NCBI GenBank assembly: GCA_004022145.1 | Contig: RCNU01000003.1 | Origin: Paecilomyces variotii | Lineage: Eukaryota | Length of the DNA: 64,000 nt | Strand: one strand, 5' to 3' | Shown here: piece after piece, positions 1 through 64,000 of the stretch | How the letters are laid out: each line of letters opens with the position of its first letter | How positions within the stretch are numbered: position 1 is the first letter of the stretch | The notes under the pieces: model-generated | What the model was told of the DNA's origin: nothing | The model's database searches: none | What the model saw: only the letters and a program-made list of their open reading frames with translations | Made by a program: the position numbers and the translations under genes

Positions 1-994
1 GATCTTTTGAAGCTCTGAAACATCTGGCAGTAAAGACGGCGCCATGACTCGTAGCTGTGAGCGTGACACGACAGGAAACAATGGAAATACATGTGTTAAG
101 AACCTAACAAGTTTTAGTAAACGAAAAACTGATCAGGAACTGCATTAACAATCGGTTCACATACAGTTTGAACAATCTGCGACCATCTTCCGTAGGAATG
201 AGATTTTCCAGTTCAGTCCTCAGATCGTTTTCTGAAGAAGATGGTGCGGTGTCACTCTTAAATCCCTCTACAAGGTCATTTGAAGCAATCATGAAATGAA
301 CAGGGACCTGCTCTGGTTCGCTGATATCAGCTACATTCCGAAAATGCACCTTGTAGAATCTGCGAAGGCCGTGCTCATCAAATCGACAGTGTCGTAGCAG
401 CCATGGATCTGACTCTGCAGATATTCCGAACAACTTCGCAGTGAAGTCTTGCATTTCATCAAGCGAATGATTTGTTGATGCATGATCCTCTCTCTGATAA
501 GTCTCGGAACCGACACCCTGCGGCGACGAGTTCTGATTGATCGAGGATGCAGGAGATAGATCCGGGGCACCCCCGATATCTACGCTATGAATGCCATTAA
601 TAGGTTTATCCTCTGTTGTGGGATCTTCTTCATGGTAGACCTGTGGCGATAGCACATCTTCCATGGCATCTTCGCCTGCTGATGTTTTCGGCGTAAAGTC
701 GCCATACCGATCCAGCGAGCTGTCTGGGAAGCCTTCAGATGCCGCTATAGCATCCCAATTGAGCATCTCTCTCCCCAAGTCGAGATCCTGCCTCTTCACT
801 TTATTGGATCGAGGTTCAACGGCCAGGACGAAAGTGCAGTCCACCCGTGCTGCTTTGCAACGTTCGCACGGGGGTTCATGATCGATCCGGCAGCCCAGCT
901 TGCGATGGCGACAGCGATCACATGGGCGACGTCGTTTAGATCGATATGGACGCGGACTGCCAGGAATGCAATTCGGGGAAGAGTTACTCGCCAT
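1..994 (-). CDS. Zn(II)2Cys6 fungal transcription factor (3' part runs off the window start)
   Basis: CDRCRHRKLGC...CERCKAARVDC six-Cys binuclear cluster. A GTATGT...TAG intron at 164-104 continues the frame into LFLTHVFPLFPVVSRS, typical of the start of the fungal-specific TF domain. Confidence 0.9.
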
Positions 995-1692
995 CGAACA
1001 AAGGAGTCCTTGCTTGTTGAATGTCGGAGTTGTCGCTCTGATCCATCACCCCATTCTATCGGGGAGAAAGCCGTACTCTAAATTCTTAGTCTTTGGATTG
1101 ACTAATAATTCGAGCTAATAGTTAATACGGGGTTATAATCATCGCGCTAGAGCTAAAAGTGTATAACCGGCTAACGGGGTCACAAAGCTGGGCCAGAGCG
1201 ATGTTCGCTCATTTTATTATCTGCGATACTTAAATACATCTGGGCAGATCTCCCCACTTTTGATTTCTTGATGCGGGGTTCACTGCGACATTGATAATCC
1301 CGAGTCGAGACTGGATGCCGCGGAGATTCTATTATATTTCTGAAGTATTTTGGGTTTATTCAAACAACACCGAGATCAACCTATGGCTTCCTATGATTGG
1401 AATGTGTTGCTCCCTTGTGATGATCTCGTATACAAGTCCCATACCGATAAATGTCGATGCACCTCCAACTGCAGACCCCAAGATCACCCCCGGACGCACT
1501 GTTACTGAGGAGCTGCGATGCTGATCAACGGTATATTTGATTTTTTTTTCCCTCCATGTGGCTAAAGAATGCCTCCTAGAACAGAACACACAGTGAATCG
1601 TTGACAGTTGCCGCGACAATGATCGCAAGAAGAAAGGCCAAGGCCACCCATCAATCGACTGACCCATATCATATCTAAATCCGGGAAATGAG

Positions 1693-2497
1693 TCATTGCT
1701 GGCAATATTTACTTCCAATACCGCGCTGGACTGCTGGTCGCGCGGCAATCCGGTCAATCCACTGCAGGAGATGCGGGAACTGCGACACTTCTTCCTTGGT
1801 GAAGCCGCTACGCTCCCAGTTCTTAACCCACGGCCACGTCTTGATGTCAGCCACGCTGTATTTGCCCTTTCCTTTTCCAGCCAGATACTCTCTTGGCTGA
1901 CCGGTAAATTTGCCGGAGAGTTGGATCTCGAGGACGCCGAACACGCGAAGGGTTTCGTTTCTGAATCTCGTGATTGCATCTAGAAAACCATAGAGTTAGG
2001 TTGATACCCACACGATGAAGGGAAGAGTAGATCTAGATTGGACACATACAAGGGATCTTTTCGGGTGCAACCTTGGTGAAATGGTTTACTTGGCCCTGAT
2101 ACGGCGCACCGCCTCCATGCCAGAAAAACAGCCATTGGATCGCCTCGTTGCGCTCCAGCTCGTCGCTGAAACCGAATTCGTGTCTCTTATCGTACGTGTC
2201 GATTAGATACAACAATTGAGCCGATGTCTCGATCACAGGGAAAGGCGGCGATCGCGTGTTGTCCACCAGAGTGGGAATACGTCCGTTTGGGTTCAGACGG
2301 AGAAACCACTCCTTCTTCTGCTCGTTCGTCGAGATATTGATCAGAGTCGTAGTCCATTCAGTTCCGTAGACATCTGCCAATTCTTCTAAGATAATCTGTG
2401 TCGCCTGGCCATTGGGTGTGCTCTGCGTGATAAGGTGCAGTCCCTTGGCCTCCTTGACCTCCTTGGGAGTCTCAGAAATATACAGTTTGTCAGCCAT
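1693..2497 (-). CDS. Glutathione S-transferase (Ure2/GST-II-like), 2 exons
   Basis: TPNG, LNPNGRIPTLVD, ETSAQLLYL and YSVADIKTWPW motifs. Intron 2049-1980 (GTATGT...TAG) joins the two ORFs in frame. Confidence 0.92.
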
Positions 2498-3166
2498 TTT
2501 CAAAGTTACAATTGACAGAGAATTAAAGGATAAGATGAAAGCTCCAATGCAACTTACAGGAGATGCGTGCACCTCTACTTATGTATCCTTGGCTTACAGC
2601 CAGGTGAGGGACGAATCGTCATCATTGCGGGGTTGTATTGCAGCATCTTGAACCCCGCGTCGGACAGAGCTGGTTTATTACAAATCAACAGAGAGTGAAT
2701 AGTTATCACTAGTCGCTGTTATAGCGATGATGATAAATGCGATGGTTTAGTCACGCCAGACTGGAAGAGTATGAGGATGTCCGGTCAACAGCAAACGTAA
2801 TACTGGGTCTGAAGCACGCATGCCGATTGCGTACATTTGGCGAAGTGTACAGTATAAAATTGCAATAAACATCAAACAAACTCCGCATCATTATCAGTCA
2901 AGAAATGAGTCGCTACTATTACCTTTGCGCAAATGATTTACCAGATAGATATTATTAAGCTCATACAAGTCCATAAACATTCAGTCAAATCCAGTCTCCT
3001 ATTATTCTCCTTCCGGATCTCGTGAACGCCCTCCCCAGTATCATGAAAATACTCTCTAAAACCCACACACCGCCAAAATAACATGATCCGATCCCTCTTC
3101 CCCAATTACATCCCCGATCTAAGCCCTACAGACAGTGAGGTCGGTGGGAAAACCAAGGAGATATTC

Positions 3167-4573
3167 TCAGGAGGAGACAGTAGCAGCAAGTCGGACGGTG
3201 AGGAGCTGGTTCACATTTGTGGATCCATCCTCTGCGAAGCAAGCAAGATCTTCAAAATCCTGGATATATCTATCGATTTCATATCCTATACCGCTGGCAT
3301 GGAATATCTCTGCAAGTCTGTAGTGCACATCCAAGAAGTCCGGATCTGGCAGCTTAATATGCTCATACCCAGGACTGGCGCGAAGCTGTAAGATTCGATT
3401 CTGCGGCAATGCCGGCAAGAAAAGATCAGTGAAGAGAGGATATACCTTCACTTCATATTCATCTTGGTTGCCCTGGAACGAGGAGACAAATTAGGATCTA
3501 TATTTGCAGGTGAATAAATGAGACTTCAGTCTATGCATACCGTAGGTCTTAGTGCAATGCGGAAGTCTCCGAACTCGTCATAAATGAAGGCTGCTAACGT
3601 TATAGTATTCGACGGGTCATTTATATTGTCCGTATGAATCTTTTTGTTAAGTCCTGGGAAGCAGTTATACAAGCAGTTCCAACGCTGCATTGCGTTCCTG
3701 TCCGAAGGCTATAGGATATTAGTAAAATAATGCAAAAATAAAAATAGATACATACCTCTTGATTTTTGTAGGACCCATAAAGGAAGGGGATGATATGTGC
3801 CACTTCTAGCTTCGCCACCGTGCCTTCTCCAGGAGGTACTTCGGCACCGGTATTCCTGAAATCACTTGCAAGCAGATACCTGGTGATAATACATCGTCTA
3901 CCATCTCTCTTCAATGTATTCTCATATATTTCTTGTTCTCGTCTAGCGGGAGAAGATAGATACGAGGTAACTTTCTCCGCTTGTTCTTGATGCAGCGGGA
4001 TAGGGGATTGAGGAATAATTGATTTTTTTAGATTAGTTCTCACTATATACAATGGTTAAAAGTAAATTTAAATTAATAGAAGAGGTCAAACTAACTTGGG
4101 ATGAATAGTGATTGGTATATATAATCGAAATAATCGTGCAGTCTCGCGTCATTATCCATACTTAAGATATCCCGCGTAAGGTTTATTGCTCCTAACTCTG
4201 GAAGGAACTCAAGGGAGGCCAATAATCCAGGTACTAGCAGCTTATCCCGACTGCGGTCTCCGAGAATATATCTTTGCACACGATCTATTGCATTGCGCTT
4301 CAAAGTTTCCCAATCTTCAGCCAGGGTAACGGAGAACCCAGACAAGTTCGACATTGTCGAAGGTTCTCTGTAAGACTGCACCTGCTCGCGCCGAAGGTGT
4401 TCCCGGTTGCGCTCCTGTTCAGGCTGCTTCTCGGGCTGCTTCTTGGACTGCTGTTCGGGTTCCTGGTGAGGTTGTTGTTCAGACTGTATATTCTGTCTCT
4501 GTCTCCGTCTTTTGGGCTTTTCATAGAGACCATACTCTGGCTCCTCGCCCCGTCGAGACCTTCTTAGCGTCAT
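3167..4573 (-). CDS. Fungal HNH_2-type nuclease-domain protein, 4 exons (possibly RIP-affected)
   Basis: Spliced frame gives RDGRRCIITRYL...LEVAHIIPF...NINDPSNTITLAAFIYDEFGDFRIAL...LPDPDFLDVHYRLAEIFHASG, the characteristic layout of fungal HNH_2 proteins. Three GT-AG introns restore an open frame. Confidence 0.75.
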
Positions 4574-4660
4574 CGCAGCGAGGATAAGATAAGAGAACGA
4601 TGTGGAGAAGTGGATTATTGGCTGGAGTACTTAACTCGAGGCTCGAGCCTTGACAAATTA

Positions 4661-5226
4661 CGGAGAAGTGTCTCAAAAATAATAATTGCGGAGCACTAGT
4701 AAGATTGACTGTTGACGGAAGTCGACTAGACGACTAGACCAAAAAGGAGCCTGGAGAACTCCTTAAGAGGTCTGGTCCTAGCTGGATCTAACAACTGTTT
4801 TTTGTTGGAACTTGGACACCCCCTCCGGAGTCCGGTGGCTCCTGTTGGGCGTCCTGTTCACTAGTGTCACGTGACCTAGGCGAGCCCATATACCTATACC
4901 TAGATTCAATCAAGCAAGCTTTCTCCCGCTTCCTTCATGCTAAGCTGGCCTTTAATTCTATGGCCTTTCTAGCTCTATTTGGAACCCTCCCGACCTTCTA
5001 TATATTCATTTCCTCCGCAGCGAATAACAGCTTTAATATGATCTAAGATACGTTCTATCTAAGCCTGGATTTTCTTTCCTGGGGAAGATCCTCCAATGCC
5101 TTATTCCACTATATTCTTCCAGTCTTATTATCTATCCCTATGAAGGAAAGGATTAGTATAGGGCGTGTATGAGAAAAACAGTCAATCTTACTAGTGCTCC
5201 GCAATTATTTTTGAGACACTTCTCCG
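4661..5226 (-). mobile_element. Non-autonomous, internally deleted Tc1/mariner-type DNA transposon (MITE-like) with ~50-bp TIRs and TA target duplication
   Basis: 4661-4713 and 5177-5226 are inverted repeats (identical except a 3-bp indel), flanked by TA at 4659-4660 and 5227-5228. The interior minus strand (~4980-5100) encodes a broken transposase C-terminus, DLPQER/IQA*IERILDHIKAVIRCGGNEYIEGR. Confidence 0.88.
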
Positions 5227-5488
5227 TAGTGTATGGGATAGACTAGAGTTTGGTCGGCACGGAGTTTATGTGGATTGTCTGCTTTTTGAGCGATGCGGTC
5301 GAACCGAATATGGTAAGTTAGTTAGCGCGCAACTATATAGGACAGTCCAAATTGGTAGCACTAGCAAAAAACATCTTCTCACCCACAGATAGGATAACTG
5401 CGGTTCAATAGGACAAGATTACTGAGTAATACAGGGTATCTAGAATACAGTTAAGCTCTGCTGGACCATAATCATCAAAAACCGCTGA

Positions 5489-5524
5489 TCAGCTGCATGT
5501 GTGTGTGAGACATGTTGATAATAA
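5489..5524 (+). repeat. 36-bp direct repeat, copy 1 (copy 2 at 13344-13379)
   Basis: tcagctgcatgtgtgtgtgagacatgttgataataa versus tcagctgcatgcatgtgtgagacatgttgatgataa, 33/36 identical. Confidence 0.8.
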
Positions 5525-5617
5525 GATAATAGAATGTCTGATAGATAATTTGGATAGTAAAGAGCTTTGGGACTTGGGATTATATAGTTATTTTTTTTTT
5601 ATCTTCATGTAAGCTAG

Positions 5618-6932
5618 TCATAGTAATTCATCATATTGATAACACAAGATCCCTGTCTGCGTATCCATCACATCATCGACACTGACATCAGATGCGAAGC
5701 CGTCGAAATCGAGCATATCTGTTATGTGCGCGGAAACAGTAGAGTTATTTCGTGAAATCCCATCGTAACCCCCTAAGGGGTTTCCATCGCGATGGTGACG
5801 CTGTTGCCAGATCCACCATACGCGATCAACCTGGCCATGATGAAGGAAGAAGACGGGGTCTGTGGTGACCATTAGTATGGACTATTACAGATGGAAAAGA
5901 ATGAGGACGGGATCCATAAGATAACATACCATTTGGCGCGGTGACCTTGGAGAAATCACCCTGGACAATATAGGGGATCGTTAGGTGAGAGGCCTGTTCC
6001 ACCTTGAGTAGAAAGTCATAATAATCCTGCTCTTCGAATACTCGGTTCAGTATCGCCGGCTGGACGGTCAGTCTTCCGACCCTTCGGATCACTTCATCGG
6101 CGAGGAAGCCTCTAGAAAGACAGTGAGGGTGATAATTCCCCTCATAGTAGGCGGCCTGAGCTCCTGCAAAGGGTCCGTCGAGAACACAGCGGCCGTTAGC
6201 AACGCTTTCAGCACCAGATCCGCTTCCTCCAAATCCAGTCTCATTGTCCCAGACCGGGGACTTGCTTAGATCCTCCCAATCTAAAGACCAGTTCCAATAC
6301 CTGTTAAGTGTGGAACGCAGATTGTCAGTCATTAGTAGAAACGGGGTGCCAGGTGAACACGCACGGTAGAACTCCACTATAGTTGCAGTGCTTGTGCAGC
6401 GCTTGCTCATACAGATGAATGAAATATCGATGCCACGGGAGAAAAGGCGCGGCATTGTGAGCTATATAGTCGGTTAGTCGTCGAATTCTCATCAAACTGC
6501 GACGAGCGCAGTAAGGCAGGACCTTCACACACAGTAGTTTCCGATACGACTATGGAGGAACACAAAGTCGTCATGGATTGTAGTCTCTGATCGCCTCGTG
6601 GATGGCGATTCAGTCAAACAGCGGGCTGCTTCTATATACGCCAACTTTTCACTTCGGTCCAGCGTCCTCCATTCCCGCCGGACAGTGGGATTCTTGCATA
6701 GTCTCGACGGCACAGATGACGACGGGGAAAAAGACAGAATAAAAGCAACGACAGAGAGGAAGAAGACACCGGCAGTGATCGAGAGAAATATCCACCATAA
6801 ACGATCCTGTTTTCTCACTGCTGCTTTCGAAGGTGGATTCGCATCTTCAGGATCGTCCGTCAGACCCGGGGACGCTGAGATAGTGGGAAGCCTGTCGCCA
6901 GAAAGAAAGCCGCATTTCGCAGACTCGTCCAT
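5618..6932 (-). CDS. Type-II membrane-anchored tyrosinase-like (type-3 copper) oxidase, UstQ/PhomQ-like, 4 exons
   Basis: N-terminal TM helix, then C-x-N-P-x-VRREWRTL, FVFLH, HNAAPFLPWHRYF, PYWNWSLDW, CLSRGF and APNDPVFFLHHGQVDRVWWIWQ tyrosinase motifs across the spliced ORFs. Confidence 0.9.
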
Positions 6933-7158
6933 TGGAAGAACATATCAATCGTACAATCCCTGAATGATTGCCTGCAAATATGTACTTTGTAGTTGGAGAC
7001 TGCAGCGTTTCTGAAACTCGCCACTCGGACAGAAACCCAACGACGACCACGAAACAGAAACCTGGACCACCATTTGCGGAAAATAGATACGACGTCAGAT
7101 CAGCAATTATCTGTGGATTTTGGAGATTCTGCAGCCAAGTAGGCCTACTGCCAAAACG

Positions 7159-7217
7159 GTCCTAAGTCCGACAGCACGTTAACATCTGGCCCCCATGCAA
7201 GCTTTTGGCCCCATGCA
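7159..7217. promoter_or_regulatory. Candidate cluster-specific cis-elements in the tyrosinase/DUF3328 divergent promoter
   Basis: TCTGGCCCCCATG (7185-7197), a variant TGGCCCCATGCA (7206-7217) and GTCCTAAGTC (7159-7168). The 13-mer and the 10-mer recur inverted in the precursor/OMT divergent promoter. Confidence 0.45.
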
Positions 7218-7459
7218 TCGGTAGCGTCGTGGGATTGAGCAGATCCCCAGCCACAGAGAGTCAGCAGTTGACACAAGACCTTAGTCTCCTGTCATTATTG
7301 CTAGACTCATGTGTGCTGTAATCTAGTTACCGTAACAATATCAGCCGATTAAAGGTTCCTAGTAGCGTAACTTAGGTTGCTGATTCTGTTATTCTTTCCT
7401 ATCTTCCTCTAAGCTCAGTGTTGTGCTTCAGATAGATGTCGATTTTAATATCTCTGAAG

Positions 7460-8453
7460 ATGGCTCCAGAATACAAAATCCTGTCTACAGGTGAATCAGA
7501 TGACGAGTCTGGTAATCTGAAATCTACCTCCCTAGAGCAAAAGAATCTCCCTCTGAAATGGAAACTTCTCATCTGCGGTCTGCTCTTATCGAATTTGCTC
7601 ATGCTGGCCGCCTTTTATACGAATAGAGGCTTTTCAGAAAAGGAAGAGTCGCACCCTGAAGCAGTGCCCACGAATTATGGTGAGTTATTGATACAAAGGA
7701 AGGAGAGGGGGGAGGGGGGGGGGTTGTCCATTAGTTTCCCCTCATTTAATGTCCAAAAGCTCTAATTGGAAAGGGAAACAGCAAAAGTCGATACATTAGA
7801 CACCATTTGGAGGCCCTTCTGGTGGAACACGGAATACAGCAGTACGAATGCCTCCGAGGCAGATGAGCTCTGGGACGCCATTCTTCCTTCTCACGGCTTC
7901 GTCGCCATGGATCGCACCTGGGCAAAGGAGAACCAGTGGCCCGAAAGCATGTACCTTCCATCGGATAAGAGCAAGGGAGTATACTTGCTGGAGGCGTATC
8001 ATTACCTCCATTGCCTTGTAAGCGAATCCTTATGAGACATTTGTGGCGTGAATGGAGACACAAACTGACTGATGGAATCATTTAGCGGATCGTCCGCAGA
8101 ACTTTCTGGGAAGCGGTCGAACAGAGACCTTTTACGCACAAACCGGGCGCTCATATGAACCACTGCTTTGATGCGCTGCGTCAGGTATGCCGTTGTATCA
8201 CAATGTGGGAGACCACTTGTAACTGATCGTGTTCTAGTATGTTCAATGCAACGCCGATAATACCCCGCTGTACACATTCGGGGACTTTACTGCCGGCGAC
8301 GGTCAAGTCCATAAGTGCAAGGACTGGGATCAGCTGCGCAGCTTTGCGACGCAGAATACAGCATGTTACCGGGATAGCGTGGAAGCAATTCCACTGGGCG
8401 AGCATTTCGGATTCTGCGACGATGGAAATGACGGCGTTATCGATTTACCTTAA
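7460..8453 (+). CDS. DUF3328 / UstYa-family oxidase 1, 4 exons
   Basis: N-terminal TM anchor, two HxxHC motifs (YHYLHCL, HMNHCFDALRQYVQCNAD) and a C-terminal HKCKDWDQL, all assembled with GT-AG introns. Confidence 0.92.
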
Positions 8454-8538
8454 AATGGCTATTTACTTTGAAAGATATTCTCTTAGTTGACGATAATGAC
8501 ATAAAAAAGATCTTCTACCGATATATTCATATCACTGC

Positions 8539-9475
8539 TTACATTCTCGACCGTGCATCGCTGTGGTTGTGCGCAGGTAGTAGTTCGTGGGGAATAAAGC
8601 CATGCGCGTCGAAGACCCTCCATTGTTCAGCCCATGCTTTGACTTCCTCGTAACTGCGGCACTGTCGGTCAAAACCCCAGTTCGGATTATTGTTTATCAT
8701 CTGAGTAGCTGGCTCCAGGTTGGCGTCTGCAGCGCACATGAGACTCTGGCGCAAGTAATCGAAGCAGTGGGCCACGTGAGGAGCTCGGTCGATGTTGAAG
8801 TCAAAGTCCTCGTTATCGGACGCAGTGGAGTAATATGCTCGACGGACTAGATACTGTAGAAGAGGAAGACAAATTAGAATATCAAGAATACTACCAGTAG
8901 AAACCGCAGGTTACGTACCAAGCAATGGAGCTGGTGAATGACACCAATCACAGACAATTCCGGAGCCAATTCGGGGTGCTTGATATATCCTAGTCCATCT
9001 GCAGATAGTGAGTGACGCTTTACAAGTAAACAAGGACGAAAAAAGACTTACTCGGTATGATGGCATTCCAGACAGTGTCAGGCTCGCTAGGCGGGGGAGC
9101 AGCTTCAAAGGCGGTATCGTGATGGACATGCTGCTTTGTCCAGTCGGAGAGAGGGACTGCCACTGTTATTCACATTCTTAAAAAAAAAGAGAGGGAGGGA
9201 GAAGGGTCGCGGAAAAAGACAAATGGACTATACATACTCTTTGGAATGGTTCCTGGCAGATCAGATGTGCTAGAACAATTTGTCGAGGGTAGGAAATGCC
9301 TCGCGATGACAACGCCCATTACCAGCCCGCAAACCCACAGAGCAGCACCTGCTAAAGCATAGAAAAAGACAGTATATGGTATGCTCTTAGCATTCCGATT
9401 ATTATCAATTTTTCCCTCCTCACTAGGCTCTACTGAGAGCTTAGAGTAACGTTGACCGAACAGCGAATCCATCAT
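8539..9475 (-). CDS. DUF3328 / UstYa-family oxidase 2, multi-exon
   Basis: MMDSLFGQRYSKL..., a TM helix, then FHQLHCL and HVAHCFDYLRQSLMCAADANLEP...WGFDRQCRSYEEV: twin HxxHC motifs. Internal exon boundaries are approximate. Confidence 0.9.
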
Positions 9476-9827
9476 TGTTGTGGTTGGGGTGTGGAGAGAA
9501 ACTAAGTATGAGCTGGACAGCGGAGGGACTAAGTACTTTAACTTAGTACTCACACCCCCATCTAGGTCAGGATGAAAACCGCCACTATATTGGCCAAACA
9601 AGTCAAGCAAGCAGATAACACGGCTTTACTGAGTCTTCCTTTTGAGAAAATTGCACTGAAATAAAGTCTAGTTGTATTTGTATTTGTATTTTATTTAGAT
9701 ATAAGATCAATTATGGTATCCTCTTAAAACGCCCTTGGGTCAAAAAGACCAAATCTCCATGCATATCACTTATTCGTCTAGCAGATTCGCACCCATCCCT
9801 TATAGTCTTGCTTCCCCGATGACTCGT

Positions 9828-10054
9828 TCAGTAAGTGTCGCCAATGTTCTTGAGATCGACCTCGTCAGCTGAGTTGACGCGAGGAACTGCAGATTAAGCA
9901 ACGTTAGAAGAGTTTATTGTTCGATGTTTCTGGCAATCTATTCAATTGGAGACCACCTACCGGAGTGTTCGTCGTTGGGGGCAGCAATTGGGCTGGCCAT
10001 GGAAAAGCCAACGAGGCCAAGGAGGAAGAAAGTGATAACCTTGACGGACTGCAT
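9828..10054 (-). CDS. 50-aa secreted peptide, candidate RiPP precursor: MQSVKVITFFLLGLVGFSMASPIAAPNDEHSVPRVNSADEVDLKNIGDTY
   Basis: Exon 1 10054-9961, intron 9960-9887 (GTAGGT...CTAAC...GCAG), exon 2 9886-9828 (TGA). Classic signal peptide ending ...SMA|SPI. It lies between a DUF3328 gene and the OMT. Confidence 0.8.
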
Positions 10055-10273
10055 TGTGGAATATGGATGCACAGAGAGAGCTGGTAGTGTTCGAATGGAT
10101 AGATCTGATATTGAGCACGCTTTCTGGTGTCTGCTTTGGAGGAGGAGAAGGATTGCTAGGTCTTTGCTATCGAGGATGGGAGGCCAACGACTACGGTGAG
10201 AGAGATTTAAGTATACAGCTGAATACAAGTTAATAATTAGATAGAGTCATGCATTGACACACAATAGGAAGGT

Positions 10274-10573
10274 CATGGGGGCCAGAAATGTTCCGCAGCG
10301 GGACGGGAGTGTGGAGAGCATATCGACTTTCCCAGCGTGATGACATGGATTCATGGGGGTATTGGGGTTCTGCTAGTTCTTAAGCTGATATGCATTGTTT
10401 TAAGAGCCGTTGTATGACCTAACTAATAATAATGCCGTTGAAAGGTCCAAGTATTCGACGGACCGCTGCAGATCCCTGGAGGCAGACTTAGGACGGGATG
10501 AAGCGCCTGCAGCACCGGAAGTTGGGGGCCAAACAGAAAGTTAGACACTAATGCTGCAGAAACAAGCATGGGG
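10274..10573. promoter_or_regulatory. Repeated CATGGGGG(CC) motifs in the precursor/O-methyltransferase divergent promoter
   Basis: CATGGGGGCCAGA 10274-10286, CATGGGGG 10352-10359, TTGGGGGCCA 10522-10531, GCATGGGG 10566-10573, GACTTAGGAC 10485-10494. Confidence 0.45.
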
Positions 10574-10855
10574 TTTGAGTATACTAGATCTTTTTATTTA
10601 CCGGTAAAAATAGCACATTGGTCTTGATGCTAGGTACGCACGAGACGATCTGTGACAGTTGCACGCGTGCGAGATTCGCGAGAACCATTAACAGTGATCA
10701 GCGTCGTAAGCTACTTGATGGGGTTTCTTCAACTATCTGCAGCTAAAAGTATTTCGAAATATTCCCCTTCGTTATCTATTAATGGTTAATTAAATTCGAA
10801 TCTTAATAACATACCACCGAAGAGAACCGAAGCGTCATCCTCAGTCAGTCACATC

Positions 10856-12360
10856 ATGGAGTCCAATTCCGAACTCTTGAAACTGGCTTCAGCGATATCC
10901 TCCTCCACAGCTACTCTAGATCGATATCTGAAGGATAACGGGATAGCAGAGCCGTCGTTTGATGCCAATGCTCCTCCTCAACTGGCCCTCAAGTCTGCTG
11001 AAGCATTCCAAGCCAAAAACTCAGCTATCAATGCATGCCTGGAGCTGCTCGATCGACTGCAAGGGCCACTGACATGTATGCTTCCTTTGGTAGGTTCTTA
11101 GTGATTGAAATGAATGTCAATTTAATAACTTGCTAATGCCTGGTTAGTACAATGGCAGCGCCCTGCAGGCGATTTCACGCTACAATATTGCCACCCATGT
11201 CCCCATTGACGGAAGCGAGATTTCCTATCCCGATCTCGCCAGCGCAGCCGGTATACATGTCGATGATCTGAAGCAGGTCATCCGCTTCGCTATCGTTTTT
11301 CATCGACTGTTTCAGGAGCCCCGGAAAGGATATGTCACCCATTCTGCCGGGTCGCGCAAGATCGCAGAAGACCCAATTGTGCAGGCTGGTGTTGGGCAGT
11401 TCGATGAATTTTATGGCTCGTTTGCCAGAGTGAGTTCGTCGTGAAATTTAGATCATGCTGTTGCTGACAGTCAATCTCAGACGGTGGACGCCATGACCCA
11501 ATTCCAGGGGCATGAGCCAAACGAAACGGTGCGTCAGGGAAACTATCCTCACTCTTTTATCTTCTTCGTTTTCTGATTAATTGACAGGGTTTCTGCCTCT
11601 CCCACAATACCAACGAGGATCTATTTAGCTATCTTCGCTCGCGGCCAGCCGCAGCGAAGCAATTCTCCGAGGCGATGAAATTCTATACAGGTCCGATTCC
11701 GGCATATTCACCGAATCTCCTAGTGCAGGGCTATCCGTGGCATCAACTTGGGAAAGATGCCGTCGTAGTTGACATGGGGGGTTCAACTGGCCATGTCGCA
11801 CAGTTAATTGCGCAGGCAGTGCCTGACATTCAGGTTATCGTCGAGGATCTCCCACATGTTGTCACAGAAGCAGAATCAGCAAGAGCCATGGACAACCAAG
11901 AGCTGCGACAACATCGTCCAGTCCTGTTCAAAGCACATGATTTCTTCACGCCGCAAACAGTTGTCGCCGATGCATACCTGCTCCGCTGGGTGCTGCACGA
12001 CTGGCCAGATCACTACGTCCTCAAGATTTTGCGCCAGCTGGTGCCTAGTCTCCGAAAAGGAGCACGTGTTATTATTAACGAAAGCTTGTGTCCTGAATCA
12101 GGGTCATTGCCGCTGGCAACGGAGCGATACATCCGGTAGGGTCATACTGATAATAGATCTTATAAAAAAGAGGAAGCTGACGACGGTTGATCTCCAGATA
12201 CATGGACTTGATGATGTTGGCCATTAACAAATCACGATTACGGGACGAGGAAGAGTGGCAACAGCTGTTTCGCGAAGCGGACCCCAGGTATGGACAATTG
12301 AAGTGCTGGACACCGGAGGGATCAGCATTGGCCATTATGGAAGTAGTCTGGGAGGGGTAA
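10856..12360 (+). CDS. SAM-dependent O-methyltransferase (Methyltransf_2 family), 5 exons
   Basis: N-terminal dimerisation region (LxxYLxxxGxxEPSFD), VVDMGGSTGH SAM motif, HDFFTPQ, LRWVLHDWPD, then MDLMML...R.EEEW. Confidence 0.92.
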
Positions 12361-13343
12361 AGAAGCCATTGTATCTAATCCGTCGATCTAGCTGAGAAAT
12401 ACCGGTTGGCTTTTTCCAGTGGAGACGGTAACATGTATCTAATTACTTGGTTCAAGTAACTAATTACGACAGACCGTCAAGACGGTGGCTGGAAGATAGG
12501 GTCCGTGAATCAAAGTAATTAGAGTATATAACCTTATATGTTAGTGTGCCAACATACAACATTTCTCGGCTGGAACCGCAGATCCCTGAACGCCACGAGC
12601 CATAAGTCATCTTAGTGCGCTCTAGTTTGATCTTTGGCTCTTGACTCTTGAGTACAATGTGCAATTCCCGCCCCCACGCGGTCGATCTGCTTATTCCTAT
12701 CACGCCAAACAGTCGAATAGAACTGTTACATCGACCTGAAAATTTGATCAGCCCCTCAGATATTAGACCAGCCCCTCAGATATCAGTTTTGGAACCCTAT
12801 TCATTCATATCTGTCCTCCAGTAGGGGCACTGCCCTGATAGTAACACAACGTCGTCCTAGGACCCCGAAACAGTCCAATGATAATACATGAGTTCTGCAG
12901 GAAGGCCTGACGCCGAGATACTTACTGCCGCCCTCTGCGCGTGCCAATGTTTGTGCGCAATATAGGTAGACTCCGTCTGACCCGCTTCGAACCGGGCCAC
13001 GCAGTACCTAGATAGACTTCGGATTTGTCCACATTGGGAAGATATTGTTCTTTACTTAGCGTAAAGTTTCTAGTATGACCTTGCATCGAGTCTAGGTAGG
13101 TTCTTCTACACCTTAATGATCCCGCCGCGGAATGGAGGATTTTGAATTGCCGTCCCAACCACGCGATCGTATGATCTAAGTACATCGAGTGGCTGGAAGA
13201 ATTGTGCAACATGTTGATCGTTGGCACTCACTGAAGAATTTCCTACGGAGTATTAAATCCATTTATAATTCAGTTAACTATCCGACACAGGGTGAAAAGT
13301 TCCGCCTTAGTGATATCATACTAAGTCATCTTTTAGTCCTTTG

Positions 13344-13379
13344 TCAGCTGCATGCATGTGTGAGACATGTTGATGATAA
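13344..13379 (+). repeat. 36-bp direct repeat, copy 2 (copy 1 at 5489-5524)
   Basis: 33/36 identity to 5489-5524, same orientation. Confidence 0.8.
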
Positions 13380-13576
13380 TTGGGCGTGATAACAATTGAC
13401 TGATTCCGGTAACCATCGCATCATTTTTTATTACCCTATCGTTACCACCTAATTATGAAATGAAAAGCTGGTTGGATTGTTTCTATAATTTAATTTACTC
13501 TGAGAAGTAGAGCCGTGCTATGCGTTACCTCTTTTAGTACATGAGATAGATCTATTTGTTCCTTTCTTGCTACCAA

Positions 13577-14599
13577 TCATACAGGCACCGTAACATCTTT
13601 CAAAATCTGGAGAATACTATCGACGTCTTCCTTCGGAGTCCGACCCATGCCACACTCTGTAGCTACTCCAAAATCGCGTGGGACCACGGAACGGGCGACT
13701 TCGATACGTCGCTTTGTTCCCTCCAGGTCATGAGGATGCACGAGGCCCAGGTAGAGCCGTCCATTGGGGCCGATGTTGAGCTCCTTCAGCGGTTCGAAAT
13801 AGGCCTCGTCGTCCCGACTCTTGGGGACTGGGAGGTGCACCCAATCGACAGGATGCTTAAGACGGCCAGCGATCGAGTTGGCCAGATCAACGATTAGCCC
13901 TGTGTCCTGTGGTTCGACAAAGTGCTGATGGTTAAGGTCTCCGTAGCAGAGATGGAAGCCCAATGGAACATTTGCCGGAATATTAGCGCTGATGCGCTCC
14001 AACCGGTCGAGGATGCCTTCCTTGACAGGGGAGAACCAGGCTTTGAGGAAGGGCTCCTTGATATTACCGCGGTCGAATTCGAGCGCTGTGACCTCGAAAC
14101 ACACGTCCCACTGCAGCGCCAGGTCTTCCGCGGGAATCTTATCGATGATGTTCGCCAGCGAATCGAGCATTCGCTTTTCGTAGAGAGGCTCTAACTGTGC
14201 GTGGAATTCACTTCTGGTATGGCCTTGAATGCAGGCCAGCGGTGGAGGCAGCGCGACCAGGAACCGCACACCTGGCGGGATGATATTTTTCTTGCGTAGT
14301 TCGACAAAAGTCTCGTAGGACTTCAATGCTACCGTATCATATTCTGTTGGTGGAATCGACTCTAGAGTAAAGCCTGGATGGTCGGCCGGCGGTTCGGTGC
14401 CGCCCAAGAAATACTGGATGGTCTCCTTTGGAAAACGAGCGAGCTGCCATCCGATATAGTTGCCTCGATCGCCCGTTTCGCCATCGGGGATGCAACGAAC
14501 TCGCCCAGGGAGACTGTTGGCAACTGTAGTGAAGACTTCCTCCGCTGACGACAGCGGAATACTCCCCACTAGCAAGACTTCGGACGGAGCAGCTGTCAT
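13577..14599 (-). CDS. Intronless MetE/UROD-like (cobalamin-independent methionine synthase C-terminal-like) TIM-barrel protein
   Basis: 340-aa ORF with LLVGSIP, IPDGETGDR, LQWDVCFE, GFHLCYGD (HxC), LYLGLVH and VATECGMGR (C-terminal Cys). This is the Zn-ligand pattern of the MetE superfamily. Confidence 0.75.
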   Translation of the reverse strand: MTAAPSEVLLVGSIPLSSAEEVFTTVANSLPGRVRCIPDGETGDRGNYIGWQLARFPKETIQYFLGGTEPPADHPGFTLESIPPTEYDTVALKSYETFVELRKKNIIPPGVRFLVALPPPLACIQGHTRSEFHAQLEPLYEKRMLDSLANIIDKIPAEDLALQWDVCFEVTALEFDRGNIKEPFLKAWFSPVKEGILDRLERISANIPANVPLGFHLCYGDLNHQHFVEPQDTGLIVDLANSIAGRLKHPVDWVHLPVPKSRDDEAYFEPLKELNIGPNGRLYLGLVHPHDLEGTKRRIEVARSVVPRDFGVATECGMGRTPKEDVDSILQILKDVTVPV

Positions 14600-15190
14600 A
14601 TTTCGAAGCGGTGGAGTGTTGTCTTTAAAAAGAAATCGAAAAGTAGGCTAATAATATTGTCTATCTCAGTTTTCTCCCAAGGTTGGCAAGTGCCACGAGG
14701 AGAGACCAATGGCCTTATGAACCTTTGGGGGGGTTATGCTCTTTGAAGGGAAGATGTGATATGATATCCGGGGTGGGGAAGTGTTTTTGTGAGGGAACCG
14801 GGGCAAAGTAAGTACGTACTTACTTAGCAGACAATCGTCCAGGTCGTTCTTTTTGGACCCCATCCGGCTAATGAGATCACTAACACACGTTCTCAGAAGG
14901 AGACATGTAAGCACTATACATAGATACATACAATGCAGATCATCAAGTCGCAATACCACTTTTTTTGGACAATAAGCTAGAGCTGCTCCTCCCCGTCCAT
15001 CAGCCCTGCCCCAGTCCTTGCACCGGAGAAATGGCCCCCAAATCTATATGCAACTAGTCCATCAGATGAAGTGGTGAAGTGTCGTAGACAGCCACAATGC
15101 AGATCGCAAAGTAAGATGTTCGCTTTTTTAAACTATCCATGACTGCCCCTCTCCGCTGTCATTCAGAATTAACCACTGTATCTGTCAACC

Positions 15191-16704
15191 ATGGCCTCGT
15201 CCCTGACGCCAGAGGAAATTGCCTATTACAAGGCGCATGCCAGTGACAACTTGTCGCCAAATGAAATCGCTACAGATGTGATCGGGTTTATTGTCGCCTT
15301 TACGGCAGTCATCCTCAGAGTAATTGCTCGTCGGCGATCTAGGAAGCAGTGGGGATTTGGCGCAGATGACTGGATGATCGTGGCTGCTATGGTGAGAGAA
15401 TCAAGATGATAATTATCATTATCATTTAGTACAAGAGTATTTTTGCTAATGCACTCGATATAGTTCCCACTGACGGGGTACACAATCTTGCTGGCTTTAT
15501 CGATAGCCAATGGCGAAGGACGACATATCATCTTCCTCAAAAACCCCAAAGCCTTCATCCAGGTACGTTCACACTGTCATGAGTAGTCTGCTAGACCTAT
15601 CTAGCTAATACGGTGCACAGGAATATGTCGCGGCCATTGTCTGCTATTCCGTCGGCGTCATGCTGACCAAGATTTCGATCCTGCTCTACTATCATCGTCT
15701 CTTCCAATCGGTGACCCTATCATGGGTCATAGGGGCAGTTGTGGTCGCCTACAATCTGGCCGTGATATTCGTCGCCGCCTTCGAATGTATCCCACTGTCT
15801 AGTATGTGGACAGGACAACCTGGGAAGTGTATAGCTACGAAAGTTCCTTTTACGATACTGGCGTGAGTAACCACTGGCTCCAACTGAATATCTGGAGAGA
15901 TCTCAAGTTTTGATGTCATTTATTTTTTCAGGGTCATGAACACATTGACGGATATCGCTATATTGACTCTTCCTGTTCGCTATGTGTGTAAATTGCGCAT
16001 GCGGACGACGCGCAAGGTCCAGGTGCTCGCTATTTTCATGTTGGGAGGACTGTAAGTCTCCCTCAGATACCAAATTTACTTACGCATAGTGTCAATCGCG
16101 GACTGATCAATTTTGCATTTCAGCGTTACAATCTTTGGTATCATTCGAGCCGTTGCAGTCGGCACGTCCAAATCAACGGATCCGACCTGTAAGTCACGCT
16201 ATGCTGTGGTCTTCCAAAACTCCCAATACTGATTCATAATGCTCCACAGACAGCGCGGTCTATGAAGGAATCTGGTCATACACCGAAATGTGTGTCGGTG
16301 TGGTCGCCGCTTGCCTACCTACTTTAGGCCCTCTTGTCAGAAGCGGACAGTCAGGAAGCACGGGGAGAAGCCTCTCACTTAAATTCCTGACCCCTTCTCT
16401 ACGGACATGGCGTATGTCAGCATCTCAGAATCGAGCAAGCGCTTCGATAGACGACAAAGCGAGCTGGAAATTGCATGGCTGGCCGTCATCCCAGGATGGA
16501 CAACAGGACTTCTCCAGCACGGTGCATGCCAATCCATCATCTCTCGAGGAAGCAAAAGAGAGAGGAGGATCGTCGGATAATGATAGTGGGGTGAATTTCA
16601 CGGTAGTTGTGTCGCCTGAAGAAGAAGGTGTCGCACGAACAGTATCTCCGCCTCTTGAGATTCGTGTCAAAAGAGGCCTTCATCAGTCTTTTGATCATGT
16701 ATAG
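15191..16704 (+). CDS. Pth11/Sat4-like 7-TM integral membrane protein (fungal rhodopsin-domain family), multi-exon
   Basis: V.LR..AR...GADDWMIVAA, TKISILLYYHRLF, CIPLSSMW, TDIAILTLP, IWSYTEMCVGVVAACLPTL motifs. Confidence 0.85.
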
Positions 16705-17103
16705 AAACTTTTATTTGCACAAGTCATTCTATGATACCACTTTAACGAGATGGGTTTCCCTGGGAAGGAAAGGTTTCTTGGTTGTCAGTTTAGTACTTCT
16801 GTTATTTCCGCCTGATTTTCTTGTTTCATAAGGTATATTGTCCAAGGGTACATGGTGTTTTCGGCTGTTATTCTTCATGCTGGTTACAGCGACTGTACAT
16901 ACAACCTGAGCCATCGTTGATTAGCCAATCCGAGTTCTTACAAGATCATGATTAATTAGAAATCCACAGTGAGCGTAGGCACGTACTGTTCTTGCTACAG
17001 AAGGGATAACAAATTTATGGACTTCCATGCTTCTGTACGTATTGCCATTTATATTTACATTGTTGATGACGAAATCTAGGTAGATCATGCATTGTTAAAT
17101 CCC

Positions 17104-20100
17104 CTAGAAGACTAGCTCTGCGAATCTCAAGTTTTCACTCTGCACAAATTTCATCAGAGTTGCAGGTAGACGTGGGGAACTCGATATCGATACGGTTGGA
17201 TTTGGCTGGTTCCTTTCCGTGTCTGTGGCATTGCGCTCCCTAGCTTGCTGGAAGATAAACCAGGTAAGGTCGCCGTTCCAGCTTTCCATAGCTTTGATTG
17301 CGCTTTCCACACTTCCCAGCTCCATACTCTTTGTTTCGGCTTGTTTGCGTAATCGTGACTTGGTATAGTAGTCTGGCCCTGCAAAAGCCGAAATCCACCA
17401 GCCCAATAAATCACATATTTCATCGCCGATAGCCAGCGGAAGACGAACGTGTGTAAGAAGGGCAATAAATAATGATCCAAGGGCTTTCCAGATACTATGG
17501 TAAGGAGTAAATGAATGAGTCCCTCCGGCATCGGGTCCACTCGAGGAGGAACCAAGGCTAAGAGCCATGTCGAGCTGTCCTTGGGAGTCTTTAGAGACAT
17601 CTGATGACTTGGGTGCAGCAGCGGATAGGTGCTGCATACGCTGAATGCGGCGCTCTTTGGCTCGCTCTGCGTCGAGAAGTACCTTTTCCCACACGCGATG
17701 ATAAAGTCGCTTCCAGCGCGGAAATTCATTCTCCACGCGGGTTGCCATAAAGTCTCCTGCGGTCTTACACATCGTTTCGACAACGGCACATGCAGAGGTG
17801 ATTACAAATGCCTCCTCTTTGATATCATTATCACCATTAACATTGTCTGATGCTTTTGCGATTTCTGAAGAGGCAGAAGCTGCTCTTCCAGACCTAGACA
17901 ATGTCTCTGTCAATGAAGCAGGGGCGGCAATCCTCGCGGAGACTGAAGGCCAAAGGTCGTTGATAAGCGGCAAGAAACTGGTTTCATTCAGGGAAAGGAC
18001 CGGAAGAGCTTGAGTGAGAATGGAAAGAAGTGAGCGGCGAAGAGATGGAGATGGGGAAGAAAGATGTGGCGGTATGGATTTGACGATATGCAACAGAAGT
18101 GTGTGAGATTTGCTTAATGGCTTCTCAGCGTCTTCTGGCTCTCGAGGTGGCGGTAGTGGTCCTTCTGATTCGTCTGGCTCTGATGAGCCCAGAAAGGAGT
18201 CCGGATCCTCCCGTGGTTGCTCAGGACCATCAAGTGCTGCCGTCCATGGCCGCGCTGGATGAGACACCTTTTGTCCGCCTTCATCCAGGTCCATCTCTGA
18301 ATAGCGAGCTCTCTTGGACCTGCGAGTCGCCAAGTCCTCCGCTAGCTTAGAGATAGTAATAGGCTCGTATTGGCGCTTCTTATGAGAAATGGCCTCTCCT
18401 TCCTTACCGGCTGTGATGGACAGCAAAGCTGGTTTCTTTACTCCCTCCTCCACAATAGCTGTCAGAGTCGAGAAGAGCAATTCGACTAGTCTTGGATAAC
18501 CATGATACATATCCAGGATTCCAAAGATCGAATCAACCAGGTCATCCAAGTAAGGAATCAAATTGGCGCCAGATAGCCTTACCATCATCAGCAGCACTTG
18601 TGGGGGATAAGGCGATACGTCGAATGTGTTGAGTTTCAATGCAATCGAGTTGACAAGGTAGTCAGCATTTTCAATTAGCATAGTGCTTGTATCGGGGTAA
18701 TTGCAAGCCGTAGTAAGGATGTTAAGGCATGCCATCGCATGGTCCTGAAGACTCGTGTTGTTCGAAGCCAAGAACCTAAGAACCGGGTACAAGGCATCGA
18801 TAAGTTCAGGGCGGAAGGCCTCTCCAACTTCTTGCGCTTGCAGAGCGACTGCTTCCAGGGCGAGAGCTGAGACGCGCCAATCCCTAGAAGTCGTAATTGG
18901 GGCCTCGTTAAGTATGGGTAAAGCTTCATAGTACAACTCCTCAATAAGACCAGAACGAGTATACGATAATGCTGTAGATCCGAAGGCATCTAGTGATAGG
19001 AGATCTTCGAAGCCCATGGTGCTTTGGGACGTATTTTTCAGGAAATTCAGAGCGAGCCAAAAAGGGGCTATGACAGAGTCACCGGAGGCATGATGTATTC
19101 GGTTCATTATTGATCGTGTAATTGCACCCGCAGAATCTGTGATATTGAGACCTGCAATTAGGGATCGTAATTCTTTTAGGGTGTTTTGCTGACTGCGATG
19201 TTCGAGGAGCACCGGTGGAAAAGATATCGACTTGGCCTTCTGACGGAGAACCTCGAGTTTGACCATGGAATCACCCGTGGAGCTCAATTGCTGTGGGCCA
19301 CTGTCCTTGGCCTTGATAACTGCGGCAACACTGTCGCACAGGCCTGAGGCTATGCTGTCATCCAAAATACTAGAACTGGAGCTGATCTCAGAGAGAACGT
19401 TGAAAGTTGTGGAGATCTGTTTTATAGCTCTTTGCTTGGCTGTCTCATCATTCCCTTGCATGGTCCTAGGGAATGCTGTAATCCAGGTATGCAGCGATTC
19501 TTTAAGAATATCCACGACATATGTGTAAGTGATCGCAACATGCTTTAGAGCAGCATACCCATCATTCGCCATACGGTCCGTCTCATCTCCAGCCAGAACG
19601 ACAATGGTTTCCACCATCAAAGGTAAGGATTCTTGAAGAGAACGAGGGCATCTCTCAATAATCATGAGACAGAGCTCTAGTAGCGCACTTTTAACTTCCG
19701 GTTTTTCGTGGCGTCTTATTTGTATAACGTTTGCTAGAGCGATTTTTATTTGGCCAGCTGTAGCCTTCAGCCATGACTCATCTAGTGCAATTCTGTCGTC
19801 AGATTTGGGCTTCTCGGCCTGCTCTCCTGCGTCGGATATTGCAACATCGTCACGAAGCACCGCTTTCATGATCTCAGTCAATAAGTGCAGAGAGCTCTGA
19901 AGTAAACGAAATGAGCGGCGTGCTTGTGTCGTCGGTTTTATTATCTTTGTTAGTGCAGATATCGTCCGTGGCATAATGCTGGCTAGCACCACTCGATCTG
20001 TTATGCGAGAACAGAGCGCTCGAAGGGCTGCTACAGCCGCTTCCTGAACATCATTGGAACCGCCGTCCGTAAGCCCTTCGAGAAGGATATATGCGGTCTG

Positions 20101-20681
20101 ATCAATTACCGTAGCGGTTCCGACTTCATTAAAGATAGTCCGCTCCGCCACGGGCCCCTCCAGCGCTGTAAAAAGAGCGCCTAAGCACCTGAATGCCGCG
20201 ACGGCCAGCTCCTCGGAATCAGGCTTCTCGACCCCACCATTCTGATTTCGATTTGGAGGTCCACCAACAAGTATAGTCATCAGAATAATAAGTTGTTTGC
20301 CCATCTGCGGCGATAGGCGATGCCTCCACCCCTTCTCGACCAATATTCGCAAACAATCCACAGCAATTTCAAGGCAACGGGCAGACACCCTTTTTGTCTC
20401 GTTAAAGACGTGGGATAGAGGAAAGAATACATATTCTGCCAACTTCTCGTCAAGGGCGTCCTTAGTTCGAGGTTCGTTCAGCACGTTGTGCACGGCTTCA
20501 AGGGCGTGGAGGACGTCATTCGTAGTTGTTTGGTGAGCTCGAAATTTGAGACCGACGGAACTCAGTTCAACGCACGGCGGCCGTAACTGCAGACTTAGTT
20601 AGCCATAGACGCGATCTTAATATATCTACTATAACTGGAGGTGCTTGCCTTCTTGAATGTCTCCTGCCGTAGGTCCTCCAT
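17104..20681 (-). CDS. TTI1: TTT complex HEAT-repeat subunit Tti1 (TEL2-interacting protein 1)
   Basis: Long helical ORF with LAEYVFFPLSHVF, ENADYLVNSIALKLNTF and FLPLINDLWP. A short first exon MEDLRQETFKK joins LRPPCVELS via an intron at 20648-20587. Confidence 0.85.
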
Positions 20682-21341
20682 CTTGCAGTTGTCGGATCAG
20701 ACATTCGGCGATTTTTGTGCCTGATATGAATGGAGAATAGTCAGACGAAGTTTCCACTCGCCAAACTGCCGCACTTATATTGGATATAAATCAGAAAAGA
20801 CCTACTGAAAGGTAATCTGCTTATCCATTCTTTCTTTTCGATAAGATAGAATCTTGAATACATCCAGCTCCAAAGCAGGTCTAGCCAGCCTCGCCGCCCG
20901 CCTTTTCTGCCAACAGTTAAAGGCGGTGAATACTGGGCTGTAATTATGTTTGATCTGTTTGCCACCTTTCATTTAACCAATCAACTAAACACTTCATAAC
21001 TCTGGATCGATACATTAATATGTTGCTTTTTTCTTTGCTGGCTCTAGTAGCTATAGGAGTCTATTTAGACCCAAGAGTGATTTCTAGAACTTTTTACATT
21101 ATTTGTTACTAGCGATCGAGAAGTTCCATATTGTTCCTTACTGCTTGCGTAAGTATCTGAAACTGCCTAGCATACATAACTACCGTTTATCAAACTTGAT
21201 AATCAACGCGTGGTATGGCTGATTTTTCTTATAAGCAATGAGACGACAATAATTTCGAAAATACCAGTGGTTTCTACAAGTATCTAACCGAAGTTGTTAC
21301 GAGATAAATTGACTGCTGCAAATCCCATTTCGATATACCAG

Positions 21342-24300
21342 TCAAAACTGCCACTGCTGCAACCAGTTTCGCATCAATGACGCGGAGACTGGCCCCAGCG
21401 ATCTCATGGTTTCACTTGCTTCTTTGGCTCGCTGGACATCCAGCGGCACTGAGAGCTTGCTTCCCTCGTCCAGCAGCCCTTGATAGAAACTCAGCAGTTT
21501 GAGAGCAGGTTTTTCAGCGATATCCATGTTGCTTGGGCTTTTGATACTTTCAAGTTCAGTAAGCCACGCTGAAGACTCGACCGGCTGGACAGTATACTTG
21601 TCCTGGATGGCCGGGATCAGTGTTGACCATGGTGTTCGTTCCGGATTCACCAGATGAAACACGGCCCAGGGAGTATCTGACTGATTTACGTGGCGCATGG
21701 AGATTATATCCATCATAATTGAGGAGAGCGTGTCCTGTAAGTCGCAAGGTCAGCACGGACTGCAGCTGACAAACAATACCTTATGAACGACAAATCTTAC
21801 CACAGGCACCCAATCAACCTCCATCGAGCCCAGTTGATTAGGGATTTTCCCCATTGCTTTCGAGGTCACAATAATTGTTGGCAGCCATTCGTGCGGATTC
21901 CATTGTCCGCTGGCAGTAGTCGGGCCCGCGATTTGTCCTACGCGGTAGATAGTCGTAGGGACGCGAGATCTTCGCGATGCCTCCAGACAGATGCACTCCG
22001 CAATATATTTTGACTCAGCATAGCCTTGTGGGAGAACCACCGAGCTGCCCATCGGTTGTTCTGGAACCAACGGTCCAAGATCTGGGGTCCAACCGCCCAC
22101 TGTACTGATAGAAGAAACAAAGTGAATATGGGTTCTCTGGCGACTGCTCAAACTAAAATCAACAAAGTGGCGCACACCACGAATGTGAGTGTCTTCGAAG
22201 GAATCAACGGAATGATTGAAGTCGACTTTCCATGCATTGTGAATAATAGTATCGACGGAGTCAAGGAGCTCCCTGTATTTTTCCTCGCTGAGACCAAATC
22301 GTGGTTCTCCGAATGAGGCTTGAAGGAACTCTACTTTACCCTTCAAGTTACTCGCATCCGCGTACAGGCCCTTTCCTTCAAAGCCTTTCTTCTGTCGAAG
22401 CTCGGCGTCTGAACGATTGAGACAGTAAATTTTGGAAACTGAATCGCTGTTCAACAGGGTATAGAGCAGATAGGTTCCCAGCGAACCAGTCGAACCAGTC
22501 AAAATCACAGTTGAGGGTAAATCTAATCCATTATCAGGGAGGGCTTCCTCCTTGACCGGGATATCGGACGTATACTTTTCGACTAACATCTTGATCTTGT
22601 CTTCCCGCGGTATACCATCCTGAACTTTTCCCTCTAAGATATTAACGAGAACCCAAGCCAACTGCTCTATTGTCGGGTTAGCGTAAATTGTCTGAGCAGT
22701 GATCGCCCCCGGTTTTATTTCCGGCCGACGAAGCTGTATGCCCTTTTGCAGCGTTCGAGAGATCTGAATAGTCATTAAAGAATCAAGGCCAGTACTATAG
22801 AGGTCTTGATTGATCAGAACTTCAGACTTTCCCAAGACACGGATTACGGTCTGGCGTATATACTCTGTAATGGTTTCTGGGTCCAAGGTCTCGGGAACAT
22901 GATGGTCCAAGTCATCTTCCAGTTCTGTAGCATAGAGTGCATCAATCTCTTTCTCATAATCTCGAAGAACAGCTCTACGCTGAATAGTGCCTTTCGGAGT
23001 TCGTTTGAATGGTTTGGTCTTTGAGGCGAGTCTGATATTGCTCTTCACGATCCGACCATGGGCAGCAATAGACTGATTTGCCTCTTGGACAGTCGGCCAG
23101 ATTTCCTCAATGAAGATATTGTCGTCCATTTCTGGGACGCCCTGCTTTGGTTCCACGAGCAGCCCAGCTTGAAATCGGGACTCGCCGACTACCAGTGCCC
23201 CTCGAACCAGGGGATGTCCTGCGATGATTGTCTCCATTCCGACAGGATTGAATTTCTCGCCGTTGCTGAGGACAATAACATCATCCTTTCGCCCGTAGAA
23301 TTTCCATAAACGCGGGTTTGTCGGATGTTGAATATACAGATCGTTGGTTCGGTACACTTTGATTTCGGGGTAAATATGGAAGACACCTTGAAACTCGCGG
23401 GAATTCTGCTGTCGAGGAATGACCATCTCGTACAGACCGTCGCCAAAATCCTGCATATCCAGCCCGTATGCTTCATTCCATTCAAAATAACCCCAGTTGG
23501 CTTCGTCCTCCGGCACTAAAGATGGCACCACGCCAATCTCACTAGCACCAAGAAGAGGTACGATCTGAGTATATTGGCGCAGCCGCTCTCCCGTCTCTGG
23601 TGCGAGAGGCGCACCTCCAAAATTCACTGTCCTAAGTCCTTTGAGACAGTTCAATGCATCACTGGAATGACTCAGGTCTTCCAGGATCGAGGGTGGAAAG
23701 ACCGCAGCTGTGGGACGGGTTGTCTGTAGAAGTCCTACCAAGTGTTCCACCGATAGGGGCTTGTCAGGGCCATACAGGACAGGGATCCCGAACCAAATTG
23801 ACAAGACAAAGGAGAGTAGTCCCATCCCATGGAAGAAAGGTGTCGTGGATAGTAGCAGGTCTTGTGAGCTCAGAGTGATGAATGCAGCTGGCTGGCGACC
23901 AGCCGGCCATGCAAGCTGAGCAAGATTATCGATGCACATCCAGAAACCGTTTGTAAGATTAACTGGTTTCGGCATGCCTGCATGAAGAGAATTAGCACAT
24001 TATTGCATTATGTCCGTCATACACCTACCTGTGGTTCCGGAACTATGGATGATGCACAATGTCTCGTTTTCTGCATCAGCATAAGATTTGGTGTACGCAT
24101 ACGAGCGTTGTCCACCCTCATTGCTGAGAATTTCCTTCAAAGTCGGAACCCGGAAGACTTCCAAGGAAGGCAAAAGTCCTTTTATTTCCAATGTTCGTGT
24201 TTCTCGTTCCTCGCTGAAGAAGAACTTGTTGCAACTTGTTGCTTGTAAGAGATGAAGATGGGCTTCATCCGAATTTCTGGTAGAAGTGAAGAGAGCCTTC

Positions 24301-24640
24301 ACAAGAAGACGATCAAACGGTTGGCTTTTCTCCAATCTTGATGAACTGTTAATTGCCTTACCTGATACCCAGTTTTCTGGCATGCTAGCATGAAAATGAA
24401 ATAGCGCACATCGTTGCTTCCCATATAAGCCAGCGTCTCCCGGGATTGTGCCGGCCCAATAGTGTTCTCAATCCACCAACTCATGAGGTTCACTGCTTGT
24501 GCCAGATCCTTCATCGATAGATCACGGAAGCCACTGGTCAGCTCTGATCCTTGCGGAATCACCGCGAACAGTTTGTCAGGAGTCTTCTCAGCAAGACGGT
24601 CGAGGGTTGTTGCGAGGAGTCTTTTCCTTTTAGTCTCCAT
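21342..24640 (-). CDS. NRPS-like carboxylic-acid reductase (A-T-R), 4 exons
   Basis: IIHSSGTTG|MPKP, PFFHGMG and GRKDDVIVLSNGEKFNP (adenylation); GLDSL (phosphopantetheine Ser); TGSTGSLG, HNAWKVDFN and GYAESK (SDR reductase). Confidence 0.92.
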
Positions 24641-24876
24641 GCTGTCTGTGGGCTTTAACAAATTAATTGCTTTCAGAAATAAATGCTGTTTATTATGCAA
24701 ATGGTGGAGAAATCGTAAATGAACCAGTGTGTGTGACTCGGAATCGCCTCTCTTGAAGGGGTCATTCTCATGAGTTATATAGTTATGGTAAGGCAACCCA
24801 TCCTCCGGCGGTTGGTCCAAACTACTAGGCATCTTCCGTTTCAACCGGCATGTCGAGCACATCGAGTGGTAGTTGT

Positions 24877-25177
24877 GAAGCCAAAATTAGGCATAACTAG
24901 TGATGTTCAGGCTAGTCAGTGAATAACTAAGAAGTTAATCCTCAAATAAGCTGCATAAGCTGGCGTCAAACGAGAAAAGATCTGCGCATCGTATCAGTGT
25001 TAGGAAGCCCGTGCGCGGGTGAGTCTTAGACAGTAGACTAAGAGAAAGGATTATAAGGTTTCTGACAACACGAGGCTCGAGAATCAAATCAAGATAACGA
25101 GTCATCTGCGTCATCTGAGTCATCTTACAGGTAGCCGCAGAAATGTGTCGGATTGCCATGGTTTGTGGTTGTCTCAG
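24877..25177 (+). repeat. ~300-bp diverged direct repeat, copy 1 (copy 2 at 29395-29704)
   Basis: Shared colinear blocks gaagccaaaatt, gatgttcaggcta, gctggcgtcaaacgagaaa, gatctgcgcatcgtatc, ggaagcccgtgcgcgggt, gaatcaaatcaaga, ctgagtcatcttacaggt and tgtggttgtctcag. Confidence 0.9.
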
Positions 25178-25629
25178 AAACACAAAAGCGGCTTTTAATG
25201 TCACTGAAATCGCGGCTCTGGATATCAGGGTAATCAACCAGGCCGTCCCAATACTTACCCGGGTGCATTCGAGACGTCCATGCGCATTATCGTAATTTCT
25301 ATGTCCCTTCTAGCGAGAGTAAGATCGAAATCAAATAAAGAAATCATACACTCGTGAGGTAGCAGTTCGTTTGCCCATTTTGTCCTCTGGCACATGTTGA
25401 TCTACAGCAATGGAAGATATTTCGTTAGAAGAAAACCGCGACGCGCTGAACGTTCTGACTCACCTCTGGATACTTCAAGAGATATTGCCCTCACAAACCT
25501 GTTCCTGGCGCACTGTGGAAGGTCTCAGGTTAGTTACCGTCCCCTGAAAAATCAACAGGAGACTTCAAAGCTCTTCCTGGCTTACGATATCCGGAATTTC
25601 CACGATTGTTCCTTGGACGCCTCGCTCCA

Positions 25630-27515
25630 TTACTCGGAAACATCATTGAATGTTATCACTGAGCAGACAACTCTGACTGTATGAACCTTGTCCTGGGGAT
25701 CGTCTAAAGTATCTGTAGGGCAATCCACGAAGACAAAAGGTTCAGGCCCTCCATCTCGCTTCCTTAGTGTCAATACGGCACAGGAGTCCTTGGCGATAAG
25801 CACAAAACCAAGCCCGGTCTGGCTGGGATTCATGGAACCTTGAGTTGCAGCACCCCCAAACGTCGTCATACCCCATTGTTGTTGTGTCGGTTTCCAGGGG
25901 GGTATTCCGATGGGACCAAGTAGTCAAGTGGTTAGTGGTACGAGTGAAAAGTCAGCGCTGGAGATGTTGAATGCAGAGCTATCCGTGATAGCCCCCAGCG
26001 CGTTGAGGTTCGTATCGTCCAGATCAATGGCCCATACCATTAAACCATTAAGGCCTATCTTGTTTGCGTACTCGATCTTGGCCGCGAAAGTAGTAGCGTC
26101 GTCGAACCTAAGACAGTGTTAGGTTTGATATCTTTATAAAAGAAAGGGCACTTGCGAGACCCAGTTTTTGCCGTTGTATACCATATAACTCACAGCGGCC
26201 GTCGTATTTACATACGGCGTCGGGCCGGTGCTTGTTATGATCTACATAATCTCTAGAAAGTGAAGCCCCTTGTGAGAACGAGGATCACTGGTTTCGGTCT
26301 TTGATGATTTACTTTCCACGATAAGAGAAGGTTCCAGGCGTACCTGTGAATGAATGCGCACCCTGGCTTCCAGCACGAGCCATCAGTGAGCTCGTACGTG
26401 CGTCCATAGAAACCCAGTCTCAAGACGATGTCAGAAGGAGGGACATTAGCACGCCAGAACTGATAGAGTGAGTGGTATTCATCAGTTATAACATATTGAT
26501 AAGCTTTTCTAATGGAGTATTACACCCCAAGTCTAGTACGAGACTGATTTCGGTCAGGTTTTTATGAGCAAAAACCTCAGAATCGATGTAAACGTCGGTG
26601 GCATCCCACACCACATGGAGATCGTACGACATCATATTTACCCAGTCAACATAGGGAACCATACCAGTCATGTCAAAGTTCTGGAGATACCAGTATGAAG
26701 TCGGCGCTGTGAAGGTAACAATGTAGTCCTTGCCGCAGGTATCTATCGCCGTACACAATTCTTGCAGGAGAAGTGCGTAGTTGACTCCATCTTCCTGGCG
26801 GCTGCCGCGGTCGCCTGCGCCCGGGTACTCCCAGTCGAAGTCGATACCATCATACCCATACTGGCCCAGCCAGGCTATCCCATTTTGAATGAAGGTAGCC
26901 CGGTTTTCTATGCTCGAGACCATGCTTGTAAAAATCTCCTGGGTTGGTCCAGCATCCGTCAAGTCCCAACCGCAGACCGATATAATCGAATTGAGATCCG
27001 GGTTCTTGGACTTCAAATTGCCAACGTTCTGATATATAGCCGCTGATACATCAGGCATAGTGGTTAAGTCAAAGTCGGCTGAGATGGAGCCGAATGCCAC
27101 GTTCAGATGCGTGAGTATAGTGGCAGGGATCTGTCCTGGGGACATAGTACCCTACAAAGTCTTAGTGTCAGTATGAGGATCAAGAGAAGCAGCAGATAAT
27201 ATATCCGTACACATGGACTATTGCTATTCCAAGCCTCCCAATACCCCACGACTCGATTTTGGACACTGCTAGCTGGCACATCAGGCGATGGCTGCGTACA
27301 ATCTGACTGGCAACCAGTACCGCAGAACTCACTAGTAGTACCGCAAAAGCCGTACTGTGAGCAACAGACATTTAAGGGGCAGGTCTTTCCAGCGACGCTC
27401 GCTTGCATACTGTCCACACTCCGCTGTAGCATTGCAATTGGACTGGCGGCCGTCGCTGCAGTAGGTAGGCCCTTAGTCGCAACAGCCGCTAGAGCCACAG
27501 TTTCTGCTCCAGGTA
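25630..27515 (-). pseudogene. GH18 subgroup-C (killer-toxin-like) chitinase pseudogene with CBM18 domains
   Basis: [28 protein letters not shown] (CBM18), GYDGIDFDWEYPG (DxxDxDxE), MSYDLH and GLMVWAIDLDD. An in-frame TAA and a frameshift disrupt the first CBM18, there is a frameshift/deletion after CWKPGC, no signal peptide or start is visible, and the C-terminus is truncated. Confidence 0.85.
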
Positions 27516-27542
27516 ACAGTTATCGGATAGGGAAGATAATTT

Positions 27543-29096
27543 TCAGTCGAGCGTTTCTACCACCATATCGGTTGATATGAACGGGTATGGGTCTCTATCA
27601 ATGCCTTTCCCGGGAAATGGGTCAAGCCGATGGCCGTAATCAGCAAATGGATTCGCCCCTTCACCGTAGAAAAAGTCGTTGGCAGCCCTGTCTAAACAGC
27701 AATACCGCATTATCCCAACAGTTGGGACATGAACTTTTAGGAGTGGTCTTTCGCCTGTAGGACGCTCACGCCAGTCTAGCATGCTGCGCATGTCTGTAAA
27801 TAAGTCGTGCCAGTTGCCTCTTTCACCCGTGAAGGACAAGAAACTGAGTTCGATAGATCGTAATGTTGTTGGCAGCGCAGAAAGAGCAGATATCAAATCA
27901 TCTGATTGAACAAGAAACCCAGAAAGACCAAAATGGCGCAGTTTCTGCCATTTTTTGATAGGCATAATTGTTTGTAATGGGACAAAATGCTGAGCAAACT
28001 GCATACTTTGAGGAAAGCCATCACCCTCGACCTGACTATAATCAATCTGAGTCTGCAGGCTGACATGTTTGAGGTCTAATGCCTGGCTGAGGGCATATAG
28101 GAGGTGGCCGTTGCGAAAGGATGACCACCTTTGATCGTTGTAATATTGCCCATTGCAAGTCAGTGCCAGATCAATACGTTCAAATCCTGGTCGTCGGAGT
28201 AATGTCACAAGGTTATTATATTCTTCGCAAGGTCCGTCAAAGATACGGCAATTTAACCCAGTCTCGAGTATATGAGGGTCGATCACCAGCTCTAAGATTT
28301 CGTGATCGCGTATTTCTGCGAGTTCGCGAGTTAGAAGGCAGAAGGCCCGCCATTTAAGTCTTTCTCCCTCTTGATTCCACGGCGGCACAATATAGGGTAT
28401 AAGGCCCTTTTCCGGAAGTGGCCAAATGTGAAGATTTGAATAATCAAAATCATCCAAACGTGGGTAAGCATGGAGAATTGGGTAGTTCAAACCAGGTGGG
28501 AATGCACGAATCATTGGAGTCTCGTAGAGCGGGTGATCTAGAATTCCGTGGGCTGCAGGTGTAATAACAATCCTTCGCAATGCTGGAAAGCGCTGTAGGC
28601 CATATCTGAACGCCTCAACATCCGCCTCAGAGGCCAGCACATCTTGTTGTTGCTGTAGCAGTTGCTGATGGTAAGCCCACGATTCTTCGATTGGTAAATC
28701 AGGGTGTCTGCGTTGATTTCCTAAAAACTGCTCGGTGTTCCACCAGCAAACTTGGTCGAACCAGGCGGGGACACCTTCTGGAGGTAGAGGTCGATCCAAA
28801 TTCCACATACCCTCTCCCCGTTCAGGAATATGGTCCACTAATTGTACATCGTCCCAGATGACCTCGACGATATGATGGCGGAATTCTTCATCATCAGCAA
28901 TTGCGCGGAAAACTTCGATATTACGCGGATTGGCAGATAAGAAAACTCTTCTCAGGCGAAGATGGGCCCTCTCATTCAATATCTTGCTTGACAGACGAAG
29001 ATTCTTGATGTCTCGGTTTGGCAGGAATGATATCACTAGTCCAAATATCTCGGGGGAGAGATCCTGAACTTTTAACCCGGCATTAGGCCCCGGCAT
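27543..29096 (-). CDS. Intronless F-box-like protein (517 aa)
   Basis: N-terminal LSPEIFGLVISFLPNRDIKNLRLSSK F-box-like motif followed by leucine-rich repeat-like segments (FPALRRIVI, LKHVSL, LRHFGL, LRSIEL). Confidence 0.75.
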   Translation of the reverse strand: MPGPNAGLKVQDLSPEIFGLVISFLPNRDIKNLRLSSKILNERAHLRLRRVFLSANPRNIEVFRAIADDEEFRHHIVEVIWDDVQLVDHIPERGEGMWNLDRPLPPEGVPAWFDQVCWWNTEQFLGNQRRHPDLPIEESWAYHQQLLQQQQDVLASEADVEAFRYGLQRFPALRRIVITPAAHGILDHPLYETPMIRAFPPGLNYPILHAYPRLDDFDYSNLHIWPLPEKGLIPYIVPPWNQEGERLKWRAFCLLTRELAEIRDHEILELVIDPHILETGLNCRIFDGPCEEYNNLVTLLRRPGFERIDLALTCNGQYYNDQRWSSFRNGHLLYALSQALDLKHVSLQTQIDYSQVEGDGFPQSMQFAQHFVPLQTIMPIKKWQKLRHFGLSGFLVQSDDLISALSALPTTLRSIELSFLSFTGERGNWHDLFTDMRSMLDWRERPTGERPLLKVHVPTVGIMRYCCLDRAANDFFYGEGANPFADYGHRLDPFPGKGIDRDPYPFISTDMVVETLD

Positions 29097-29394
29097 TGTT
29101 GCAGACTTGTGTCTCTACCGAGAGGTCAATACACATACACGAAAGAAGCATGAAAGACACAAGAAACAACACGCCCTCGCGCTTGGACGTTTAAGGTCAC
29201 CTGACTGATTTTACCAACATCTGGTTTGGATTCAGCGGAATCAACCCGGTGGTACTAGTAGATGATGCAGTCAGCTTTCACAAGATTTGAAAATTGGTAA
29301 CGATAATAAGATGCAGAATTTTCTCTCGATATATACTGTACATTGCATATTATCGGATAAGAGAAGAAAGAGAGAAAGTTACTCAATAAAAAAA

Positions 29395-29704
29395 GAAGCC
29401 AAAATTGTGCATAAGTAGCGATGTTCAGGCTAAATACTTAGTGGTTCATTGAAGAGTTGATCCTCAAGTAGACTATATACCTACGCTGCATGAGCTGGCG
29501 TCAAACGAGAAACGATCTGCGCATCGTATCTATGCTAGGAAGCCCGTGCGCGGGTAAGTCTTAGAGTAAGAGAGGGTCATGAAGCCGCAGGATTATAGAG
29601 TTCCTTACAATTCGAAGCTCTAGAATCAAATCAAGACAACGAGTTCATTTACGTTATCTGAGTCATCTTACAGGTTAGATTGCCATAGCTTGTGGTTGTC
29701 TCAG
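29395..29704 (+). repeat. ~300-bp diverged direct repeat, copy 2
   Basis: Colinear similarity to 24877-25177 with several indels. Confidence 0.9.
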
Positions 29705-30226
29705 GACGCATCTTAGCGCTACTTCGATTTCCTCGAATATTTGTTGAGTACTTATGTTAATACGGGCGGTTATATCCCTTCGTTGGCTTGCTGGGATATA
29801 CCTCTTACATAATTCGATAAATCTTTAAGTTACTACATTGCATTCTCCTAGTTCTATCAAGATGGTGATGGGAGAGCAGAATTATACGGTCTACCTTCAA
29901 ACTTCTAAAGCCAATTGGAAGATGGGATAAGTAAACATATTATCCATAGCACGTTTCCGACAACTCTCTGGGAGGCTGACTTCTGTGCGTCGAATGGAGG
30001 TATTTTTCCTCTTCACAATGGAAAGAGTGGAGTGTACTTGCCGTGCCCGTTCCTTCCTACAATGCAGTTAACGCCTTCCTGGCTTTATCAGGCTTCACTT
30101 GTCCCTCTGTTCTTCTGCAGCATCTCTCCTCATTCTCATCTTCTCGTCTTTTCATTCAACTCTTCTCCCTTTGGTGCCCTCCCAAGTTCCATTTGGTCAT
30201 TTCGTCCACTCTCCAAATCTTCAAAA

Positions 30227-30744
30227 ATGATTGCCTCTATGATCATTGCTGCCTTTTCCATCATTGCAGCTGTGGCTGCACAGAACCTGGTCCCCCCATT
30301 GACTCTTCCCGATTGCCCGGTATGTGATTATGATAAGAGAATAGCTTGACCGGGTATGCTAACCATCTTATTGTTCTTATAGAGGAACTGCATTCTCAGT
30401 ATCTTACCCTCAGCTCCTTCTTTTGGCTGTCTCAGCGTCGACCCGGTTTGTCTCTGCAAGAGCACCGGCTATAACATGAGTCTCTTGAGCTGTGCCACTA
30501 CGCTGTGTTCTTCCGCCGAAGTCACTCAGCTGATTAATTACGAAAATGGGTGGTGTGACTTAGTCGGTATGCATTTTCCTCATGGCCAGCCTAGAGTGAG
30601 TCCTAACAAGAAGAAGGCCTGGTCCCAACACCTACACCTTCTCTCCTACCTTTGCCTTTTCAGGGTACTACCGTCATTACGGCACTTAATGGAGCAAAGA
30701 CCCCCTCTCGTGCATCGAAGAACAGACTGCTGAGCGAAAAATAA
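30227..30744 (+). CDS. Small secreted CFEM-domain protein, 3 exons
   Basis: Signal peptide MIASMIIAAFSIIAAVAA. After intron 30320-30382 the eight-Cys pattern LPDCPRNCI...FGCLSVDPVCLCK...SCATTLC...WC appears, followed by a Pro/Thr-rich tail. The last exon boundary is uncertain. Confidence 0.75.
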
Positions 30745-31990
30745 GTCACTGGTAGGTAGGTTCTTGGTCGTGTTATGACCGCTGTCCTTTAGACGACCTG
30801 CTAACTCGTGAAGCTGTCCTCACGGCATATACTGATAGCCGAGAGTTTAAACCTCGATACTGTGACGTTCTCGTTCGGAATCTGCGGAGGAAAGTACTTA
30901 TATATATTACTGCTGTATCTGAAAGGCGAGGTTGTTCGGGGACTCCAAACTACATTTTATCATACATGTCAATACTATGTGTGAAGATCGAATAAGAGGC
31001 TACGGTGAGATATCATGTATGGCTACTGATGCAGTTCTCCGCTGAGACTGTCGAGCGAATATTTGCGATGATAGAACACTAGATATAACGATAACCGAAA
31101 CACATAAAGCATGTGCGTGCTGGCTTCTTACTTAATTTATGGTATAGTTATGCCCTCTACTGGCCAACTTGCTACATGTATATGTATTCAGTCTTATAAG
31201 TCATCCACAGTAGGTAGCATTACGTCTGCCCCTAACTGCTTTATCTCAACACGAGCTGCAGGAAGCCACTACACCCTGCATACGGAGTAAAGTGTCAGCA
31301 TTTAGCTGACCCATTGCGATATGAGCTGCAGTACGCCACGATTATTCGATAGTGGTTGGCATTCGGCCGCTCCATATTATTCCCTGTTAAGTAGTAAAGG
31401 GGCGGAAAGCACCTGCATATCCTGGATCGTAAAATAGGTGCTAGATCTCGATGTCCTCCCACCTTAGGGTTTAAGTAATCAAGATATTCTTCCCATTAAC
31501 TAAATTTTTAGTTTACTCACCGTACGTGAGTTCGGTATTCGACGTAAAGAATATAGGACAATGAAAATTAACCATCTCATTGAATCCCATAGGTCAAAGA
31601 AGACAGTCCGCATTGGGGGAATGCGCTGATAGTGGCGGAGGCAGCTCTCGGGCAGTGCTCAGGCTCTTTATACGTCTTAGGACATAAATAGGCGATAGAT
31701 TTCGGTAGCTCCTAGTAGTCAAGCGATCAAGATTTATTCTCCCGATTTCCTAGGTTTTGACGAACGCGGGGAGATGCCTGAAATCACGGTCACGTGGTCA
31801 ATTAAGCGGCGCGCGCGTCACGTCGCGTCTGGATAGCTCCGATCAGACAGGATTGCTGCCTCAGCTATAGTGCCTTTCTGAGATAGGAGCCTATTTTTTC
31901 TGGGGGTTATAATATCTTCTTTGACTCCTTTGATGTTTATTGATCCTTCTCTATGTGCTAGTCGATCTTGCTTGTTCGAGGCTAAGCTCT

Positions 31991-34900
31991 ATGCGCGGTC
32001 TCCGTATCACTCCGCTGAGCACGCCTCGATTCAGACCAGGAATTGCGTATCAATTTCGGGGAAAACCAATCTCTACTTCTATTGGAGCTTTATCATCGAG
32101 AATTCCGAGAATCTGTTCTCTTGTCGCTATCGAGAACTGCGCTCCGCATACCAGCACCAGTGCAATTGAAGCTCGCCGACACTTTACTATCAAAGCAACA
32201 GGAGACGCGCTTCTGCCGTCATTTAGATCTCCCGTCTTAAAAATGGCGGATAGGAAAGGTGGAAAGCAAGCAACACTGGGGTATGTCAGAGATTCACAAT
32301 CGACGATCGGGTGCGTTCCGGTTGGCTGCAAAAGCACAGTCATTGAAACGATGCGACATTGTCTCTACGTCGGGCGATAGTTTTGCTAATTCAATTGTGT
32401 TATCTGCACAGGAAGTTCTTTGGCTCCAGTGCAGCTTCGAAGGATGCGCCTAAGAGACAGACTACGCTGTCATTTTCAAATAATAGAAAGAAAGAAAAGG
32501 ACGGAGCTCCCCAAGATGCTGAAGAGGCAGTCGCTACGGAGACTAAGGTCGATGAGAATGCGACGAATGGAACCAATGATGTGAAAATGGAAGATGAGAT
32601 TGCGCCCGTGGATGCTGTTTCTTCATCCCCAGAGAAGGGCGTCAAGAGAGAAAAGAGCGCCGACGAAGAGAGCGAAGAATCAGATATTCAACCTGCGACT
32701 AAGCGCCGGAGAAAGAGCCCAGAAGGTCGCCGAAGAAATGGACGGAAGTCTTCACCAGCTGCTGAAAAGGCCGCCACGTCTCCAAAGAGGACTGTCAAAG
32801 CCACTACCACTGAGAAGGCTGTTGAAAAGGCCTCAGGCGAGGTGACCCCAGTGGAAGAAAGAGAAGAGATATCAGAGGTAGAGCAGGGCGAAGAACAATC
32901 CGTAAGTGAAGAAGAGGAGGAAGAGAAGCCAGAGCTGAAAAAGAAAGAGATCGAAAAGGTCCAGGCTACCTTGAAGAGCACTGGAAATGACCCCTATCCC
33001 GATTGGAAGCCAGGTGAACCCGTTCCTTACGCCGCTCTTTGTACAACTTTCTCTCTCATTGAAATGACTACGAAGCGTCTGATTATTTTAGCGCACTGTT
33101 CGCTGTTCTTGCGACAAGTGCTGCGACTTACCCCCAATGACCTGCTTCCCACTGTGCAGCTTATGATCAATAAGCTCGCAGCGGACTACGCCGGTATTGA
33201 GCTGGGAATCGGAGAATCGTTGATCATGAAAGCCATCGGCGAAAGTACCGGAAGAAGTCTAAAAGTTATCAAGGCAGATCAACATGAGATCGGAGATCTT
33301 GGACTGGTAGCTGCAAAAAGCAGATCGAACCAGCCTACCATGTTCAAACCGAAGCCGCTCACTGTGAGAGGCGTACACGAAGGCCTCCTTGCTATTGCCA
33401 AGGTACAAGGCCATGGTGCCCAGGACAAGAAGATATCTGGTATCAAGAAGCTCTTGTCGGCAGCTGATGCTGCTACCGCTGGAAAGGGCAGTGCTGGTAT
33501 TGACATCACGAAGAACAAGGGCGGACCCAGCGAGGCAAAGTATATTGTTAGATTCCTCGAAGGAAAGCTACGATTGGGCTTGGCTGAGAGGACCGTTCTC
33601 GTGGCTCTTGCCCAGGCGGTGGTCGCCCACGAAGCGGCTCTCAAAGGAGAGAAGCCCCCGAGTGCCGAGAAACTGGCCGAAGGAGAAGCTGTTCTGAAGA
33701 CTGTTTACAGTGAGCTTCCTTCCTACGAGGTCATTATCCCTGCCATGCTCGAGCACGGGATCTTCAAGCTTCCCGAAGTTTGCAAACTGCAGCCAGGCGT
33801 TCCCCTCAAGCCTATGCTTGCTAAGCCGACGAAGTCTATCACTGAAGTTCTGGATCGTTTCGAAGGCAAGGACTTTACTTGCGAGTACAAGTACGATGGA
33901 GAGAGAGCACAGATCCACTATGTCTCCGGCGATAGTATTCATGAGTATCCCGGCGCAACGACTTCTTTGAAGAAGGATGGGAAAGGGCTGTGTGCAATCT
34001 TCTCTCGAAACTCAGAGGATCTATCAAAGAAATATCCAGACATCCTGGAGAAGTTGGAGTCCTGGATCAAGCCGGGGACGAAAAGTTTTGTCGTTGACTG
34101 CGAGACTGTTGCTTGGGATATGGTCAACAAAAAGGTCCTGCCCTTCCAACAGCTGATGACAAGGAAGCGGAAAGACGTCAAGGCGGAGGATGTGAAGGTC
34201 AAGGTCTGCGTGTTTGCGTTCGATCTGCTGTTTTTGAATGGAGAGGTTAGTCTACCTAGAGTGATTGAGAGAAATGACTGTCGCTGATTGATTACAGCCA
34301 ACGGTCAAGAAAACGCTGCGCGAGCGTCGTGCCCTTTTGCACGATACCTTCCAGCCTGTCGAAGGCGAGTTTGCTTTCGCTCAGTATGGGAACACAAATG
34401 AACTCGAGGAGATCCAAAGCCTTCTGGACGAAAGCGTAAAGGCCTCGTGCGAAGGACTGATGGTGAAGATGCTGGATACTGATGAGAGTGGCTACGAGCC
34501 TAGCAAGCGGAGTCGAAACTGGCTAAAGGTACTTTATTCCATTCAAAACCAACACACAGACTCTAGTAAGCTCACTAACATCTTCCAACAGGTCAAGAAA
34601 GACTACCTTGCTGGAATCGGTGATTCCCTGGACCTGGTGGTTCTGGGCGCCTACTTTGGCCGTGGTAAACGAACCTCTGTATACGGTGCCTTCCTTCTCG
34701 CAGCCTACAACCCAAATACACAAAATTACGAAACAATCTGCAACATCGGTACGGGCTTTTCGGAAGCTCTCCTCGAAGAGCTCCATAAGGAACTCTCCCC
34801 ACTCGTCATCGACCGACCAAAGCCATTCTACTCCCACTCTAACGTCCCCAAGGACCAGCCAGACGTGTGGTTCGAACCTCGACTCGTGTGGGAGGTCAAG

Positions 34901-35137
34901 GCCGCCGACCTAACTCTTAGTCCAAGGTACAAGGCCGCAGCAGACGAAGTCATGGGAACAACCGGCGGCGGCAAGGGTATCTCACTCCGGTTCCCGCGAT
35001 ATATCAAGGCCCGTGACGACAAGAAACCCGAGCAGGCAACTACCACGAGGGCCGTCGCAGAGATGTACCAAAAGCAGGAGAGCGTGGCGAAAGAGAACGC
35101 TGGAAAGGGCGGTGTTGATGATGATTTCGAGTACTAG
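31991..35137 (+). CDS. CDC9: DNA ligase I (Cdc9/Cdc17); upstream ATG 31991 and downstream in-frame ATG 32243
   Basis: CEYKYDGERAQ adenylation motif, EGLMVK, WLK|VKKDY and SLRFPRY. N-terminal Q.TL(I)G.FF PIP-box-like motif. Confidence 0.96.
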
Positions 35138-35632
35138 CCTAACATGCAGTCAGCACGTCCGTATTTGTCCTCATCTAGTTGTTCATGATATCCAAGGTCT
35201 CCATTGTCATGCCTTTTTTTTTTTTTTCCTCGCGGTTTCATGCTTGATTCCATGTATTCTATCACTGATAACATATCATCGAATGATGATTGTGTAGTGT
35301 ATGTATGCCTTTTTTAAGAAGAATGAGATTCGATTAACGAGTGAACTAGTTATTCATGATAATATCTCTCTCGCAGTTTATGGTATTACCATGATCAAAT
35401 TGTAGACAATCAGCGAGAGCTCATCCACATTATTAACAGTGCTCGTATTGTGTGCTATTACTATTACTATAATTACTACTAGGTTAGACAGGATATACAA
35501 TCAGAATATCTTCCTGATTATATGTAGAACCAGATGGTTTATTTTGGGAAAAAAAAAAGGAATTCCACACAGAGGTATGCGAACAGATAATCTACAGATA
35601 CCAAAAAGGACATTCAAATTAGATTCCAATTC

Positions 35633-35635
<3 letters not shown>

Positions 35636-35673
<38 letters not shown>
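35636..35673 (+). repeat. Poly(A) tract (38 nt) between the convergent CDC9 and CEG1 3' ends
   Basis: Uninterrupted A run. Confidence 0.9.
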
Positions 35674-35677
<4 letters not shown>

Positions 35678-36083
35678 TAGAACTGAATTGAATTTCAACG
35701 CAGTATTCCGCCACCGATCCGATGTTTTTATTGCCCGCCTACCCTGTTATCCTCGTGCACCATAGAAAAATCAAAATGATAAAAAGAAAAGGGAGGAAGG
35801 GATGGATATATGCGGTTCTGGATTCCTTGAGTACCATAAATGGAGAAAAGAGGACGAAGTCAATGATATAAAAAAAAAATGATGAATATAATGAGGATCC
35901 TATCCATGAACGCCGGGCACCTTGCATTTGCGAATTGGCAATTCGAGAAATGAGTTTACACATGGTATTGAGTTGTTTGGGGGAAAAATTGGGGGGCTCG
36001 GTATAGGAGTCGAGAGAGAGGGAAGGGATCTGTGAGACCAAAAAAAAAAAAAAAAAGAAACTGTCTTCTGATCTTCTCTTCTC

Positions 36084-37313
36084 TCATTCCTCGAATTTCC
36101 TCTTCACTCCGTTCCCATTCACGTGTACTCTTCGTCTCCGTTCTTCTTCCTCTGCTGCAGCTTGTGCCTGTCTTCGTTTCCATGCAGCTTTGATAGCCGG
36201 CGCAGCACGGATGAGGTCGTCTTCCGTGACCCGGTCTCGGATACTCTCGAGCACCTTCTCAACAGTAGAGATGTGATTCGCATCTTTCTTATCGTCGCGG
36301 AAGCGGAGGAATCTCCAGCGTCCTTGCTCGTCTTGGTAACACTCGACGATTGTGTCGTCTAGCGGTTTCTGAAGGGACTTGAGATTCTCCCATTCTTCCG
36401 ACGTGAGGTACATCTCGCCGAAGAGGCGATAATCGCCTTGGTTGTAGAGAACAAAGAGGTGGAAGATAGGCATGGCATCGTAATCCGGATAGGGTTCATG
36501 GATACCCTCCGCTTCATCGTCCGTATCGGGTTCAAGGAGGGGAAACTCGAGGCGCATGCGGAAATCGATACTGTTCTCATTCGGCGGCTTCCATTTGAGA
36601 ATGTGCTCGTCCGTACCAATCTTGTACGGCGTCGAACGACAGGTGAAAATAAGACCATCATTGCCATGGATCCTCTTCACCTTGGGGATAATCTCTCGGA
36701 ACATCATCTCGATCCCGTAGCTGAACTGGGTTGATTTGTCCTCCACGGCAAAAACCCGATGCTGCTTCTCCTCCGGGTATTTCTTGAACATCGCATTATA
36801 CGGCTTCAACACTTTCTCCTTGAAATACGCCAGTCGTTTATCCAGCGTCCGATGCATCAAGCTCTGTCCGTCCAAGACCATGCAGTCGAAGACGAGATAC
36901 TTCAACTGCGTCGTGCCATCCTCGTACGTATCTTTCACCAACTCCCCATCCACCAGCGTATCCACATGGAACGATCGAAACGTGTCGTCGTCAGGCAATG
37001 GGAAATGAAGACCAGGCACATATCGGTAGTCATTCTTGCGATCGATCAGATAATGAATTTCCGGCGCGTCCGAGTCCGGGTCCCCGCGCGCAAAGTACAT
37101 GAGACAACGGATGCCATCCGTCTTTTCGCACACGTAGTAATCCTCCTTCTGAAGTTCCAGGATATGCTTGGATGAGAAACTGACCGGTTGCGCACCGGGG
37201 AAGCTGAGATTGTTGCGTCCCAAGAGTTGCGCAACCTCTCGTCTGAACTGGTCCGCGAGGTGCGGATCTGCTTTGATGCCGATGGAATCGATATCCGGGA
37301 GAGAGTCGGGCAT
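36084..37313 (-). CDS. CEG1: mRNA capping enzyme alpha subunit (guanylyltransferase), intronless
   Basis: FPGAQPVSF, YVCEKTDGIR (motif I KxDG), TLVDGELV, DGLIFT, LKWKP and WRFLRFRDDK. Confidence 0.96.
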   Translation of the reverse strand: MPDSLPDIDSIGIKADPHLADQFRREVAQLLGRNNLSFPGAQPVSFSSKHILELQKEDYYVCEKTDGIRCLMYFARGDPDSDAPEIHYLIDRKNDYRYVPGLHFPLPDDDTFRSFHVDTLVDGELVKDTYEDGTTQLKYLVFDCMVLDGQSLMHRTLDKRLAYFKEKVLKPYNAMFKKYPEEKQHRVFAVEDKSTQFSYGIEMMFREIIPKVKRIHGNDGLIFTCRSTPYKIGTDEHILKWKPPNENSIDFRMRLEFPLLEPDTDDEAEGIHEPYPDYDAMPIFHLFVLYNQGDYRLFGEMYLTSEEWENLKSLQKPLDDTIVECYQDEQGRWRFLRFRDDKKDANHISTVEKVLESIRDRVTEDDLIRAAPAIKAAWKRRQAQAAAEEEERRRRVHVNGNGVKRKFEE

Positions 37314-37972
37314 TTTGGAAACCGTTCCGCGACCTGTTAGAAGGAGGATCCCGTAGGAGGAAGTTCTGTTCAGCTGGTCAAACCGCTGATGGCGGAACTC
37401 ATCGAAGTGCACGAGGGTATGGAATCACTGTCTCCAGGCGCAACTTCGCGACGATGACGCCAGGCTCGGATCGCGACACGGTGGTGAAAATGAACGGCAA
37501 GGGCAAGGCGACCAAGATGCCCCTGGTCAGAGAAGATGCTGGTTCAAAGACGCGCTGAGGCAAACAATCGTCATGCAATTGAATATCCGCGCTCAACGAA
37601 GTCGGGAGCTTCAATGTCGCCGCCTGAGGCAAACGCAGGCATTATTATATGGCCCGTGCGCCGAGGTTCAGCCGGCATGCTTGAAATAGCCGAGTTGCGA
37701 GTATATATACACAAGTCACACAAGTCTCAGTATAATTAATGTATATCAAAGAGATAGTATATGATTTTCCAAGCTAATATATCCTTCAAACTAAACTAAA
37801 TCAATTTGCAACACTAAATCGGGTATCATATCGTTACAGTCTGCTCTGCCCTTACATGCTCCGTATACACGCCGCCGAACCGTAACTCCCACATAGCAAA
37901 AAAAGGCTATAGTATCACGTAAACCCGAGCCAGAAAGCAGAAACCAGGGAGAAAACATGGCAAACGAGGCGA

Positions 37973-39484
37973 TCAGGCCACAGCGACCGCCGTCTTCTTA
38001 GGATGATTTTGTACGGAACGGTTTTGGTTCCCCTGCGGAAGAGTCTTCCTGGAATCCGCAGGGAGCTCAGATGTACTCGTCGCAACGGGAGATGTCAGAT
38101 CTGGCTCATCTGTAGTCTGGAAAAGACCAAGACCCGTCTGGCCACCGGTGTCTCCGGTACCAAAGAGGCCACCGCCTGTGGAACCACCTAGGACATGCGA
38201 AAGCATCTCCTTGATCCGGACGTACTGGTATTTCTTCTTCGTAGGGATCAGAGGATGGGTGACGAGGGGCTGTGGATGTGATCGAGCAATTGCAGCCATG
38301 ACTGACTCCTTCTCCTCATCAGAGTCTACAGGTCCATTATTATCCAGGTCATCTTGCAACGGCGCATTCGCATCGATTGCAGCCTCTGTCAACATAATCA
38401 GCACCAGCACCAACACAACACAGACAAAACCACCAACGGAGGATAATACTTACTCTGCTGACGAGCCTGATTCTTCTTCTGATACGCCTGCAACAACATA
38501 TCATACGGCAGAGAGCGTCCCGGAACAGCACGCTTCGCACCCATCGAATGACTCTTACACGTCAACGACCTAGCACATTGAGCGCCATTAGGCAGCGTAA
38601 CACCACACTGCTTCTCAACATCCACCGGCCCCTTAGGCTTCGGCATCTTGGGCTTCGGCTCATCCTTCTTCTTCTTTTTCTTCGGCTCTTTATCCTTCTC
38701 ATCCTCGGCATCCGCCTTGCGCTTCTTGCCCTTCTTCGTTCCGTCATCCGCCATACCCTTAACAGCGCTCTTCTTAGCGCTCTTCTGGCCCTTCATCGCA
38801 TCCTCCCCTTCTTTCTCATCATCTTTCTCATCCCCATCCTTATTATCAGCGGCTTTGGCGCGATTCGCTGCATCGCGCGCCTCTTTCTTCTTGCGTGCCT
38901 TCTCCTGCTTCGCTTTCAGACAACTCCGGATATGTTCCGCAGCAGTGTGTTTCAGAACGGGTCTCTTGCAATGTTTGCATATCACCGTCTCGAGTTGGTC
39001 ATCTCTCGGCTTCCCCGTCGGGAAGGCAGCCATGGTCTTTTCATCCATTTCAGGTAGAATGGGCGATGAACCAGGAGAGTCGGGGATATCTTTACCATCT
39101 GGAATCAACTACTGCATCAGCACACCACGAAACATCATCCATCCACCACTCCCGACTCCCAAAAAAGGGAAGGCAGTAAGAGATCAAACTCATACCCTTC
39201 TCCGGCTTCTTCCCCTTCGCAGTCTTCGCCGACGACGACTTCTTCAACTTGATCTTTCCCGGCTTCATATCCTTTTCGGAGAACTTATACCCGGACGCAT
39301 CCACCAAGCTTCCAGAGCTCGACGCGACGGAAGAAGCTAATCAAAACCACATCAGTTTTCCTCGTCCGCAAGCCAGTATATTATTTTTTTGGAGTGAGGG
39401 GACGTGGTAGACTCGTAATCAGTCTCTCTCAATGTGCCTGTTTCGCCACGACGTACCTCTCCCTGTCGTTCCGTTTGTAGTCAT
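37973..39484 (-). CDS. SGF73: SAGA deubiquitination-module subunit Sgf73 (ataxin-7 homologue), 4 exons
   Basis: CKHCKRP...HIRSC zinc finger and SCA7 domain [10 protein letters not shown]...[22 protein letters not shown]. First exon MTTNGTTGR. Confidence 0.92.
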
Positions 39485-39908
39485 AACTGCAGAAATGACT
39501 GTAAATTATATTCCAGAGGCCTTGAGCAATAACAACAAAAAAAAAAGAAAGACAAAACCCGGGAGACCTGGCGATGGCGCTATATCTCCCTTCCGTCTGG
39601 GGTTGACGTTCGATGTCGTCCGTTTCCCTATCAGCCCGTGTGGGGGCGACCGCGTCACGTGATCAGGCGCGAACTGGTCAACGAGGATGGAATGATCGAT
39701 GGGTTATATTGAGGAGTTGTTTTTGATATCGAAGGAGGATTGTGCTTGTATACATACATGATTATATTGTAGGACTCGTTTCATAGACTGACTATCAGGT
39801 ATAATTATTACCAAATCCTGACGTTCGATGAATTGAATGAATATGGATTACTTAAGCTAATGCATAACTTAACTATCGATCTTGTAGTTATTGTAGAGTA
39901 CATTAATG

Positions 39909-41918
39909 TTACATTCGATACCTGGCAAAGCAGAGCGTGCTATTCGTTCCTCCGAATCCAAAACTGTTGGTAAGCGCAACATCGATAGTTCGCTCCTGGG
40001 CAGCTCCCGGCGCATAGTTGCAGTCAAACTCCTCCGTTCGGTTTTCCAGGTTGATTGTTGGGGGCATTACGTTCTGAGAAAGGGTTGAAAAATGAAGTTA
40101 GTAATTAAAAATTAATTGTTCAATGCGCATAGTTTTCAGGCTGGGGAGTAAGTACGAACCTCGTGAATGGCGAGAACAGAAAATACGGCCTCGATAGCCC
40201 CTGCACCTCCGAGTAAATGTCCGATAGCACCTTTTGTGCTGCTGACGTTGATCTCGGAAGGTTTTCGTTTTCCTCCTGGACCAAGTAGGAGTCTCTTGAT
40301 AGCTGCGTTCTCGGCGGCATCTCCGATCTTCGTAGAGGTAGCGTGCGCGTTGACATAGTCCACATCGGAAGGCGATAGTTTCGCACTCCTCAGGGCCTTT
40401 TTCATGGCCGTGAAAGCGCCCTCGCCGTCTTCCTTCGGGGCCGTTATGTGGTGTGCATCTCCGGAGCAGCCATACCCAGTTAATTCAGCGTAGATATGGG
40501 CTCCTCGAGCTTTAGCATGTTCCAGTTCCTTGATCACCTTTTTAGCTTGGAAGTACCGCAACCAAGAGGAAGAAGAGGACATACCTCCAAGACCATAACA
40601 GCTGCTCCTTCACCTACGACGAATCCCTGACGATCCGCGTCAAAAGGTCTTGAAGCCTTTTCAGGTGAATCATTAAACCCCGTCGTCAGACTCCTGGCTC
40701 TGGCAAAGCCTCCCAGTGCCAGTGGATGAATGCACGATTCAGCACCACCGGCAATCATGACATCAGCATCGCCGCAAGCAATGAAACGGGACGCATCGCC
40801 CACAGAATGCGCTCCAGTCGTACAAGCAGTGGTCACGGAATGGTTAGGGCCCTATCCATGTCAGTCGCGATGGCCTCGATTGCGTGGACGGAAAAGGGAA
40901 GACGGACCATGAAGCCATATCTCATCGATATGTGACCAGCACCCAGGTTGATCAGCAACTTTGGGACAAATAAGGGAGACACTTTCTTGTATCCCTGCGT
41001 ATCAAGTTATCAGCCATTACTGGCTTTCTGCATCGGGGAGTACTTTTTTCTTTCACACTTACACCCTTGTCATATGATAGTATCGTATCATAAATCTCGT
41101 CAAAGTTTCCTATACCTGAACCAAGACAGACACCCTAGTCTCAATTAGCATCTGAGCGAACAGAGTCGGTGAAGGTCGATCGATCTACCGTATCTTCCTT
41201 CTGCTGCAGCGAGGTTGGCATCCAGGCGGCATCTTCGAGGGCTTCCTCGGTAGCGGCCATGGCATATTGCGCGAACCGGGCCATTTTCCGCTCCTCCTAG
41301 AGTTAATAGCGGTGATCAGTCCGAGCGTTAGGGTGTCTTGTGTTCATGGTCTATCCATTACTCACCTCTCTGCTCAACCACTCGGAAGCGGTCCATCCTC
41401 CATCCTTCCTGGAGCCCTGCGGCACAGCGGCGGCGATCTGACATGGTATCTCCGCGAAGCGCGGATGTCTGTCTTTGACGTTGACGATGCCACAATGGCC
41501 GTCGAGTAGGCGTTTCCACGTGCGACGGATTCCTAGAATGGATTGATTGACCAAGTCAGATATTCGTCACAAAAAAGGCTAGTTGCATGTTCCTAATATT
41601 TTTTTTTTTTTGTAATTCTTTTCTTTATTTTCATTTTCCCGTCTACCTCCTGCTCAGCTCTGGTATAGCTTCCCAAATAGGCAGTCCATTGGAGAAACAA
41701 AAAGAAAGAAAAAAAGCTGTTAGGTCAGCCGGGCCCATCCTGGCGTAAAAGCCGTGTGGAGACAGGATGAAAAGCCTCGGGATGGGGACTCATATACAGG
41801 AAATCACACCAGAACAGGACGAAGAACGCTCGAAAAAGAAGGAGAAGACGATGGCAAATGACTTACCCACGCCCAGAGGCGTCACCGCACCGAGACCCGT
41901 CACGACGACTCGACGCAT
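39909..41918 (-). CDS. CEM1: Mitochondrial 3-oxoacyl-ACP synthase (KAS II), multi-exon
   Basis: [25 protein letters not shown] (catalytic Cys), [18 protein letters not shown] and NSFGFGGTN. Confidence 0.95.
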
Positions 41919-42650
41919 GGCATCCTGCTTTATGCGAGAATGTCCATTAAGTCAGTTGGATAGTTAGCTACTGACTAGAGGAGAAGAATAACTAATAAGA
42001 ATAGTTAATAATGAGAACAAGAATAATAATATGAAGAATAGTGAAGAATCGAGGAACAGGTAGATAGATAGAATAGATAGAATAGATGAATAGACAGCTT
42101 GACCAGAAGGGAAAGTCTGCACGATGTTCCAACTTCGGCCTTCTCGGCGTTCGTCCCGAAGCCCTCTCTCAACGTACTTATGCGTGCTTCTAGACGAATA
42201 ATATGGATCAAAAAGAAACGGAAGGGTACAGAAAAAAAAAGGGCCTCTTTTCCACACGACTGGACACGCTAAGACTAGCTTGACGGTTTTCCATTCCCTC
42301 CCCAGCGATTCGGCAGCTTTCTCGACTTTATCTAACCCAAGGTAGCTTTTTCTGATTCTCCTCCCCCTCTCCTCGGAGCTCTCCAAGCTCTAATCAAATC
42401 AATCAATCAATCAAATCCAACTACTGTCCTCCCCGAGGCCAGATTCCAGCGGGGCTGGAGGCTTGTGTCGCTTTAGGAAGTTCCAAGCAGAGAAAGCAAG
42501 AAGTTATTATTATTTTATTTCCAGCTGCTCATAGCTAAAACTACTACTACCATGCGCTCCACCCGCCGTTATATAGGCGTCTCTCGTCCGCCGTGATTTA
42601 TTGTTAACTCTTGGAATAATTGAACTCAACACATCAGACATATATCCAAT

Positions 42651-44127
42651 ATGCCTGGCTGGAAGACCGCCCTCGTGGGCTTTCTGGCTCTGGCTGGCCC
42701 CGCCTTCTCTCACTCCCACCACGATAACGACGAGACTGAGACTGTTCCCGAAGATCGACGCGCCGAGCTGCTTCACAAATGGGAGCAGGAGGTAAGCTTC
42801 TCTCTCTCTCTCTCAATTCATCCATTCTCTCATCTCAATCAGACAGTCAACTCATGATAATAAATCACGCAGTGGCCCTTCTCCGGTGTTGCCAGCTTCG
42901 CTCACATGAAGCCCGTCAAGTGCTTGATAGAGCCGGATGAACGCTACGATATCGCTATTATCGGAGCTCCGTTTGATACGGCCGTCAGCTACAGACCTGG
43001 TATGTGACGACGGACGGGAGGAGGGGGATTTATTTATTTAAAAAAAAACCCATCAACCAGAAAATCATTATTCTTCAAGATGTCATACTGACTTGAACTT
43101 TCCCCTCCCCAATTCAGGCGCCCGCTTCGGTCCCCGCGCCATCCGCGCAGCCAGCGCTCGTCAAATGCCCGGAACGAGCTACAATGCTCGCGCTGGTATC
43201 AATCCCTATCTCTCCTGGGCTACGCTGAAGGACTGCGGCGATATTCCCGTGACGCCATTCGACAACGGCCTCGCTGAGCGTCAGATGTACGAAGCCTTCC
43301 TCGAACTGGGCAGTCGTCCCGCCCTCACGCCAGCCGACTCCAAGTACGGCACCAAGGGCATCTCGGCCGGTAAGCCCAAGCTTCTGACGCTGGGCGGAGA
43401 CCACAGCATTGCTCTACCGGCCCTGCGCGCCCTGTACCAGATCTACCAGAAACCCATCACGGTGCTGCATTTCGACGCCCATCTCGATACATGGAACCCC
43501 GTCCGCTACGCTTCGTACTGGCTCTCGGACCAATCGCGCTTCAACCATGGTAGTTTCTTCCACATCGCCAGCACCGAGGGTTTGATTTCCAACACTACCT
43601 CCGCTCACGGCGGCATCCGGACGCGTCTCACCGGCGCCGATGATAGCGACTACACCAACCCTGGGCCTGAGCAGGGCTTCATGCGCGTCCACGCCGACGA
43701 TATCGATGACCTGGGCCCGGCCGGTGTGGCTAAGAAGCTCGTTGACCGTATCGGTCTCGACCCCGAGCAGCCTGTCTACCTCTCCGTGGACATCGACGTG
43801 CTCGACCCCGGCACCGCCCCTGGCACAGGCACTCCCGAACCCGGCGGCTGGACCACGCGTGAATTCATCCGCATCCTGCGCGGCATCGAGAAGCTCAACA
43901 TCGTCGGCGCCGATATCGTCGAAGTCAGCCCTAGCTACGATAACATGGGCGAGACCACCGCTCTCGCTGCGGCCCAGGTTGCCTTCGAGATCATCACCAC
44001 CATGGTCAAGGCTGGTGTGGGTGAAGATCTCGGTGGATGGTACGGCAACAAGGACAGCGATGTCGAGGTCGAAACGGAATCGAAGAAGCAGCAGAAGACG
44101 GAATCTTCCTCCAAGGATGAGCTCTAA
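42651..44127 (+). CDS. Ureohydrolase (agmatinase/guanidinobutyrase family) with signal peptide and C-terminal KDEL, 3 exons
   Basis: [39 protein letters not shown] and GTGTPEPGG Mn-binding motifs. Confidence 0.93.
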
Positions 44128-45427
44128 ATGAGCCATTTGCAGACCTCTCTGTGTCTGCATGGTTTCGTCTTTTTCTTTTCTTTCTTCTCCTTTCCATCTT
44201 TTGCATCTTGTTTTGATTTCCTTTTTTCGGTGCTCGGAATGAGTGAGAAGTGTGTACCATAGCATAGTACAGGATAGCATAGCATGAGTGCATGACCCCC
44301 TCTAGCGAATGAATGAAACGATCATATCTCACTGAAACTTCCCACCATCTGGTCGTATCCGTCATAGGACTAGGTTAGGACTGCTCAGGACTTGGTTCTT
44401 TTCTATAAACTTCGGAATATCCGTAATACGCGAATATCATATCATACTCCACCAGCTTGCAGTTGCTATCCACTTCATGGCAACGAGCAACATGAAACGA
44501 ATTATCGGCAAGCATGCCTAGTTGGTCTAATGTAAAAGACGGCCACAGGTTTCGGGAATATTCTTCATTCAATTCAATCAGCTGTACTGAAACGCTCTGT
44601 TGACATTGCAGGGTTCTGGTCCGTTCACAAAACCCCAAGAGGAAAGAGAAAGGGAGACAAAGGAGAAAAGAGAAAAATTTGTGTATCCTTCTTTTTGCTG
44701 GCCCCTGCTCGTACCGCTCGTTTGCTTTGCCGCGAAGCAGTCATCTGTGACTCTTGCGGCAAACTGGCTAGTTGGCCTGTAGATTCAACCGAGGCGAGAC
44801 GAGGGAAGGGACCAAGTAAACTTGTCTGGGCGGATTTCGAGAAGACTTGGGACGAAGAACACGGTTATCAGCCGGCCAAAAACATGCGCCACAATTTCCA
44901 ACGCCGGGGGAAAAGAGGATGAAAGAAGCAGGGAATTCAGGTGATAGTCCGCATCGCAAAACAGAGCAAGACTACACGGCGAACAAGCAAGGAAAAGACG
45001 GACAATAGGCACAGGCTGGCACCAGGAGCAATACCATATTGTCTCGGGGATAAGGGTGTAGAGATGTGGAGAAAGGAGGATCCTGCGCGTATCGGGGAAG
45101 GGGAAAGGGTGGTATATGGAGGAAATTCCGGGAAGCTGGCAATACAGAACATATGCATCACGTCCTACCGATAGGGCACGAAATGACAAACACATGGGCG
45201 ACATGAGCCTGTAAAAATAGGGACCAAGCGAGCTAGCGGTTCAAACAAGAAAAAAACTCCTCCCAGTCGTGAATCGGAAAAAAAAATAGACCAAGGTACT
45301 TCTTTTAGGCCCACCAAATGAACCATCCTGGCATGTCTGAGTTCAGAAACCAGACAGAACTTCAATCATGAGCGGCCTTGGCCCTTCGTCTCAGGAAACG
45401 GCGTCCAATAATAATAATTCGTCAACC

Positions 45428-46434
<1,007 letters not shown>

Positions 46435-49212
46435 TTTGTGTTACAGGAAATATTCTACAGCGGAGAAAAACCCGGGGTATATCAGAAAAGGAGTGATTGT
46501 GATATCAGATGCGACAGCACGCGTCAGATAGGATATGCGGTGAAAAAGGAGACCCAGTCGCGAAAAGGCGGTGCCGCCAGTCGATGGGGGTTTGAGGAGG
46601 CAGGAGAGCCTGACGGGAGGTAGTGCGTAGGTGAACAACGACCACCACAATAGCCTTGACGACGAGGAATGAGGATGCGTGGTGATAGCGAGGAAAGTCA
46701 CACCAGCAAGAAGCTCCCCTAACTGCAGGTGATCGTCTGCTGTGAAGGTTGAGGTTTAACGAGGGAGGGAAGAGGGCGGCAGGAGATAGTCAGTAGTAGT
46801 AGCTGCAAATGGGGCAACCCGCACGTTAGCTCATTTTGGTCTACTCAGTTGTCTGGACCTTCGAGACCACAAGCGATCCAGAACTGGGGATGTCTCCATA
46901 CCAGAACAAGCTGTTCCAAGAGAGACGGACCGTATCAAGATATACGAGAAGATGGAGAAAAACAAGCCGTTCTCTGATGCTTCAACCCCGCGCGTGCTTC
47001 TCTCGAGATGAAGGCTTGTTGAAGACGAAGAAAGGAAGAGATGGACTCCGGGTCCTCGAAGGGGGCGCGGTGTGGGACGGGTTGGAGATGACTGCAAGGA
47101 CGACCGTTTGGCCACAAGACGGAATGTCAATGAAGGATCCTGCTGGAGATGATTCTTGACTCCTGCTGCAGGAGGACAAGTAACACAGCGAACAACAGAA
47201 AGCGTCCTGAGGAGAAACAAAGGTAATTTATTTAATCAACGAAGTAATACTTCAATTAGATAGATCAGCCGTTGGTTTCGCTCCAGAGGATGGATGGCTC
47301 TTTCTTTGGGGGGAAGAAGAGCGCCCGATGGCGGGCGGTGGGCGGTGGACAGTGGACAGCGCCAAAACCACCGACTTCCTGCTTGTCCTCCGCCTCAGGT
47401 TGGACTATCTACGACCACTCCATGCGACTCTGAGTCTCTAGTAATAGTTAGACCACTTTCCTCTCACGCTGCCATCAAGTCTAGCCTAGCTTGTCTTTGC
47501 ACTGTGCTTGTCGGGGTCTGTGAGCAAACCCGCTTGTTGTTAGCACCTCGTCACCACCAAAAAGGGGTTTCTTTTGTCGGTCAAGCTTCGCGGGCCGAGG
47601 GATCTCCTTCGCACTGGAACTGAGAAAACGGTAGGATGAGAGATCCCAATAGATACCATATCGAGACTGGATGCTGTCTCTCAACTCTACCTAACTATCA
47701 GTGTTTCAGATAACACATATGAAGCGGGATCGCCACGTTTCGCACGGCGTTTCCCTCCCCGTAAATCCCTCTAGTTGATGATAATCCTACTGCTACTACT
47801 AGTGGGCAGACAGTGAATATCCTTCCTGGTCAACCGTGCTCTCGAAACCACGACTAGATGATACACCGGGGAAGAGCAAAGTACCATAAACAGGGGGTCA
47901 GTCCAAACGTGAAACGTGTATCAGATTCGGATTCTCATTTCTTCCATGTTCGCTCCCCGGCTCTCTTGCCCGATCTACTGGCTCCAATCCCAGTCGCGGT
48001 TAGCTACGATTGCACTACTGCACCTCATAATCCGTCACGCTGGACGGTGATAGATAGTCTTCACGCTGGCTTCTCTCAGAAACATAATAGTTGAATTGGT
48101 AAGCGGGAGAGCCAGACCCAACAGGGGGCAGGCATTATAACATCTGCCGCCTCGAGGCTGGATGCCTTTTCAACTCATGCCATCCATAAAAAAAAAAACA
48201 ATAATAAGCAATGATACGCCCACGAAGACAAAAGCAAAGAAACGGTCGCGGTAAGAAGATAATGGGCAATAACAGTGTGCGCGCTTTCCCAGCGTCTCCG
48301 CTGCGTCCTTTTGCGTGTCTCCCCGAGACGGGACCGTCGGGATCATTGGCCCCCTCACCTCCACTGTCAATGGCATGTTGAGACAACGCCAACAATATCA
48401 GAAACAGCTAAACGTTCTGGGCGTAGCATTATTCGTGACACATCATGATCTATCCACAATTTGTTTCCTAGTTCTCTGATTCAGCAGTAAAGGAAAAAAG
48501 ATAGAAAAGATAAAAGGGAAATGAGAAATGAGAAATAAAAACACTGTTGCCTGCTCAAATAAGTGCGAAGAACGCCGACCTCTCAGTCCTTTCCCTTGGT
48601 AGACTGGACGTTTGAACAAATACTATCTATAATTCTTTCGTAGACTAGTCGTAACTGTTTGTTTTCCGGCCTTCCTGTCCACCATTCAATGGTGTGTCTG
48701 ACTGCCTGACCCAGCAGGCGACAGCGCAATGACAAGTCGGCCTCTGAATCGGCTCGAGCTCTGTTGTCTTGTATGCCTCTTCTTTAGATTGACGCCAATA
48801 TATAATATAAACATATATATGCATCTGATTATCTGCGCGTCTGTCCGCCTGAGACAACCTTGGCAGTTAACCCGCAGCCAAGCGCCCGGTTAATTAGACC
48901 GGCCGAGATTTCTGTGGTTGCCGTCCGAGCGCCGCCCACTCTGCCAACCTGAAGGGCAAATATCCAAAGACCAATACAAACAGGGAAGGCCGACGAAAGG
49001 TTGAGGCCCTAAGCGCGGCACCCCGCAGCATGTCAATGAACATTCGAACCGAGGAGATAGGGATGGCGACGGCGACGAAACGCCTTGTGATAAGGTCGCT
49101 ATACACGTGCCAACGTATCGTTGGGGGGAAAGCCTGTATCAATCAAGACGCTTCTCCTTCGTCTTCTCCTCCTCCTCCTCCTCCTGAATGATTATTCGTA
49201 TATTTCGAATCT

Positions 49213-51241
49213 TCATTCAGCGTGGAAGTGTCGTCGATCAGAGTCGATTCGCGTTCGCGTTCGTGTTCGTGAAGATGACCGATTACTTTTCCCTTCATCC
49301 CTTGACTCAGCTTCTTCAATTAGCGGGTTATGACGAGTAAAGGCTGCCGTACTGTTGCTCACCTTGTCCAGGTTGTAGTTCTTCATCAGGAGACTCAGCG
49401 GTATCAATGGGATGACAGCAAGGATCGCCAACCCAAGCAGACTATTCATCGTCTCCTGGTAGGCTCTGTTGATGGCAAGCCGGGTCGGGGATCCCATTGG
49501 ATAGGAAAGCGCTTTAGTTAATTTGCCATAGATCTCTGCAGCATCCTTCTGACTTTCGGGTGGCAGATACAGCCGCAGTTTTTTAGGGATGGAGTGTGTC
49601 CAGACGGCCCCAGAAATGGCCGCGCCTACAGCACCGCCCATCTCTAGAGATGTCAAGAACATGGCGGTAGCCGCCGCTACTTCTTGATGGTTAGCAGATG
49701 CTTGCACTCCAAGCTGGACAGGAACATTCAGCAATCCACCACCGGTTCCCACGATGATCTGCGTTGCGAGAATCTGTGCCGGGGAGCTGCCCTCTGTGCG
49801 GTAGAGCAGCATCGACAGCAGGCCGCCAATGTATATGACACAGCCTGCCGTGACATAGGGGCGGTAGCGCCGGGTATACTTGATAAGGATGGAGGCGCAG
49901 AATGCTGCAATGGTTGATGTAAAGGCGAAAGTCTGCGTCACGCGCCCTGCGCTAGACACATCGAAATTCTGCACGACTTGCAGGTATGAGTAGAGATAAG
50001 GCTGGACGGAGAAGTAGAAGGCCATGAAGTAGAAGAAGGCGAGCGCACATCCTGCAAGTACGGTCCGCTGCTTGAGAAGGTGTAGCGACAGAAGGGGCTT
50101 AGGGGCCAATTTCTTGGAAGTCTCCCATCCGGGCAGGAGGATGAGACAGAAAAGGCCCACAACAATCATCGCGATGATGTTGTTGTTCTTCCACCCGTCT
50201 TTCGCGTTAGCCGCCAAAGTGAGGGGGATCAGAATCAGAGCGACTGCAGAAGACAGTAGTATCAACCCGAACATGTCCAAGTCGTACCAGGTATTCCGCA
50301 AGGCGTCAACCCACCCCGTTCCTTTCCATGCCCTTGGTTTGATCAGATTGAGCCTCCTTGCCTTTCTCTGGTTGAGCAACAAGGTCAGGCCCAGTGGCAG
50401 GAAAGCAGCAGGAAGTATGATCGCCCACATCCCGTAACCCCATCGCCAGGAACTATGTCTGAGCACAGCATCGGCAATCATGGGGCCTATCCAGACGGTT
50501 CCCAGGAACGGCAGCTCCGGGAGAAGGGCGAACATGGCTCGATTGAGCAGGTCACTGCTATCAGCGATGAAGACCTGCTGGAGGATCTGCAGACCGGTCG
50601 AACCGGCTGAGTAGAAGATCTGAGCAGACGCGTAGGTCTGCACGTTCGTGGAGGCGGCCATCTGGATGTAGCCAAGTATATAGATGATGATACTGACACA
50701 GAACGCTTCGAAACGGCCGAAGACGTCCGCCACCTTGGCCATGGGGGGCTTGATGACAGCTGACTATTGTTAGGAACCGACCACATCAGAAATGGAAATG
50801 ACCCGCTTACCATTCACCACGTTCTGAACGACGAGTACGGTTGAGATCAAAGAATGTTTGCTGAACGAACTGGTGGCGTAAGCGGACAGTGAGGAGACGG
50901 TCTGTCCTTCCAGGGAAGTACAGAATGCCATGAGGAATATACTTGGAGAACACAGTTAGCAGAGTAGATCCGCGGGTACTTGTCCGTCAAGTCACCAACC
51001 TGAGATATGCTACAACCAAGGCCCGCTGCGTCCACGTTCGGCTGATCGCCTCTATCTTTCGAACACCTTCCTGCACCTCACTCTCGGACGTCAAGTCATC
51101 ATCCGTGTCATAGTGACGGTCTTCCTGCTCCCCGTCCGCAAAGGCACCATAGAGCAGCCTCTGATCTTCGCGATCCATGATCTGCTCGTCTGTATCAAGT
51201 GCGCCGTAAGATGGACCGGAATTGACGTTCAGGTAGCTCAT
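49213..51241 (-). CDS. mirC: MFS siderophore-iron transporter (MirC-like), 3 exons
   Basis: VQEGVRKIEAISRTWT, KPPMAKVADVFGRFEAF, QVFIADSSDLLNRA and WRWGYGMWAII of the SIT/ARN family. Confidence 0.88.
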
Positions 51242-52188
51242 CGTGGTGAACGTCGTAGATTGCGAAAGCGCCTCGTCCACCTGCCGTCAAGACGTTTCGA
51301 CGTAGAAAGTGCCGTTATTGAAGCTGGTCCATGTATCCACGTCTGTCTGTAGTGGGAGATCCTAGATAGGTTCCGAGAAGGTCCGGTCGTTCGACTAGGC
51401 ATCGATCGGTTGTGGGCAGCAAAGAGAAAGCCAGGTAGTAATAATAATATGCCCCGGAGTCCTGCAACAGGGTATGATGATCCTCTTAAGGATGAGCCGA
51501 GCCAGTCAGGTCACCATGAAACGGGCAGCGTAAGCATAGACCACGGTATGTATCGGCGCACGTATTGGTATCTCTTGTAACGGCAGAGGGGCAGAAGAAG
51601 CAATGAGTGGGACGCGCAGCTGAGGAAAAAGCAAACAATAAGTAATTACACAGTATCGAGAGTCGTAGTAGTGTATAGAGAGCAGCGGACGGGACACTAG
51701 CGGGGGGGTGGCAGTTTGGCGTCGAAGGCCAGGATCAGCCTCGCAAGGGGGGCGGAAGGAAAACCGGACAAGGCCAGTAGTCGTAGTGTTATCGTATCGT
51801 ATCGTCGCGATCGGGCGTGGCTGCAGTCCAGTCGACGCAGGTCAACGTGGGATGCAGCTGGAACGAACCCTGCAACGCCATATAAGGCCGGCGTGGCAGC
51901 GCAAGTGGGTTCGGGCTGGCACTGCCCTTTTTCCTTGCGGTCGGTATTTGATTTGATTTGATTTTCGATCGCCAAGTGCGTGTAGACTACCGGGTGAAAG
52001 CGCCGCAGATGATCAGTCCCAGGATGGATGATTGCTGAAAGGGAAGGGAAGACAAGGGCTAGTTGATGACTGCGCGATTCGTTCGTTGGATGCTCTGGCG
52101 TTGGTCCGTCTCATGGACCTTTTTTGTTCATTCCCGCTCCAGAAAGAAAAAAAAGAAAAAAACGATGCGGGCAGGCGGATGAGATGCG

Positions 52189-52197
52189 ATCAGATAA
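52189..52197 (+). promoter_or_regulatory. SreA-type GATA iron-repression element (ATCWGATAA) upstream of mirC
   Basis: ATCAGATAA is an exact consensus match, with a second AGATAA at 52221-52226. It lies ~950 bp upstream of the transporter ATG. Confidence 0.6.
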
Positions 52198-53961
52198 TAA
52201 TGCTGATGATTTGATTCTCTAGATAAGATCGACTAGAGGAACACAGCATGAACGAGCGAAGTTCCGTGTGACGCTGTCCGGTGCTAACTCACAGTTAGCA
52301 TGTCATGTTGCAGTTGCTCGCCCAATAAACGGGGATTTCCGCGTGGAACGATCGGGTTAGTCGGCAATTCCACCGATCTCGGGTGTAGCCGCAACGCGAC
52401 GGGATGGAGTGGTGCCTTCAAGTTCGCAGTTCGAAAAGCACGAAGGGTGAGTAATGCAACGGATGCTGTTCGACGCGATCTCTCTCTGCGCGATTGTTTT
52501 AATTGGGCTACCACTGACTGCTTGCATTCTCCCCCTATATGGTATTATGGTATTTCATACCGGGTCGAAGGATGTTAAAATCTTTATTGGAACGCAGGCT
52601 GTAACAACATAACATTCCGCAGTCCTGTGGAGAATGCTACTAGAGTAGATAGAGGACTAGTAGCAAGGCTACCTCCACCATCTACGCCGGTGCTTTGTTT
52701 AGGATCATTATTTACTCTAGACGGCGGGTGGGAAGGAATAAAAAAAAGAAAAAAGAAAAAAAAAAAAGGGAGCGGCCATGCCTTGCAATTCTTCGCAACG
52801 GGCTAATACGAGACAAATCTTGGATCATTTTCAGCTACGGTCGCAAGAGACTACAGACGAGCCGGAAAGAATATATGTCAGACCTAGGGAAGACCAAACC
52901 GGGATTTTAGTAGAGCCTGATATAATTTATCCTGTCAGAAGTCACAAGTCTTCCTCCCAGCGTCGGCTTCCGACAGACACACAGACAACTAACAAACGAT
53001 CCGGGCCGGCCCTTTGCTCACTAGAGTATCTAGTTATCTCATGAGCATCGCAGCAGTAAGCAAATGGTGGAGTGGGGTCTTGTCTGCCACCATACTAAAG
53101 AGCTCCCTCGTCTTGGTGTTCACCACTATATCCTGGTTAACAATTAGCAGTCCGCATCACGTACTACAGGAGGACATTGAGCCCAAGACCCCAAGTCCCT
53201 TCCGCGCTAGGAAACCATCGAAAGTAGGCATATTCTCGGAGCGTAAATGAGCGCTGGCCACGGAGACTAGAAAATTTTTGGTATCTTGGAGAATCTGGAG
53301 CTGGCACAGTAGGCGTCGCTATTATTCCCGAAACCAACGTCGCTAATCTCAGGAGCCCAATTGCTATTGCAAGAATACCAGAGCCTATCTTTAGTTCTTT
53401 GTATTCGTTTCCAAGAATAGCGATCGCCGATGGGTGGTTCATGATGATTTCTAGAACAGTAACGGCTAACAAATCGTAAGTTTCCGCACCCACTATTGGT
53501 GAAGTTACCGCCATCAAGTTGTGGGAGGTGACTTTACACGGAGAGGTATTATTAGCAAGTCATCTAGCACTCTTGAAACACAAGAAGAATCAGAGGGTCT
53601 TGTTGGAAAACCCCAACGAAAGTCAAGGCGTGGCGTTACCTACTTAGCGGGTGATCACTCTCAAGAAAACCGCCCTCGAATCTGGTGATTTACGAAACCT
53701 ACAACGTCTGTTCGTCCCATCCATAGCCTTTTCAAACGCCGTGCAAAAGTAGAATCCCGGGCGCCTTTCGTTTCGGGATTTCTGTGCCTGGACTGACTGC
53801 TCGTCGAAAACGGGCAGAGCTCTCCAGCCTGCGAATTCGAACAGCTGCTCACCGCAGGAATCACGTGGATAAGAGCTGGACTCTCCCTCACTCCAATCGC
53901 CGCCGAACGAGACGGGCACCCGTTCGTGGACATCTCCAACAAGGCCAACTTCGAGCACACA

Positions 53962-54764
53962 ATGGCTGATTTTTATTTCAATGGCCAGAAATTTGACCAT
54001 GAGCTTGTAGCAGCAATTTCGAGTCGCCTTGACTCCGTTGGTGTTCCTAATATTCTCTGGGACAACTACCTACTCACCGTTTACGGCGTTCCTACTATTG
54101 TCGATGTGAGCACATTTCACAATATATGGTAAATAAACAATGGCTTACTAACGATCTCTTACAGAGTATTGCTTTTGTTATTCCCGATAAACTTTTAACT
54201 GTCGCCTACTCTGCTCTTCTTAACACTGGCTTTCTTCCATGCGCTTTGGGAACGGGTTGCATATACTCGTCTATGCGGTATCGCCCTACTCCGTCAAGTC
54301 ACCTACATATCACTGAAGAACGAGTTGTATCGCTATATCAAAAGTCTCAGACTCTATTGATATTCCCAGATTTCGATGAAATTCTCCACGATGCCGGAAA
54401 TCCATATATAATGCATGCGTCAGACTCTCAACTTCCATCCGCGTGTCCAGGTCGTGGTGCTGGGCGCTTTCCTTCTTCGCTCTATCCTGTCCGAATCCCA
54501 ACAGCTATCAAATATTGTGAGGCTGTGATTCATTTACTCTGTCGCGACCGTGGAAGTGCTCATGAAAGTTATTGGATCGTGTTACTGACATATATAATGG
54601 AATATGTTGATGGAACGAGCATCTTCAATGAAGAGGCTCTTGCGCAGCCTTACCAGCGCTTATACCATGCCATAAAACATGGTGATCTGAAAATGTATCT
54701 AATATTGGATGAAATTCGCTATGAGTTGATGGGATTAACGAATGATCCTGCTGCAGAGAAATAG
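53962..54764 (+). CDS. Uncharacterised fungal protein, 2 exons
   Basis: MADFYFNGQKFD...VYGVPTIVD joined by a GTGAGC...CAG intron to a ~200-aa ORF. No function recognised. Confidence 0.65.
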
Positions 54765-54844
54765 ATCTACCCAGAACAATAGGAGATGCTAGTGGATCAT
54801 GCAATGAACCCCTTCTCGAAAATGGAAGCCACTCAGCAGATCGG

Positions 54845-55651
54845 CTAGATTCGGACGACCATTTCACTGTTAAATCCTGCAGCTTGTGCGAAGTAATACC
54901 CTCTTTGGTTCGACACCACCCTTTTGCCGGTTTCAGCGTCTTGAAAGTCACAGTTAAAATGCGTGTGTCCAAAGGCCCACAGTTTGACATTGTTGCGTTG
55001 CCAGCATTGTTCCATCTTTAGATCGGTCATGAATCCGGAGGAAATACGGCTGTTTCGATGCCGCGGGTCAATCGCATTCTCATGTGTGGAAGGACAATAA
55101 TGGGTGAAGACAACGATCTTCCTCTGAGGTTCAAAGCGGGAGATCGAGTCGATTTCTGTATTCAGCCACGTAAGATCGGCGACGTGTGCTTCCTGATGCT
55201 TCTCGACGGACCAGTCATCAGTGTGATAGAAATCGTTGAGACCAAAATTAACGCTCTCGACTTGGTCCGCGGTAATATGGGAGAATAAAGTGCAGCCGAG
55301 AATGGTGACAGTCGCCGAGATATCGAATCGTGTCTGGTCGAGAAGAATGAACTTGCCAGTTATCTCTCCCTCCTGAAACATATGATCTGCATCGTGCTTG
55401 AAACGGAGCACTTTCGACTTCGTCTCGGTCCAGTTACTATGATACGGTTCATGGTTGCCAAGGACAAGGAAAACGACACGAAATCTTTGCAACTGCGTGC
55501 GAATGAAATCGAAGAATCCATCGTCCTTGACATAGCCAATGTCGCCCAGCAGTGCCAGGAATGGCGCTTTAGGGGTTATGGTAAAAATATCATAAGCGGA
55601 AGGCGTCTCCAGATGGAGATCTGATAGGAGTTGGATCTGTATCTCATCCAT
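54845..55651 (-). CDS. Calcineurin-like metallophosphoesterase, intronless
   Basis: SDLHLE, LGDIG, GNHE, THY and GHTH metallophosphoesterase motifs. Confidence 0.9.
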   Translation of the reverse strand: MDEIQIQLLSDLHLETPSAYDIFTITPKAPFLALLGDIGYVKDDGFFDFIRTQLQRFRVVFLVLGNHEPYHSNWTETKSKVLRFKHDADHMFQEGEITGKFILLDQTRFDISATVTILGCTLFSHITADQVESVNFGLNDFYHTDDWSVEKHQEAHVADLTWLNTEIDSISRFEPQRKIVVFTHYCPSTHENAIDPRHRNSRISSGFMTDLKMEQCWQRNNVKLWAFGHTHFNCDFQDAETGKRVVSNQRGYYFAQAAGFNSEMVVRI

Positions 55652-56230
55652 GAGTGGTTGGTTAGTTGGGAAGATTTTTATGCTTGTCGCCGAACGGGCG
55701 CTTCTGTGCCTAATATATATGTGGTGATCACCCTTCCATGTGATAACACAGTTGGGGGGACTTTTGCTACTAGTAGATATATTGGTTTCTCTTTGATTAT
55801 TTGAAATCGTAGAAACTGCTATTGAGAAGAAATACTCTTTGCCTCTTTAGATTCTCTTCTGTGCAGTAACTAGTTAGTGTTAATTTTGTACTACGATAAT
55901 GAGACGTTGCATCTTGTAGTTAACTACCGGGCTATCTATGATTTACTCGATCGACTTTTTCAGTGGGTAAGGTGTATAATTGGAACCATAGCTCTGAGAG
56001 ATTGCATTCCCGCATACTCTAGTAAGTAGATTGTTCCCTAAAGGCTCGGGAAACTCAAACTAACAGTACTACTCAGGATCACATCCTGTCGCTCAAGATA
56101 TTCCTTTTTACCTCTTTGCGGCCACTAATAAATATCGACTCGACGTAATTAGCTGCGAAATCAAATATTTCCGTACATCAAGTTGCAAAATCCAAGGGGG
56201 CCAAAAAAAATTACAAAAAAAAAGATGAAA

Positions 56231-56393
56231 CGTCAGCGACAGGATTCGAACCCTGATGAGTATGTTAGCATGTTATTGTATTTTATAATACGATTCGTAT
56301 TAGACTTACTGTGCGGGCGAACCCATTCGATGTCTACTGCCTATCAAAGATAGGGATTCGAGTCGAACGCCTTAACCACTCGGCCACACTGAC
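56231..56393 (-). tRNA. tRNA-Ser(CGA), copy 1, with canonical anticodon intron (56332-56356) and a GT-AG spliceosomal-type intron in the T-stem (56253-56309)
   Basis: Exons 56393-56357, 56331-56310 and 56252-56231 join to an 81-nt cloverleaf: acceptor GTCAGTG/CGCTGAC, A-box TGGCCGAGTGG, anticodon stem TTCGA/TCGAA, variable arm GGG-TTCG-CCC, T-arm ACAGG-TTCGAAT-CCTGT, discriminator G. Oligo-T terminator downstream. Confidence 0.9.
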
Positions 56394-57480
56394 TGCTTAA
56401 TTACTCTTTTCAGTTTATGTGTTAGATCAATCTGTTCTTCACGACAGATAGAATGGACCCCACGAGCGGCGCTTCGCAGACCTATGGTACTTGTTTGGAC
56501 ATCCTAACATCTTCGTGAGATTCTTTTTGATCGATTTGCGCGTACGAATCATTATTGACCTCGAGCTATCAATGCATCAACACCCAGAAACAGTCGAAAT
56601 ATCCAGATTCTCGCTATATCTGCATTTCTATCCGACAATCAACAGTTGTCTGCGCTAGCGCGTACTGTAATACACCTCTGCTACATGGAACAACGAGCTG
56701 TGCACCTTAATAAGTAATAAATCTGCTTTGACGAGGAGGGATATAAAGGAGAAGTTCCAGTTACTCACGCAGTCTCCTGGAAAATATCTAATTTCGTTGA
56801 CTCGCTCAGAACCTCTGCTTAGCCGACTGGCTTTGCTTCCGTCGAGGAAGAGTTCTCAATCTATACTGCGATTCACCCTATCATGGTTCCGTAATGGGGT
56901 ATTTTTACCTTGAGGGAATTAGAGTAGAATAAATGTAGCCTAGATATGCCACTGGCGTGGGTGTACCGCCCATATAAAGCGAGAATGCCATCAATTGCCA
57001 TGCATCTTTTGCACGGTGAATGGGCATGTAATCACAAACTGTCCAAAGGTTTCATCTTGCAGCCTATTTAATAAGGAAGGACTCAAAACAGAGGATTGTC
57101 GTAATAGGGCAAGGGGCATTCCAAGGCCGATTATCGACAGTTATCGTTAACCTACAATATCCTTTTTAGGTATAAGAGTAAAGTTAAATAGTACTGTGTA
57201 ACACAGACACACGGCAGGCTAACGTTTACATTGCATTGCGTCTTGATTGAGCTAGCACCCAGTGGAAGGTCTGTCAATGGTATCATCTCGAGCTACACTG
57301 GTCTATTCCCACTCATCATGACATGGTACGTAATAAGGTAGCCCACAAGTACTAAGTGACAGGCTGCAAAGTAAAGTTAAGGAGTCGAATATTTGGTCTG
57401 AAGTATGTACATAAGAAGGAATTATCTTACATATACAAAAAGCGAAAAATCTCCAAGAATAAGCGTCGTCATAACCTATT

Positions 57481-58539
57481 TCAATCCGATCCCTTCCACT
57501 GCTCCATAAATGCCTCAATACCCCCTCCGACTCCTTCTGGACTAGGCTTCTCAGCACACACATCCGGATCGAAGCCATATTTCGAACGAAGATGATCCCT
57601 CGTCGTCGGCCCGATCGTTGTGATGAACTCCCTCCTTCCCTTATCCTCGGATGTTGAAGTCGACGAACCAGGCAAGAGATCCAGTACTTTCAACATGGCA
57701 TCACACCCCGTTGGGGAAAATACCACCGTCCACAGCGCCCTCTTTTCCTCTCCACTTGATATATACTGTCTTCCACTCTTGACCGCTCGCGCAAAATCAT
57801 TCTCGAATGAATCCATCACTCCCGTCTCATAGACCACGAGCTCGTCAACTTGGATCCGCTCTCGCGATGGTAAAGACTCATCCATTAGTGTACGTGGGAT
57901 GATGTCTCTGCGCTGTTCGCCGACGAGGAAAAGGAGGGACGGCTTCGGATTTGTAGTTTCGTTCTCGTTTTCCGGGTAGAGACCATTGTAGTGCTCTAGG
58001 ATCATCCGCGCGAGGTTCTCGCCGTTCCCAGCTTCGGAGCCGTAGAGCTGCGCATGAGGCAAATGTGTGGATTGGATCGAAGAGAGAGAGCGAGAGGTAG
58101 CGGGTCCGACAGTGTAGAGAATTAGGGATTTGGATGCACTTGTTGCTTTTAGGACTGGTTTTCGTCTGAGTCAGAAAAATTCATGGCATAGAGCTTCAAG
58201 CAAAGGTTCAGATTGAAAGAGAAAACGTCAAGGAAATGCCTGGCACGTACCTCCAATTTCTTCCATAATCCGCGCGAATGCCTCTACCGCCCTCTGACTC
58301 GTGAATATCAATCCGCCATACTTCCGCCCGGATCCTTCATCCAATTGCCCCGAGAGAAAAAGATCCTTCACTATCCTCAAGTTTTCATCGTGGAATCGGT
58401 GCTCCAGCACAGGGACGAAGGTGGGGTTGTAGCCGCGTGATGAGAAGTATTCTTCGTAGCCGTCGTGCGGGGTAGATTTCGTTTTCAGGAGGAAGATGGG
58501 TGGCTTGGAAAAGGAAGGAGGTTGGGTAGATGTGGCCAT
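57481..58539 (-). CDS. HEM4: Uroporphyrinogen-III synthase, 2 exons
   Basis: IFLLKTKSTPHDGY, FVPVLEH, LIFTSQRAVEAF, YTVGPAT, GNGENLA, VYET, FSPTG, IGPTT and KPSPEG. Confidence 0.92.
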
Positions 58540-58928
58540 TGTTTCATGCTCAGTACGGTATAGGAAGACAGTGGACTTGGTCCTTTGGACTGATCTCAGC
58601 CGTCAGATATGCACTTAGCTAAGACTGCTGACGCCCAGCTAAGTTGCGGAGCTCGCGGAGACGTGTGGGGTATATATGAGGATCGGATGGCTTCGTAACC
58701 GCTCTACGCCACGCAAATACCGTTTATTATATGTTACAAGGGCATTTTCAGCACCAATACAGATTGGCCAATATCCCAATATTTGCTCTGTCAATCCAGG
58801 CATTATGATCTACAGAACCGGTGGAAACTAACTACTCTCCACGAAAGCCACCCAGATAGAACACAAATGAAATCAACTAGGTCTAGTCGAGCTTATATAC
58901 ACAAGTTTCAGAAAGAAAACGCACGCAA

Positions 58929-60528
58929 CTACTGGTCGTCCAACACATGCAGGTACTTCTTCTCTTCCTGCTTCTCCCGCTCAGTGGCCGGGGGCAGGTC
59001 GGCGTACTGAGAACTCCGGTAGCCCAGCTGTAGCCTGGTTAGATATCTCATATATAGCTGACTGAGAGGAGAAAAGGCTTACCAGGTAGTGGAAGGTGAG
59101 GTTGCTGAGTTCAGCGGGCTCAATTCCTAGATCCTTAAAGGTCTTGGCTGTGGGGTCAATCTTCTGGTCGATGAATTCCCTCTCGACCTCATCGGCAGAG
59201 AGAGTGGGCCACCAGATGAGCTTGTTGAGCCAGTAAGCAGCCGGCTTCAGGATGGCCTTGGGGAGGTTGATGTGACGGCGGTGCTTGATGATCTCACGGT
59301 CAACGAGCTCAGCGATTTCAGCGGTGGAGTAGTTTTTAGGACCGTAAAGCTCGAAAGTCTCCGAAGCGGTGGTGTCATCGTGCAGCATGCGTTCAAGAGC
59401 GGTGCCAACATCGATAACCTATAATGGTTAGCCGTTGCACTGGTTGCCTTAGATGTCCATCCACTTACGTGAACAGGCCAGTAGCGCTCCTGCATGTGGT
59501 TGGCCGTGAGGAGGTTGGTGACACCAGCGAGCTTGTGGAGCAGGTTGTCTTCGAAACCAAACATGGGCGCAGGACGGACGATGGTAGTCTCAGGGAAGAT
59601 GTCACGGGCGACCTTCTCACCCCATCCCTATCGATATAATTCAGTATGCGCCTGACGTCTCATTAACCGCAGGATGGACGAACCTTGGTACGGAAATAGT
59701 CGGATGGCGAGTCCATGTCTGCGTTGAAGGAGGAGACGTGGATGAAACGGTCAACGTCGTACTTGGCGACTGCTTCCGCAATACGCTCGGTACCATCAAC
59801 ATGAACATCCTCGTAGGAGAAGTTCCTATTAACTCTTCAGCATGACTTCCAACAAGATTTGAGGTAAATTAAAACCAACTTTGTAGGATACTGGCGACCA
59901 ACAAGGTTGTAGACGACATCTGAGTGACGAACACTCTCCTCAATCGACTGGGTGTTGCGGAGGTCGTATTCCTGGACGCGCAAAGGATCAGTATGGCGCT
60001 CAGTCCTTCGTCGAATTGCCAAATCGTACCATGAAGACGACTCTTCCCAGATCACCAGTAACTTTGAGGTGACGCTTGGCCATTTCCTCACGGTAAGGAA
60101 CGACAACGGTGCATCCTTGGCGGGCTGTTGCGATATCAGTCACAAAGCATCCCTGGTGTTCAAGTCATGGCAGACATACCCAGTCTGTTCACAATGTAGC
60201 GGCCCAGGAATCCAGTAGCACCGAAGACGGTGGCAGTATGACCTGCGACTTCATTGAGCCAAAATTCGACGGAAGGAAGAATTAGTAGGGATGTGTACCT
60301 CCAAGGGACGACCTGCGGGAAGAAGACTGTCAGTTAGACCTCGGCACACAACGACAACCCAGCCTTCACTCACCGTCCACCCTGAACCTTGATGATGGGC
60401 TTTCCAGTCCTGGTGATCGACACATCTTGAATAGATCTACGCTGCTGCAATTGGAACTGCGCGCGAGCATTGATGGGTGCGGGGGCGAACGCCCTCGAGG
60501 CGCTGCTGATGGCCCGGGACTTCTGCAT
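58929..60528 (-). CDS. NDUFA9: NADH:ubiquinone oxidoreductase 39/40-kDa subunit (NDUFA9 homologue), multi-exon
   Basis: Mitochondrial presequence, ATVFGATGFLGRY, HLKVTGDLG, VRHSDVVYNLVGR, VRPAPMFGFED. Confidence 0.93.
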
Positions 60529-60993
60529 GGTCGCTCTGCGGATGAATGACTGTTAGAAAAGAAGAGCCCACCAAGTTAAGGACCAATTGACGGTCCGGCA
60601 GCAGTGATCTTGGTGGACGAGACTCACTGCAGAGCTTGAAGCGTTCCTGTGCTTGGTGGTTGCTGGTCCCTCGTCTCCAGAAGTTGAGCAGAGCACGGGA
60701 CTTGCAGCACGATGCGCTAACCCAAATCTGGACACAAATCGCACCTTAATCGTTGAGCCGCATCAAGCATGTACCAATGCCTTTGGAGATATTTCCAACC
60801 TTCAGCAATTGCTGTTCTACCGGAGATATTTACGAGGGATGTATTCCTACTTTTATATAGTTTCAACAATTAGTATTTAAAGAGCTAACAAACTATCATA
60901 GGAAATGCACGTGCCCAGTGCTTTGGACTTCGACCCTCTCTCCAAGAATGACTTGGAAGCGGTACAGCTAGATCATAGAGGACAAACGTGCCA

Positions 60994-61824
60994 TCATGCA
61001 CAATCTGCCCTCGCAAAGAACAGCGTCCTTTGTTGGTCCTTGCCCTTCATGACGAATTTCATTGGCTTCTCCACGACCTGGTAGTCGAACGCCGCCTCTA
61101 CTCCAGCATCTTCGCATAGCTTCCTCACCTCATCGCGTGTAAAGCCATGCTTCCCTATTGTCGCTGCAGCTTCTGGATGATCTTTGTGGAACTCGTGAGT
61201 GTGCTTGTCGGGAACGAAGTCTACGATGAGTAATGTGCCACCTTTCTTCAACCTGTCCGCGAGGCGTTTGAGAGCGAACTCCGGATCAGGGAAGTGGTGA
61301 AGTGCCAAACTGACGACAACTATGTCGAAATTAAAGAGATTTGGTTCACAAAGCTCATCTGCAATGGTTTCACAGAGCAGGTCGCCCTTAAGCCCAACCA
61401 TCTTTTCTGCGACTCCGGCCTCCCTGGCATTCTTGTTGAACTCAGCAATCATGTTGTCGGAAACATCGATGCCTACTGCCTTTGTAACGAATGGAGCCAA
61501 AGTCTATGTGCGTTAGCTTCTTGTGTAGGTGTCTATCTGACAATATCCAATGCATACGCTTGAGACAGTACCCGGGCCACAGGCATAGTCCAAGAGCGTG
61601 ATTTCTTGGTCTCTTCCACCCTCAGTGTCTGTCCATTTGGGACTAATCCAATGACGGCGAGACTCTATCTCGCTGATCAAGAGCTGTGTTGCCTCGGCGA
61701 AGTCAGTTTTGTAATGAGTTGCCTTTTCGCTGTGGCTGATTGTCAGATAATCAAGTCATGACCACACAACTTTCTGCCTGGCTTACTCGAAATAGTGCCG
61801 ATTTGCTTCAGTAAAATGAGACAT
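60994..61824 (-). CDS. Class I SAM-dependent methyltransferase, 3 exons
   Basis: MSHFTEANRHYFD, LLDYACGPG, GIDVSDNM, FDIVVVSLALHHF and LKKGGTLLIVDF. Confidence 0.88.
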
Positions 61825-62494
61825 CTTGATAGGCGACGAGGTTGCAAGTATCCTTTCTTCAACACAAGAAACACAAGAATATGTGGGTTTCTTTGGAATC
61901 GACGTCAAGTGAGAACTGCAGGGTGCTTGTTTAATGCAATTTGAATAAGTAGAAGCCTGCGCAGTCGATATTAAAAGAATAACCGTAAGACCGAATTGGT
62001 TGTATGTGAATCTGGGCTTTTATACCAGGTCCTGGCTCGGAGACATATCGGATACTTCTGATATCGTCCACGATGGGCCCCACTCCAGCTGCAGTAGTAT
62101 CTGCTCTCCAGATGCAGATGGCCCTGGTAAATTATCCGTGTAGCCTAGTTTGGGCTCAAAATGTCTGCTGCGATGGCAGAAAAAAGCAATAAGGAGGGGC
62201 TTTTAACTTTTAGTTCGAGGATGTACCATATGTAGTTCCACCAAGGTAGCAAGGTGGCATAGCTCCCTTTCTGAGCAAGTAAAGGACGTCTTCGACTACC
62301 CTGTTTATTCACGTATTTGGTATCAATCACGAATTCGTTGGCTCAGAAATGGGGAAGTAAGTTACTCCGTTTTGAGTCTGTTGCGGCTCGACAACATCAA
62401 CCATGTCAACCTACCTATGGGCAACAGCAGTCTACTACTCGACTACTCCGGTGTTTGAGACACAAAAAAACAAGAAAAAAAAAAAGAAAGCAAC

Positions 62495-62659
62495 CGTCAG
62501 CGACAGGATTCGAACCCTGATTGGTACATGTTAGTTTATCTTGTTTTTTTCTGTAATTCAGTTCGAAGTAGACTTACTGTGCGGGCGAACCCATTCGATG
62601 TCTACTCCTATCATAGATAGTATTCGAGTCGAACGCCTTAACCACTCGGCCACACTGAC
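62495..62659 (-). tRNA. tRNA-Ser(CGA), copy 2, with canonical anticodon intron (62600-62622) and a GT-AG spliceosomal-type intron in the T-stem (62517-62577)
   Basis: Exons 62659-62623, 62599-62578 and 62516-62495 are identical to copy 1 while both introns are diverged. Oligo-T terminator downstream. Confidence 0.9.
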
Positions 62660-62742
62660 ATAACTGGCGGAAATTTTTGCCAGCGGTAGTCTAATAATAC
62701 TACTCCGCGTGCCTTATCAAGATCGAGGCGATCCCTCCGCGC

Positions 62743-62790
62743 GGAGCTTGTAGCCTGAGTACGGCGCCGCAGAGACACCCGTTTAGCTCC
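62743..62790. promoter_or_regulatory. Two inverted GGAGCT motifs upstream of RPN9 (candidate Rpn4-type proteasome elements)
   Basis: GGAGCT 62743-62748 and AGCTCC 62785-62790. GGAGCT is the motif associated with proteasome promoters in filamentous ascomycetes, but it is short and could occur by chance. Confidence 0.35.
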
Positions 62791-62983
62791 ACGTCGGCCT
62801 TCCTTCAGTGATCACGGCGGAGGGACAGCTTCGTCAGCATACACACCTTTATACCTCGACTTGCTGCCATCGTCCAGCTCTTTAGACCCTGAAATCATCA
62901 TCTTGCCCTCCTTACCTCCTCCTGGGGCCTTGAATTATTCTCTCCGCAGCCCGTCCCTGTTGACACCCGCCTCCTTCCCTACC

Positions 62984-64000
62984 ATGGAGGGTGACAAGAT
63001 CGCCGACTTCCTCGCAGACCAGCGCGATCAAGCTCCTGCGGAGGCGCAGGCCTTTTTCTTGAGCTTCGAAGATTTCTGGGAGAGGAAGCTATGGCATCAA
63101 CTCACGAATTCCCTCATAGATTTCTTCTCTCTACCAGAGAGCGCACCGCAACGGCTACCTCTCTTCAAGTCGTTCATCCTCAGCTTCGCCGATAGGATCA
63201 ATCAGCTGAAGTTCGTGTCGCTGGGTTTGATGGCATCTACGCAATGCGCAGGTCAGTGGTTTTGATATATACAATCCCTTGCTCCATTGGGTGCTACGTT
63301 GAAGCTCGTCCGATCTGAACAGAGGCTGACATCACTGGTGGTCCTTAGATGACAATGAACGATTTGCTTTCCTTACTTCCCTTGCAGACAAGGTCAACAA
63401 GCCAGACTCGCAGGATGCATATGTCTACGCTTTGGCAGATGTGGCCAGCGTGAAGCTACGACTAAAGGATTTTGAGGGAGCGCGCAAGGACTTGGATACT
63501 TCTGAGAAGATCCTGGACAGATTCGACTCCGTTGAGACGGTTGTCCATGCTTCGTTCTACAAAGTAAACGCTGCTTACTACCAGGTATGTGGAAGACAGT
63601 TGATGCTTTTTAGATACTGCCATGGTTCTAATGTACGATCTCCAGGCCAAGCAAGAATTCGCCGCTTATTACAAGAACGCCCTGCTGTACCTCGCATGCA
63701 TCAACATTGAAGACTTGACTGAAGAAGAGCGTGTGTCGCGCGCATATGACCTCAGTGTTGCAGCCCTTGTTTCGGACTCAATCTATAACTTTGGTGAACT
63801 GCTCCTGCACCCTATCCTGGACTCCCTCACCGAGACACCCCACGCCTGGCTGCGGGACCTTCTCTTCGCCTTCAACCGTGGCGATCTCACCGCCTACGAC
63901 GTCCTCGCCGGTAACATCACCAAGAACCAGCTCCTCGAGCAACACCGTATCTTCCTGTACCAGAAGATCTCTCTGTCGGCCCTAACAGAGACTGTCTTCC
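62984..64000 (+). CDS. RPN9: 26S proteasome lid subunit Rpn9 (3' end beyond window)
   Basis: FEDFWERKLWHQLT, FADRINQLKFV, FAAYYKNALLYLAC and IYNFGELLLHPIL. Confidence 0.95.

What the first reader, a model, noticed from the sequence alone, without database searches (positions are those of the whole stretch)
5618..12360. Compact five-gene candidate fungal RiPP cluster: tyrosinase-like + 2x DUF3328 + peptide + O-methyltransferase
Seen: five contiguous genes including two divergent pairs, with both DUF3328 proteins carrying twin HxxHC motifs and TM anchors. Established: paired UstYa/UstYb-type oxidases plus a tyrosinase (UstQ/PhomQ) form the Tyr-ether macrocycle of dikaritins such as ustiloxin and phomopsin in the secretory pathway. 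Inference: this is a minimal dikaritin-like pathway with an unknown product. No transporter or peptidase is inside the block, and the tailoring enzyme is a phenolic-type O-methyltransferase rather than the N-methyltransferase of the ustiloxin/phomopsin clusters.
Basis: partly seen in the sequence, partly recalled or inferred. Interest (0 to 1): 0.82.

Follow-up and report, generated by a model that had tools for sequence, protein, structure and literature searches.

The report
Fungal single-core peptide biosynthesis cluster
Five neighbouring genes in the mould Paecilomyces, also seen together in Aspergillus, look like a pathway that turns one tiny secreted peptide into a new ring-shaped compound, using a precursor without the repeats that such pathways normally have.

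Summary
The five genes are real and intact: a membrane-anchored UstQ/PhomQ-type tyrosinase, two UstYa (DUF3328) oxidases with twin HxxHC, a 50-aa secreted peptide and an O-methyltransferase (OMT), in Paecilomyces variotii. RNA contigs show all 10 introns of the first four genes spliced (one study; 6 of 10 in a second). No OMT intron was among the joints shown. Accession order puts tyrosinase, peptide and OMT in the same arrangement in Aspergillus sclerotiicarbonarius, and tyrosinase and OMT 2-4 genes apart in 5 of 9 taxa with the tyrosinase orthologue. Two peptide homologues (Aspergillus, Talaromyces) keep 13 of the last 19 residues, ending D-L-K-x-I-G-D-[TN]-Y, but only 5 of the first 31. It fails the Kex2-repeat definition of dikaritins and is missed by most annotations. 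Best reading: a dikaritin-like pathway making a Tyr-crosslinked, probably O-methylated peptide. Product, crosslink and protease are inferred. The enzyme set alone has in-silico precedent (lichen Clan R1, precursor never found). New variant of a known kind.

The parts
5618..6932 (-). TYR: UstQ/PhomQ-type tyrosinase, 369 aa, type II membrane anchor (48-66); exons 6932-6533, 6461-6365, 6300-5930, 5859-5618; CuA H127/H135/H144, CuB H271, P275 in place of His, H296/H297
   Evidence: 3 of 3 introns spliced in X17, 2 of 3 in X19, polyA ends at 5549/5566; 41% to PhomQ1'
6933..7459 (.). Divergent promoter TYR/Ya1; two copies of TGGCCCC(C)A (7187, 7206), GACTTAGGAC (7168, - strand), GCAGATCCC (7239)
7460..8453 (+). 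Ya1: UstYa/DUF3328 oxidase, 256 aa, TM 36-54, HYLHC and HMNHC; exons 7460-7679, 7782-8017, 8086-8184, 8238-8453
   Evidence: 3 of 3 introns spliced in X17 and in X19
8539..9475 (-). Ya2: UstYa/DUF3328 oxidase, 245 aa, TM 40-58, HQLHC and HVAHC; exons 9475-9238, 9156-9052, 8998-8919, 8853-8539
   Evidence: 3 of 3 introns spliced in X17, 0 of 3 shown in X19
9828..10054 (-). PEP: 50-aa putative precursor; hydrophobic signal-like N-terminus (6-16), one C-terminal core candidate, no repeats, no KR/RR/KK/RK; exons 10054-9961, 9886-9828
   Evidence: intron spliced in X17 and X19; homologues P0138, P0139
9831..9886 (-). Exon 2 of PEP: conserved segment V-x-R-V-x-S-x-[DE]-E-V-D-L-K-x-I-G-D-[TN]-Y (acidic leader-like part, then Lys, then the presumed core ending in Tyr at 9833-9831)
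   Evidence: 13 of 19 positions invariant in 3 sequences vs 5 of 31 in the N-terminal part, Fisher p=0.0003
10055..10855 (.). Divergent promoter PEP/OMT; two copies of TGGCCCCCA (10284, 10531, - strand), GACTTAGGAC (10485), GCAGATCCC (10468)
10856..12360 (+). OMT: Methyltransf_2 O-methyltransferase, 424 aa, soluble, SAM motif VVDMGGSTG and LHDWPD; exons 10856-11089, 11148-11429, 11481-11528, 11588-12135, 12198-12360
   Evidence: synteny; splicing not seen among the joints shown

Best explanation
A five-gene, dikaritin-like RiPP pathway of Eurotiales moulds that works from a single-core precursor. SHOWN: gene anatomy, splicing of four genes, conserved gene order, conservation of the peptide's C-terminal 19 residues. 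INFERRED by analogy to ustiloxin: (1) PEP enters the ER by its signal peptide and meets the three membrane-anchored copper enzymes in the secretory lumen. (2) The acidic stretch before the Lys serves as recognition sequence. (3) TYR ortho-oxidises the C-terminal Tyr, and Ya1/Ya2 close a side-chain macrocycle from that ring to an upstream residue, most likely an aryl ether to the beta-carbon of the invariant Ile (a ring spanning I-G-D-T-Y), one of the two perhaps adding a further oxidation. (4) Host proteases encoded elsewhere cut at single basic residues, after the invariant Arg and/or Lys; the Aspergillus homologue's Tyr-Lys-Val tail fits a cut after Lys followed by trimming. (5) The cytosolic OMT caps the free catechol hydroxyl after the peptide reaches the cytosol by an unclustered transporter. 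Expected product: a 5-7 residue methoxy-tyrosine cyclopeptide. Odds: PEP is the substrate of TYR/Ya1/Ya2 about 0.84; OMT also acts about 0.62 overall; the Tyr-Ile ether in particular about 0.35.
For: Gene order by accession: P. variotii TYR RWQ96633, PEP RWQ96636, OMT RWQ96637; A. sclerotiicarbonarius TYR PYI04309, PEP PYI04306, OMT PYI04305, one contig; A. pseudonomiae TYR/OMT KAE8406589/85 and KAB8259679/83 (three genes between), GAB1200379/81, GAB1210724/22; P. variotii No. 5 GAD93058/55; P. lecythidis KAL1878849/47. The A. sclerotiicarbonarius peptide was found by a blind phmmer search of 1.84 billion proteins and only afterwards seen to lie three accessions from TYR. Peptide conservation is concentrated in the part that would be leader plus core, Tyr invariant. 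The syntenic tyrosinases form one clade (11 of 40 rows, SH-aLRT 100, quick tree), the syntenic OMTs lie in one Eurotiales clade (16 of 56 rows, SH-aLRT 100, quick tree), and the OMT is 70% and 67% identical in the two Aspergillus clusters. Spliced RNA of TYR, Ya1, Ya2 and PEP in one run, and of TYR, Ya1 and PEP in a second study. The two divergent promoters share 13 9-mers against a mean of 4.3 in real non-coding pairs (24 of 2000 pairs reach 13); 4 of 7 window copies of TGGCCCC(C)A lie in them. UstQ+UstYa+UstYb suffice for the first cyclic ustiloxin intermediate (PMC6514808, passages). HxxHC pairs bind the catalytic copper of lumen-facing DUF3328 enzymes (PMC12435403, passages). Cyclisation from a C-terminal aromatic residue to an upstream residue is known in asperipin-2a and victorin.
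Against: No product, knockout or enzyme data exist here. No OMT intron among the 15 joints shown, and run X19 has no cover on OMT. 3 of 9 taxa with the TYR orthologue (Rasamsonia byssochlamydoides, A. sclerotioniger, A. steynii) gave no OMT-clade hit, and in A. oleicola the two lie on different short contigs. Seven OMT-clade taxa (A. crustosus, sydowii, versicolor, spectabilis, eucalypticola, ellipticus, P. angulare) gave no TYR-clade hit, and in A. heteromorphus the tyrosinase hit is of another clade on another contig. The syntenic A. sclerotiicarbonarius OMT has Gln at the usual catalytic His. The genes between TYR and PEP in Aspergillus were not identified as DUF3328: only the count fits. 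The Talaromyces peptide's neighbours are unknown: no Talaromyces TYR among the 120 of 148 hits listed and no Talaromyces OMT among the 54, and PMC13608686 (passages) lists no RiPP region for T. stipitatus. The OMT is cytosolic and the block has no transporter. The peptide family is only 3 sequences. The promoter motif was picked after the fact.
Confidence: 0.62

Rival explanations
1. The pathway is four genes (PEP, TYR, Ya1, Ya2). The OMT is an optional or unrelated neighbour that shares the PEP promoter region and acts on another phenol, or only in some species or conditions.
For: No OMT joint among those shown while four neighbours are spliced in the same run. 3 of 9 TYR-clade taxa gave no OMT-clade hit; 8 OMT-clade taxa have no linked TYR-clade hit. 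His-to-Gln in the A. sclerotiicarbonarius OMT. Cytosolic enzyme, lumenal substrate, no transporter. The epichloecyclin methyltransferase gigC is absent or broken in some clusters (PMC10540207, passages).
Against: OMT is adjacent to PEP or 2-4 accessions from TYR in 5 of 9 taxa from two genera. The shared promoter words sit in the PEP/OMT spacer. Lichen Clan R1 independently pairs tyrosinase, two DUF3328 and an OMT (PMC12048977). Six joints were hidden, and lack of contig cover is not evidence of silence.
Confidence: 0.22
2. PEP is not the substrate. It is an unmodified secreted peptide, and the oxidases and OMT tailor something else: a Kex2-repeat precursor encoded elsewhere, or a small aromatic molecule, for example from the A-T-R NRPS-like gene 9 kb away.
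For: DUF3328 enzymes also act on non-ribosomal peptides and polyketides (PMC12048977; PMC12435403). PEP lacks both hallmarks of known precursors, repeats and dibasic sites. An A-T-R gene lies at 21342-24886. The rest of the genome could not be searched.
Against: PEP stays between the oxidase block and the OMT across genera, and its Tyr-ending C-terminus (14 of 19 identical to each homologue) is better conserved than TYR itself (55% to A. sclerotiicarbonarius). The NRPS-like gene is separated by MetE-like, rhodopsin-domain and TTI1 genes. No ORF with a signal-like start and 3 or more KR was found in the six frames of the window.
Confidence: 0.12
3. A decaying relic of a repeat-type dikaritin cluster whose precursor collapsed to one non-functional unit and whose tyrosinase lost a copper ligand.
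For: Single unit, no Kex2 site; only five of six copper histidines; repeat number drives ustiloxin yield (PMC10512285, passages).
Against: All five frames are intact; the His-to-Pro change is family-wide and shared with PhomQ1'; the single-unit form is the same in three genera; four genes are spliced; 21 of 24 P. variotii annotations keep TYR and OMT three accessions apart.
Confidence: 0.04

Closest known systems
Ustiloxin pathway (UstA, UstQ, UstYa, UstYb, UstM; Aspergillus flavus, Ustilaginoidea virens)
   Same: One tyrosinase plus two DUF3328 proteins next to a signal-peptide precursor, and one methyltransferase; Tyr and Ile in the core. Two of three homologues read A-I-G after the Lys, as in the ustiloxin core YAIG (core from PMC6514808); homology of the cores was not testable.
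   Different: UstA has 16 Kex2-flanked repeats and an N-terminal Tyr that UstM N-methylates. Here: one unit, no dibasic site, C-terminal Tyr, an O-methyltransferase, and none of the later tailoring, transporter or peptidase genes.
Phomopsin pathway (PhomQ1/Q2, PhomY, PhomM; Diaporthe leptostromiformis)
   Same: TYR is 41% identical to PhomQ1' and shares the TM anchor and the HxxxP copper-B motif.
   Different: TYR sits in a separate, well-supported clade. Phomopsin uses a repeat precursor, more UstY homologues and N-methylation.
Asperipin-2a (AprA, AprY) and victorin
   Same: Cyclisation from a C-terminal aromatic residue back to an upstream residue (FYYTGY, PMC6514808; victorin Phe to Leu, PMC9233826; passages).
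   Different: Repeat, Kex2-type precursors; asperipin has one DUF3328, a reductase and a transporter, and no tyrosinase or methyltransferase.
Epichloecyclins (GigA, GigB, GigC, KexB)
   Same: Small cluster; single-repeat gigA-like genes are predicted in Aciculosporium take and Periglandula ipomoeae; a Tyr-to-nitrogen crosslink is proposed from preliminary NMR (PMC10540207, passages).
   Different: Kexin gene in the cluster, no tyrosinase, lysine N-methylation.
Lichen RiPP Clan R1 (Parmeliaceae; in silico only, PMC12048977)
   Same: Tyrosinase, two DUF3328 and an O-methyltransferase; no repeat precursor found, and the authors raise a single-core precursor as a possibility.
   Different: There the OMT lies between the two DUF3328 genes and an FGE-sulfatase is included. 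The Letharia and Usnea tyrosinases retrieved here fall outside this clade; whether they are the Clan R1 genes was not established. Here the precursor is identified, spliced and conserved.

Membership tests
Dikaritin (RiPP from a KEP precursor cyclised by UstYa homologues; definition in PMC10512285) | One or more DUF3328/UstYa proteins with twin HxxHC next to the precursor gene | tested here: met
Dikaritin | Precursor has an ER signal peptide | tested here: met
   Hydrophobic stretch 6-16 (mean KD 2.58) after a basic residue, same layout in both homologues; hydropathy only, no SignalP run
Dikaritin | Precursor has tandemly repeated core units (KEP: 3 or more, PMC7329392) | tested here: not met
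   One unit in 3 of 3 sequences; no paralogous unit in the window; single intron confirmed by RNA
Dikaritin | Dibasic Kex2 sites (KR, RR, KK, RK) flank the core | tested here: not met
   None in P0136, none visible in P0138 or P0139; only single invariant Arg and Lys
Dikaritin | Aromatic residue (usually Tyr) in the core | tested here: met
   Tyr invariant at the end of the conserved segment in 3 of 3
Dikaritin | Product is a side-chain macrocycle formed by the UstYa homologue | not testable with these tools
   needs reconstitution, MS and NMR
Ustiloxin/phomopsin-type cluster (five gene classes of Ding et al., as cited in PMC12048977) | Tyrosinase, multiple DUF3328, methyltransferase | tested here: met
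   the methyltransferase is O-type, not the UstM/PhomM N-type
Ustiloxin/phomopsin-type cluster | Transporter or peptidase in the cluster | tested here: not met
   none among the 25 ORF pieces from window 104-20598 scanned; the one MFS gene found is at 49213-50763
UstQ/PhomQ-type tyrosinase | PF00264 domain, N-terminal TM anchor, HxxxP copper-B motif as in PhomQ1' | tested here: met
   UstQ of A. flavus itself was not among the hits and was not compared
Phenolic O-methyltransferase (Methyltransf_2) | SAM motif plus catalytic His-Asp-Trp, rather than an OMT-fold pericyclase | tested here: met
   VVDMGGSTG and LHDWPD present; best PDB hits are HpiI and LepI (their role as OMT-fold pericyclases is recalled), and HpiI lacks the HDW motif in the alignment; His kept in 14 of 19 clade records checked. 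Activity untested
Lichen Clan R1 | Orthology of tyrosinase and OMT with the Parmeliaceae cluster genes | tested here: inconclusive
   Letharia and Usnea tyrosinases are 46-50% identical but outside the clade; the Clan R1 sequences themselves were not compared

The most novel reading that the evidence does not exclude
This is the first clear member of a hidden class of fungal RiPP precursors: about 50 aa, intron-split, single-core, processed without dibasic Kex2 sites, invisible to repeat-based surveys and to most gene callers. Such peptides would be the missing substrates of many orphan tyrosinase/DUF3328 clusters, such as lichen Clan R1. The chemistry may also be new: the invariant Lys six residues before the Tyr could be part of the core and add to the tyrosinase-made quinone (a Lys-Tyr N-aryl macrocycle), with the catechol then O-methylated, a modification not listed for dikaritins in the review passages read.
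Probability: 0.22. Interest if true: 0.85.

Novelty: new variant of a known kind. Interest (0 to 1): 0.66.

Why it matters
Few ascomycete RiPP families are characterised (five as of PMC10512285, 2022), and genome mining for them is built on Kex2-flanked repeats (PMC7329392 required 3 or more). A conserved, transcribed cluster whose precursor has one core and no dibasic site would show that this filter misses a whole precursor type. It offers a concrete answer to the 'missing precursor' problem reported for lichen clusters with the same enzyme set. The gene is easy to miss: 21 of 24 P. variotii annotations have only two genes between TYR and OMT where this window has three. At 6.7 kb with a single substrate site it is a clean system for dividing the labour between a UstQ-type tyrosinase and two DUF3328 enzymes, and for finding which protease releases the core. 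The genes are transcribed in food-fermentation communities, so any product may occur in fermented foods; its bioactivity is unknown.

Tried and rejected
No whole genome is held, so trans-acting precursors, proteases and transporters could not be searched. Two scans of metagenome contigs, with the tyrosinase and with its clade alignment, gave 0 confirmed loci of 48 and of 34 pattern matches: no homologous DNA was read, and synteny rests on accession order and contig length only. No homology search was left for Ya1/Ya2. Of the 5 hits of the peptide search, 2 were dropped as repeat-protein artefacts (P0137, P0140). The ESM Atlas gave nothing for the peptide (top 0.76). No PDB relative for the Ya2 exon. 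The AlphaFold model of TYR was too poor to use (pLDDT 50.7). A TYR-peptide complex prediction was never run. Contig depth was not used to rank expression: the PEP joint contig is far deeper than the enzymes' in X17 (4776 vs 88-249) but not in X19 (187 vs 30-322), and the tool states that depth cannot rank genes. Lack of OMT cover in X19 and low cover in X17 is not taken as proof of silence. Run X15 shows flat cover and no splice joints, read as DNA, and was ignored; 4 of 24 listed runs were laid. The 36-nt direct repeat that brackets the block was considered as an insertion scar but not adopted, since the right-hand neighbour is the same in P. variotii No. 5 and P. lecythidis. Botrytis OMT (49%) and tyrosinase homologues are not adjacent (BCIN_15g03170 vs BCIN_15g03960 and BCIN_13g02250), so Botrytis is not counted. 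The missing copper His as a sign of decay was rejected. Isoaspartate formation on the core Asp by the OMT was considered and dropped: the enzyme is Methyltransf_2, whereas the PAMTs are recalled to be of the PIMT type. Searches of earlier scan findings returned nothing. The careful OMT tree did not finish; both trees are quick trees.

Full report
OBSERVATION. I rebuilt the five genes from the sequence. TYR (- strand, 6932-5618) gives 369 aa with a hydrophobic anchor at 48-66. Ya1 (+, 7460-8453; 256 aa) and Ya2 (-, 9475-8539; 245 aa) each have an N-terminal anchor and two HxxHC motifs, and hit Pfam UstYa (Atlas 0.94). PEP (-, 10054-9828) gives 50 aa from two exons. OMT (+, 10856-12360) gives a soluble 424-aa Methyltransf_2 protein with SAM and HDW motifs. 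TYR/Ya1 and PEP/OMT are divergent pairs, and Ya1 and Ya2 end 85 nt apart. Protein hits at 98-100% identity place the window in Paecilomyces variotii.

TRANSCRIPTION. Of 24 runs listed I laid four. Metatranscriptome X17 has splice joints for all 10 introns of TYR, Ya1, Ya2 and PEP, at the predicted positions. X19, from another study, has 6 of 10 (2 TYR, 3 Ya1, 1 PEP). PolyA ends mark TYR (5549, 5566) and Ya1 (8493). None of the 4 OMT introns is among the 15 joints shown; 6 more joints were not displayed. So four genes are transcribed together in at least one community sample, and OMT transcription is not shown. Run X6 carries 5180-15000 on one contig with 165 differences, so the block is present in a diverged strain. 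Contig depth cannot rank genes and was not used.

THE TYROSINASE. One copper-B histidine is replaced by Pro (H271-x-x-x-P275). This is the norm among its homologues (Pro in 108 of 120, His in 2), including PhomQ1', so it marks the UstQ/PhomQ type and not decay. Eleven of 40 sequences, all those with the SHLTIPY motif, are set apart by a branch of SH-aLRT 100 (quick tree). The named ones, with the P. lecythidis cluster member, come from nine taxa: P. variotii, P. variotii No. 5, P. lecythidis, Rasamsonia byssochlamydoides, Aspergillus sclerotioniger, A. sclerotiicarbonarius, A. pseudonomiae, A. steynii and A. oleicola.

THE PEPTIDE. A search with exon 1 returned the full 50-aa record P0136. phmmer of P0136 against 1.84 billion representatives gave 5 hits: itself, two repeat-protein artefacts that I dropped, and two short proteins, P0138 (49 aa) and P0139 (55 aa). 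These are from Talaromyces stipitatus (TSTA_088010) and A. sclerotiicarbonarius (PYI04306). In the three-way alignment 13 of the last 19 positions are invariant (V-x-R-V-x-S-x-[DE]-E-V-D-L-K-x-I-G-D-[TN]-Y) against 5 of the first 31 (Fisher p=0.0003; three sequences only, and signal peptides are expected to vary). All three have a signal-like N-terminus, one such unit and no dibasic site. P0139 has a Lys-Val tail after the Tyr. This is the profile of a leader-plus-core precursor, but not of a Kex2-processed repeat protein.

SYNTENY. No homologous DNA could be fetched, so I used accession order. P. variotii: TYR RWQ96633, PEP RWQ96636, OMT RWQ96637. A. sclerotiicarbonarius: TYR PYI04309, PEP PYI04306, OMT PYI04305 on one contig, the same order with two genes between TYR and PEP. 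A. pseudonomiae: TYR and OMT four accessions apart in two annotations and two apart in two others. P. variotii No. 5: three apart. P. lecythidis: two apart. That is 5 of 9 taxa. Against: three taxa gave no OMT-clade hit, A. oleicola has the two genes on different short contigs, eight OMT-clade taxa have no linked TYR-clade hit, and no Talaromyces TYR or OMT appeared. These searches depend on shared words, so misses are weak evidence. The intervening genes in Aspergillus were not identified. Among 24 further P. variotii annotations, 21 have TYR and OMT three apart (one by locus tag), one 18 apart, and two showed no OMT accession. Three apart leaves room for only two genes, so the peptide is probably unannotated there (inference).

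REGULATION. The two divergent promoters share 13 9-mers. Markov simulations give 3.7 (0 of 200 reach 13); real non-coding pairs from the window give 4.3 (24 of 2000 reach 13); at 10-mers the excess is weak (120 of 2000). Four of the 7 window copies of TGGCCCC(C)A lie in these 1.3 kb. This is modest, after-the-fact support for common control that includes the PEP/OMT spacer. No regulator lies in the block; a Zn2Cys6 gene at 104-1045 was not linked to it.

MECHANISM. Established (passages read): UstQ with UstYa and UstYb turns the ustiloxin precursor into the first macrocycle, and the trimming proteases are unknown (PMC6514808); DUF3328 enzymes are lumen-facing, copper- and oxygen-dependent dimers using the HxxHC pairs (PMC12435403); UstM and PhomM N-methylate Tyr (PMC11285071). 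Inferred: PEP is oxidised in the secretory pathway at its C-terminal Tyr by TYR and cyclised by Ya1/Ya2, most likely by an aryl ether to the invariant Ile; host proteases cut at the single Arg and/or Lys; the OMT then methylates the free catechol hydroxyl. Kex2 can cut sites with other residues at P2 (PMC2515848, passage), so the invariant x-Arg may still be a kexin site; a monobasic-specific yapsin is the alternative (only a reference title was seen). How a cytosolic OMT meets the product without a clustered transporter is unexplained. The syntenic Aspergillus OMT has Gln for the catalytic His, which may mean that methylation is dispensable. I give 0.62 to the five-gene pathway, 0.22 to a four-gene pathway with a bystander OMT, 0.12 to PEP not being the substrate, and 0.04 to a relic.

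COMPARISON. It works like the ustiloxin/phomopsin early pathway. It is not a dikaritin by the definition 'KEP precursor cyclised by UstYa homologues' (PMC10512285), since repeats and dibasic sites were tested and are absent. The enzyme set has precedent in silico: lichen Clan R1 has tyrosinase, two DUF3328 and an OMT, and its authors found no precursor and suggested a single core (PMC12048977; passages, parts 2 and 4 of 7, supplements 3 and 4 of 4 held; their sequence file and figures were not seen). Single-repeat gigA-like genes are predicted in two Clavicipitaceae, in clusters that keep a kexin gene (PMC10540207, passages). A C-terminal aromatic donor is known from asperipin-2a and victorin (PMC6514808; PMC9233826, passages).

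NOVELTY. Locus tags and the core motif gave no relevant paper; the three supplements of the KEP survey that were searched hold none of the ids or motifs (PMC7329392; long cells may be cut). Topic searches showed no description of this cluster in their listings. A Paecilomyces metabolite review showed no matching peptide in the passages read (PMC7663581). PMC6941272 and PMC13608686 (passages) describe other putative clusters. The library lacks most subscription papers, including the primary reports by Nagano 2016, Ding 2016, Ye 2016 and Chiang 2025, which I did not see; a prior listing of this cluster there cannot be excluded.

VERDICT. A real, conserved, transcribed cluster and a strong candidate for a new variant of the DUF3328/tyrosinase RiPP pathways, notable mainly for its single-core, repeat-free precursor. 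The chemistry is unproven but directly testable with four or five genes. Interest 0.66.

Noticed in passing
window 5489-5524 and 13344-13379: A 36-nt direct repeat (33 of 36 identical) brackets the whole block, 7855 nt apart; no third copy in the window; the best of 50 Markov simulations was 25 of 36. Both copies lie just 3' of minus-strand genes. Unexplained.
   Followed up: partly
window 4659-5228: MITE-like element with near-perfect terminal inverted repeats (4659-4713 / 5177-5228); many contigs with loose ends pile on it, so it is multi-copy.
   Followed up: partly
public records KAJ9218302 (TYR) and KAJ9218320 (OMT): In one P. variotii annotation TYR and OMT are 18 accessions apart instead of 3, while the MetE-like gene still follows OMT: possibly a large insertion inside the cluster, or a numbering artefact.
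   Followed up: no
window 13577-14599 (-): Intronless 340-aa MetE-like gene (name from a UniRef record; no Pfam hit), next to the OMT also in P. variotii No. 5 and P. lecythidis, covered by RNA contigs in X17. A role in supplying methyl groups is a guess.
   Followed up: partly
window 21342-24886 (-): A-T-R NRPS-like (carboxylic acid reductase type) gene, 9 kb from the block.
   Followed up: no
window 26486-27519 (-): GH18 chitinase with a chitin-binding domain; short for this type, with several frame changes between the ORF pieces; may be partial.
   Followed up: no
window 104-2578 (-): Zn2Cys6 transcription factor and a glutathione S-transferase gene 3-4.6 kb left of the block; the GST is spliced in X17 and X19. 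No link to the cluster tested.
   Followed up: no
P0153, P0244, P0245, P0246 (A. eucalypticola, neoniger, costaricaensis, tubingensis): A sub-group of the OMT clade reads MNW in place of HDW: possibly a changed or lost methyltransferase chemistry.
   Followed up: no
window 3167-4630 (-): Multi-exon gene with no Pfam hit; by recall it resembles fungal HNH-endonuclease-like proteins (not tested).
   Followed up: no

What the first reader, a model, noticed from the sequence alone, without database searches (positions are those of the whole stretch)
9828..10054. Hidden 50-aa precursor with a single, non-repeated core ending in Tyr
Seen: the ORF track shows only exon 1. Splicing yields a signal peptide plus SPIAAPNDEHSVPR-VNSADEVDLKNIGDTY*. 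There are no tandem core repeats and no KR/RR dibasic site, only a PR. An acidic ADEVD stretch precedes the core, and the only Tyr is the last residue. Established: known dikaritin precursors (UstA, PhomA, AprA) have multiple Kex2-separated repeats with acidic spacers. Inference: this is a single-core precursor type that repeat-based (KEP) mining would miss, with the terminal Tyr as the likely site of oxidation, crosslinking or methylation.
Basis: partly seen in the sequence, partly recalled or inferred. Interest (0 to 1): 0.8.

Follow-up and report, generated by a model that had tools for sequence, protein, structure and literature searches.

The report
Single-core peptide gene in UstYa cluster
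A tiny, spliced and actively transcribed fungal gene sitting among ustiloxin-type oxidase genes probably encodes a non-repeated starting peptide for a modified peptide natural product, a kind that repeat-based searches overlook.

Summary
The splice joint is present in RNA contigs of 3 of 4 runs laid, from three studies. The product equals an annotated hypothetical protein of Paecilomyces variotii, so it is not hidden in this reference.

The gene lies directly upstream of a UstYa/DUF3328 gene. A second UstYa gene, a membrane tyrosinase, an O-methyltransferase and a MetE-like gene sit within 5 kb, and all were transcribed in the same runs. No repeat-type precursor exists in 1-20000.

Only two homologues were found among 1.84 billion proteins, in Talaromyces stipitatus and Aspergillus sclerotiicarbonarius. 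They conserve the exon-2 module V.RV.S..EVDLK.IGD.Y, 13 of 19 positions invariant against 5 of 31 upstream. None has KR/RR. In one homologue the Tyr is followed by KV.

Best reading (0.6): a single-core, Kex2-independent dikaritin-like precursor. Whether the homologues are linked to UstYa genes, and what the product is, could not be tested. It is a new variant of a known kind.

The parts
9828..10054 (-). Precursor-candidate gene: exon 1 10054-9961, intron 9960-9887, exon 2 9886-9828 (stop 9830-9828). The product is 50 aa and equals P0001.
   Evidence: sequence and splice; joint 9886|9961 in 3 of 4 runs; identical annotated protein
9995..10054 (-). Residues 1-20, a predicted signal peptide: n-region with K5, hydrophobic core, S-M-A before the likely cut.
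   Evidence: (hydropathy), rule-based reading only; SignalP not run
9887..9960 (-). 74-nt intron (GTAGGT...CTAAC...CAG). It splits codon 32.
9831..9886 (-). Conserved exon-2 module, residues 32-50: V.RV.S.[DE]EVDLK.IGD.Y. Proposed recognition sequence plus core; 13 of 19 positions are invariant in 3 sequences.
   Evidence: alignment A1
8539..9475 (-). UstYa1 (245 aa, identical to P0020 = RWQ96635.1). Introns 9237-9157, 9051-8999, 8918-8854. N-terminal membrane helix and two HxxHC motifs.
   Evidence: PF11807, 78.3 bits on P0020; joints; identity, invariant H136/H139/C140/H167/H170/C171
7460..8453 (+). UstYa2 (256 aa). Introns 7679-7780, 8018-8085, 8183-8235. N-terminal membrane helix; HYLHC and HMNHC motifs.
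   Evidence: joints; PF11807 on two exons, 23.9 and 21.4 bits, each just under the 25-bit cut-off
5618..6932 (-). Membrane-anchored tyrosinase (369 aa). Introns 6532-6462, 6362-6299, 5929-5860.
   Evidence: PF00264: 39.2 bits on the CuA exon, 31.8 bits on the CuB exon; cut-off 22.6; joints; helix at residue 48
10856..12360 (+). O-methyltransferase (424 aa), transcribed divergently from the peptide gene. Introns 11089-11146, 11430-11480, 11528-11586, 12135-12196.
   Evidence: PF00891, E 6.4e-24; joints in X1, X6
13577..14599 (-). Unspliced 340-aa gene, MetE-like (cobalamin-independent methionine-synthase-like) by language-model features only. Transcribed.
   Evidence: no Pfam hit; atlas 0.97 to MetE-named clusters; contig 12971-14732
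7187..7195 (+). TGGCCCCCA motif in the tyrosinase|UstYa2 divergent promoter (within the exact 13-mer TCTGGCCCCCATG, 7185-7197).
10276..10284 (-). The same motif about 220 nt upstream of the peptide ATG (within the same exact 13-mer, 10274-10286).
10523..10531 (-). The same 9-mer in the peptide|OMT intergenic region.
15032..15040 (+). The same 9-mer upstream of the MetE-like gene.
104..994 (-). Zn(2)Cys(6) transcription factor, running toward the window start. Possible cluster regulator; membership not shown.
1693..2578 (-). Glutathione S-transferase (N and C domains in two reading-frame pieces).

Best explanation
The gene encodes a single-core precursor of a dikaritin-like (ustiloxin-type) ribosomal peptide natural product. 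Shown: it is spliced and transcribed. It has an N-terminal hydrophobic signal-like segment. It lies directly upstream of a UstYa gene inside a block of transcribed genes for two UstYa/DUF3328 proteins, a tyrosinase, an O-methyltransferase and a MetE-like protein. The three oxidases each carry one N-terminal membrane helix. The exon-2 module V.RV.S.[DE]EVDLK.IGD.Y is conserved across three genera of Eurotiales. Inferred: the peptide enters the ER and the signal is cut after Ala20. The acidic [DE]EVDLK stretch serves as the recognition sequence. The tyrosinase plus the two UstYa proteins, the trio that makes the Tyr-Ile ether ring of ustiloxin, oxidise the conserved Tyr50. They cross-link it to a nearby beta-carbon, most likely that of the invariant Ile46, so the residue order is reversed compared with the Y.I. 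core of ustiloxin. The O-methyltransferase then methylates a phenol or catechol oxygen. Release uses the conserved single Arg34 and/or Lys44, not Kex2 dibasic sites, giving a product of about 6 to 16 residues ending at or near the Tyr.
For: Splice joint 9886|9961 in 3 of 4 runs laid, from three studies; introns of all five neighbouring genes are confirmed in the same contig sets. Pfam: UstYa on P0020 at 78.3 bits, tyrosinase exons at 39.2 and 31.8 bits, Methyltransf_2 at E 6.4e-24. The peptide gene's stop is 353 nt from the UstYa1 ATG, and the two proteins have consecutive GenBank accessions RWQ96636/RWQ96635. No repeat-type precursor lies in 1-20000. Between 5400 and 14800, RNA cover is accounted for by these six genes, leaving this as the only unassigned small secreted product (84 contig pieces were not shown). 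Membrane helices in tyrosinase, UstYa1 and UstYa2 (mean KD 2.6, 2.3, 2.05) and a signal-like segment in the peptide put enzymes and peptide in the same compartment. Conservation: 13 of 19 residues invariant in 32-50 against 5 of 31 in 1-31, with homologues at E 2e-5 and 1e-4 against 1.84 billion proteins. The 9-mer TGGCCCCCA occurs 5 times in the window against 0.42 expected (0 of 100 shuffles reach 5). Four of the five are in promoters of this block, including two upstream of the peptide gene. Literature, passages read: ustQ/ustYa/ustYb suffice for the first cyclic ustiloxin intermediate, and UstA cores are flanked by ED and KR (PMC6514808). Lichen 'Clan R1' clusters (two UstY, tyrosinase, OMT) have no repeat precursor, and the authors raise 'a single core peptide' (PMC12048977). 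The closest non-Paecilomyces relatives of UstYa1 found are from lichen fungi.
Against: No product is known, and no experiment links the gene to the enzymes. Defining traits of known dikaritin precursors (repeats, KR sites) are absent. Only two homologues were found, and their genomic context could not be examined. The UstYa1 search (11 of 29 candidates at E<=1e-10) returned no protein from T. stipitatus or A. sclerotiicarbonarius. That result is weak, because the search works on shared words, but it does not favour linkage. The Tyr is not C-terminal in 1 of 3 members. No protease or transporter gene lies in the transcribed block. The OMT and MetE-like proteins lack signal or membrane segments, so they would act in another compartment. 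UstYa proteins also occur in non-ribosomal and polyketide clusters (PMC12048977).
Confidence: 0.6

Rival explanations
1. An independent small secreted peptide, for example a signalling or pheromone-like propeptide cut at single basic residues, that merely lies in and is transcribed with the cluster. In this reading the UstYa/tyrosinase enzymes act on another substrate, either a small molecule or a precursor encoded elsewhere.
For: UstYa proteins occur in non-RiPP clusters (PMC12048977). For the similar lichen clusters the same authors also allow that the precursor is not located in the cluster. No UstYa1 relative from the two homologue-bearing species was returned. The peptide lacks every sequence hallmark of known dikaritin precursors except the signal segment and a Tyr.
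Against: The gene is immediately adjacent to UstYa1, and its promoter shares a motif with the tyrosinase/UstYa2 and MetE-like promoters. It is transcribed in all three RNA runs in which the enzymes are. The three membrane-anchored oxidases need a substrate inside the secretory pathway, and no other candidate is encoded in 1-20000. The invariant Ile and Tyr match the residue pair cross-linked in ustiloxin.
Confidence: 0.22
2. A scaffold-type precursor. Only the Tyr (with or without a neighbour) is modified on the peptide by tyrosinase, UstYa and OMT and then excised, so the product is a small modified-tyrosine metabolite and not a macrocyclic peptide.
For: The Tyr is at or two residues from the C-terminus in all three members. 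The enzyme set (tyrosinase, O-methyltransferase, MetE-like, nearby GST) suits catechol or quinone chemistry. Bacterial precedents with a C-terminal Tyr on a ribosomal peptide (mycofactocin) are recalled from memory, not from any call.
Against: Strict conservation of I46, G47 and D48 as well as Y50 suggests that a longer stretch is part of the product or of a ring. Two UstYa genes plus a tyrosinase is the known macrocyclisation set.
Confidence: 0.12
3. A transcribed but functionless small ORF, or a mis-annotated UTR or upstream transcript of UstYa1.
For: The gene is very short, and only two homologues were found.
Against: It has a precisely spliced intron with canonical signals, needed to reach the conserved module. 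Full-length homologues exist in three genera, with conservation concentrated in exon 2. A separate 551-nt mRNA contig covers the gene (X2 record 8).
Confidence: 0.04

Closest known systems
UstA / ustiloxin pathway (Aspergillus flavus, Ustilaginoidea virens): UstQ tyrosinase plus UstYa/UstYb
   Same: A signal-bearing precursor encoded next to two UstYa/DUF3328 genes and a tyrosinase, plus a methyltransferase and a Zn2Cys6 regulator nearby. Acidic residues precede a short core that contains both Ile and Tyr, the pair cross-linked in ustiloxin.
   Different: One core instead of 16 repeats, and no KR sites. The order is I...Y (spacing 4), not Y.I (spacing 2). The core sits at or near the C-terminus. 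The methyltransferase is of the O-methyltransferase family (PF00891). No P450, FMO or PLP genes were seen in the block.
AprA / asperipin-2a (core FYYTGY, AprY)
   Same: A UstYa-dependent precursor whose core ends in Tyr, with ether links from Tyr side chains to beta-carbons (passages of PMC6514808).
   Different: AprA is a Kex2-processed repeat protein and its cluster has one UstYa and no tyrosinase. Here there is a single core, two UstYa genes and a tyrosinase.
Lichen 'Clan R1' UstY clusters (Parmeliaceae; PMC12048977)
   Same: Two UstY genes, tyrosinase and O-methyltransferase, and no repeat-type precursor detectable. The authors suggest a single core peptide or a precursor outside the cluster. 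The closest non-Paecilomyces relatives of UstYa1 are from lichen fungi (Stereocaulon 58%, Alectoria 53% identity).
   Different: Gene order differs. An FGE-sulfatase gene is reported there and was not seen here; a MetE-like gene is present here. Homology of the whole clusters was not tested, no lichen DNA could be examined for a small gene, and the paper's main text does not name Alectoria or Stereocaulon.
Plant stand-alone burpitide precursors with split BURP cyclases (cyclopeptide alkaloids, arabipeptin; PMC10107690)
   Same: It may work alike. Those are secreted stand-alone precursors with a recognition sequence followed by a 4-5-residue core. The core's conserved C-terminal Tyr is ether-linked to the beta-carbon of an upstream Ile/Leu, for example in FLWGY (passages).
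   Different: An unrelated enzyme family (BURP, not UstYa/tyrosinase) in plants, and those precursors often carry several cores. This is an analogy of logic only.

Membership tests
Dikaritin precursor of the Kex2-processed repeat (KEP) type (UstA, PhomA, AprA) | N-terminal signal peptide | tested here: met
   Hydrophobic segment at residues 6-24, mean KD 2.0, with small residues at -3/-1 before Ser21. Rule-based only; SignalP was not available.
Dikaritin precursor of the Kex2-processed repeat (KEP) type (UstA, PhomA, AprA) | Multiple tandem repeats, each holding a core | tested here: not met
   TRF finds no such repeat in 1-20000. The peptide has one copy of the conserved module. The same holds in both homologues.
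Dikaritin precursor of the Kex2-processed repeat (KEP) type (UstA, PhomA, AprA) | KR/RR Kex2 sites flanking the cores | tested here: not met
   No KR or RR in any of the 3 sequences. Only the single conserved R34 and K44 are present.
Dikaritin-class RiPP locus (defined by UstYa/DUF3328 enzymes acting on a ribosomal peptide) | Precursor gene close to UstYa/DUF3328 gene(s) | tested here: met
   UstYa1 starts 353 nt downstream, and UstYa2 lies within 2.6 kb. Accessions are consecutive.
Dikaritin-class RiPP locus (defined by UstYa/DUF3328 enzymes acting on a ribosomal peptide) | UstYa proteins with two HxxHC motifs | tested here: met
   UstYa1 has HQLHC and HVAHC, invariant in 15 aligned sequences. 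UstYa2 has HYLHC and HMNHC.
Dikaritin-class RiPP locus (defined by UstYa/DUF3328 enzymes acting on a ribosomal peptide) | Aromatic residue (Tyr) of the core cross-linked by an ether bond to a beta-carbon; cyclic product | not testable with these tools
   Tyr50 and Ile46 are invariant, but no chemistry can be inferred from sequence.
Dikaritin-class RiPP locus (defined by UstYa/DUF3328 enzymes acting on a ribosomal peptide) | Homologous precursors also linked to UstYa genes in other genomes | not testable with these tools
   No fungal genomes are held. The metagenome motif scan gave no homologue. Paper searches for the locus tags and accessions gave nothing.
Ustiloxin-type cyclisation set (UstQ + UstYa + UstYb) | Tyrosinase with CuA and CuB sites plus two distinct UstYa paralogues in one locus | tested here: met
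   PF00264 on profile positions 25-58 (39.2 bits) and 195-214 (31.8 bits); two PF11807 genes. Orthology to UstYa versus UstYb was not tested.
Lichen Clan R1 cluster type (PMC12048977) | Two UstY genes, tyrosinase, O-methyltransferase, no repeat precursor | tested here: met
   for the window; for the paper's description.
Lichen Clan R1 cluster type (PMC12048977) | FGE-sulfatase gene and shared synteny | tested here: not met
   No such Pfam hit among the ORFs scanned in 1-29114. Gene order differs from the paper's description.

The most novel reading that the evidence does not exclude
This is the founding, expression-verified member of a family of single-core, Kex2-independent precursors for UstYa/tyrosinase clusters. 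A short C-terminal .IGD.Y core is cyclised by an Ile-Tyr ether bridge in the reverse orientation to ustiloxin, a fungal counterpart of the plant C-terminal-Tyr burpitides. The same hidden gene type would explain the 'precursor-less' UstY clusters reported in lichens and, by extension, part of the many DUF3328 clusters without a repeat protein.
Probability: 0.3. Interest if true: 0.8.

Novelty: new variant of a known kind. Interest (0 to 1): 0.62.

Why it matters
Genome mining for fungal dikaritins starts from repeat-containing, Kex2-processed precursors next to DUF3328 genes. [quoted passage not shown] Here a concrete candidate is in hand. It is spliced, transcribed and conserved in three genera, and it sits inside a compact cluster carrying the tyrosinase plus two-UstYa set that is known to suffice for ustiloxin ring formation.

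That makes the single-core hypothesis directly testable by routine heterologous expression. It also gives a search motif, an exon encoding [DE]EVDLK.IGD.Y at the 3' end of a small gene behind a signal-peptide exon. The gene appears to be missing from all but one of the annotated P. variotii proteomes, which shows how such genes escape annotation.

Tried and rejected
1. Whole genome of the window: not held, so paralogues and cluster borders beyond the window were not examined.
2. Word-index homologue searches with the unspliced ORF and with P0001 found only the protein itself.
3. Metagenome scan with a degenerate DNA pattern for EVDLK.IGD.Y gave 8 loci. Six encode one recurring longer motif that I read, from memory, as annexin-like. 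One is an EVDFK variant inside a long ORF and one is an AT-rich chance match. None is followed by a stop in a small secreted ORF, so there is no homologue.
4. Complex prediction of the UstYa1 lumenal part with peptide residues 21-50: no verdict (score 0.05, mark 0.34; controls not run; the alignments were not used). This counts neither for nor against binding.
5. ESM Atlas with residues 21-50: no usable hit.
6. Earlier-findings look-ups: nothing.
7. Paper searches (full-text library only):
   - core motif words: 3 unrelated papers;
   - locus-tag and accession prefixes of the three peptides and their neighbours: none;
   - P. variotii with RiPP, DUF3328 or ustiloxin: nothing relevant;
   - the P. 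variotii genome paper has no mention of RiPP or tyrosinase;
   - searches for single-core, non-repetitive or dikaritin terms gave only the lichen paper's suggestion.
   Supplements were not opened.
8. Of the 5 phmmer hits, two are long bacterial repeat proteins (P0002, no matched stretch listed; P0005, 35% identity to a repeated domain). I set these aside as spurious.
9. Contig depth: the spliced peptide contig has the highest word depth of the contigs laid in each of X1, X2 and X6 (7174, 388 and 5114, against 969-2675, 8-174 and 24-353 for the neighbours). The tool states that contig depth cannot rank genes and that the runs were chosen with this gene, so I do not use it as evidence.
10. A Kex2 reading of 'PR': the residue before Arg34 is P, T or S in the three members, so a Pro-Arg Kex2 site (recalled precedent, not from a call) is not conserved.
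11. The NRPS-like A-T-R gene at 21.3-25.3 kb as an alternative substrate source: it is separated from the block by a PTH11-like gene and the housekeeping TTI1 gene, and I did not pursue it.

Full report
**1. The observation**

On the minus strand an ATG at 10054 opens a frame that runs for 31 codons. A canonical fungal intron follows at 9960-9887: 74 nt, GTAGGT donor, CTAAC branch site, CAG acceptor. A second exon, 9886-9828, ends in TGA. It has one Tyr, which is the last residue, and no KR or RR. Unspliced, the frame ends after 38 residues, which is why an ORF listing shows only exon 1.

**2. Is it real?**

A search of public runs with 9640-10200 listed 24 runs. Of these, 19 hold part of the stretch, 11 are on record as RNA, and they come from 8 studies. 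I laid four of them on 5400-14800.

- The joint 9886|9961 (74 nt skipped, GT..AG on the gene's strand) is present in contigs of X1, X2 and X6, which belong to three studies.
- X4 gives an unspliced contig with 11 differences in 546 bases. It also covers intergenic DNA and so looks like DNA of a related strain.
- In X1, X2 and X6 the intergenic bin 10424-10737 has no cover, which serves as an internal silent control.
- The same contigs confirm every intron of the neighbouring genes: three each in the tyrosinase, UstYa1 and UstYa2, and four in the methyltransferase.

The peptide equals P0001, annotated as a hypothetical protein of Paecilomyces variotii, RWQ96636.1. The gene is therefore real, spliced as predicted and transcribed. 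It is not hidden in this reference annotation.

It does seem to be missed elsewhere. The adjacent UstYa protein has at least 25 GenBank records from P. variotii assemblies, while the peptide has one. At most four accessions are printed per sequence, so these counts are lower bounds.

**3. Surroundings**

Pfam scans of ORFs and in-frame exons and the RNA-supported models give this map:

| Coordinates | Strand | Gene |
|---|---|---|
| 6932-5618 | - | membrane-anchored tyrosinase; CuA exon 39.2 bits, CuB exon 31.8 bits, cut-off 22.6 |
| 7460-8453 | + | UstYa2 |
| 9475-8539 | - | UstYa1; identical to P0020 = RWQ96635.1; 78.3 bits |
| 10054-9828 | - | the peptide gene |
| 10856-12360 | + | O-methyltransferase, divergent from the peptide gene; E 6.4e-24 |
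| 14599-13577 | - | 340-aa gene with no Pfam family; resembles MetE-like proteins by language-model features only (score 0.97) |

Further out lie an unassigned gene at 3.0-4.6 kb, a GST at 1.7-2.6 kb and a Zn2Cys6 factor at 104-994. On the other side are a PTH11-like gene and the housekeeping TTI1 gene at 17.1-20.6 kb.

- Both UstYa proteins carry two HxxHC motifs.
- Tyrosinase, UstYa1 and UstYa2 each have one strongly hydrophobic N-terminal helix. The peptide has a signal-like segment. The methyltransferase has none.
- No tandem repeat of peptide-repeat size exists in 1-20000, and there is no second copy of the peptide in the window.

**4. A shared promoter element**

Looking for words shared by the block's promoters gave an exact 13-mer, TCTGGCCCCCATG. 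It occurs in the tyrosinase|UstYa2 divergent promoter (7185-7197) and again about 220 nt upstream of the peptide ATG (10274-10286). Its 9-mer core TGGCCCCCA occurs five times in the 64-kb window against 0.42 expected, and 0 of 100 shuffles reach five.

Four of the five sites are in this block's promoters: 7187, 10276, 10523 and 15032. The fifth is at 46329. I found the motif by searching these regions, so the statistic is somewhat flattering. It still fits co-regulation of the peptide gene with the enzyme genes.

**5. Relatives**

An exhaustive phmmer search of 1.84 billion representatives gave five proteins at E<=0.001:

- the protein itself;
- two long bacterial repeat proteins, which I set aside as spurious;
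- two small fungal proteins aligned end to end: P0003 (49 aa, Talaromyces stipitatus TSTA_088010, E 2e-5) and P0004 (55 aa, Aspergillus sclerotiicarbonarius, E 1e-4).

In the three-way alignment, 13 of the 19 residues encoded by exon 2 are invariant: V32, R34, V35, S37, E40, V41, D42, L43, K44, I46, G47, D48 and Y50. Upstream, only 5 of 31 are invariant. None of the three has a dibasic site. P0004 continues for two residues (KV) after the Tyr, so the Tyr is conserved but its terminal position is not.

- no fungal genome is held;
- the metagenome motif scan returned only chance matches, six of the eight sharing one longer recurring motif that I take to be annexin-like;
- paper searches for their locus tags and accessions found nothing.

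A word-index search with the last UstYa1 exon gave 11 of 29 candidates at E<=1e-10. It returned two P. variotii clusters and five proteins from lichen fungi or unnamed assemblies: Stereocaulon virgatum at 58% identity, and Alectoria sarmentosa and A. fallacina at 53%. Alectoria belongs to Parmeliaceae. More distant UstYa proteins came from Talaromyces islandicus, Aspergillus section Nigri, Penicillium and Anthostomella. None came from the two species that carry peptide homologues. This is weak evidence, but it does not favour linkage.

**6. What it most likely is**

Passages of a review (PMC6514808) state three points. The tyrosinase UstQ with UstYa and UstYb suffices for the first cyclic ustiloxin intermediate. 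UstA cores are flanked by ED and KR motifs. The asperipin-2a core FYYTGY is ether-linked from Tyr side chains to beta-carbons. The KEP survey (PMC7329392) states that the ustiloxin and phomopsin cores (YAIG, YVIG, YVIP) are cyclised between Tyr and Ile.

The window holds that same enzyme trio plus a methyltransferase. The only unassigned product in the transcribed block is a secretory peptide whose conserved end contains an invariant Ile and Tyr behind an acidic stretch. My best reading is a single-core dikaritin-like precursor.

- *Shown:* splicing, transcription, adjacency, membrane or signal segments, conservation, and the shared motif.
- *Inferred:* entry into the ER; signal cleavage after Ala20; recognition through [DE]EVDLK; hydroxylation of Tyr50 and an ether cross-link to Ile46 (possibly Asp48) by the tyrosinase and UstYa pair; O-methylation; release at the conserved single Arg34 and/or Lys44 by proteases other than Kex2.

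Confidence is 0.6.

**7. Rivals**

- (a) An unrelated small secreted peptide that is merely co-located, with the enzymes acting on another substrate (0.22). UstYa proteins do occur in non-ribosomal clusters.
- (b) A scaffold peptide from which only a modified tyrosine is excised (0.12).
- (c) A functionless ORF (0.04), which the conservation pattern and the precise splicing argue against.

**8. Comparison with what is known**

The locus works like the ustiloxin system. The peptide fails two defining features of known dikaritin precursors, repeats and KR sites, both tested and not met. It should therefore not be filed as a KEP.

The closest published description is the lichen 'Clan R1' cluster type. 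It has two UstY genes, a tyrosinase and an O-methyltransferase, with no repeat precursor. Its authors suggest either a precursor outside the cluster or 'a single core peptide' (PMC12048977; passages and sections 14 and 22 read). That paper names no candidate gene, and its main text does not mention Alectoria, Stereocaulon or Eurotiales.

A functional analogy is the plant stand-alone burpitide precursors. Their 4-5-residue cores end in a conserved Tyr that is ether-linked to an upstream Ile or Leu (PMC10107690, passages).

My searches of the held full-text library found no description of this peptide family, its motif or a P. variotii RiPP cluster. Subscription-only papers and supplements were not covered.

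**9. Verdict**

It lacks the linkage test in other genomes and any chemistry. It is a new variant of a known kind, and the interest is moderate to high because it turns the 'missing precursor' problem of repeat-less UstYa clusters into a simple experiment.

Noticed in passing
window 7187-7195, 10276-10284, 10523-10531, 15032-15040 (also 46329-46337): The 9-mer TGGCCCCCA occurs 5 times against 0.42 expected, and four copies are in promoters of the UstYa/tyrosinase block. Two of them are embedded in an identical 13-mer. It is a candidate binding site for the cluster regulator.
   Followed up: partly
window 13577-14599 (-): An unspliced, transcribed 340-aa gene with no Pfam family. By language-model features it resembles cobalamin-independent methionine-synthase (MetE)-like proteins. 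This is an unusual partner in a UstYa cluster and its role is unknown.
   Followed up: partly
UstYa1, window 8539-9475 (-); proteins P0008, P0011, P0012, P0048: The nearest relatives of UstYa1 outside P. variotii are from lichen-forming Lecanoromycetes (53-58% identity over the last exon), not from other Eurotiales. The cause could be patchy inheritance or gene transfer; I did not examine which.
   Followed up: no
proteins P0006, P0017-P0029, P0007: UstYa1 is annotated in at least 25 P. variotii GenBank proteomes in 14 sequence variants. A more distant form (90% identity over the exon) occurs in strain No. 5. The adjacent 50-aa gene is annotated only once.
   Followed up: partly
run X4 on window 5400-14800: This run is labelled metatranscriptomic but yields unspliced contigs, about 2% diverged, that cover introns and intergenic DNA. 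This suggests DNA carry-over from a related strain.
   Followed up: no
window 21345-25309 (-): An NRPS-like adenylation, thiolation and reductase gene (AMP-binding, PP-binding, NAD_binding_4). It could be an alpha-aminoadipate reductase or an aryl-acid reductase. It is separated from the block by the TTI1 gene.
   Followed up: no
window 26489-29114 (-): A GH18 chitinase with a chitin-binding type-1 domain, followed by a long 523-aa ORF with no family hit.
   Followed up: no
window 3047-4630 (-): A gene with a basic, Gln/Glu-rich N-terminal part and no significant Pfam family, lying between the GST and the tyrosinase.
   Followed up: no
loci L001-L004, L007, L008: The motif EVDLK.IGD.Y also occurs by chance within a longer motif shared by six metagenome loci, which I read (from memory) as an annexin repeat of AT-rich eukaryotes. 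This is a trap for motif-only mining of this peptide family.
   Followed up: yes
window 9477 and 9628-9704: An X1 contig ends 2 nt upstream of the UstYa1 ATG, with adapter sequence beyond it. The peptide mRNA contig seems to end only about 150-230 nt upstream of that point. The two genes are therefore very tightly packed, and read-through transcription cannot be excluded.
   Followed up: no

Follow-up and report, generated by a model that had tools for sequence, protein, structure and literature searches.

Two tRNA-Ser(CGA) genes of Paecilomyces variotii with a candidate spliceosomal intron in the T-stem

The window analysed here is a stretch of 64,000 nucleotides of Paecilomyces variotii contig RCNU01000003.1. 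A reading of it made from the sequence alone had put forward, at 56231..56393, a tRNA-Ser(CGA) gene in which the 5' strand of the T-stem is split by a 57-nt insert, besides a 25-nt intron at positions 37/38. Direct reading and the placement given by the Rfam tRNA model agree on this arrangement, with the gene lying on the minus strand, and the GTAAGT, branch point and CAG that had been described in the insert are read there directly. A scan of the whole window with Rfam models under an E-value threshold rendered exactly two matches, both of them tRNA, the second being a newly found copy of tRNA-Ser(CGA) about which the sequence-only reading was silent. The parts of both genes are collected in Table 1.

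Table 1. Positions of the two tRNA-Ser(CGA) genes in the window, of their exons and introns, and of the sequences that trail them.
Feature	Coordinates	Strand	Remarks
tRNA-Ser(CGA) gene, copy 1	56231..56393	minus	163 nt; Rfam RF00005 model 1-71, 28.3 bits; ARAGORN tRNA-Ser(cga) i(38,25) once the insert is removed
Copy 1 exon 1	56357..56393	minus	37 nt; 5' strand of the acceptor stem, D-arm with A-box-like TGGCCGAGTGG, 5' strand of the anticodon stem, anticodon CGA, A37; same as in copy 2
Copy 1 canonical tRNA intron	56332..56356	minus	25 nt, between positions 37 and 38; ARAGORN i(38,25); 21 of 25 columns common to copy 2
Copy 1 exon 2	56310..56331	minus	22 nt; 3' strand of the anticodon stem, long variable arm, ACA as the first three bases of the T-stem 5' strand
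Copy 1 spliceosomal-type intron	56253..56309	minus	57 nt; GTAAGT ... CTAAC (branch A 12 nt from the end) ... CAG; no TTTT; unspliced in RNA runs X18 and X20
Copy 1 exon 3	56231..56252	minus	22 nt; GG (last bases of the T-stem 5' strand), T-loop, 3' strand of the T-stem, 3' strand of the acceptor stem, G73; intact B-box-like GGTTCGAATCC
Copy 1 trailer	56203..56230	minus	T9 and T8 runs, resembling a Pol III terminator
tRNA-Ser(CGA) gene, copy 2	62495..62659	minus	Rfam RF00005 model 1-71, 29.3 bits; ARAGORN tRNA-Ser(cga) i(39,23) once the insert is removed
Copy 2 exon 1	62623..62659	minus	Identical to copy 1 exon 1
Copy 2 canonical 37/38 intron	62600..62622	minus	23 nt; kept in the contig of RNA run X8 that has lost the T-stem intron
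Copy 2 exon 2	62578..62599	minus	Identical to copy 1 exon 2
Copy 2 spliceosomal-type intron	62517..62577	minus	61 nt; GTAAGT ... CTAAC (branch A 14 nt from the end) ... CAG; missing from contigs of RNA runs X8 and X20
Copy 2 exon 3	62495..62516	minus	Identical to copy 1 exon 3; B-box-like sequence
Copy 2 trailer	62464..62494	minus	T11 and T7 runs, resembling a Pol III terminator

In their genomic form these genes escape a standard tRNA finder, as had been foreseen. ARAGORN called no tRNA on the whole 64-kb window, nor did it call any on genomic copies 1 and 2 when introns were allowed, and the Rfam scores of the two copies (28.3 and 29.3 bits) lie on either side of the gathering score of 29; for copy 1, the model placed the two inserts at 37/38 and in the T-stem. 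When the T-stem insert was deleted by its coordinates, ARAGORN called tRNA-Ser(cga) for both copies, rendering in each case a perfect cloverleaf with a long variable arm, the anticodon CGA and G73, so that the proposal that excision from GT to AG restores the T-stem stands. The insert of copy 1 sits between T-stem positions 51 and 52, a location that it shares with the insert of copy 2, and its excision leaves exons that sum to 81 nt in the mature form; the excision point can be shifted one base in the 3' direction with an identical product. ARAGORN tolerates alternative excisions of 51, 53, 57 and 85 nt at the window copies, so that the borders are not fixed by this program; they are fixed by an RNA contig and by uninterrupted relatives, both described below.

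The A-box-like sequence TGGCCGAGTGG of exon 1 and the B-box-like sequence GGTTCGAATCC at the start of exon 3, which we take to be the internal promoter elements, are both intact, and T-runs are found just 3' of both copies. Copy 1 is directly followed by TTTCATC and then by nine T, so that its T9 run begins 7 nt past the gene, and the T11 run begins 9 nt past copy 2. The gene for tRNA-Ser(CGA) is intron-bearing in budding yeast too. A third locus with the same exon 1 appears in contigs of the RNA runs, in which only its 5' part is visible.

A comparison of the two copies separates the exons clearly from the rest. None of the 81 exon bases differs, against 18 of the 61 alignment columns of the T-stem insert (14 mismatches and 4 gap columns; Fisher exact p = 4.7e-8 for exons versus insert), and 4 of 25 columns of the 37/38 introns. 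The flanking sequences are unalignable between the copies, about half of the columns agreeing in gapped global alignments, a figure uncalibrated by shuffling. Since the exons have stayed identical while the inserts and the flanks have diverged, both copies appear to be under selection as tRNAs, and this would require that the insert be removed. Three blocks of the insert are conserved without a break: GTAAGTCTA (its first 9 nt), CTAACA, and ATCAG (its last 5 nt). The pattern bears the signature of two genes maintained as tRNAs by selection, with an insert that would be constrained mainly at its splice signals. That the locus is a tRNA pseudogene is ruled against by the absence of exon changes (0/81) next to the 18/61 changed columns in the insert, as well as by the perfect cloverleaf obtained after excision. 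We propose moreover that the T-stem intron is older than the duplication from which copies 1 and 2 derive. Gene conversion could contribute to the identity of the exons, although a conversion tract limited to three separate exons is unlikely.

The splice signals of the inserts can be set beside those of the mRNA-type introns of the same region, ten of which, on the minus strand, are proven by contigs of three RNA runs over 55800-62900. These local introns are 50-96 nt long, eight of the ten being of 50-58 nt; all of them start with GT and end with YAG, and they have GT at positions 5-6 save for one with GA and two with GC, and those that have a CTRAY near the 3' end have it at a distance of 9-16 nt. 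With lengths of 57 and 61 nt, GTAAGT, CTAAC placed 12 and 14 nt before the end, and CAG, the tRNA inserts fall well inside the local range, and their signals are as good as can be. A GTRNGT 5' site, a CTRAY branch site, a YAG 3' site and a length within range, which together define a U2-type intron, are thus found in both copies. When GTAAGT, CTAAC at 8-17 nt before the end, and YAG are demanded together in a segment of 45-100 nt, only five segments of the window qualify, both strands being counted (128,000 positions), and two of the five are the tRNA inserts. Neither insert contains a run of four T. It was considered that the lack of TTTT might reflect selection for read-through by Pol III, an idea that was dropped since seven of the ten local mRNA-type introns lack TTTT as well.

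Contigs of RNA runs were compared with the window. Five runs labelled as the same organism contain 0.92-0.99 of the sampled window words, and one of them may be the source of the window itself. Run X8 carries the same organism label, its sample kind being guessed, and has no letter that differs from the window. Every mRNA-type intron that X8 covers is missing from it, with 11 joints besides the tRNA joint, and therefore X8 is taken to be spliced RNA. In its record 18 (4,147 letters), window positions 61787-62456 correspond to letters 816-1485 and positions 62577-62900 to letters 1545-1868, so that 60 letters stand between 62456 and 62577 where the genome has 121, and the missing 61 are exactly the insert of copy 2, 62517-62577. 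The joint was reported as running from 56251 to 62577, 'CT..AC (cut +1)', where CT..AC on the plus strand is GT..AG on the strand of the tRNA; the placement at 56251 has its cause in the repeat masking of 62457-62500 and in the last exon (22 nt), which copy 1 shares letter for letter. The same joint was found in X20, which comes from another study and from a divergent strain (33 other letters among 369 in the flank), with 26 letters on its short side, below the 31 letters that the mapping program requires. The T-stem insert is therefore removed in vivo at the predicted borders, which are exact for the locus of copy 2, with junction words that are shared with copy 1. Since the 44 bases of exons 2 and 3 are common to both copies, splicing of copy 1 is indistinguishable from splicing of copy 2. 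The spliced junction that the sequence-only reading had asked for is hence at hand, and so is the partly spliced intermediate for which it had also asked: record 18 runs unbroken across 62577-62900, which means that the 23-nt 37/38 intron is still present in it. A form that has lost the T-stem intron and retained the 37/38 intron therefore exists.

These contigs indicate presence only, and do not resolve single molecules, ends, strand or polymerase. The same applies to the finding that the RNA contigs over 55800-62900 held no 37/38 joint and none placed at 56252/56310, which is evidence neither way, as contigs cannot attest absence and both copies have the junction words. The contig of X8 that holds the junction crosses the T11 and T7 runs, reaches upstream by over 240 nt, and is fused to mRNAs of the neighbourhood, namely those of a methyltransferase gene lying downstream on the same strand and of a PSD13/Rpn9-like gene on the opposite strand. 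Since it passes the T-runs into mRNAs, the spliced molecules may be read-through RNAs of Pol II and not Pol III precursors.

Unspliced forms were present as well. X18, a metatranscriptome with five mRNA joints, contains an unspliced insert of the copy 1 type in two contigs, the adjacent intergenic bins being without cover. This insert has one base missing near its 5' part and two added downstream of the branch site, before the 3' end, neither change touching the signals. As a hint only, the depth of the unspliced form in X18 was 170, compared with 42.5 for a neighbouring mRNA contig. The unspliced contig ends 12 letters past the tRNA, inside the T-run, which is again a hint only, the ends of contigs not being the ends of RNAs. 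X17, which has no mRNA joints, resembles the DNA of a relative that is ca. 3% divergent, and its contig runs straight through the insert of copy 2; no joined form of the tRNA was found in X17, which is no proof against the existence of an intron-less gene.

Metagenome contigs were scanned with the 5' half of tRNA-Ser(CGA), any base being allowed in the anticodon stem. At least 135 matches in at least 119 stretches were obtained, none of those listed being from the source fungus. Among the 135 matches listed, 106 are intron-free genes of 80-81 nt and 20 are 88-123 nt long with extra sequence only at 37/38, while the remaining 9 lack a 3' end by the rule used, four being cut by contig ends, four irregular, and one the tRNA-Ser(CGA) gene of locus L006. 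This gene, on an 872-kb eukaryote contig, has a 19-nt intron at 37/38 and, in addition, a 52-nt insert with GTAAGT, CTAAC and AG that splits the 3' strand of the T-stem, with a T5 run 14 nt downstream. Since the insert lies in the other strand of the T-stem, it represents an independent insertion. The 81 exon bases of L006 equal those of the uninterrupted gene of L071. A 21-nt word spanning the predicted junction of the window genes (16 bases before and 5 after) recurs without a gap in L006, L067 and L071, within their tRNA-Ser(CGA) genes, and therefore excision at GT/AG restores a sequence that relatives have unbroken.

Two excision scans were run over the window and the 119 listed metagenome loci. 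The first one (0.5 Mb), which required splice signals, led from 902 candidates to 8 junction-spanning ARAGORN calls, two of which are the window copies; the other six were rejected as artefacts assembled from ordinary or adjacent tRNA genes. The second one, which accepted any GT..AG segment of 30-200 nt, led from 547,359 candidates to 5,219 junction-spanning calls, of which 14 were clear of ordinary calls. These 14 fall at six places: copies 1 and 2 of the window, the tRNA-Ser of L006, L002, L055, and a 'tRNA-Stop' call in L006. The candidates of L002 and L055 have no splice signals and were discarded. No credible case beyond the window copies and L006 emerged from the unbiased scan of the window and the 119 listed loci.

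From the conserved GTAAGT, CTAAC and CAG we infer that the spliceosome is the agent that excises the insert. Taken with the second copy, the RNA contig, the range of the local introns and the lack of a shared bulge-helix-bulge (BHB) fold, this upholds the original proposal of a spliceosomal-type T-stem intron that is removed besides the 37/38 intron. Both loci are probably working nuclear tRNA-Ser(CGA) genes with a U2-type spliceosomal intron in the T-stem, whose maturation needs the spliceosome and then the TSEN endonuclease. Transcription would be carried out by Pol III, to judge from the integrity of both internal promoter boxes, A and B, and would end in the T-run, sense read-through RNAs of Pol II being present too. 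As long as the insert is there, the T-arm presumably cannot form, and the precursor would be no substrate for end-processing or export. The spliceosome would then remove the intron of 57 or 61 nt at GT/AG in the nucleus, the T-arm would form and the ends would be processed, after which TSEN, the tRNA ligase and the 2'-phosphotransferase would take out the 37/38 intron. The contig from which the T-stem intron is gone and in which the 37/38 intron persists suggests that the former is removed first. A wider version of this reading, to which we give slightly better than even chances, is that every tRNA-Ser(CGA) here is of the two-intron kind, that its folding awaits the action of the spliceosome on a Pol III transcript, and that such introns have entered tRNA genes repeatedly, as for example in L006.

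It could be, although we consider it unlikely, that both copies are retired tRNA genes that persist within long 5' leaders or non-coding RNAs, where the intron would be spliced and no mature tRNA would result, UCG being read by an uninterrupted tRNA-Ser(CGA) encoded elsewhere or by tRNA-Ser(UGA). Such a state of affairs would fit the observation that spliced molecules were seen only in long contigs, as well as the finding of exon 1 at another locus. It is at odds with exons that show no difference in 81 bases while introns and flanks have diverged, with a post-excision cloverleaf that is perfect and has G73 and a long variable arm, with the retention of T-run terminators at both copies, and with the same pattern in L006, where the exons equal those of an uninterrupted relative.

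It can also be the case that the tRNA is made, and is dependent on the spliceosome, but from a capped Pol II RNA that would be spliced co-transcriptionally and from which RNase P and RNase Z would release the tRNA. Each copy lies in sense upstream of a protein-coding gene of the same direction, the junction of X8 record 18 is part of a contig that extends through the T-runs, far upstream, and into the methyltransferase gene of the same strand, and X8 also shows a spliced 71-nt GT-AG intron (56698-56768) upstream of copy 1 on the same strand, an indication of sense Pol II RNA there. A contig of several genes does not prove a single transcript, however, and the A- and B-box-like sequences are intact and strong T-runs follow directly 3', as in ordinary Pol III tRNA genes. 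The unspliced contig of X18 that stops inside the T-run, with the next intergenic bins uncovered, points weakly in the same direction. Besides, a Pol III origin is no obstacle to splicing in the case of the fission yeast U6 RNA, which is made by Pol III and is spliced, as listed in PMC5855946. On balance, a Pol II precursor as the source of the tRNA is quite unlikely.

Removal of the insert by a machinery other than the spliceosome, be it a TSEN-type cut at a BHB motif or self-splicing, appears very improbable. The excision point alone does not identify the enzyme, and a red alga is known to have ectopic tRNA introns that are cut at BHB motifs (PMC3978253). In minimum-energy, single-sequence folds of both precursors, however, no helix joins the borders and no structure is shared, and the stability does not exceed that of shuffled sequences (z = -1.35 and -1.09), and accordingly no BHB motif was found at the exon-intron borders in these folds. 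Conservation between the copies concerns GTAAGTCTA, CTAACA and ATCAG rather than any fold. With regard to self-splicing, inserts of 57-61 nt are too short, being below the size of group I or group II introns. That the whole arrangement is a chance resemblance or an artefact of assembly is scarcely credible, given that five runs contain 0.92-0.99 of the window words, that a second copy has the same architecture, that the strict signal combination occurs at 5 places per 128,000 positions, and that an RNA contig lacks exactly the insert.

The sequence-only reading had pointed out that it knew of no described case in a tRNA, and in accordance with this no paper describing a spliceosomal intron in a tRNA gene was found in searches of a full-text collection made up largely of articles outside subscription journals. 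The nearest match was a preprint on Mesodinium, which concerns non-spliceosomal tRNA introns. Eukaryotic tRNA introns are placed between N37 and N38, and tRNA splicing is described as proceeding without the spliceosome, in the pertinent passages of PMC10275265 and PMC13149111. Among non-coding RNAs with spliceosomal introns, the corresponding passage of PMC5855946 lists U6, U2, U5, U1 and rDNA, a list from which tRNA is absent; it refers to mRNA-type introns in the U6 snRNA genes of fission yeast and other fungi (Tani and Ohshima 1989, 1991; Canzler 2016), to spliceosomal introns in ascomycete rDNA (Bhattacharya 2000), and to those of the Rhodotorula U1, U2 and U5 snRNA genes (Takahashi 1993, 1996).

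The closest resemblance is to the introns of fungal U6 genes, which are likewise short GT-AG introns with consensus signals, located in the gene of a structured RNA with Pol III features, whose removal is needed for folding, and which are lineage-specific and recurrent. The host differs, however, in that it is a tRNA and not a component of the spliceosome, and in that the same RNA has a second intron, of the TSEN type. The U6-type class is defined by a host RNA that lies at the catalytic centre of the spliceosome, a position that tRNA-Ser(CGA) does not occupy, and hence the origin by reverse splicing that is proposed for U6 introns cannot be carried over directly. The T-stem introns also recall, in the light of the same source, those of rDNA and of the U1, U2 and U5 genes, as spliceosomal-type introns of non-coding RNA genes other than Pol II mRNA genes, but those belong to other RNA classes and other polymerases, none of the hosts named there being a tRNA.

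With regard to tRNA introns proper, both copies have a canonical 37/38 intron (25 and 23 nt) at the textbook place, of the kind that TSEN and tRNA ligase remove, from which the T-stem insert differs by its GT, CTAAC and AG signals and by the lack of a BHB-like fold. Introns elsewhere than in the anticodon loop, and several introns in one gene, are shared with tRNA genes, permuted ones among them, of Cyanidioschyzon merolae (PMC3978253), of nucleomorphs and of archaea. Those introns are defined by the BHB motif and cut by the tRNA endonuclease, whereas no such motif was found here and it is the spliceosomal signals that are conserved.

If the reading favoured here, of a tRNA that depends on the spliceosome and then on TSEN, is true, it breaks the rule stated in the above passages of PMC10275265 and PMC13149111 that nuclear tRNA introns are found at 37/38 only and are spliced without the spliceosome, and makes tRNA a further member of the small set of non-coding RNAs that PMC5855946 lists as having spliceosomal introns. 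Moreover, the reading of UCG codons would be tied to the capacity for pre-mRNA splicing, first through the spliceosome in the nucleus and then through TSEN. The genes would thus offer a natural substrate for asking how the spliceosome handles a short, structured and probably uncapped Pol III RNA, and also for asking in which order the two splicing systems work. Their origin is of interest in itself, as the reverse-splicing account of U6 introns needs a nearness to the catalytic centre that a tRNA does not have. It is possible, finally, that spliceosome-dependent tRNAs form a hidden and recurrent class that is thrown out by standard tRNA finders. The search of tRNAscan-SE for non-canonical introns is described, in the relevant part of PMC8450103, as belonging to the archaeal mode only and as based on BHB models; with ARAGORN finding neither copy and Rfam scoring them at 28-29 bits, the tRNA gene sets of fungi may be under-counted.

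Other strains, represented by a metatranscriptome (X18) and by a run of another study on a divergent strain (X20), carry a variant of the tRNA-Ser(CGA) gene at window positions 56231-56309, in which a T-stem insert of the type of copy 1, the first of the two window genes, is fused to a trailer of the type of copy 2, the second. Relative to that of copy 1, the variant's insert lacks one base near the 5' part and is two bases longer in the stretch that follows the branch site, before the 3' end. The presence of both types in a single gene suggests that the tRNA family has additional copies, or that its copies exchange sequence. Another locus of Paecilomyces variotii has the same tRNA exon 1 with a different upstream flank, as seen from loose ends at window 62623-62661 in X8, a run that behaves as spliced RNA, and in X17, which behaves like DNA of a relative about 3% divergent. 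This locus sits on a 19.5-kb contig of X17 and, in its visible portion (the 5' part of the gene), its 37/38 intron begins as in copy 1 and then diverges.

A tRNA-Ser(CGA) gene of another eukaryote (locus L006) contains a 19-nt 37/38 intron and, splitting the 3' strand of the T-stem, a 52-nt insert with GTAAGT..CTAAC..AG signals, which is independent of the window inserts. Another metagenome locus, L071, has an uninterrupted tRNA-Ser(CGA) gene identical in sequence to the L006 exons. Three further metagenome loci (L005, L014, L048) hold tRNA-Ser(CGA)-like genes in which, instead of a normal 37/38 intron, either the 5' half or the anticodon arm is partially duplicated within the gene.

Some 300 nt upstream of copy 1, an unannotated sense transcript contains a 71-nt intron (GTGAGT..CAG) whose splice support in X8 is of low depth (7.8, side 30); the transcript possibly serves the Metallophos gene that lies downstream as a long leader. 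In a multi-intron gene, 127 bases within 60243-60373 are replaced in the X8 and X20 RNA contigs by 10 letters matching 60301-60310, which, counting shared border letters, reads as a 14-nt micro-exon (60299-60312) flanked by two introns.

Positions of the features described, in window coordinates unless a locus is given
Feature	Position	Strand	Source
GT-AG intron upstream of copy 1	56698-56768	minus	spliced in X8
Multi-intron gene hosting the micro-exon	about 58851-60630	minus	
GT-AG intron beside micro-exon	60243-60298	minus	X8, X20 RNA contigs
GT-AG intron beside micro-exon	60313-60373	minus	X8, X20 RNA contigs
tRNA-Ser(CGA) gene of L006	L006:5706-5857	minus (of locus)	872 kb metagenome contig

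Follow-up and report, generated by a model that had tools for sequence, protein, structure and literature searches.

Two fungal tRNA-Ser(CGA) genes, probably functional, that are each interrupted by a canonical tRNA intron and a spliceosomal-type intron

How can a tRNA gene be expressed when its T stem is split by a stretch of DNA resembling an mRNA intron? The question is raised by two loci on the minus strand of a 64,000 nt stretch of DNA (the window in what follows), at which exact pattern searches of the window recovered identical tRNA exon strings (chance expectation zero). The window is eukaryotic nuclear DNA, with genes containing short GT-AG introns. Among them, according to Pfam, are genes for TTI1, for a proteasome subunit of the PSD13/Rpn9 type, for uroporphyrinogen-III synthase and for a methyltransferase. 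Judged from gene and intron features, the host is a fungus, and the sequencing runs in which the stretch occurs are labelled either as one organism or as food and grain fermentation metagenomes. Nuclear introns are generally divided by the machinery that removes them. In the passages concerned with intron classes, a 2025 publication places spliceosomal introns in mRNAs and further products of Pol II and describes the three nuclear intron types as completely unrelated (PMC12530127), and the relevant part of a 2023 review sets the spliceosome, which splices pre-mRNA, against the endonuclease and ligase that splice pre-tRNA (PMC10275265). A tRNA gene in need of both the spliceosome and the endonuclease would break this accepted division.

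Both copies have the same exon-intron layout, and in both of them the insert interrupts the gene between T-stem positions 51 and 52. A preliminary description of the DNA had placed copy 2 at 62495-62659, and these coordinates are exact, the Rfam tRNA model matching that same span. The features of the two genes are the following:

62495..62659, minus strand: tRNA-Ser(CGA) gene, copy 2, 165 nt, three exons and two introns (Rfam RF00005, 29.3 bits; tRNA-Ser(cga) by ARAGORN once the T-stem insert is removed)
62623..62659, minus strand: copy 2 exon 1, 37 nt, tRNA positions 1-37, with the anticodon CGA
62642-62652, minus strand: copy 2 A-box-like TGGCCGAGTGG
62600..62622, minus strand: copy 2 canonical anticodon-loop intron, 23 nt, between positions 37 and 38 (ARAGORN; retained in an RNA contig of assembly X6)
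62578..62599, minus strand: copy 2 exon 2, 22 nt, comprising the 3' half of the anticodon stem, the variable arm and T-stem positions 49-51
62517..62577, minus strand: copy 2 T-stem insert, 61 nt, a GT-AG spliceosomal-type intron with GTAAGT, CTAAC (branch A 14 nt from the end) and CAG (sequence; X6 record 17)
62495..62516, minus strand: copy 2 exon 3, 22 nt, comprising T-stem positions 52-53, the T loop, the acceptor 3' strand and G73
62506-62516, minus strand: copy 2 B box GGTTCGAATCC (sequence)
62463..62494, minus strand: copy 2 3' trailer with T11 (62475-62485) and T7 (62464-62470), a putative Pol III terminator (sequence)
56231..56393, minus strand: tRNA-Ser(CGA) gene, copy 1, 163 nt, exon-intron layout as in copy 2 (Rfam, 28.3 bits; tRNA-Ser(cga) by ARAGORN once the T-stem insert is removed)
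Within copy 1, minus strand: exons of 37, 22 and 22 nt, the same lengths as in copy 2
56332..56356, minus strand: copy 1 canonical anticodon-loop intron, 25 nt, at 37/38 (ARAGORN)
56253..56309, minus strand: copy 1 T-stem insert, 57 nt, a GT-AG spliceosomal-type intron with GTAAGT, CTAAC (branch A 12 nt from the end) and CAG (from sequence only)
56203..56230, minus strand: copy 1 3' trailer with T9 (56215-56223) and T8 (56203-56210), a putative Pol III terminator (sequence)

The identity of the genes becomes apparent when the insert is taken out. Run on the genomic window, ARAGORN finds no tRNA, and the Rfam tRNA model RF00005 scores copy 2 (29.3 bits) just above and copy 1 (28.3 bits) below its gathering score of 29. 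When the insert is cut out exactly at GT..AG, ARAGORN calls a canonical tRNA-Ser(cga) in both copies, the product being 81 nt long with a class II variable arm, G73 and an intron at 37/38. After this removal both copies thus have the cloverleaf, the CGA anticodon, the long variable arm and the G73 of a class II tRNA-Ser. The tRNA-Ser(CGA) of yeast also carries a canonical intron at 37/38. Metagenomes were scanned with the exon 2 string, either continuation being allowed, and this gave 10 loci, which represent other fungal tRNA genes. In all of them (10/10) the T arm is uninterrupted, with the same sequence as the predicted ligated exon 2-exon 3 junction, and no orthologue with a T-stem insert was present among the 10. 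Neither the scans of prokaryote genomes nor the viral scan returned any orthologue of the insert-bearing gene (0 in each).

Inserts of this kind mislead covariance models, as illustrated by the cmscan alignment of copy 2, where an intronic UCGAAC takes the place of the anticodon stem's 3' strand. The genes expose an annotation blind spot, with both copies missed by ARAGORN and at or below the Rfam threshold. Since finders miss such genes, genomes carrying them would seem to be without this tRNA. Both T-stem introns (62517-62577 and 56253-56309) also contain a short CGAA-centred palindrome, which resembles the start of exon 2.

Is the T-stem insert an intron of the spliceosomal type? The host standard was a set of 11 RNA-verified GT..AG introns of the neighbouring genes (11 of the 15 joints listed for X6, an RNA assembly of the same strain with 0 differences from the window in its listed pieces). 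These control introns are 50-97 nt long (median 56 nt), and the tRNA inserts measure 57 and 61 nt. The distance from the branch A to the 3' end is 9-19 nt in those controls where the motif was found, and 12 and 14 nt in the inserts. The controls end with either CAG or TAG, and both inserts with CAG. An exact GTAAGT is present in 2/2 inserts versus 1/11 controls, and CTAAC in 2/2 inserts versus 3/11 controls, that is, all the signals in the tRNA inserts are in their best consensus version, above the introns of the neighbours. By our arithmetic, a random insert would combine GTAAGT, a correctly zoned CTAAC and a terminal CAG with a chance of about 1e-7. Both copies have the 5' splice site, the branch motif CTRAY, the YAG and a length within the host range that characterise U2-type GT-AG introns. 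At the level of sequence the insert is in every respect a spliceosomal intron, and for copy 2 only its precise excision at GT..AG was also seen, on a long RNA contig.

The base composition of the inserts is somewhat particular, with an A content of 44 and 48% (21-37% in the controls) and little T. Avoidance of T runs was considered as a possible signal in the inserts and rejected as not significant; 6/11 controls are also devoid of runs of at least 4. Also rejected, as unconserved, was a shared feature in which the anticodon intron would pair through its 3' end with positions 4-13 of the T-stem intron. In copy 2 (62600-62622 and 62565-62574) this pairing comprises 9 bp at -12.6 kcal/mol, which is matched by 2.1% of 1000 shuffles, and in copy 1 it reaches -6.7 kcal/mol, matched by 69% of the shuffles. 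The folds of the whole precursors are of unremarkable stability (z = -1.09 and -1.35).

The contig on which the excision was seen is X6 record 17, 4147 nt in length. It covers 61787-62456 and then 62577-63249, with 59 letters between them and 0 differences in its three listed pieces. The genome has 60 bases at 62457-62516, against which the record shows 59 and a further letter compatible with either side; between 62456 and 62578 the genome has 121 letters and the record 59 plus the one ambiguous letter. It follows from this letter count that exactly 62517-62577, the 61 nt insert, is missing and that 62516 is joined to 62578. On the plus strand the joint has the ends CT..AC, equivalent to GT..AG when read along the tRNA. 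The alignment reported the joint as 56251->62577 with a cut of +1, an odd outcome due to the identity of exon 3 in the two copies and to the masking of 62457-62500 as low complexity; as a consequence, the letters of exon 3 were assigned to copy 1.

Record 17 still contains the 5' leader as well as the anticodon intron, passes the T11 run and continues into the neighbouring genes; therefore it is not a Pol III pre-tRNA. It is a Pol II read-through transcript or a merger of overlapping transcripts rather than a short Pol III precursor, and the spliceosomal excision of the copy 2 insert was thus observed on a non-Pol III RNA contig. The RNA evidence covers copy 2 only, X6 having no cover of copy 1's own intron sequences as judged from bin depths (a lack of cover carries no evidential weight), and it consists of assembled contigs, which carry no ratio of spliced to unspliced RNA. 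The DNA contig of X7 and the contigs of X15 and X16 align through both inserts, and the joined form was therefore seen in the RNA assembly only. These three represent a lineage with approximately 4-6% differences, X7 being its DNA run. Despite their RNA label, X15 and X16 retain every one of the neighbouring introns, and they were used as divergent-lineage contigs only.

Over 55000-63900 this lineage, with its divergence of approximately 4-6%, is found in food and grain fermentation metagenomes as well as in some runs bearing the organism's own label, and it has both tRNA loci and both inserts. Two joints in X16 were considered and set aside. One of them (56252->56370, depth 12.2, side 24), in which a loose end at 56213 carries 51 other letters, was read as another tRNA-Ser gene or another organism. 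The other (56355->62622, with 38 letters fitting both sides) was attributed to the assembly having run through exon 1, which the copies share.

Introns outside the anticodon loop are familiar from other organisms, which raises another explanation, namely an ectopic tRNA intron like those of Archaea or Cyanidioschyzon. Such an insert would be cut by the endonuclease at a bulge-helix-bulge, and its GT, CTAAC and AG would be coincidental. Introns at non-canonical positions, and several introns in one gene, are described for Archaea and the red alga Cyanidioschyzon merolae (PMC3978253, PMC4033280). The present genes resemble these in having more than one intron, of which one is outside the anticodon loop. 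Such introns, however, depend on the bulge-helix-bulge and the endonuclease (PMC3978253, PMC4033280), whereas the T-stem insert is removed at GT..AG and does not have the geometry. In a simple geometric pairing test, a bulge-helix-bulge did not fit the T-insert junctions in either register (1/4 central and 0-2/4 outer pairs). The anticodon introns of both copies are located at 37/38 and have 4/4 outer pairs with the anticodon stem as the outer helix, as expected of endonuclease substrates. Both copies consequently possess a canonical eukaryotic tRNA intron (23 and 25 nt, at 37/38), from which the T-stem insert differs in its position (51/52), in lacking a bulge-helix-bulge and in having spliceosomal signals. 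The three signals are perfect and conserved, the length and the branch distance match those of the host mRNA introns, and record 17 is without the insert yet still has the true endonuclease intron. We regard an ectopic tRNA intron as very improbable.

Given a spliceosomal intron, the next question is which polymerase transcribes the genes. Pol III transcription of both copies from internal A and B boxes is the most likely, judging by the sequence features. The B box GGTTCGAATCC occurs in both copies, and these are the sole two B-box matches within the window. It is intact and located immediately 3' of the 3' splice site of the T-stem intron. At positions 8-18 there is the A-box-like TGGCCGAGTGG, presumably a match to the A-box consensus. 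The longest T run inside either gene is 3, and the runs T9/T8 of copy 1 and T11/T7 of copy 2 follow within 10 nt, the trailers being otherwise unrelated. In terms of sequence features, both loci therefore look like type 2 Pol III genes, with A and B boxes, a downstream T run and none inside. Moreover, the copies share nothing outside the gene, and the driver of their expression must then be inside it.

It could also be that the tRNA is hosted by a Pol II transcript, being part of a longer capped RNA such as the upstream or divergent transcript of a neighbour, with no role for Pol III. The T-stem intron would in that case be spliced co-transcriptionally and the tRNA then freed by RNase P and RNase Z. 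In favour of such a host, spliceosome recruitment is aided by Pol II and the cap, and the sole spliced RNA seen is continuous with the neighbouring genes and passes T11. Nevertheless, the flanks of the copies are unrelated, so each of them would need a Pol II promoter of its own, and the A and B boxes are intact, with T9 or T11 right after the gene and no internal T run longer than 3. Nor is the spliceosome restricted to Pol II products, as the U6 RNA of fission yeast, according to the part of a review that treats it, is a Pol III transcript spliced by the spliceosome (PMC5855946). We consider a Pol II host unlikely, and the same holds for the co-transcriptional route of maturation that goes with it.

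The comparison of the two copies bears on whether the genes function at all. It had been claimed in the preliminary description that all 81 exon nucleotides match and that both introns have drifted, and the alignments agree: the exons are identical at 37/37, 22/22 and 22/22 positions (81/81), the T-stem inserts of 57 and 61 nt differ in length and interior and are identical in 43/61 columns (14 mismatches and 4 gap columns), and the anticodon introns of 25 and 23 nt are identical in 21/25 columns. Flanks of 100 nt show 52-55% identity in a forced global alignment, which is no better than random-looking. At the overall rate of the insert, in which 18/61 columns have changed, the probability of 81 unchanged exon sites is approximately 5e-13 by our arithmetic. 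As for the signals, the same description held that the insert keeps its start GTAAGTCTA, CTAACAT and the final ATCAG at the same position. All three elements are indeed present in both copies, but the position of CTAACAT is not identical, since it starts 16 nt from the insert 3' end in copy 1 and 18 nt in copy 2.

These figures can be set against the view that the loci are disabled tRNA genes, i.e. that the insert inactivated an ancestral gene, the copies are its relics and the trimming in a read-through RNA is fortuitous. The loci are rejected by the standard finders (none by ARAGORN; 28.3 and 29.3 bits by Rfam), as relics might be, and the mature tRNA-Ser(CGA) is still only predicted. Relics, however, would hardly be identical at 81/81 exon sites when 18/61 insert columns and all of the flanks have changed. 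Neither would they be expected to keep the three splice signals at a better-than-average consensus in both copies, nor to preserve in each copy the 37/38 intron and the T runs of the putative terminator. It is implausible that the identity stems from gene conversion, which would have had to act on three short exons and leave out the introns between them. That the genes are disabled is in our opinion improbable, even more so than a Pol II host. The earlier reading of the loci as functional, spliced genes gains support from the exon identity, the ARAGORN calls after insert removal, the X6 RNA contig and the divergent-lineage contigs.

As the T-stem intron is homologous in the two copies, it was presumably gained a single time, before the gene duplication. 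The duplication in turn is older than the split from the divergent lineage represented by X7, X15 and X16.

Altogether, it is quite likely that both loci are functional nuclear fungal tRNA-Ser(CGA) genes, each with a tRNA intron at 37/38 and a U2-type spliceosomal intron, and that they are made by Pol III. If Pol III genes have introns of both types, their maturation would need both the spliceosome and the tRNA endonuclease. Pol III would produce a precursor of approximately 180 nt, in which the optimal signals (GUAAGU for U1 and U6, the CUAAC branch site 12-14 nt upstream of the 3' end, and CAG) could be recognised by U1, the branch-site factors and U2, and the spliceosome would ligate exons 2 and 3. 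With 57-61 nt between its strands the T arm is unable to form, and the spliceosome is therefore expected to act first, in the nucleus. The same order is suggested by the later enzymes, which need a folded structure. Once the insert has been removed, the body would fold into a substrate for RNase P and RNase Z, which would trim it, and for the endonuclease; the 37/38 intron (23 or 25 nt) would then be removed by the tRNA splicing endonuclease and the ligase. The X6 contig, with the insert absent and the anticodon intron present, agrees with a spliceosome-first order. We infer the order of the splicing steps, as well as the production of a mature tRNA and transcription by Pol III, from these considerations. 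It may be speculated that optimal signals suit an intron that is without cap-coupled or Pol II-coupled recruitment.

How do these genes compare with other structural RNA genes interrupted by spliceosomal introns? The nearest analogue appears to be the mRNA-type intron in the U6 snRNA gene, which is described for Schizosaccharomyces pombe and other fungi in the corresponding section of a 2018 review (PMC5855946, citing Tani and Ohshima 1989, 1991; Canzler et al. 2016). Both introns are short GT-AG introns with canonical 5' splice, branch and 3' splice sites and with a sequence that is unconserved outside the signals, and both reside in a gene for a small structured RNA with Pol III features. 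The host gene here, however, encodes a tRNA and not a component of the spliceosome, so that reverse splicing at the catalytic centre is not obviously applicable. Furthermore, the tRNA-Ser(CGA) gene additionally holds an endonuclease-type intron, and its transcription by Pol III is deduced from sequence features. As proposed for U6, the intron might have been inserted into an abundant RNA by reverse splicing and have reached the gene through reverse transcription and recombination. The same section of the review reports spliceosomal introns from the U1, U2 and U5 snRNAs of Rhodotorula hasegawae and from ascomycete rDNA, and tRNA is absent from its list of intron-bearing non-coding RNA genes (PMC5855946). 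Like the T-stem insert, those introns interrupt a conserved structural RNA whose fold needs their removal, but unlike a tRNA their hosts are transcribed by Pol II or Pol I.

Full-text searches of the openly accessible literature, main texts only, turned up no paper in which a tRNA gene is described as carrying a spliceosomal intron. With some reservation we lean towards the view that this is the first spliceosomal intron known in a tRNA gene, that a Pol III pre-tRNA passes through the spliceosome and then the endonuclease, and that the intron was gained once, before the duplication. If this is true, a single RNA of 81 nt depends on two intron-removal systems regarded as unrelated. If there is also no intron-free copy elsewhere in the genome, decoding by the UCG-reading tRNA is tied to the activity of the spliceosome. 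The genes would thereby offer a second case, independent of U6, for studying whether Pol III transcripts are processed by the spliceosome and in what manner, and they bear on the colonisation of structural RNAs by introns.

A third locus of the same organism, outside the window, matches 62623-62661 (39 nt, i.e. exon 1 and two leader bases). It was traced from loose ends at 62623 and 62661 in X6, X7, X15 and X16 and has 2 differences in the two matching contigs listed (X15 and X7). Beyond the match its sequence differs, and the start of this part resembles the anticodon intron of copy 1. The locus is probably another intron-containing tRNA-Ser gene.

Two further observations come from X6 RNA contigs. 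At 60244-60372 an X6 RNA contig skips 127 bases with the non-canonical ends GC..TC and has 10 other letters instead. The skip adjoins, on the upstream side, a multi-intron gene at 58981-60139, and it could be either an assembly path or an unusual junction. At 61825-62456 an X6 RNA contig is unbroken for approximately 630 nt, from the start codon of the methyltransferase (about 61824, minus strand) to tRNA copy 2, and the same contig extends from copy 2 into the divergently oriented gene of the proteasome subunit. The intergenic region that contains tRNA copy 2 thus seems subject to pervasive or overlapping transcription.
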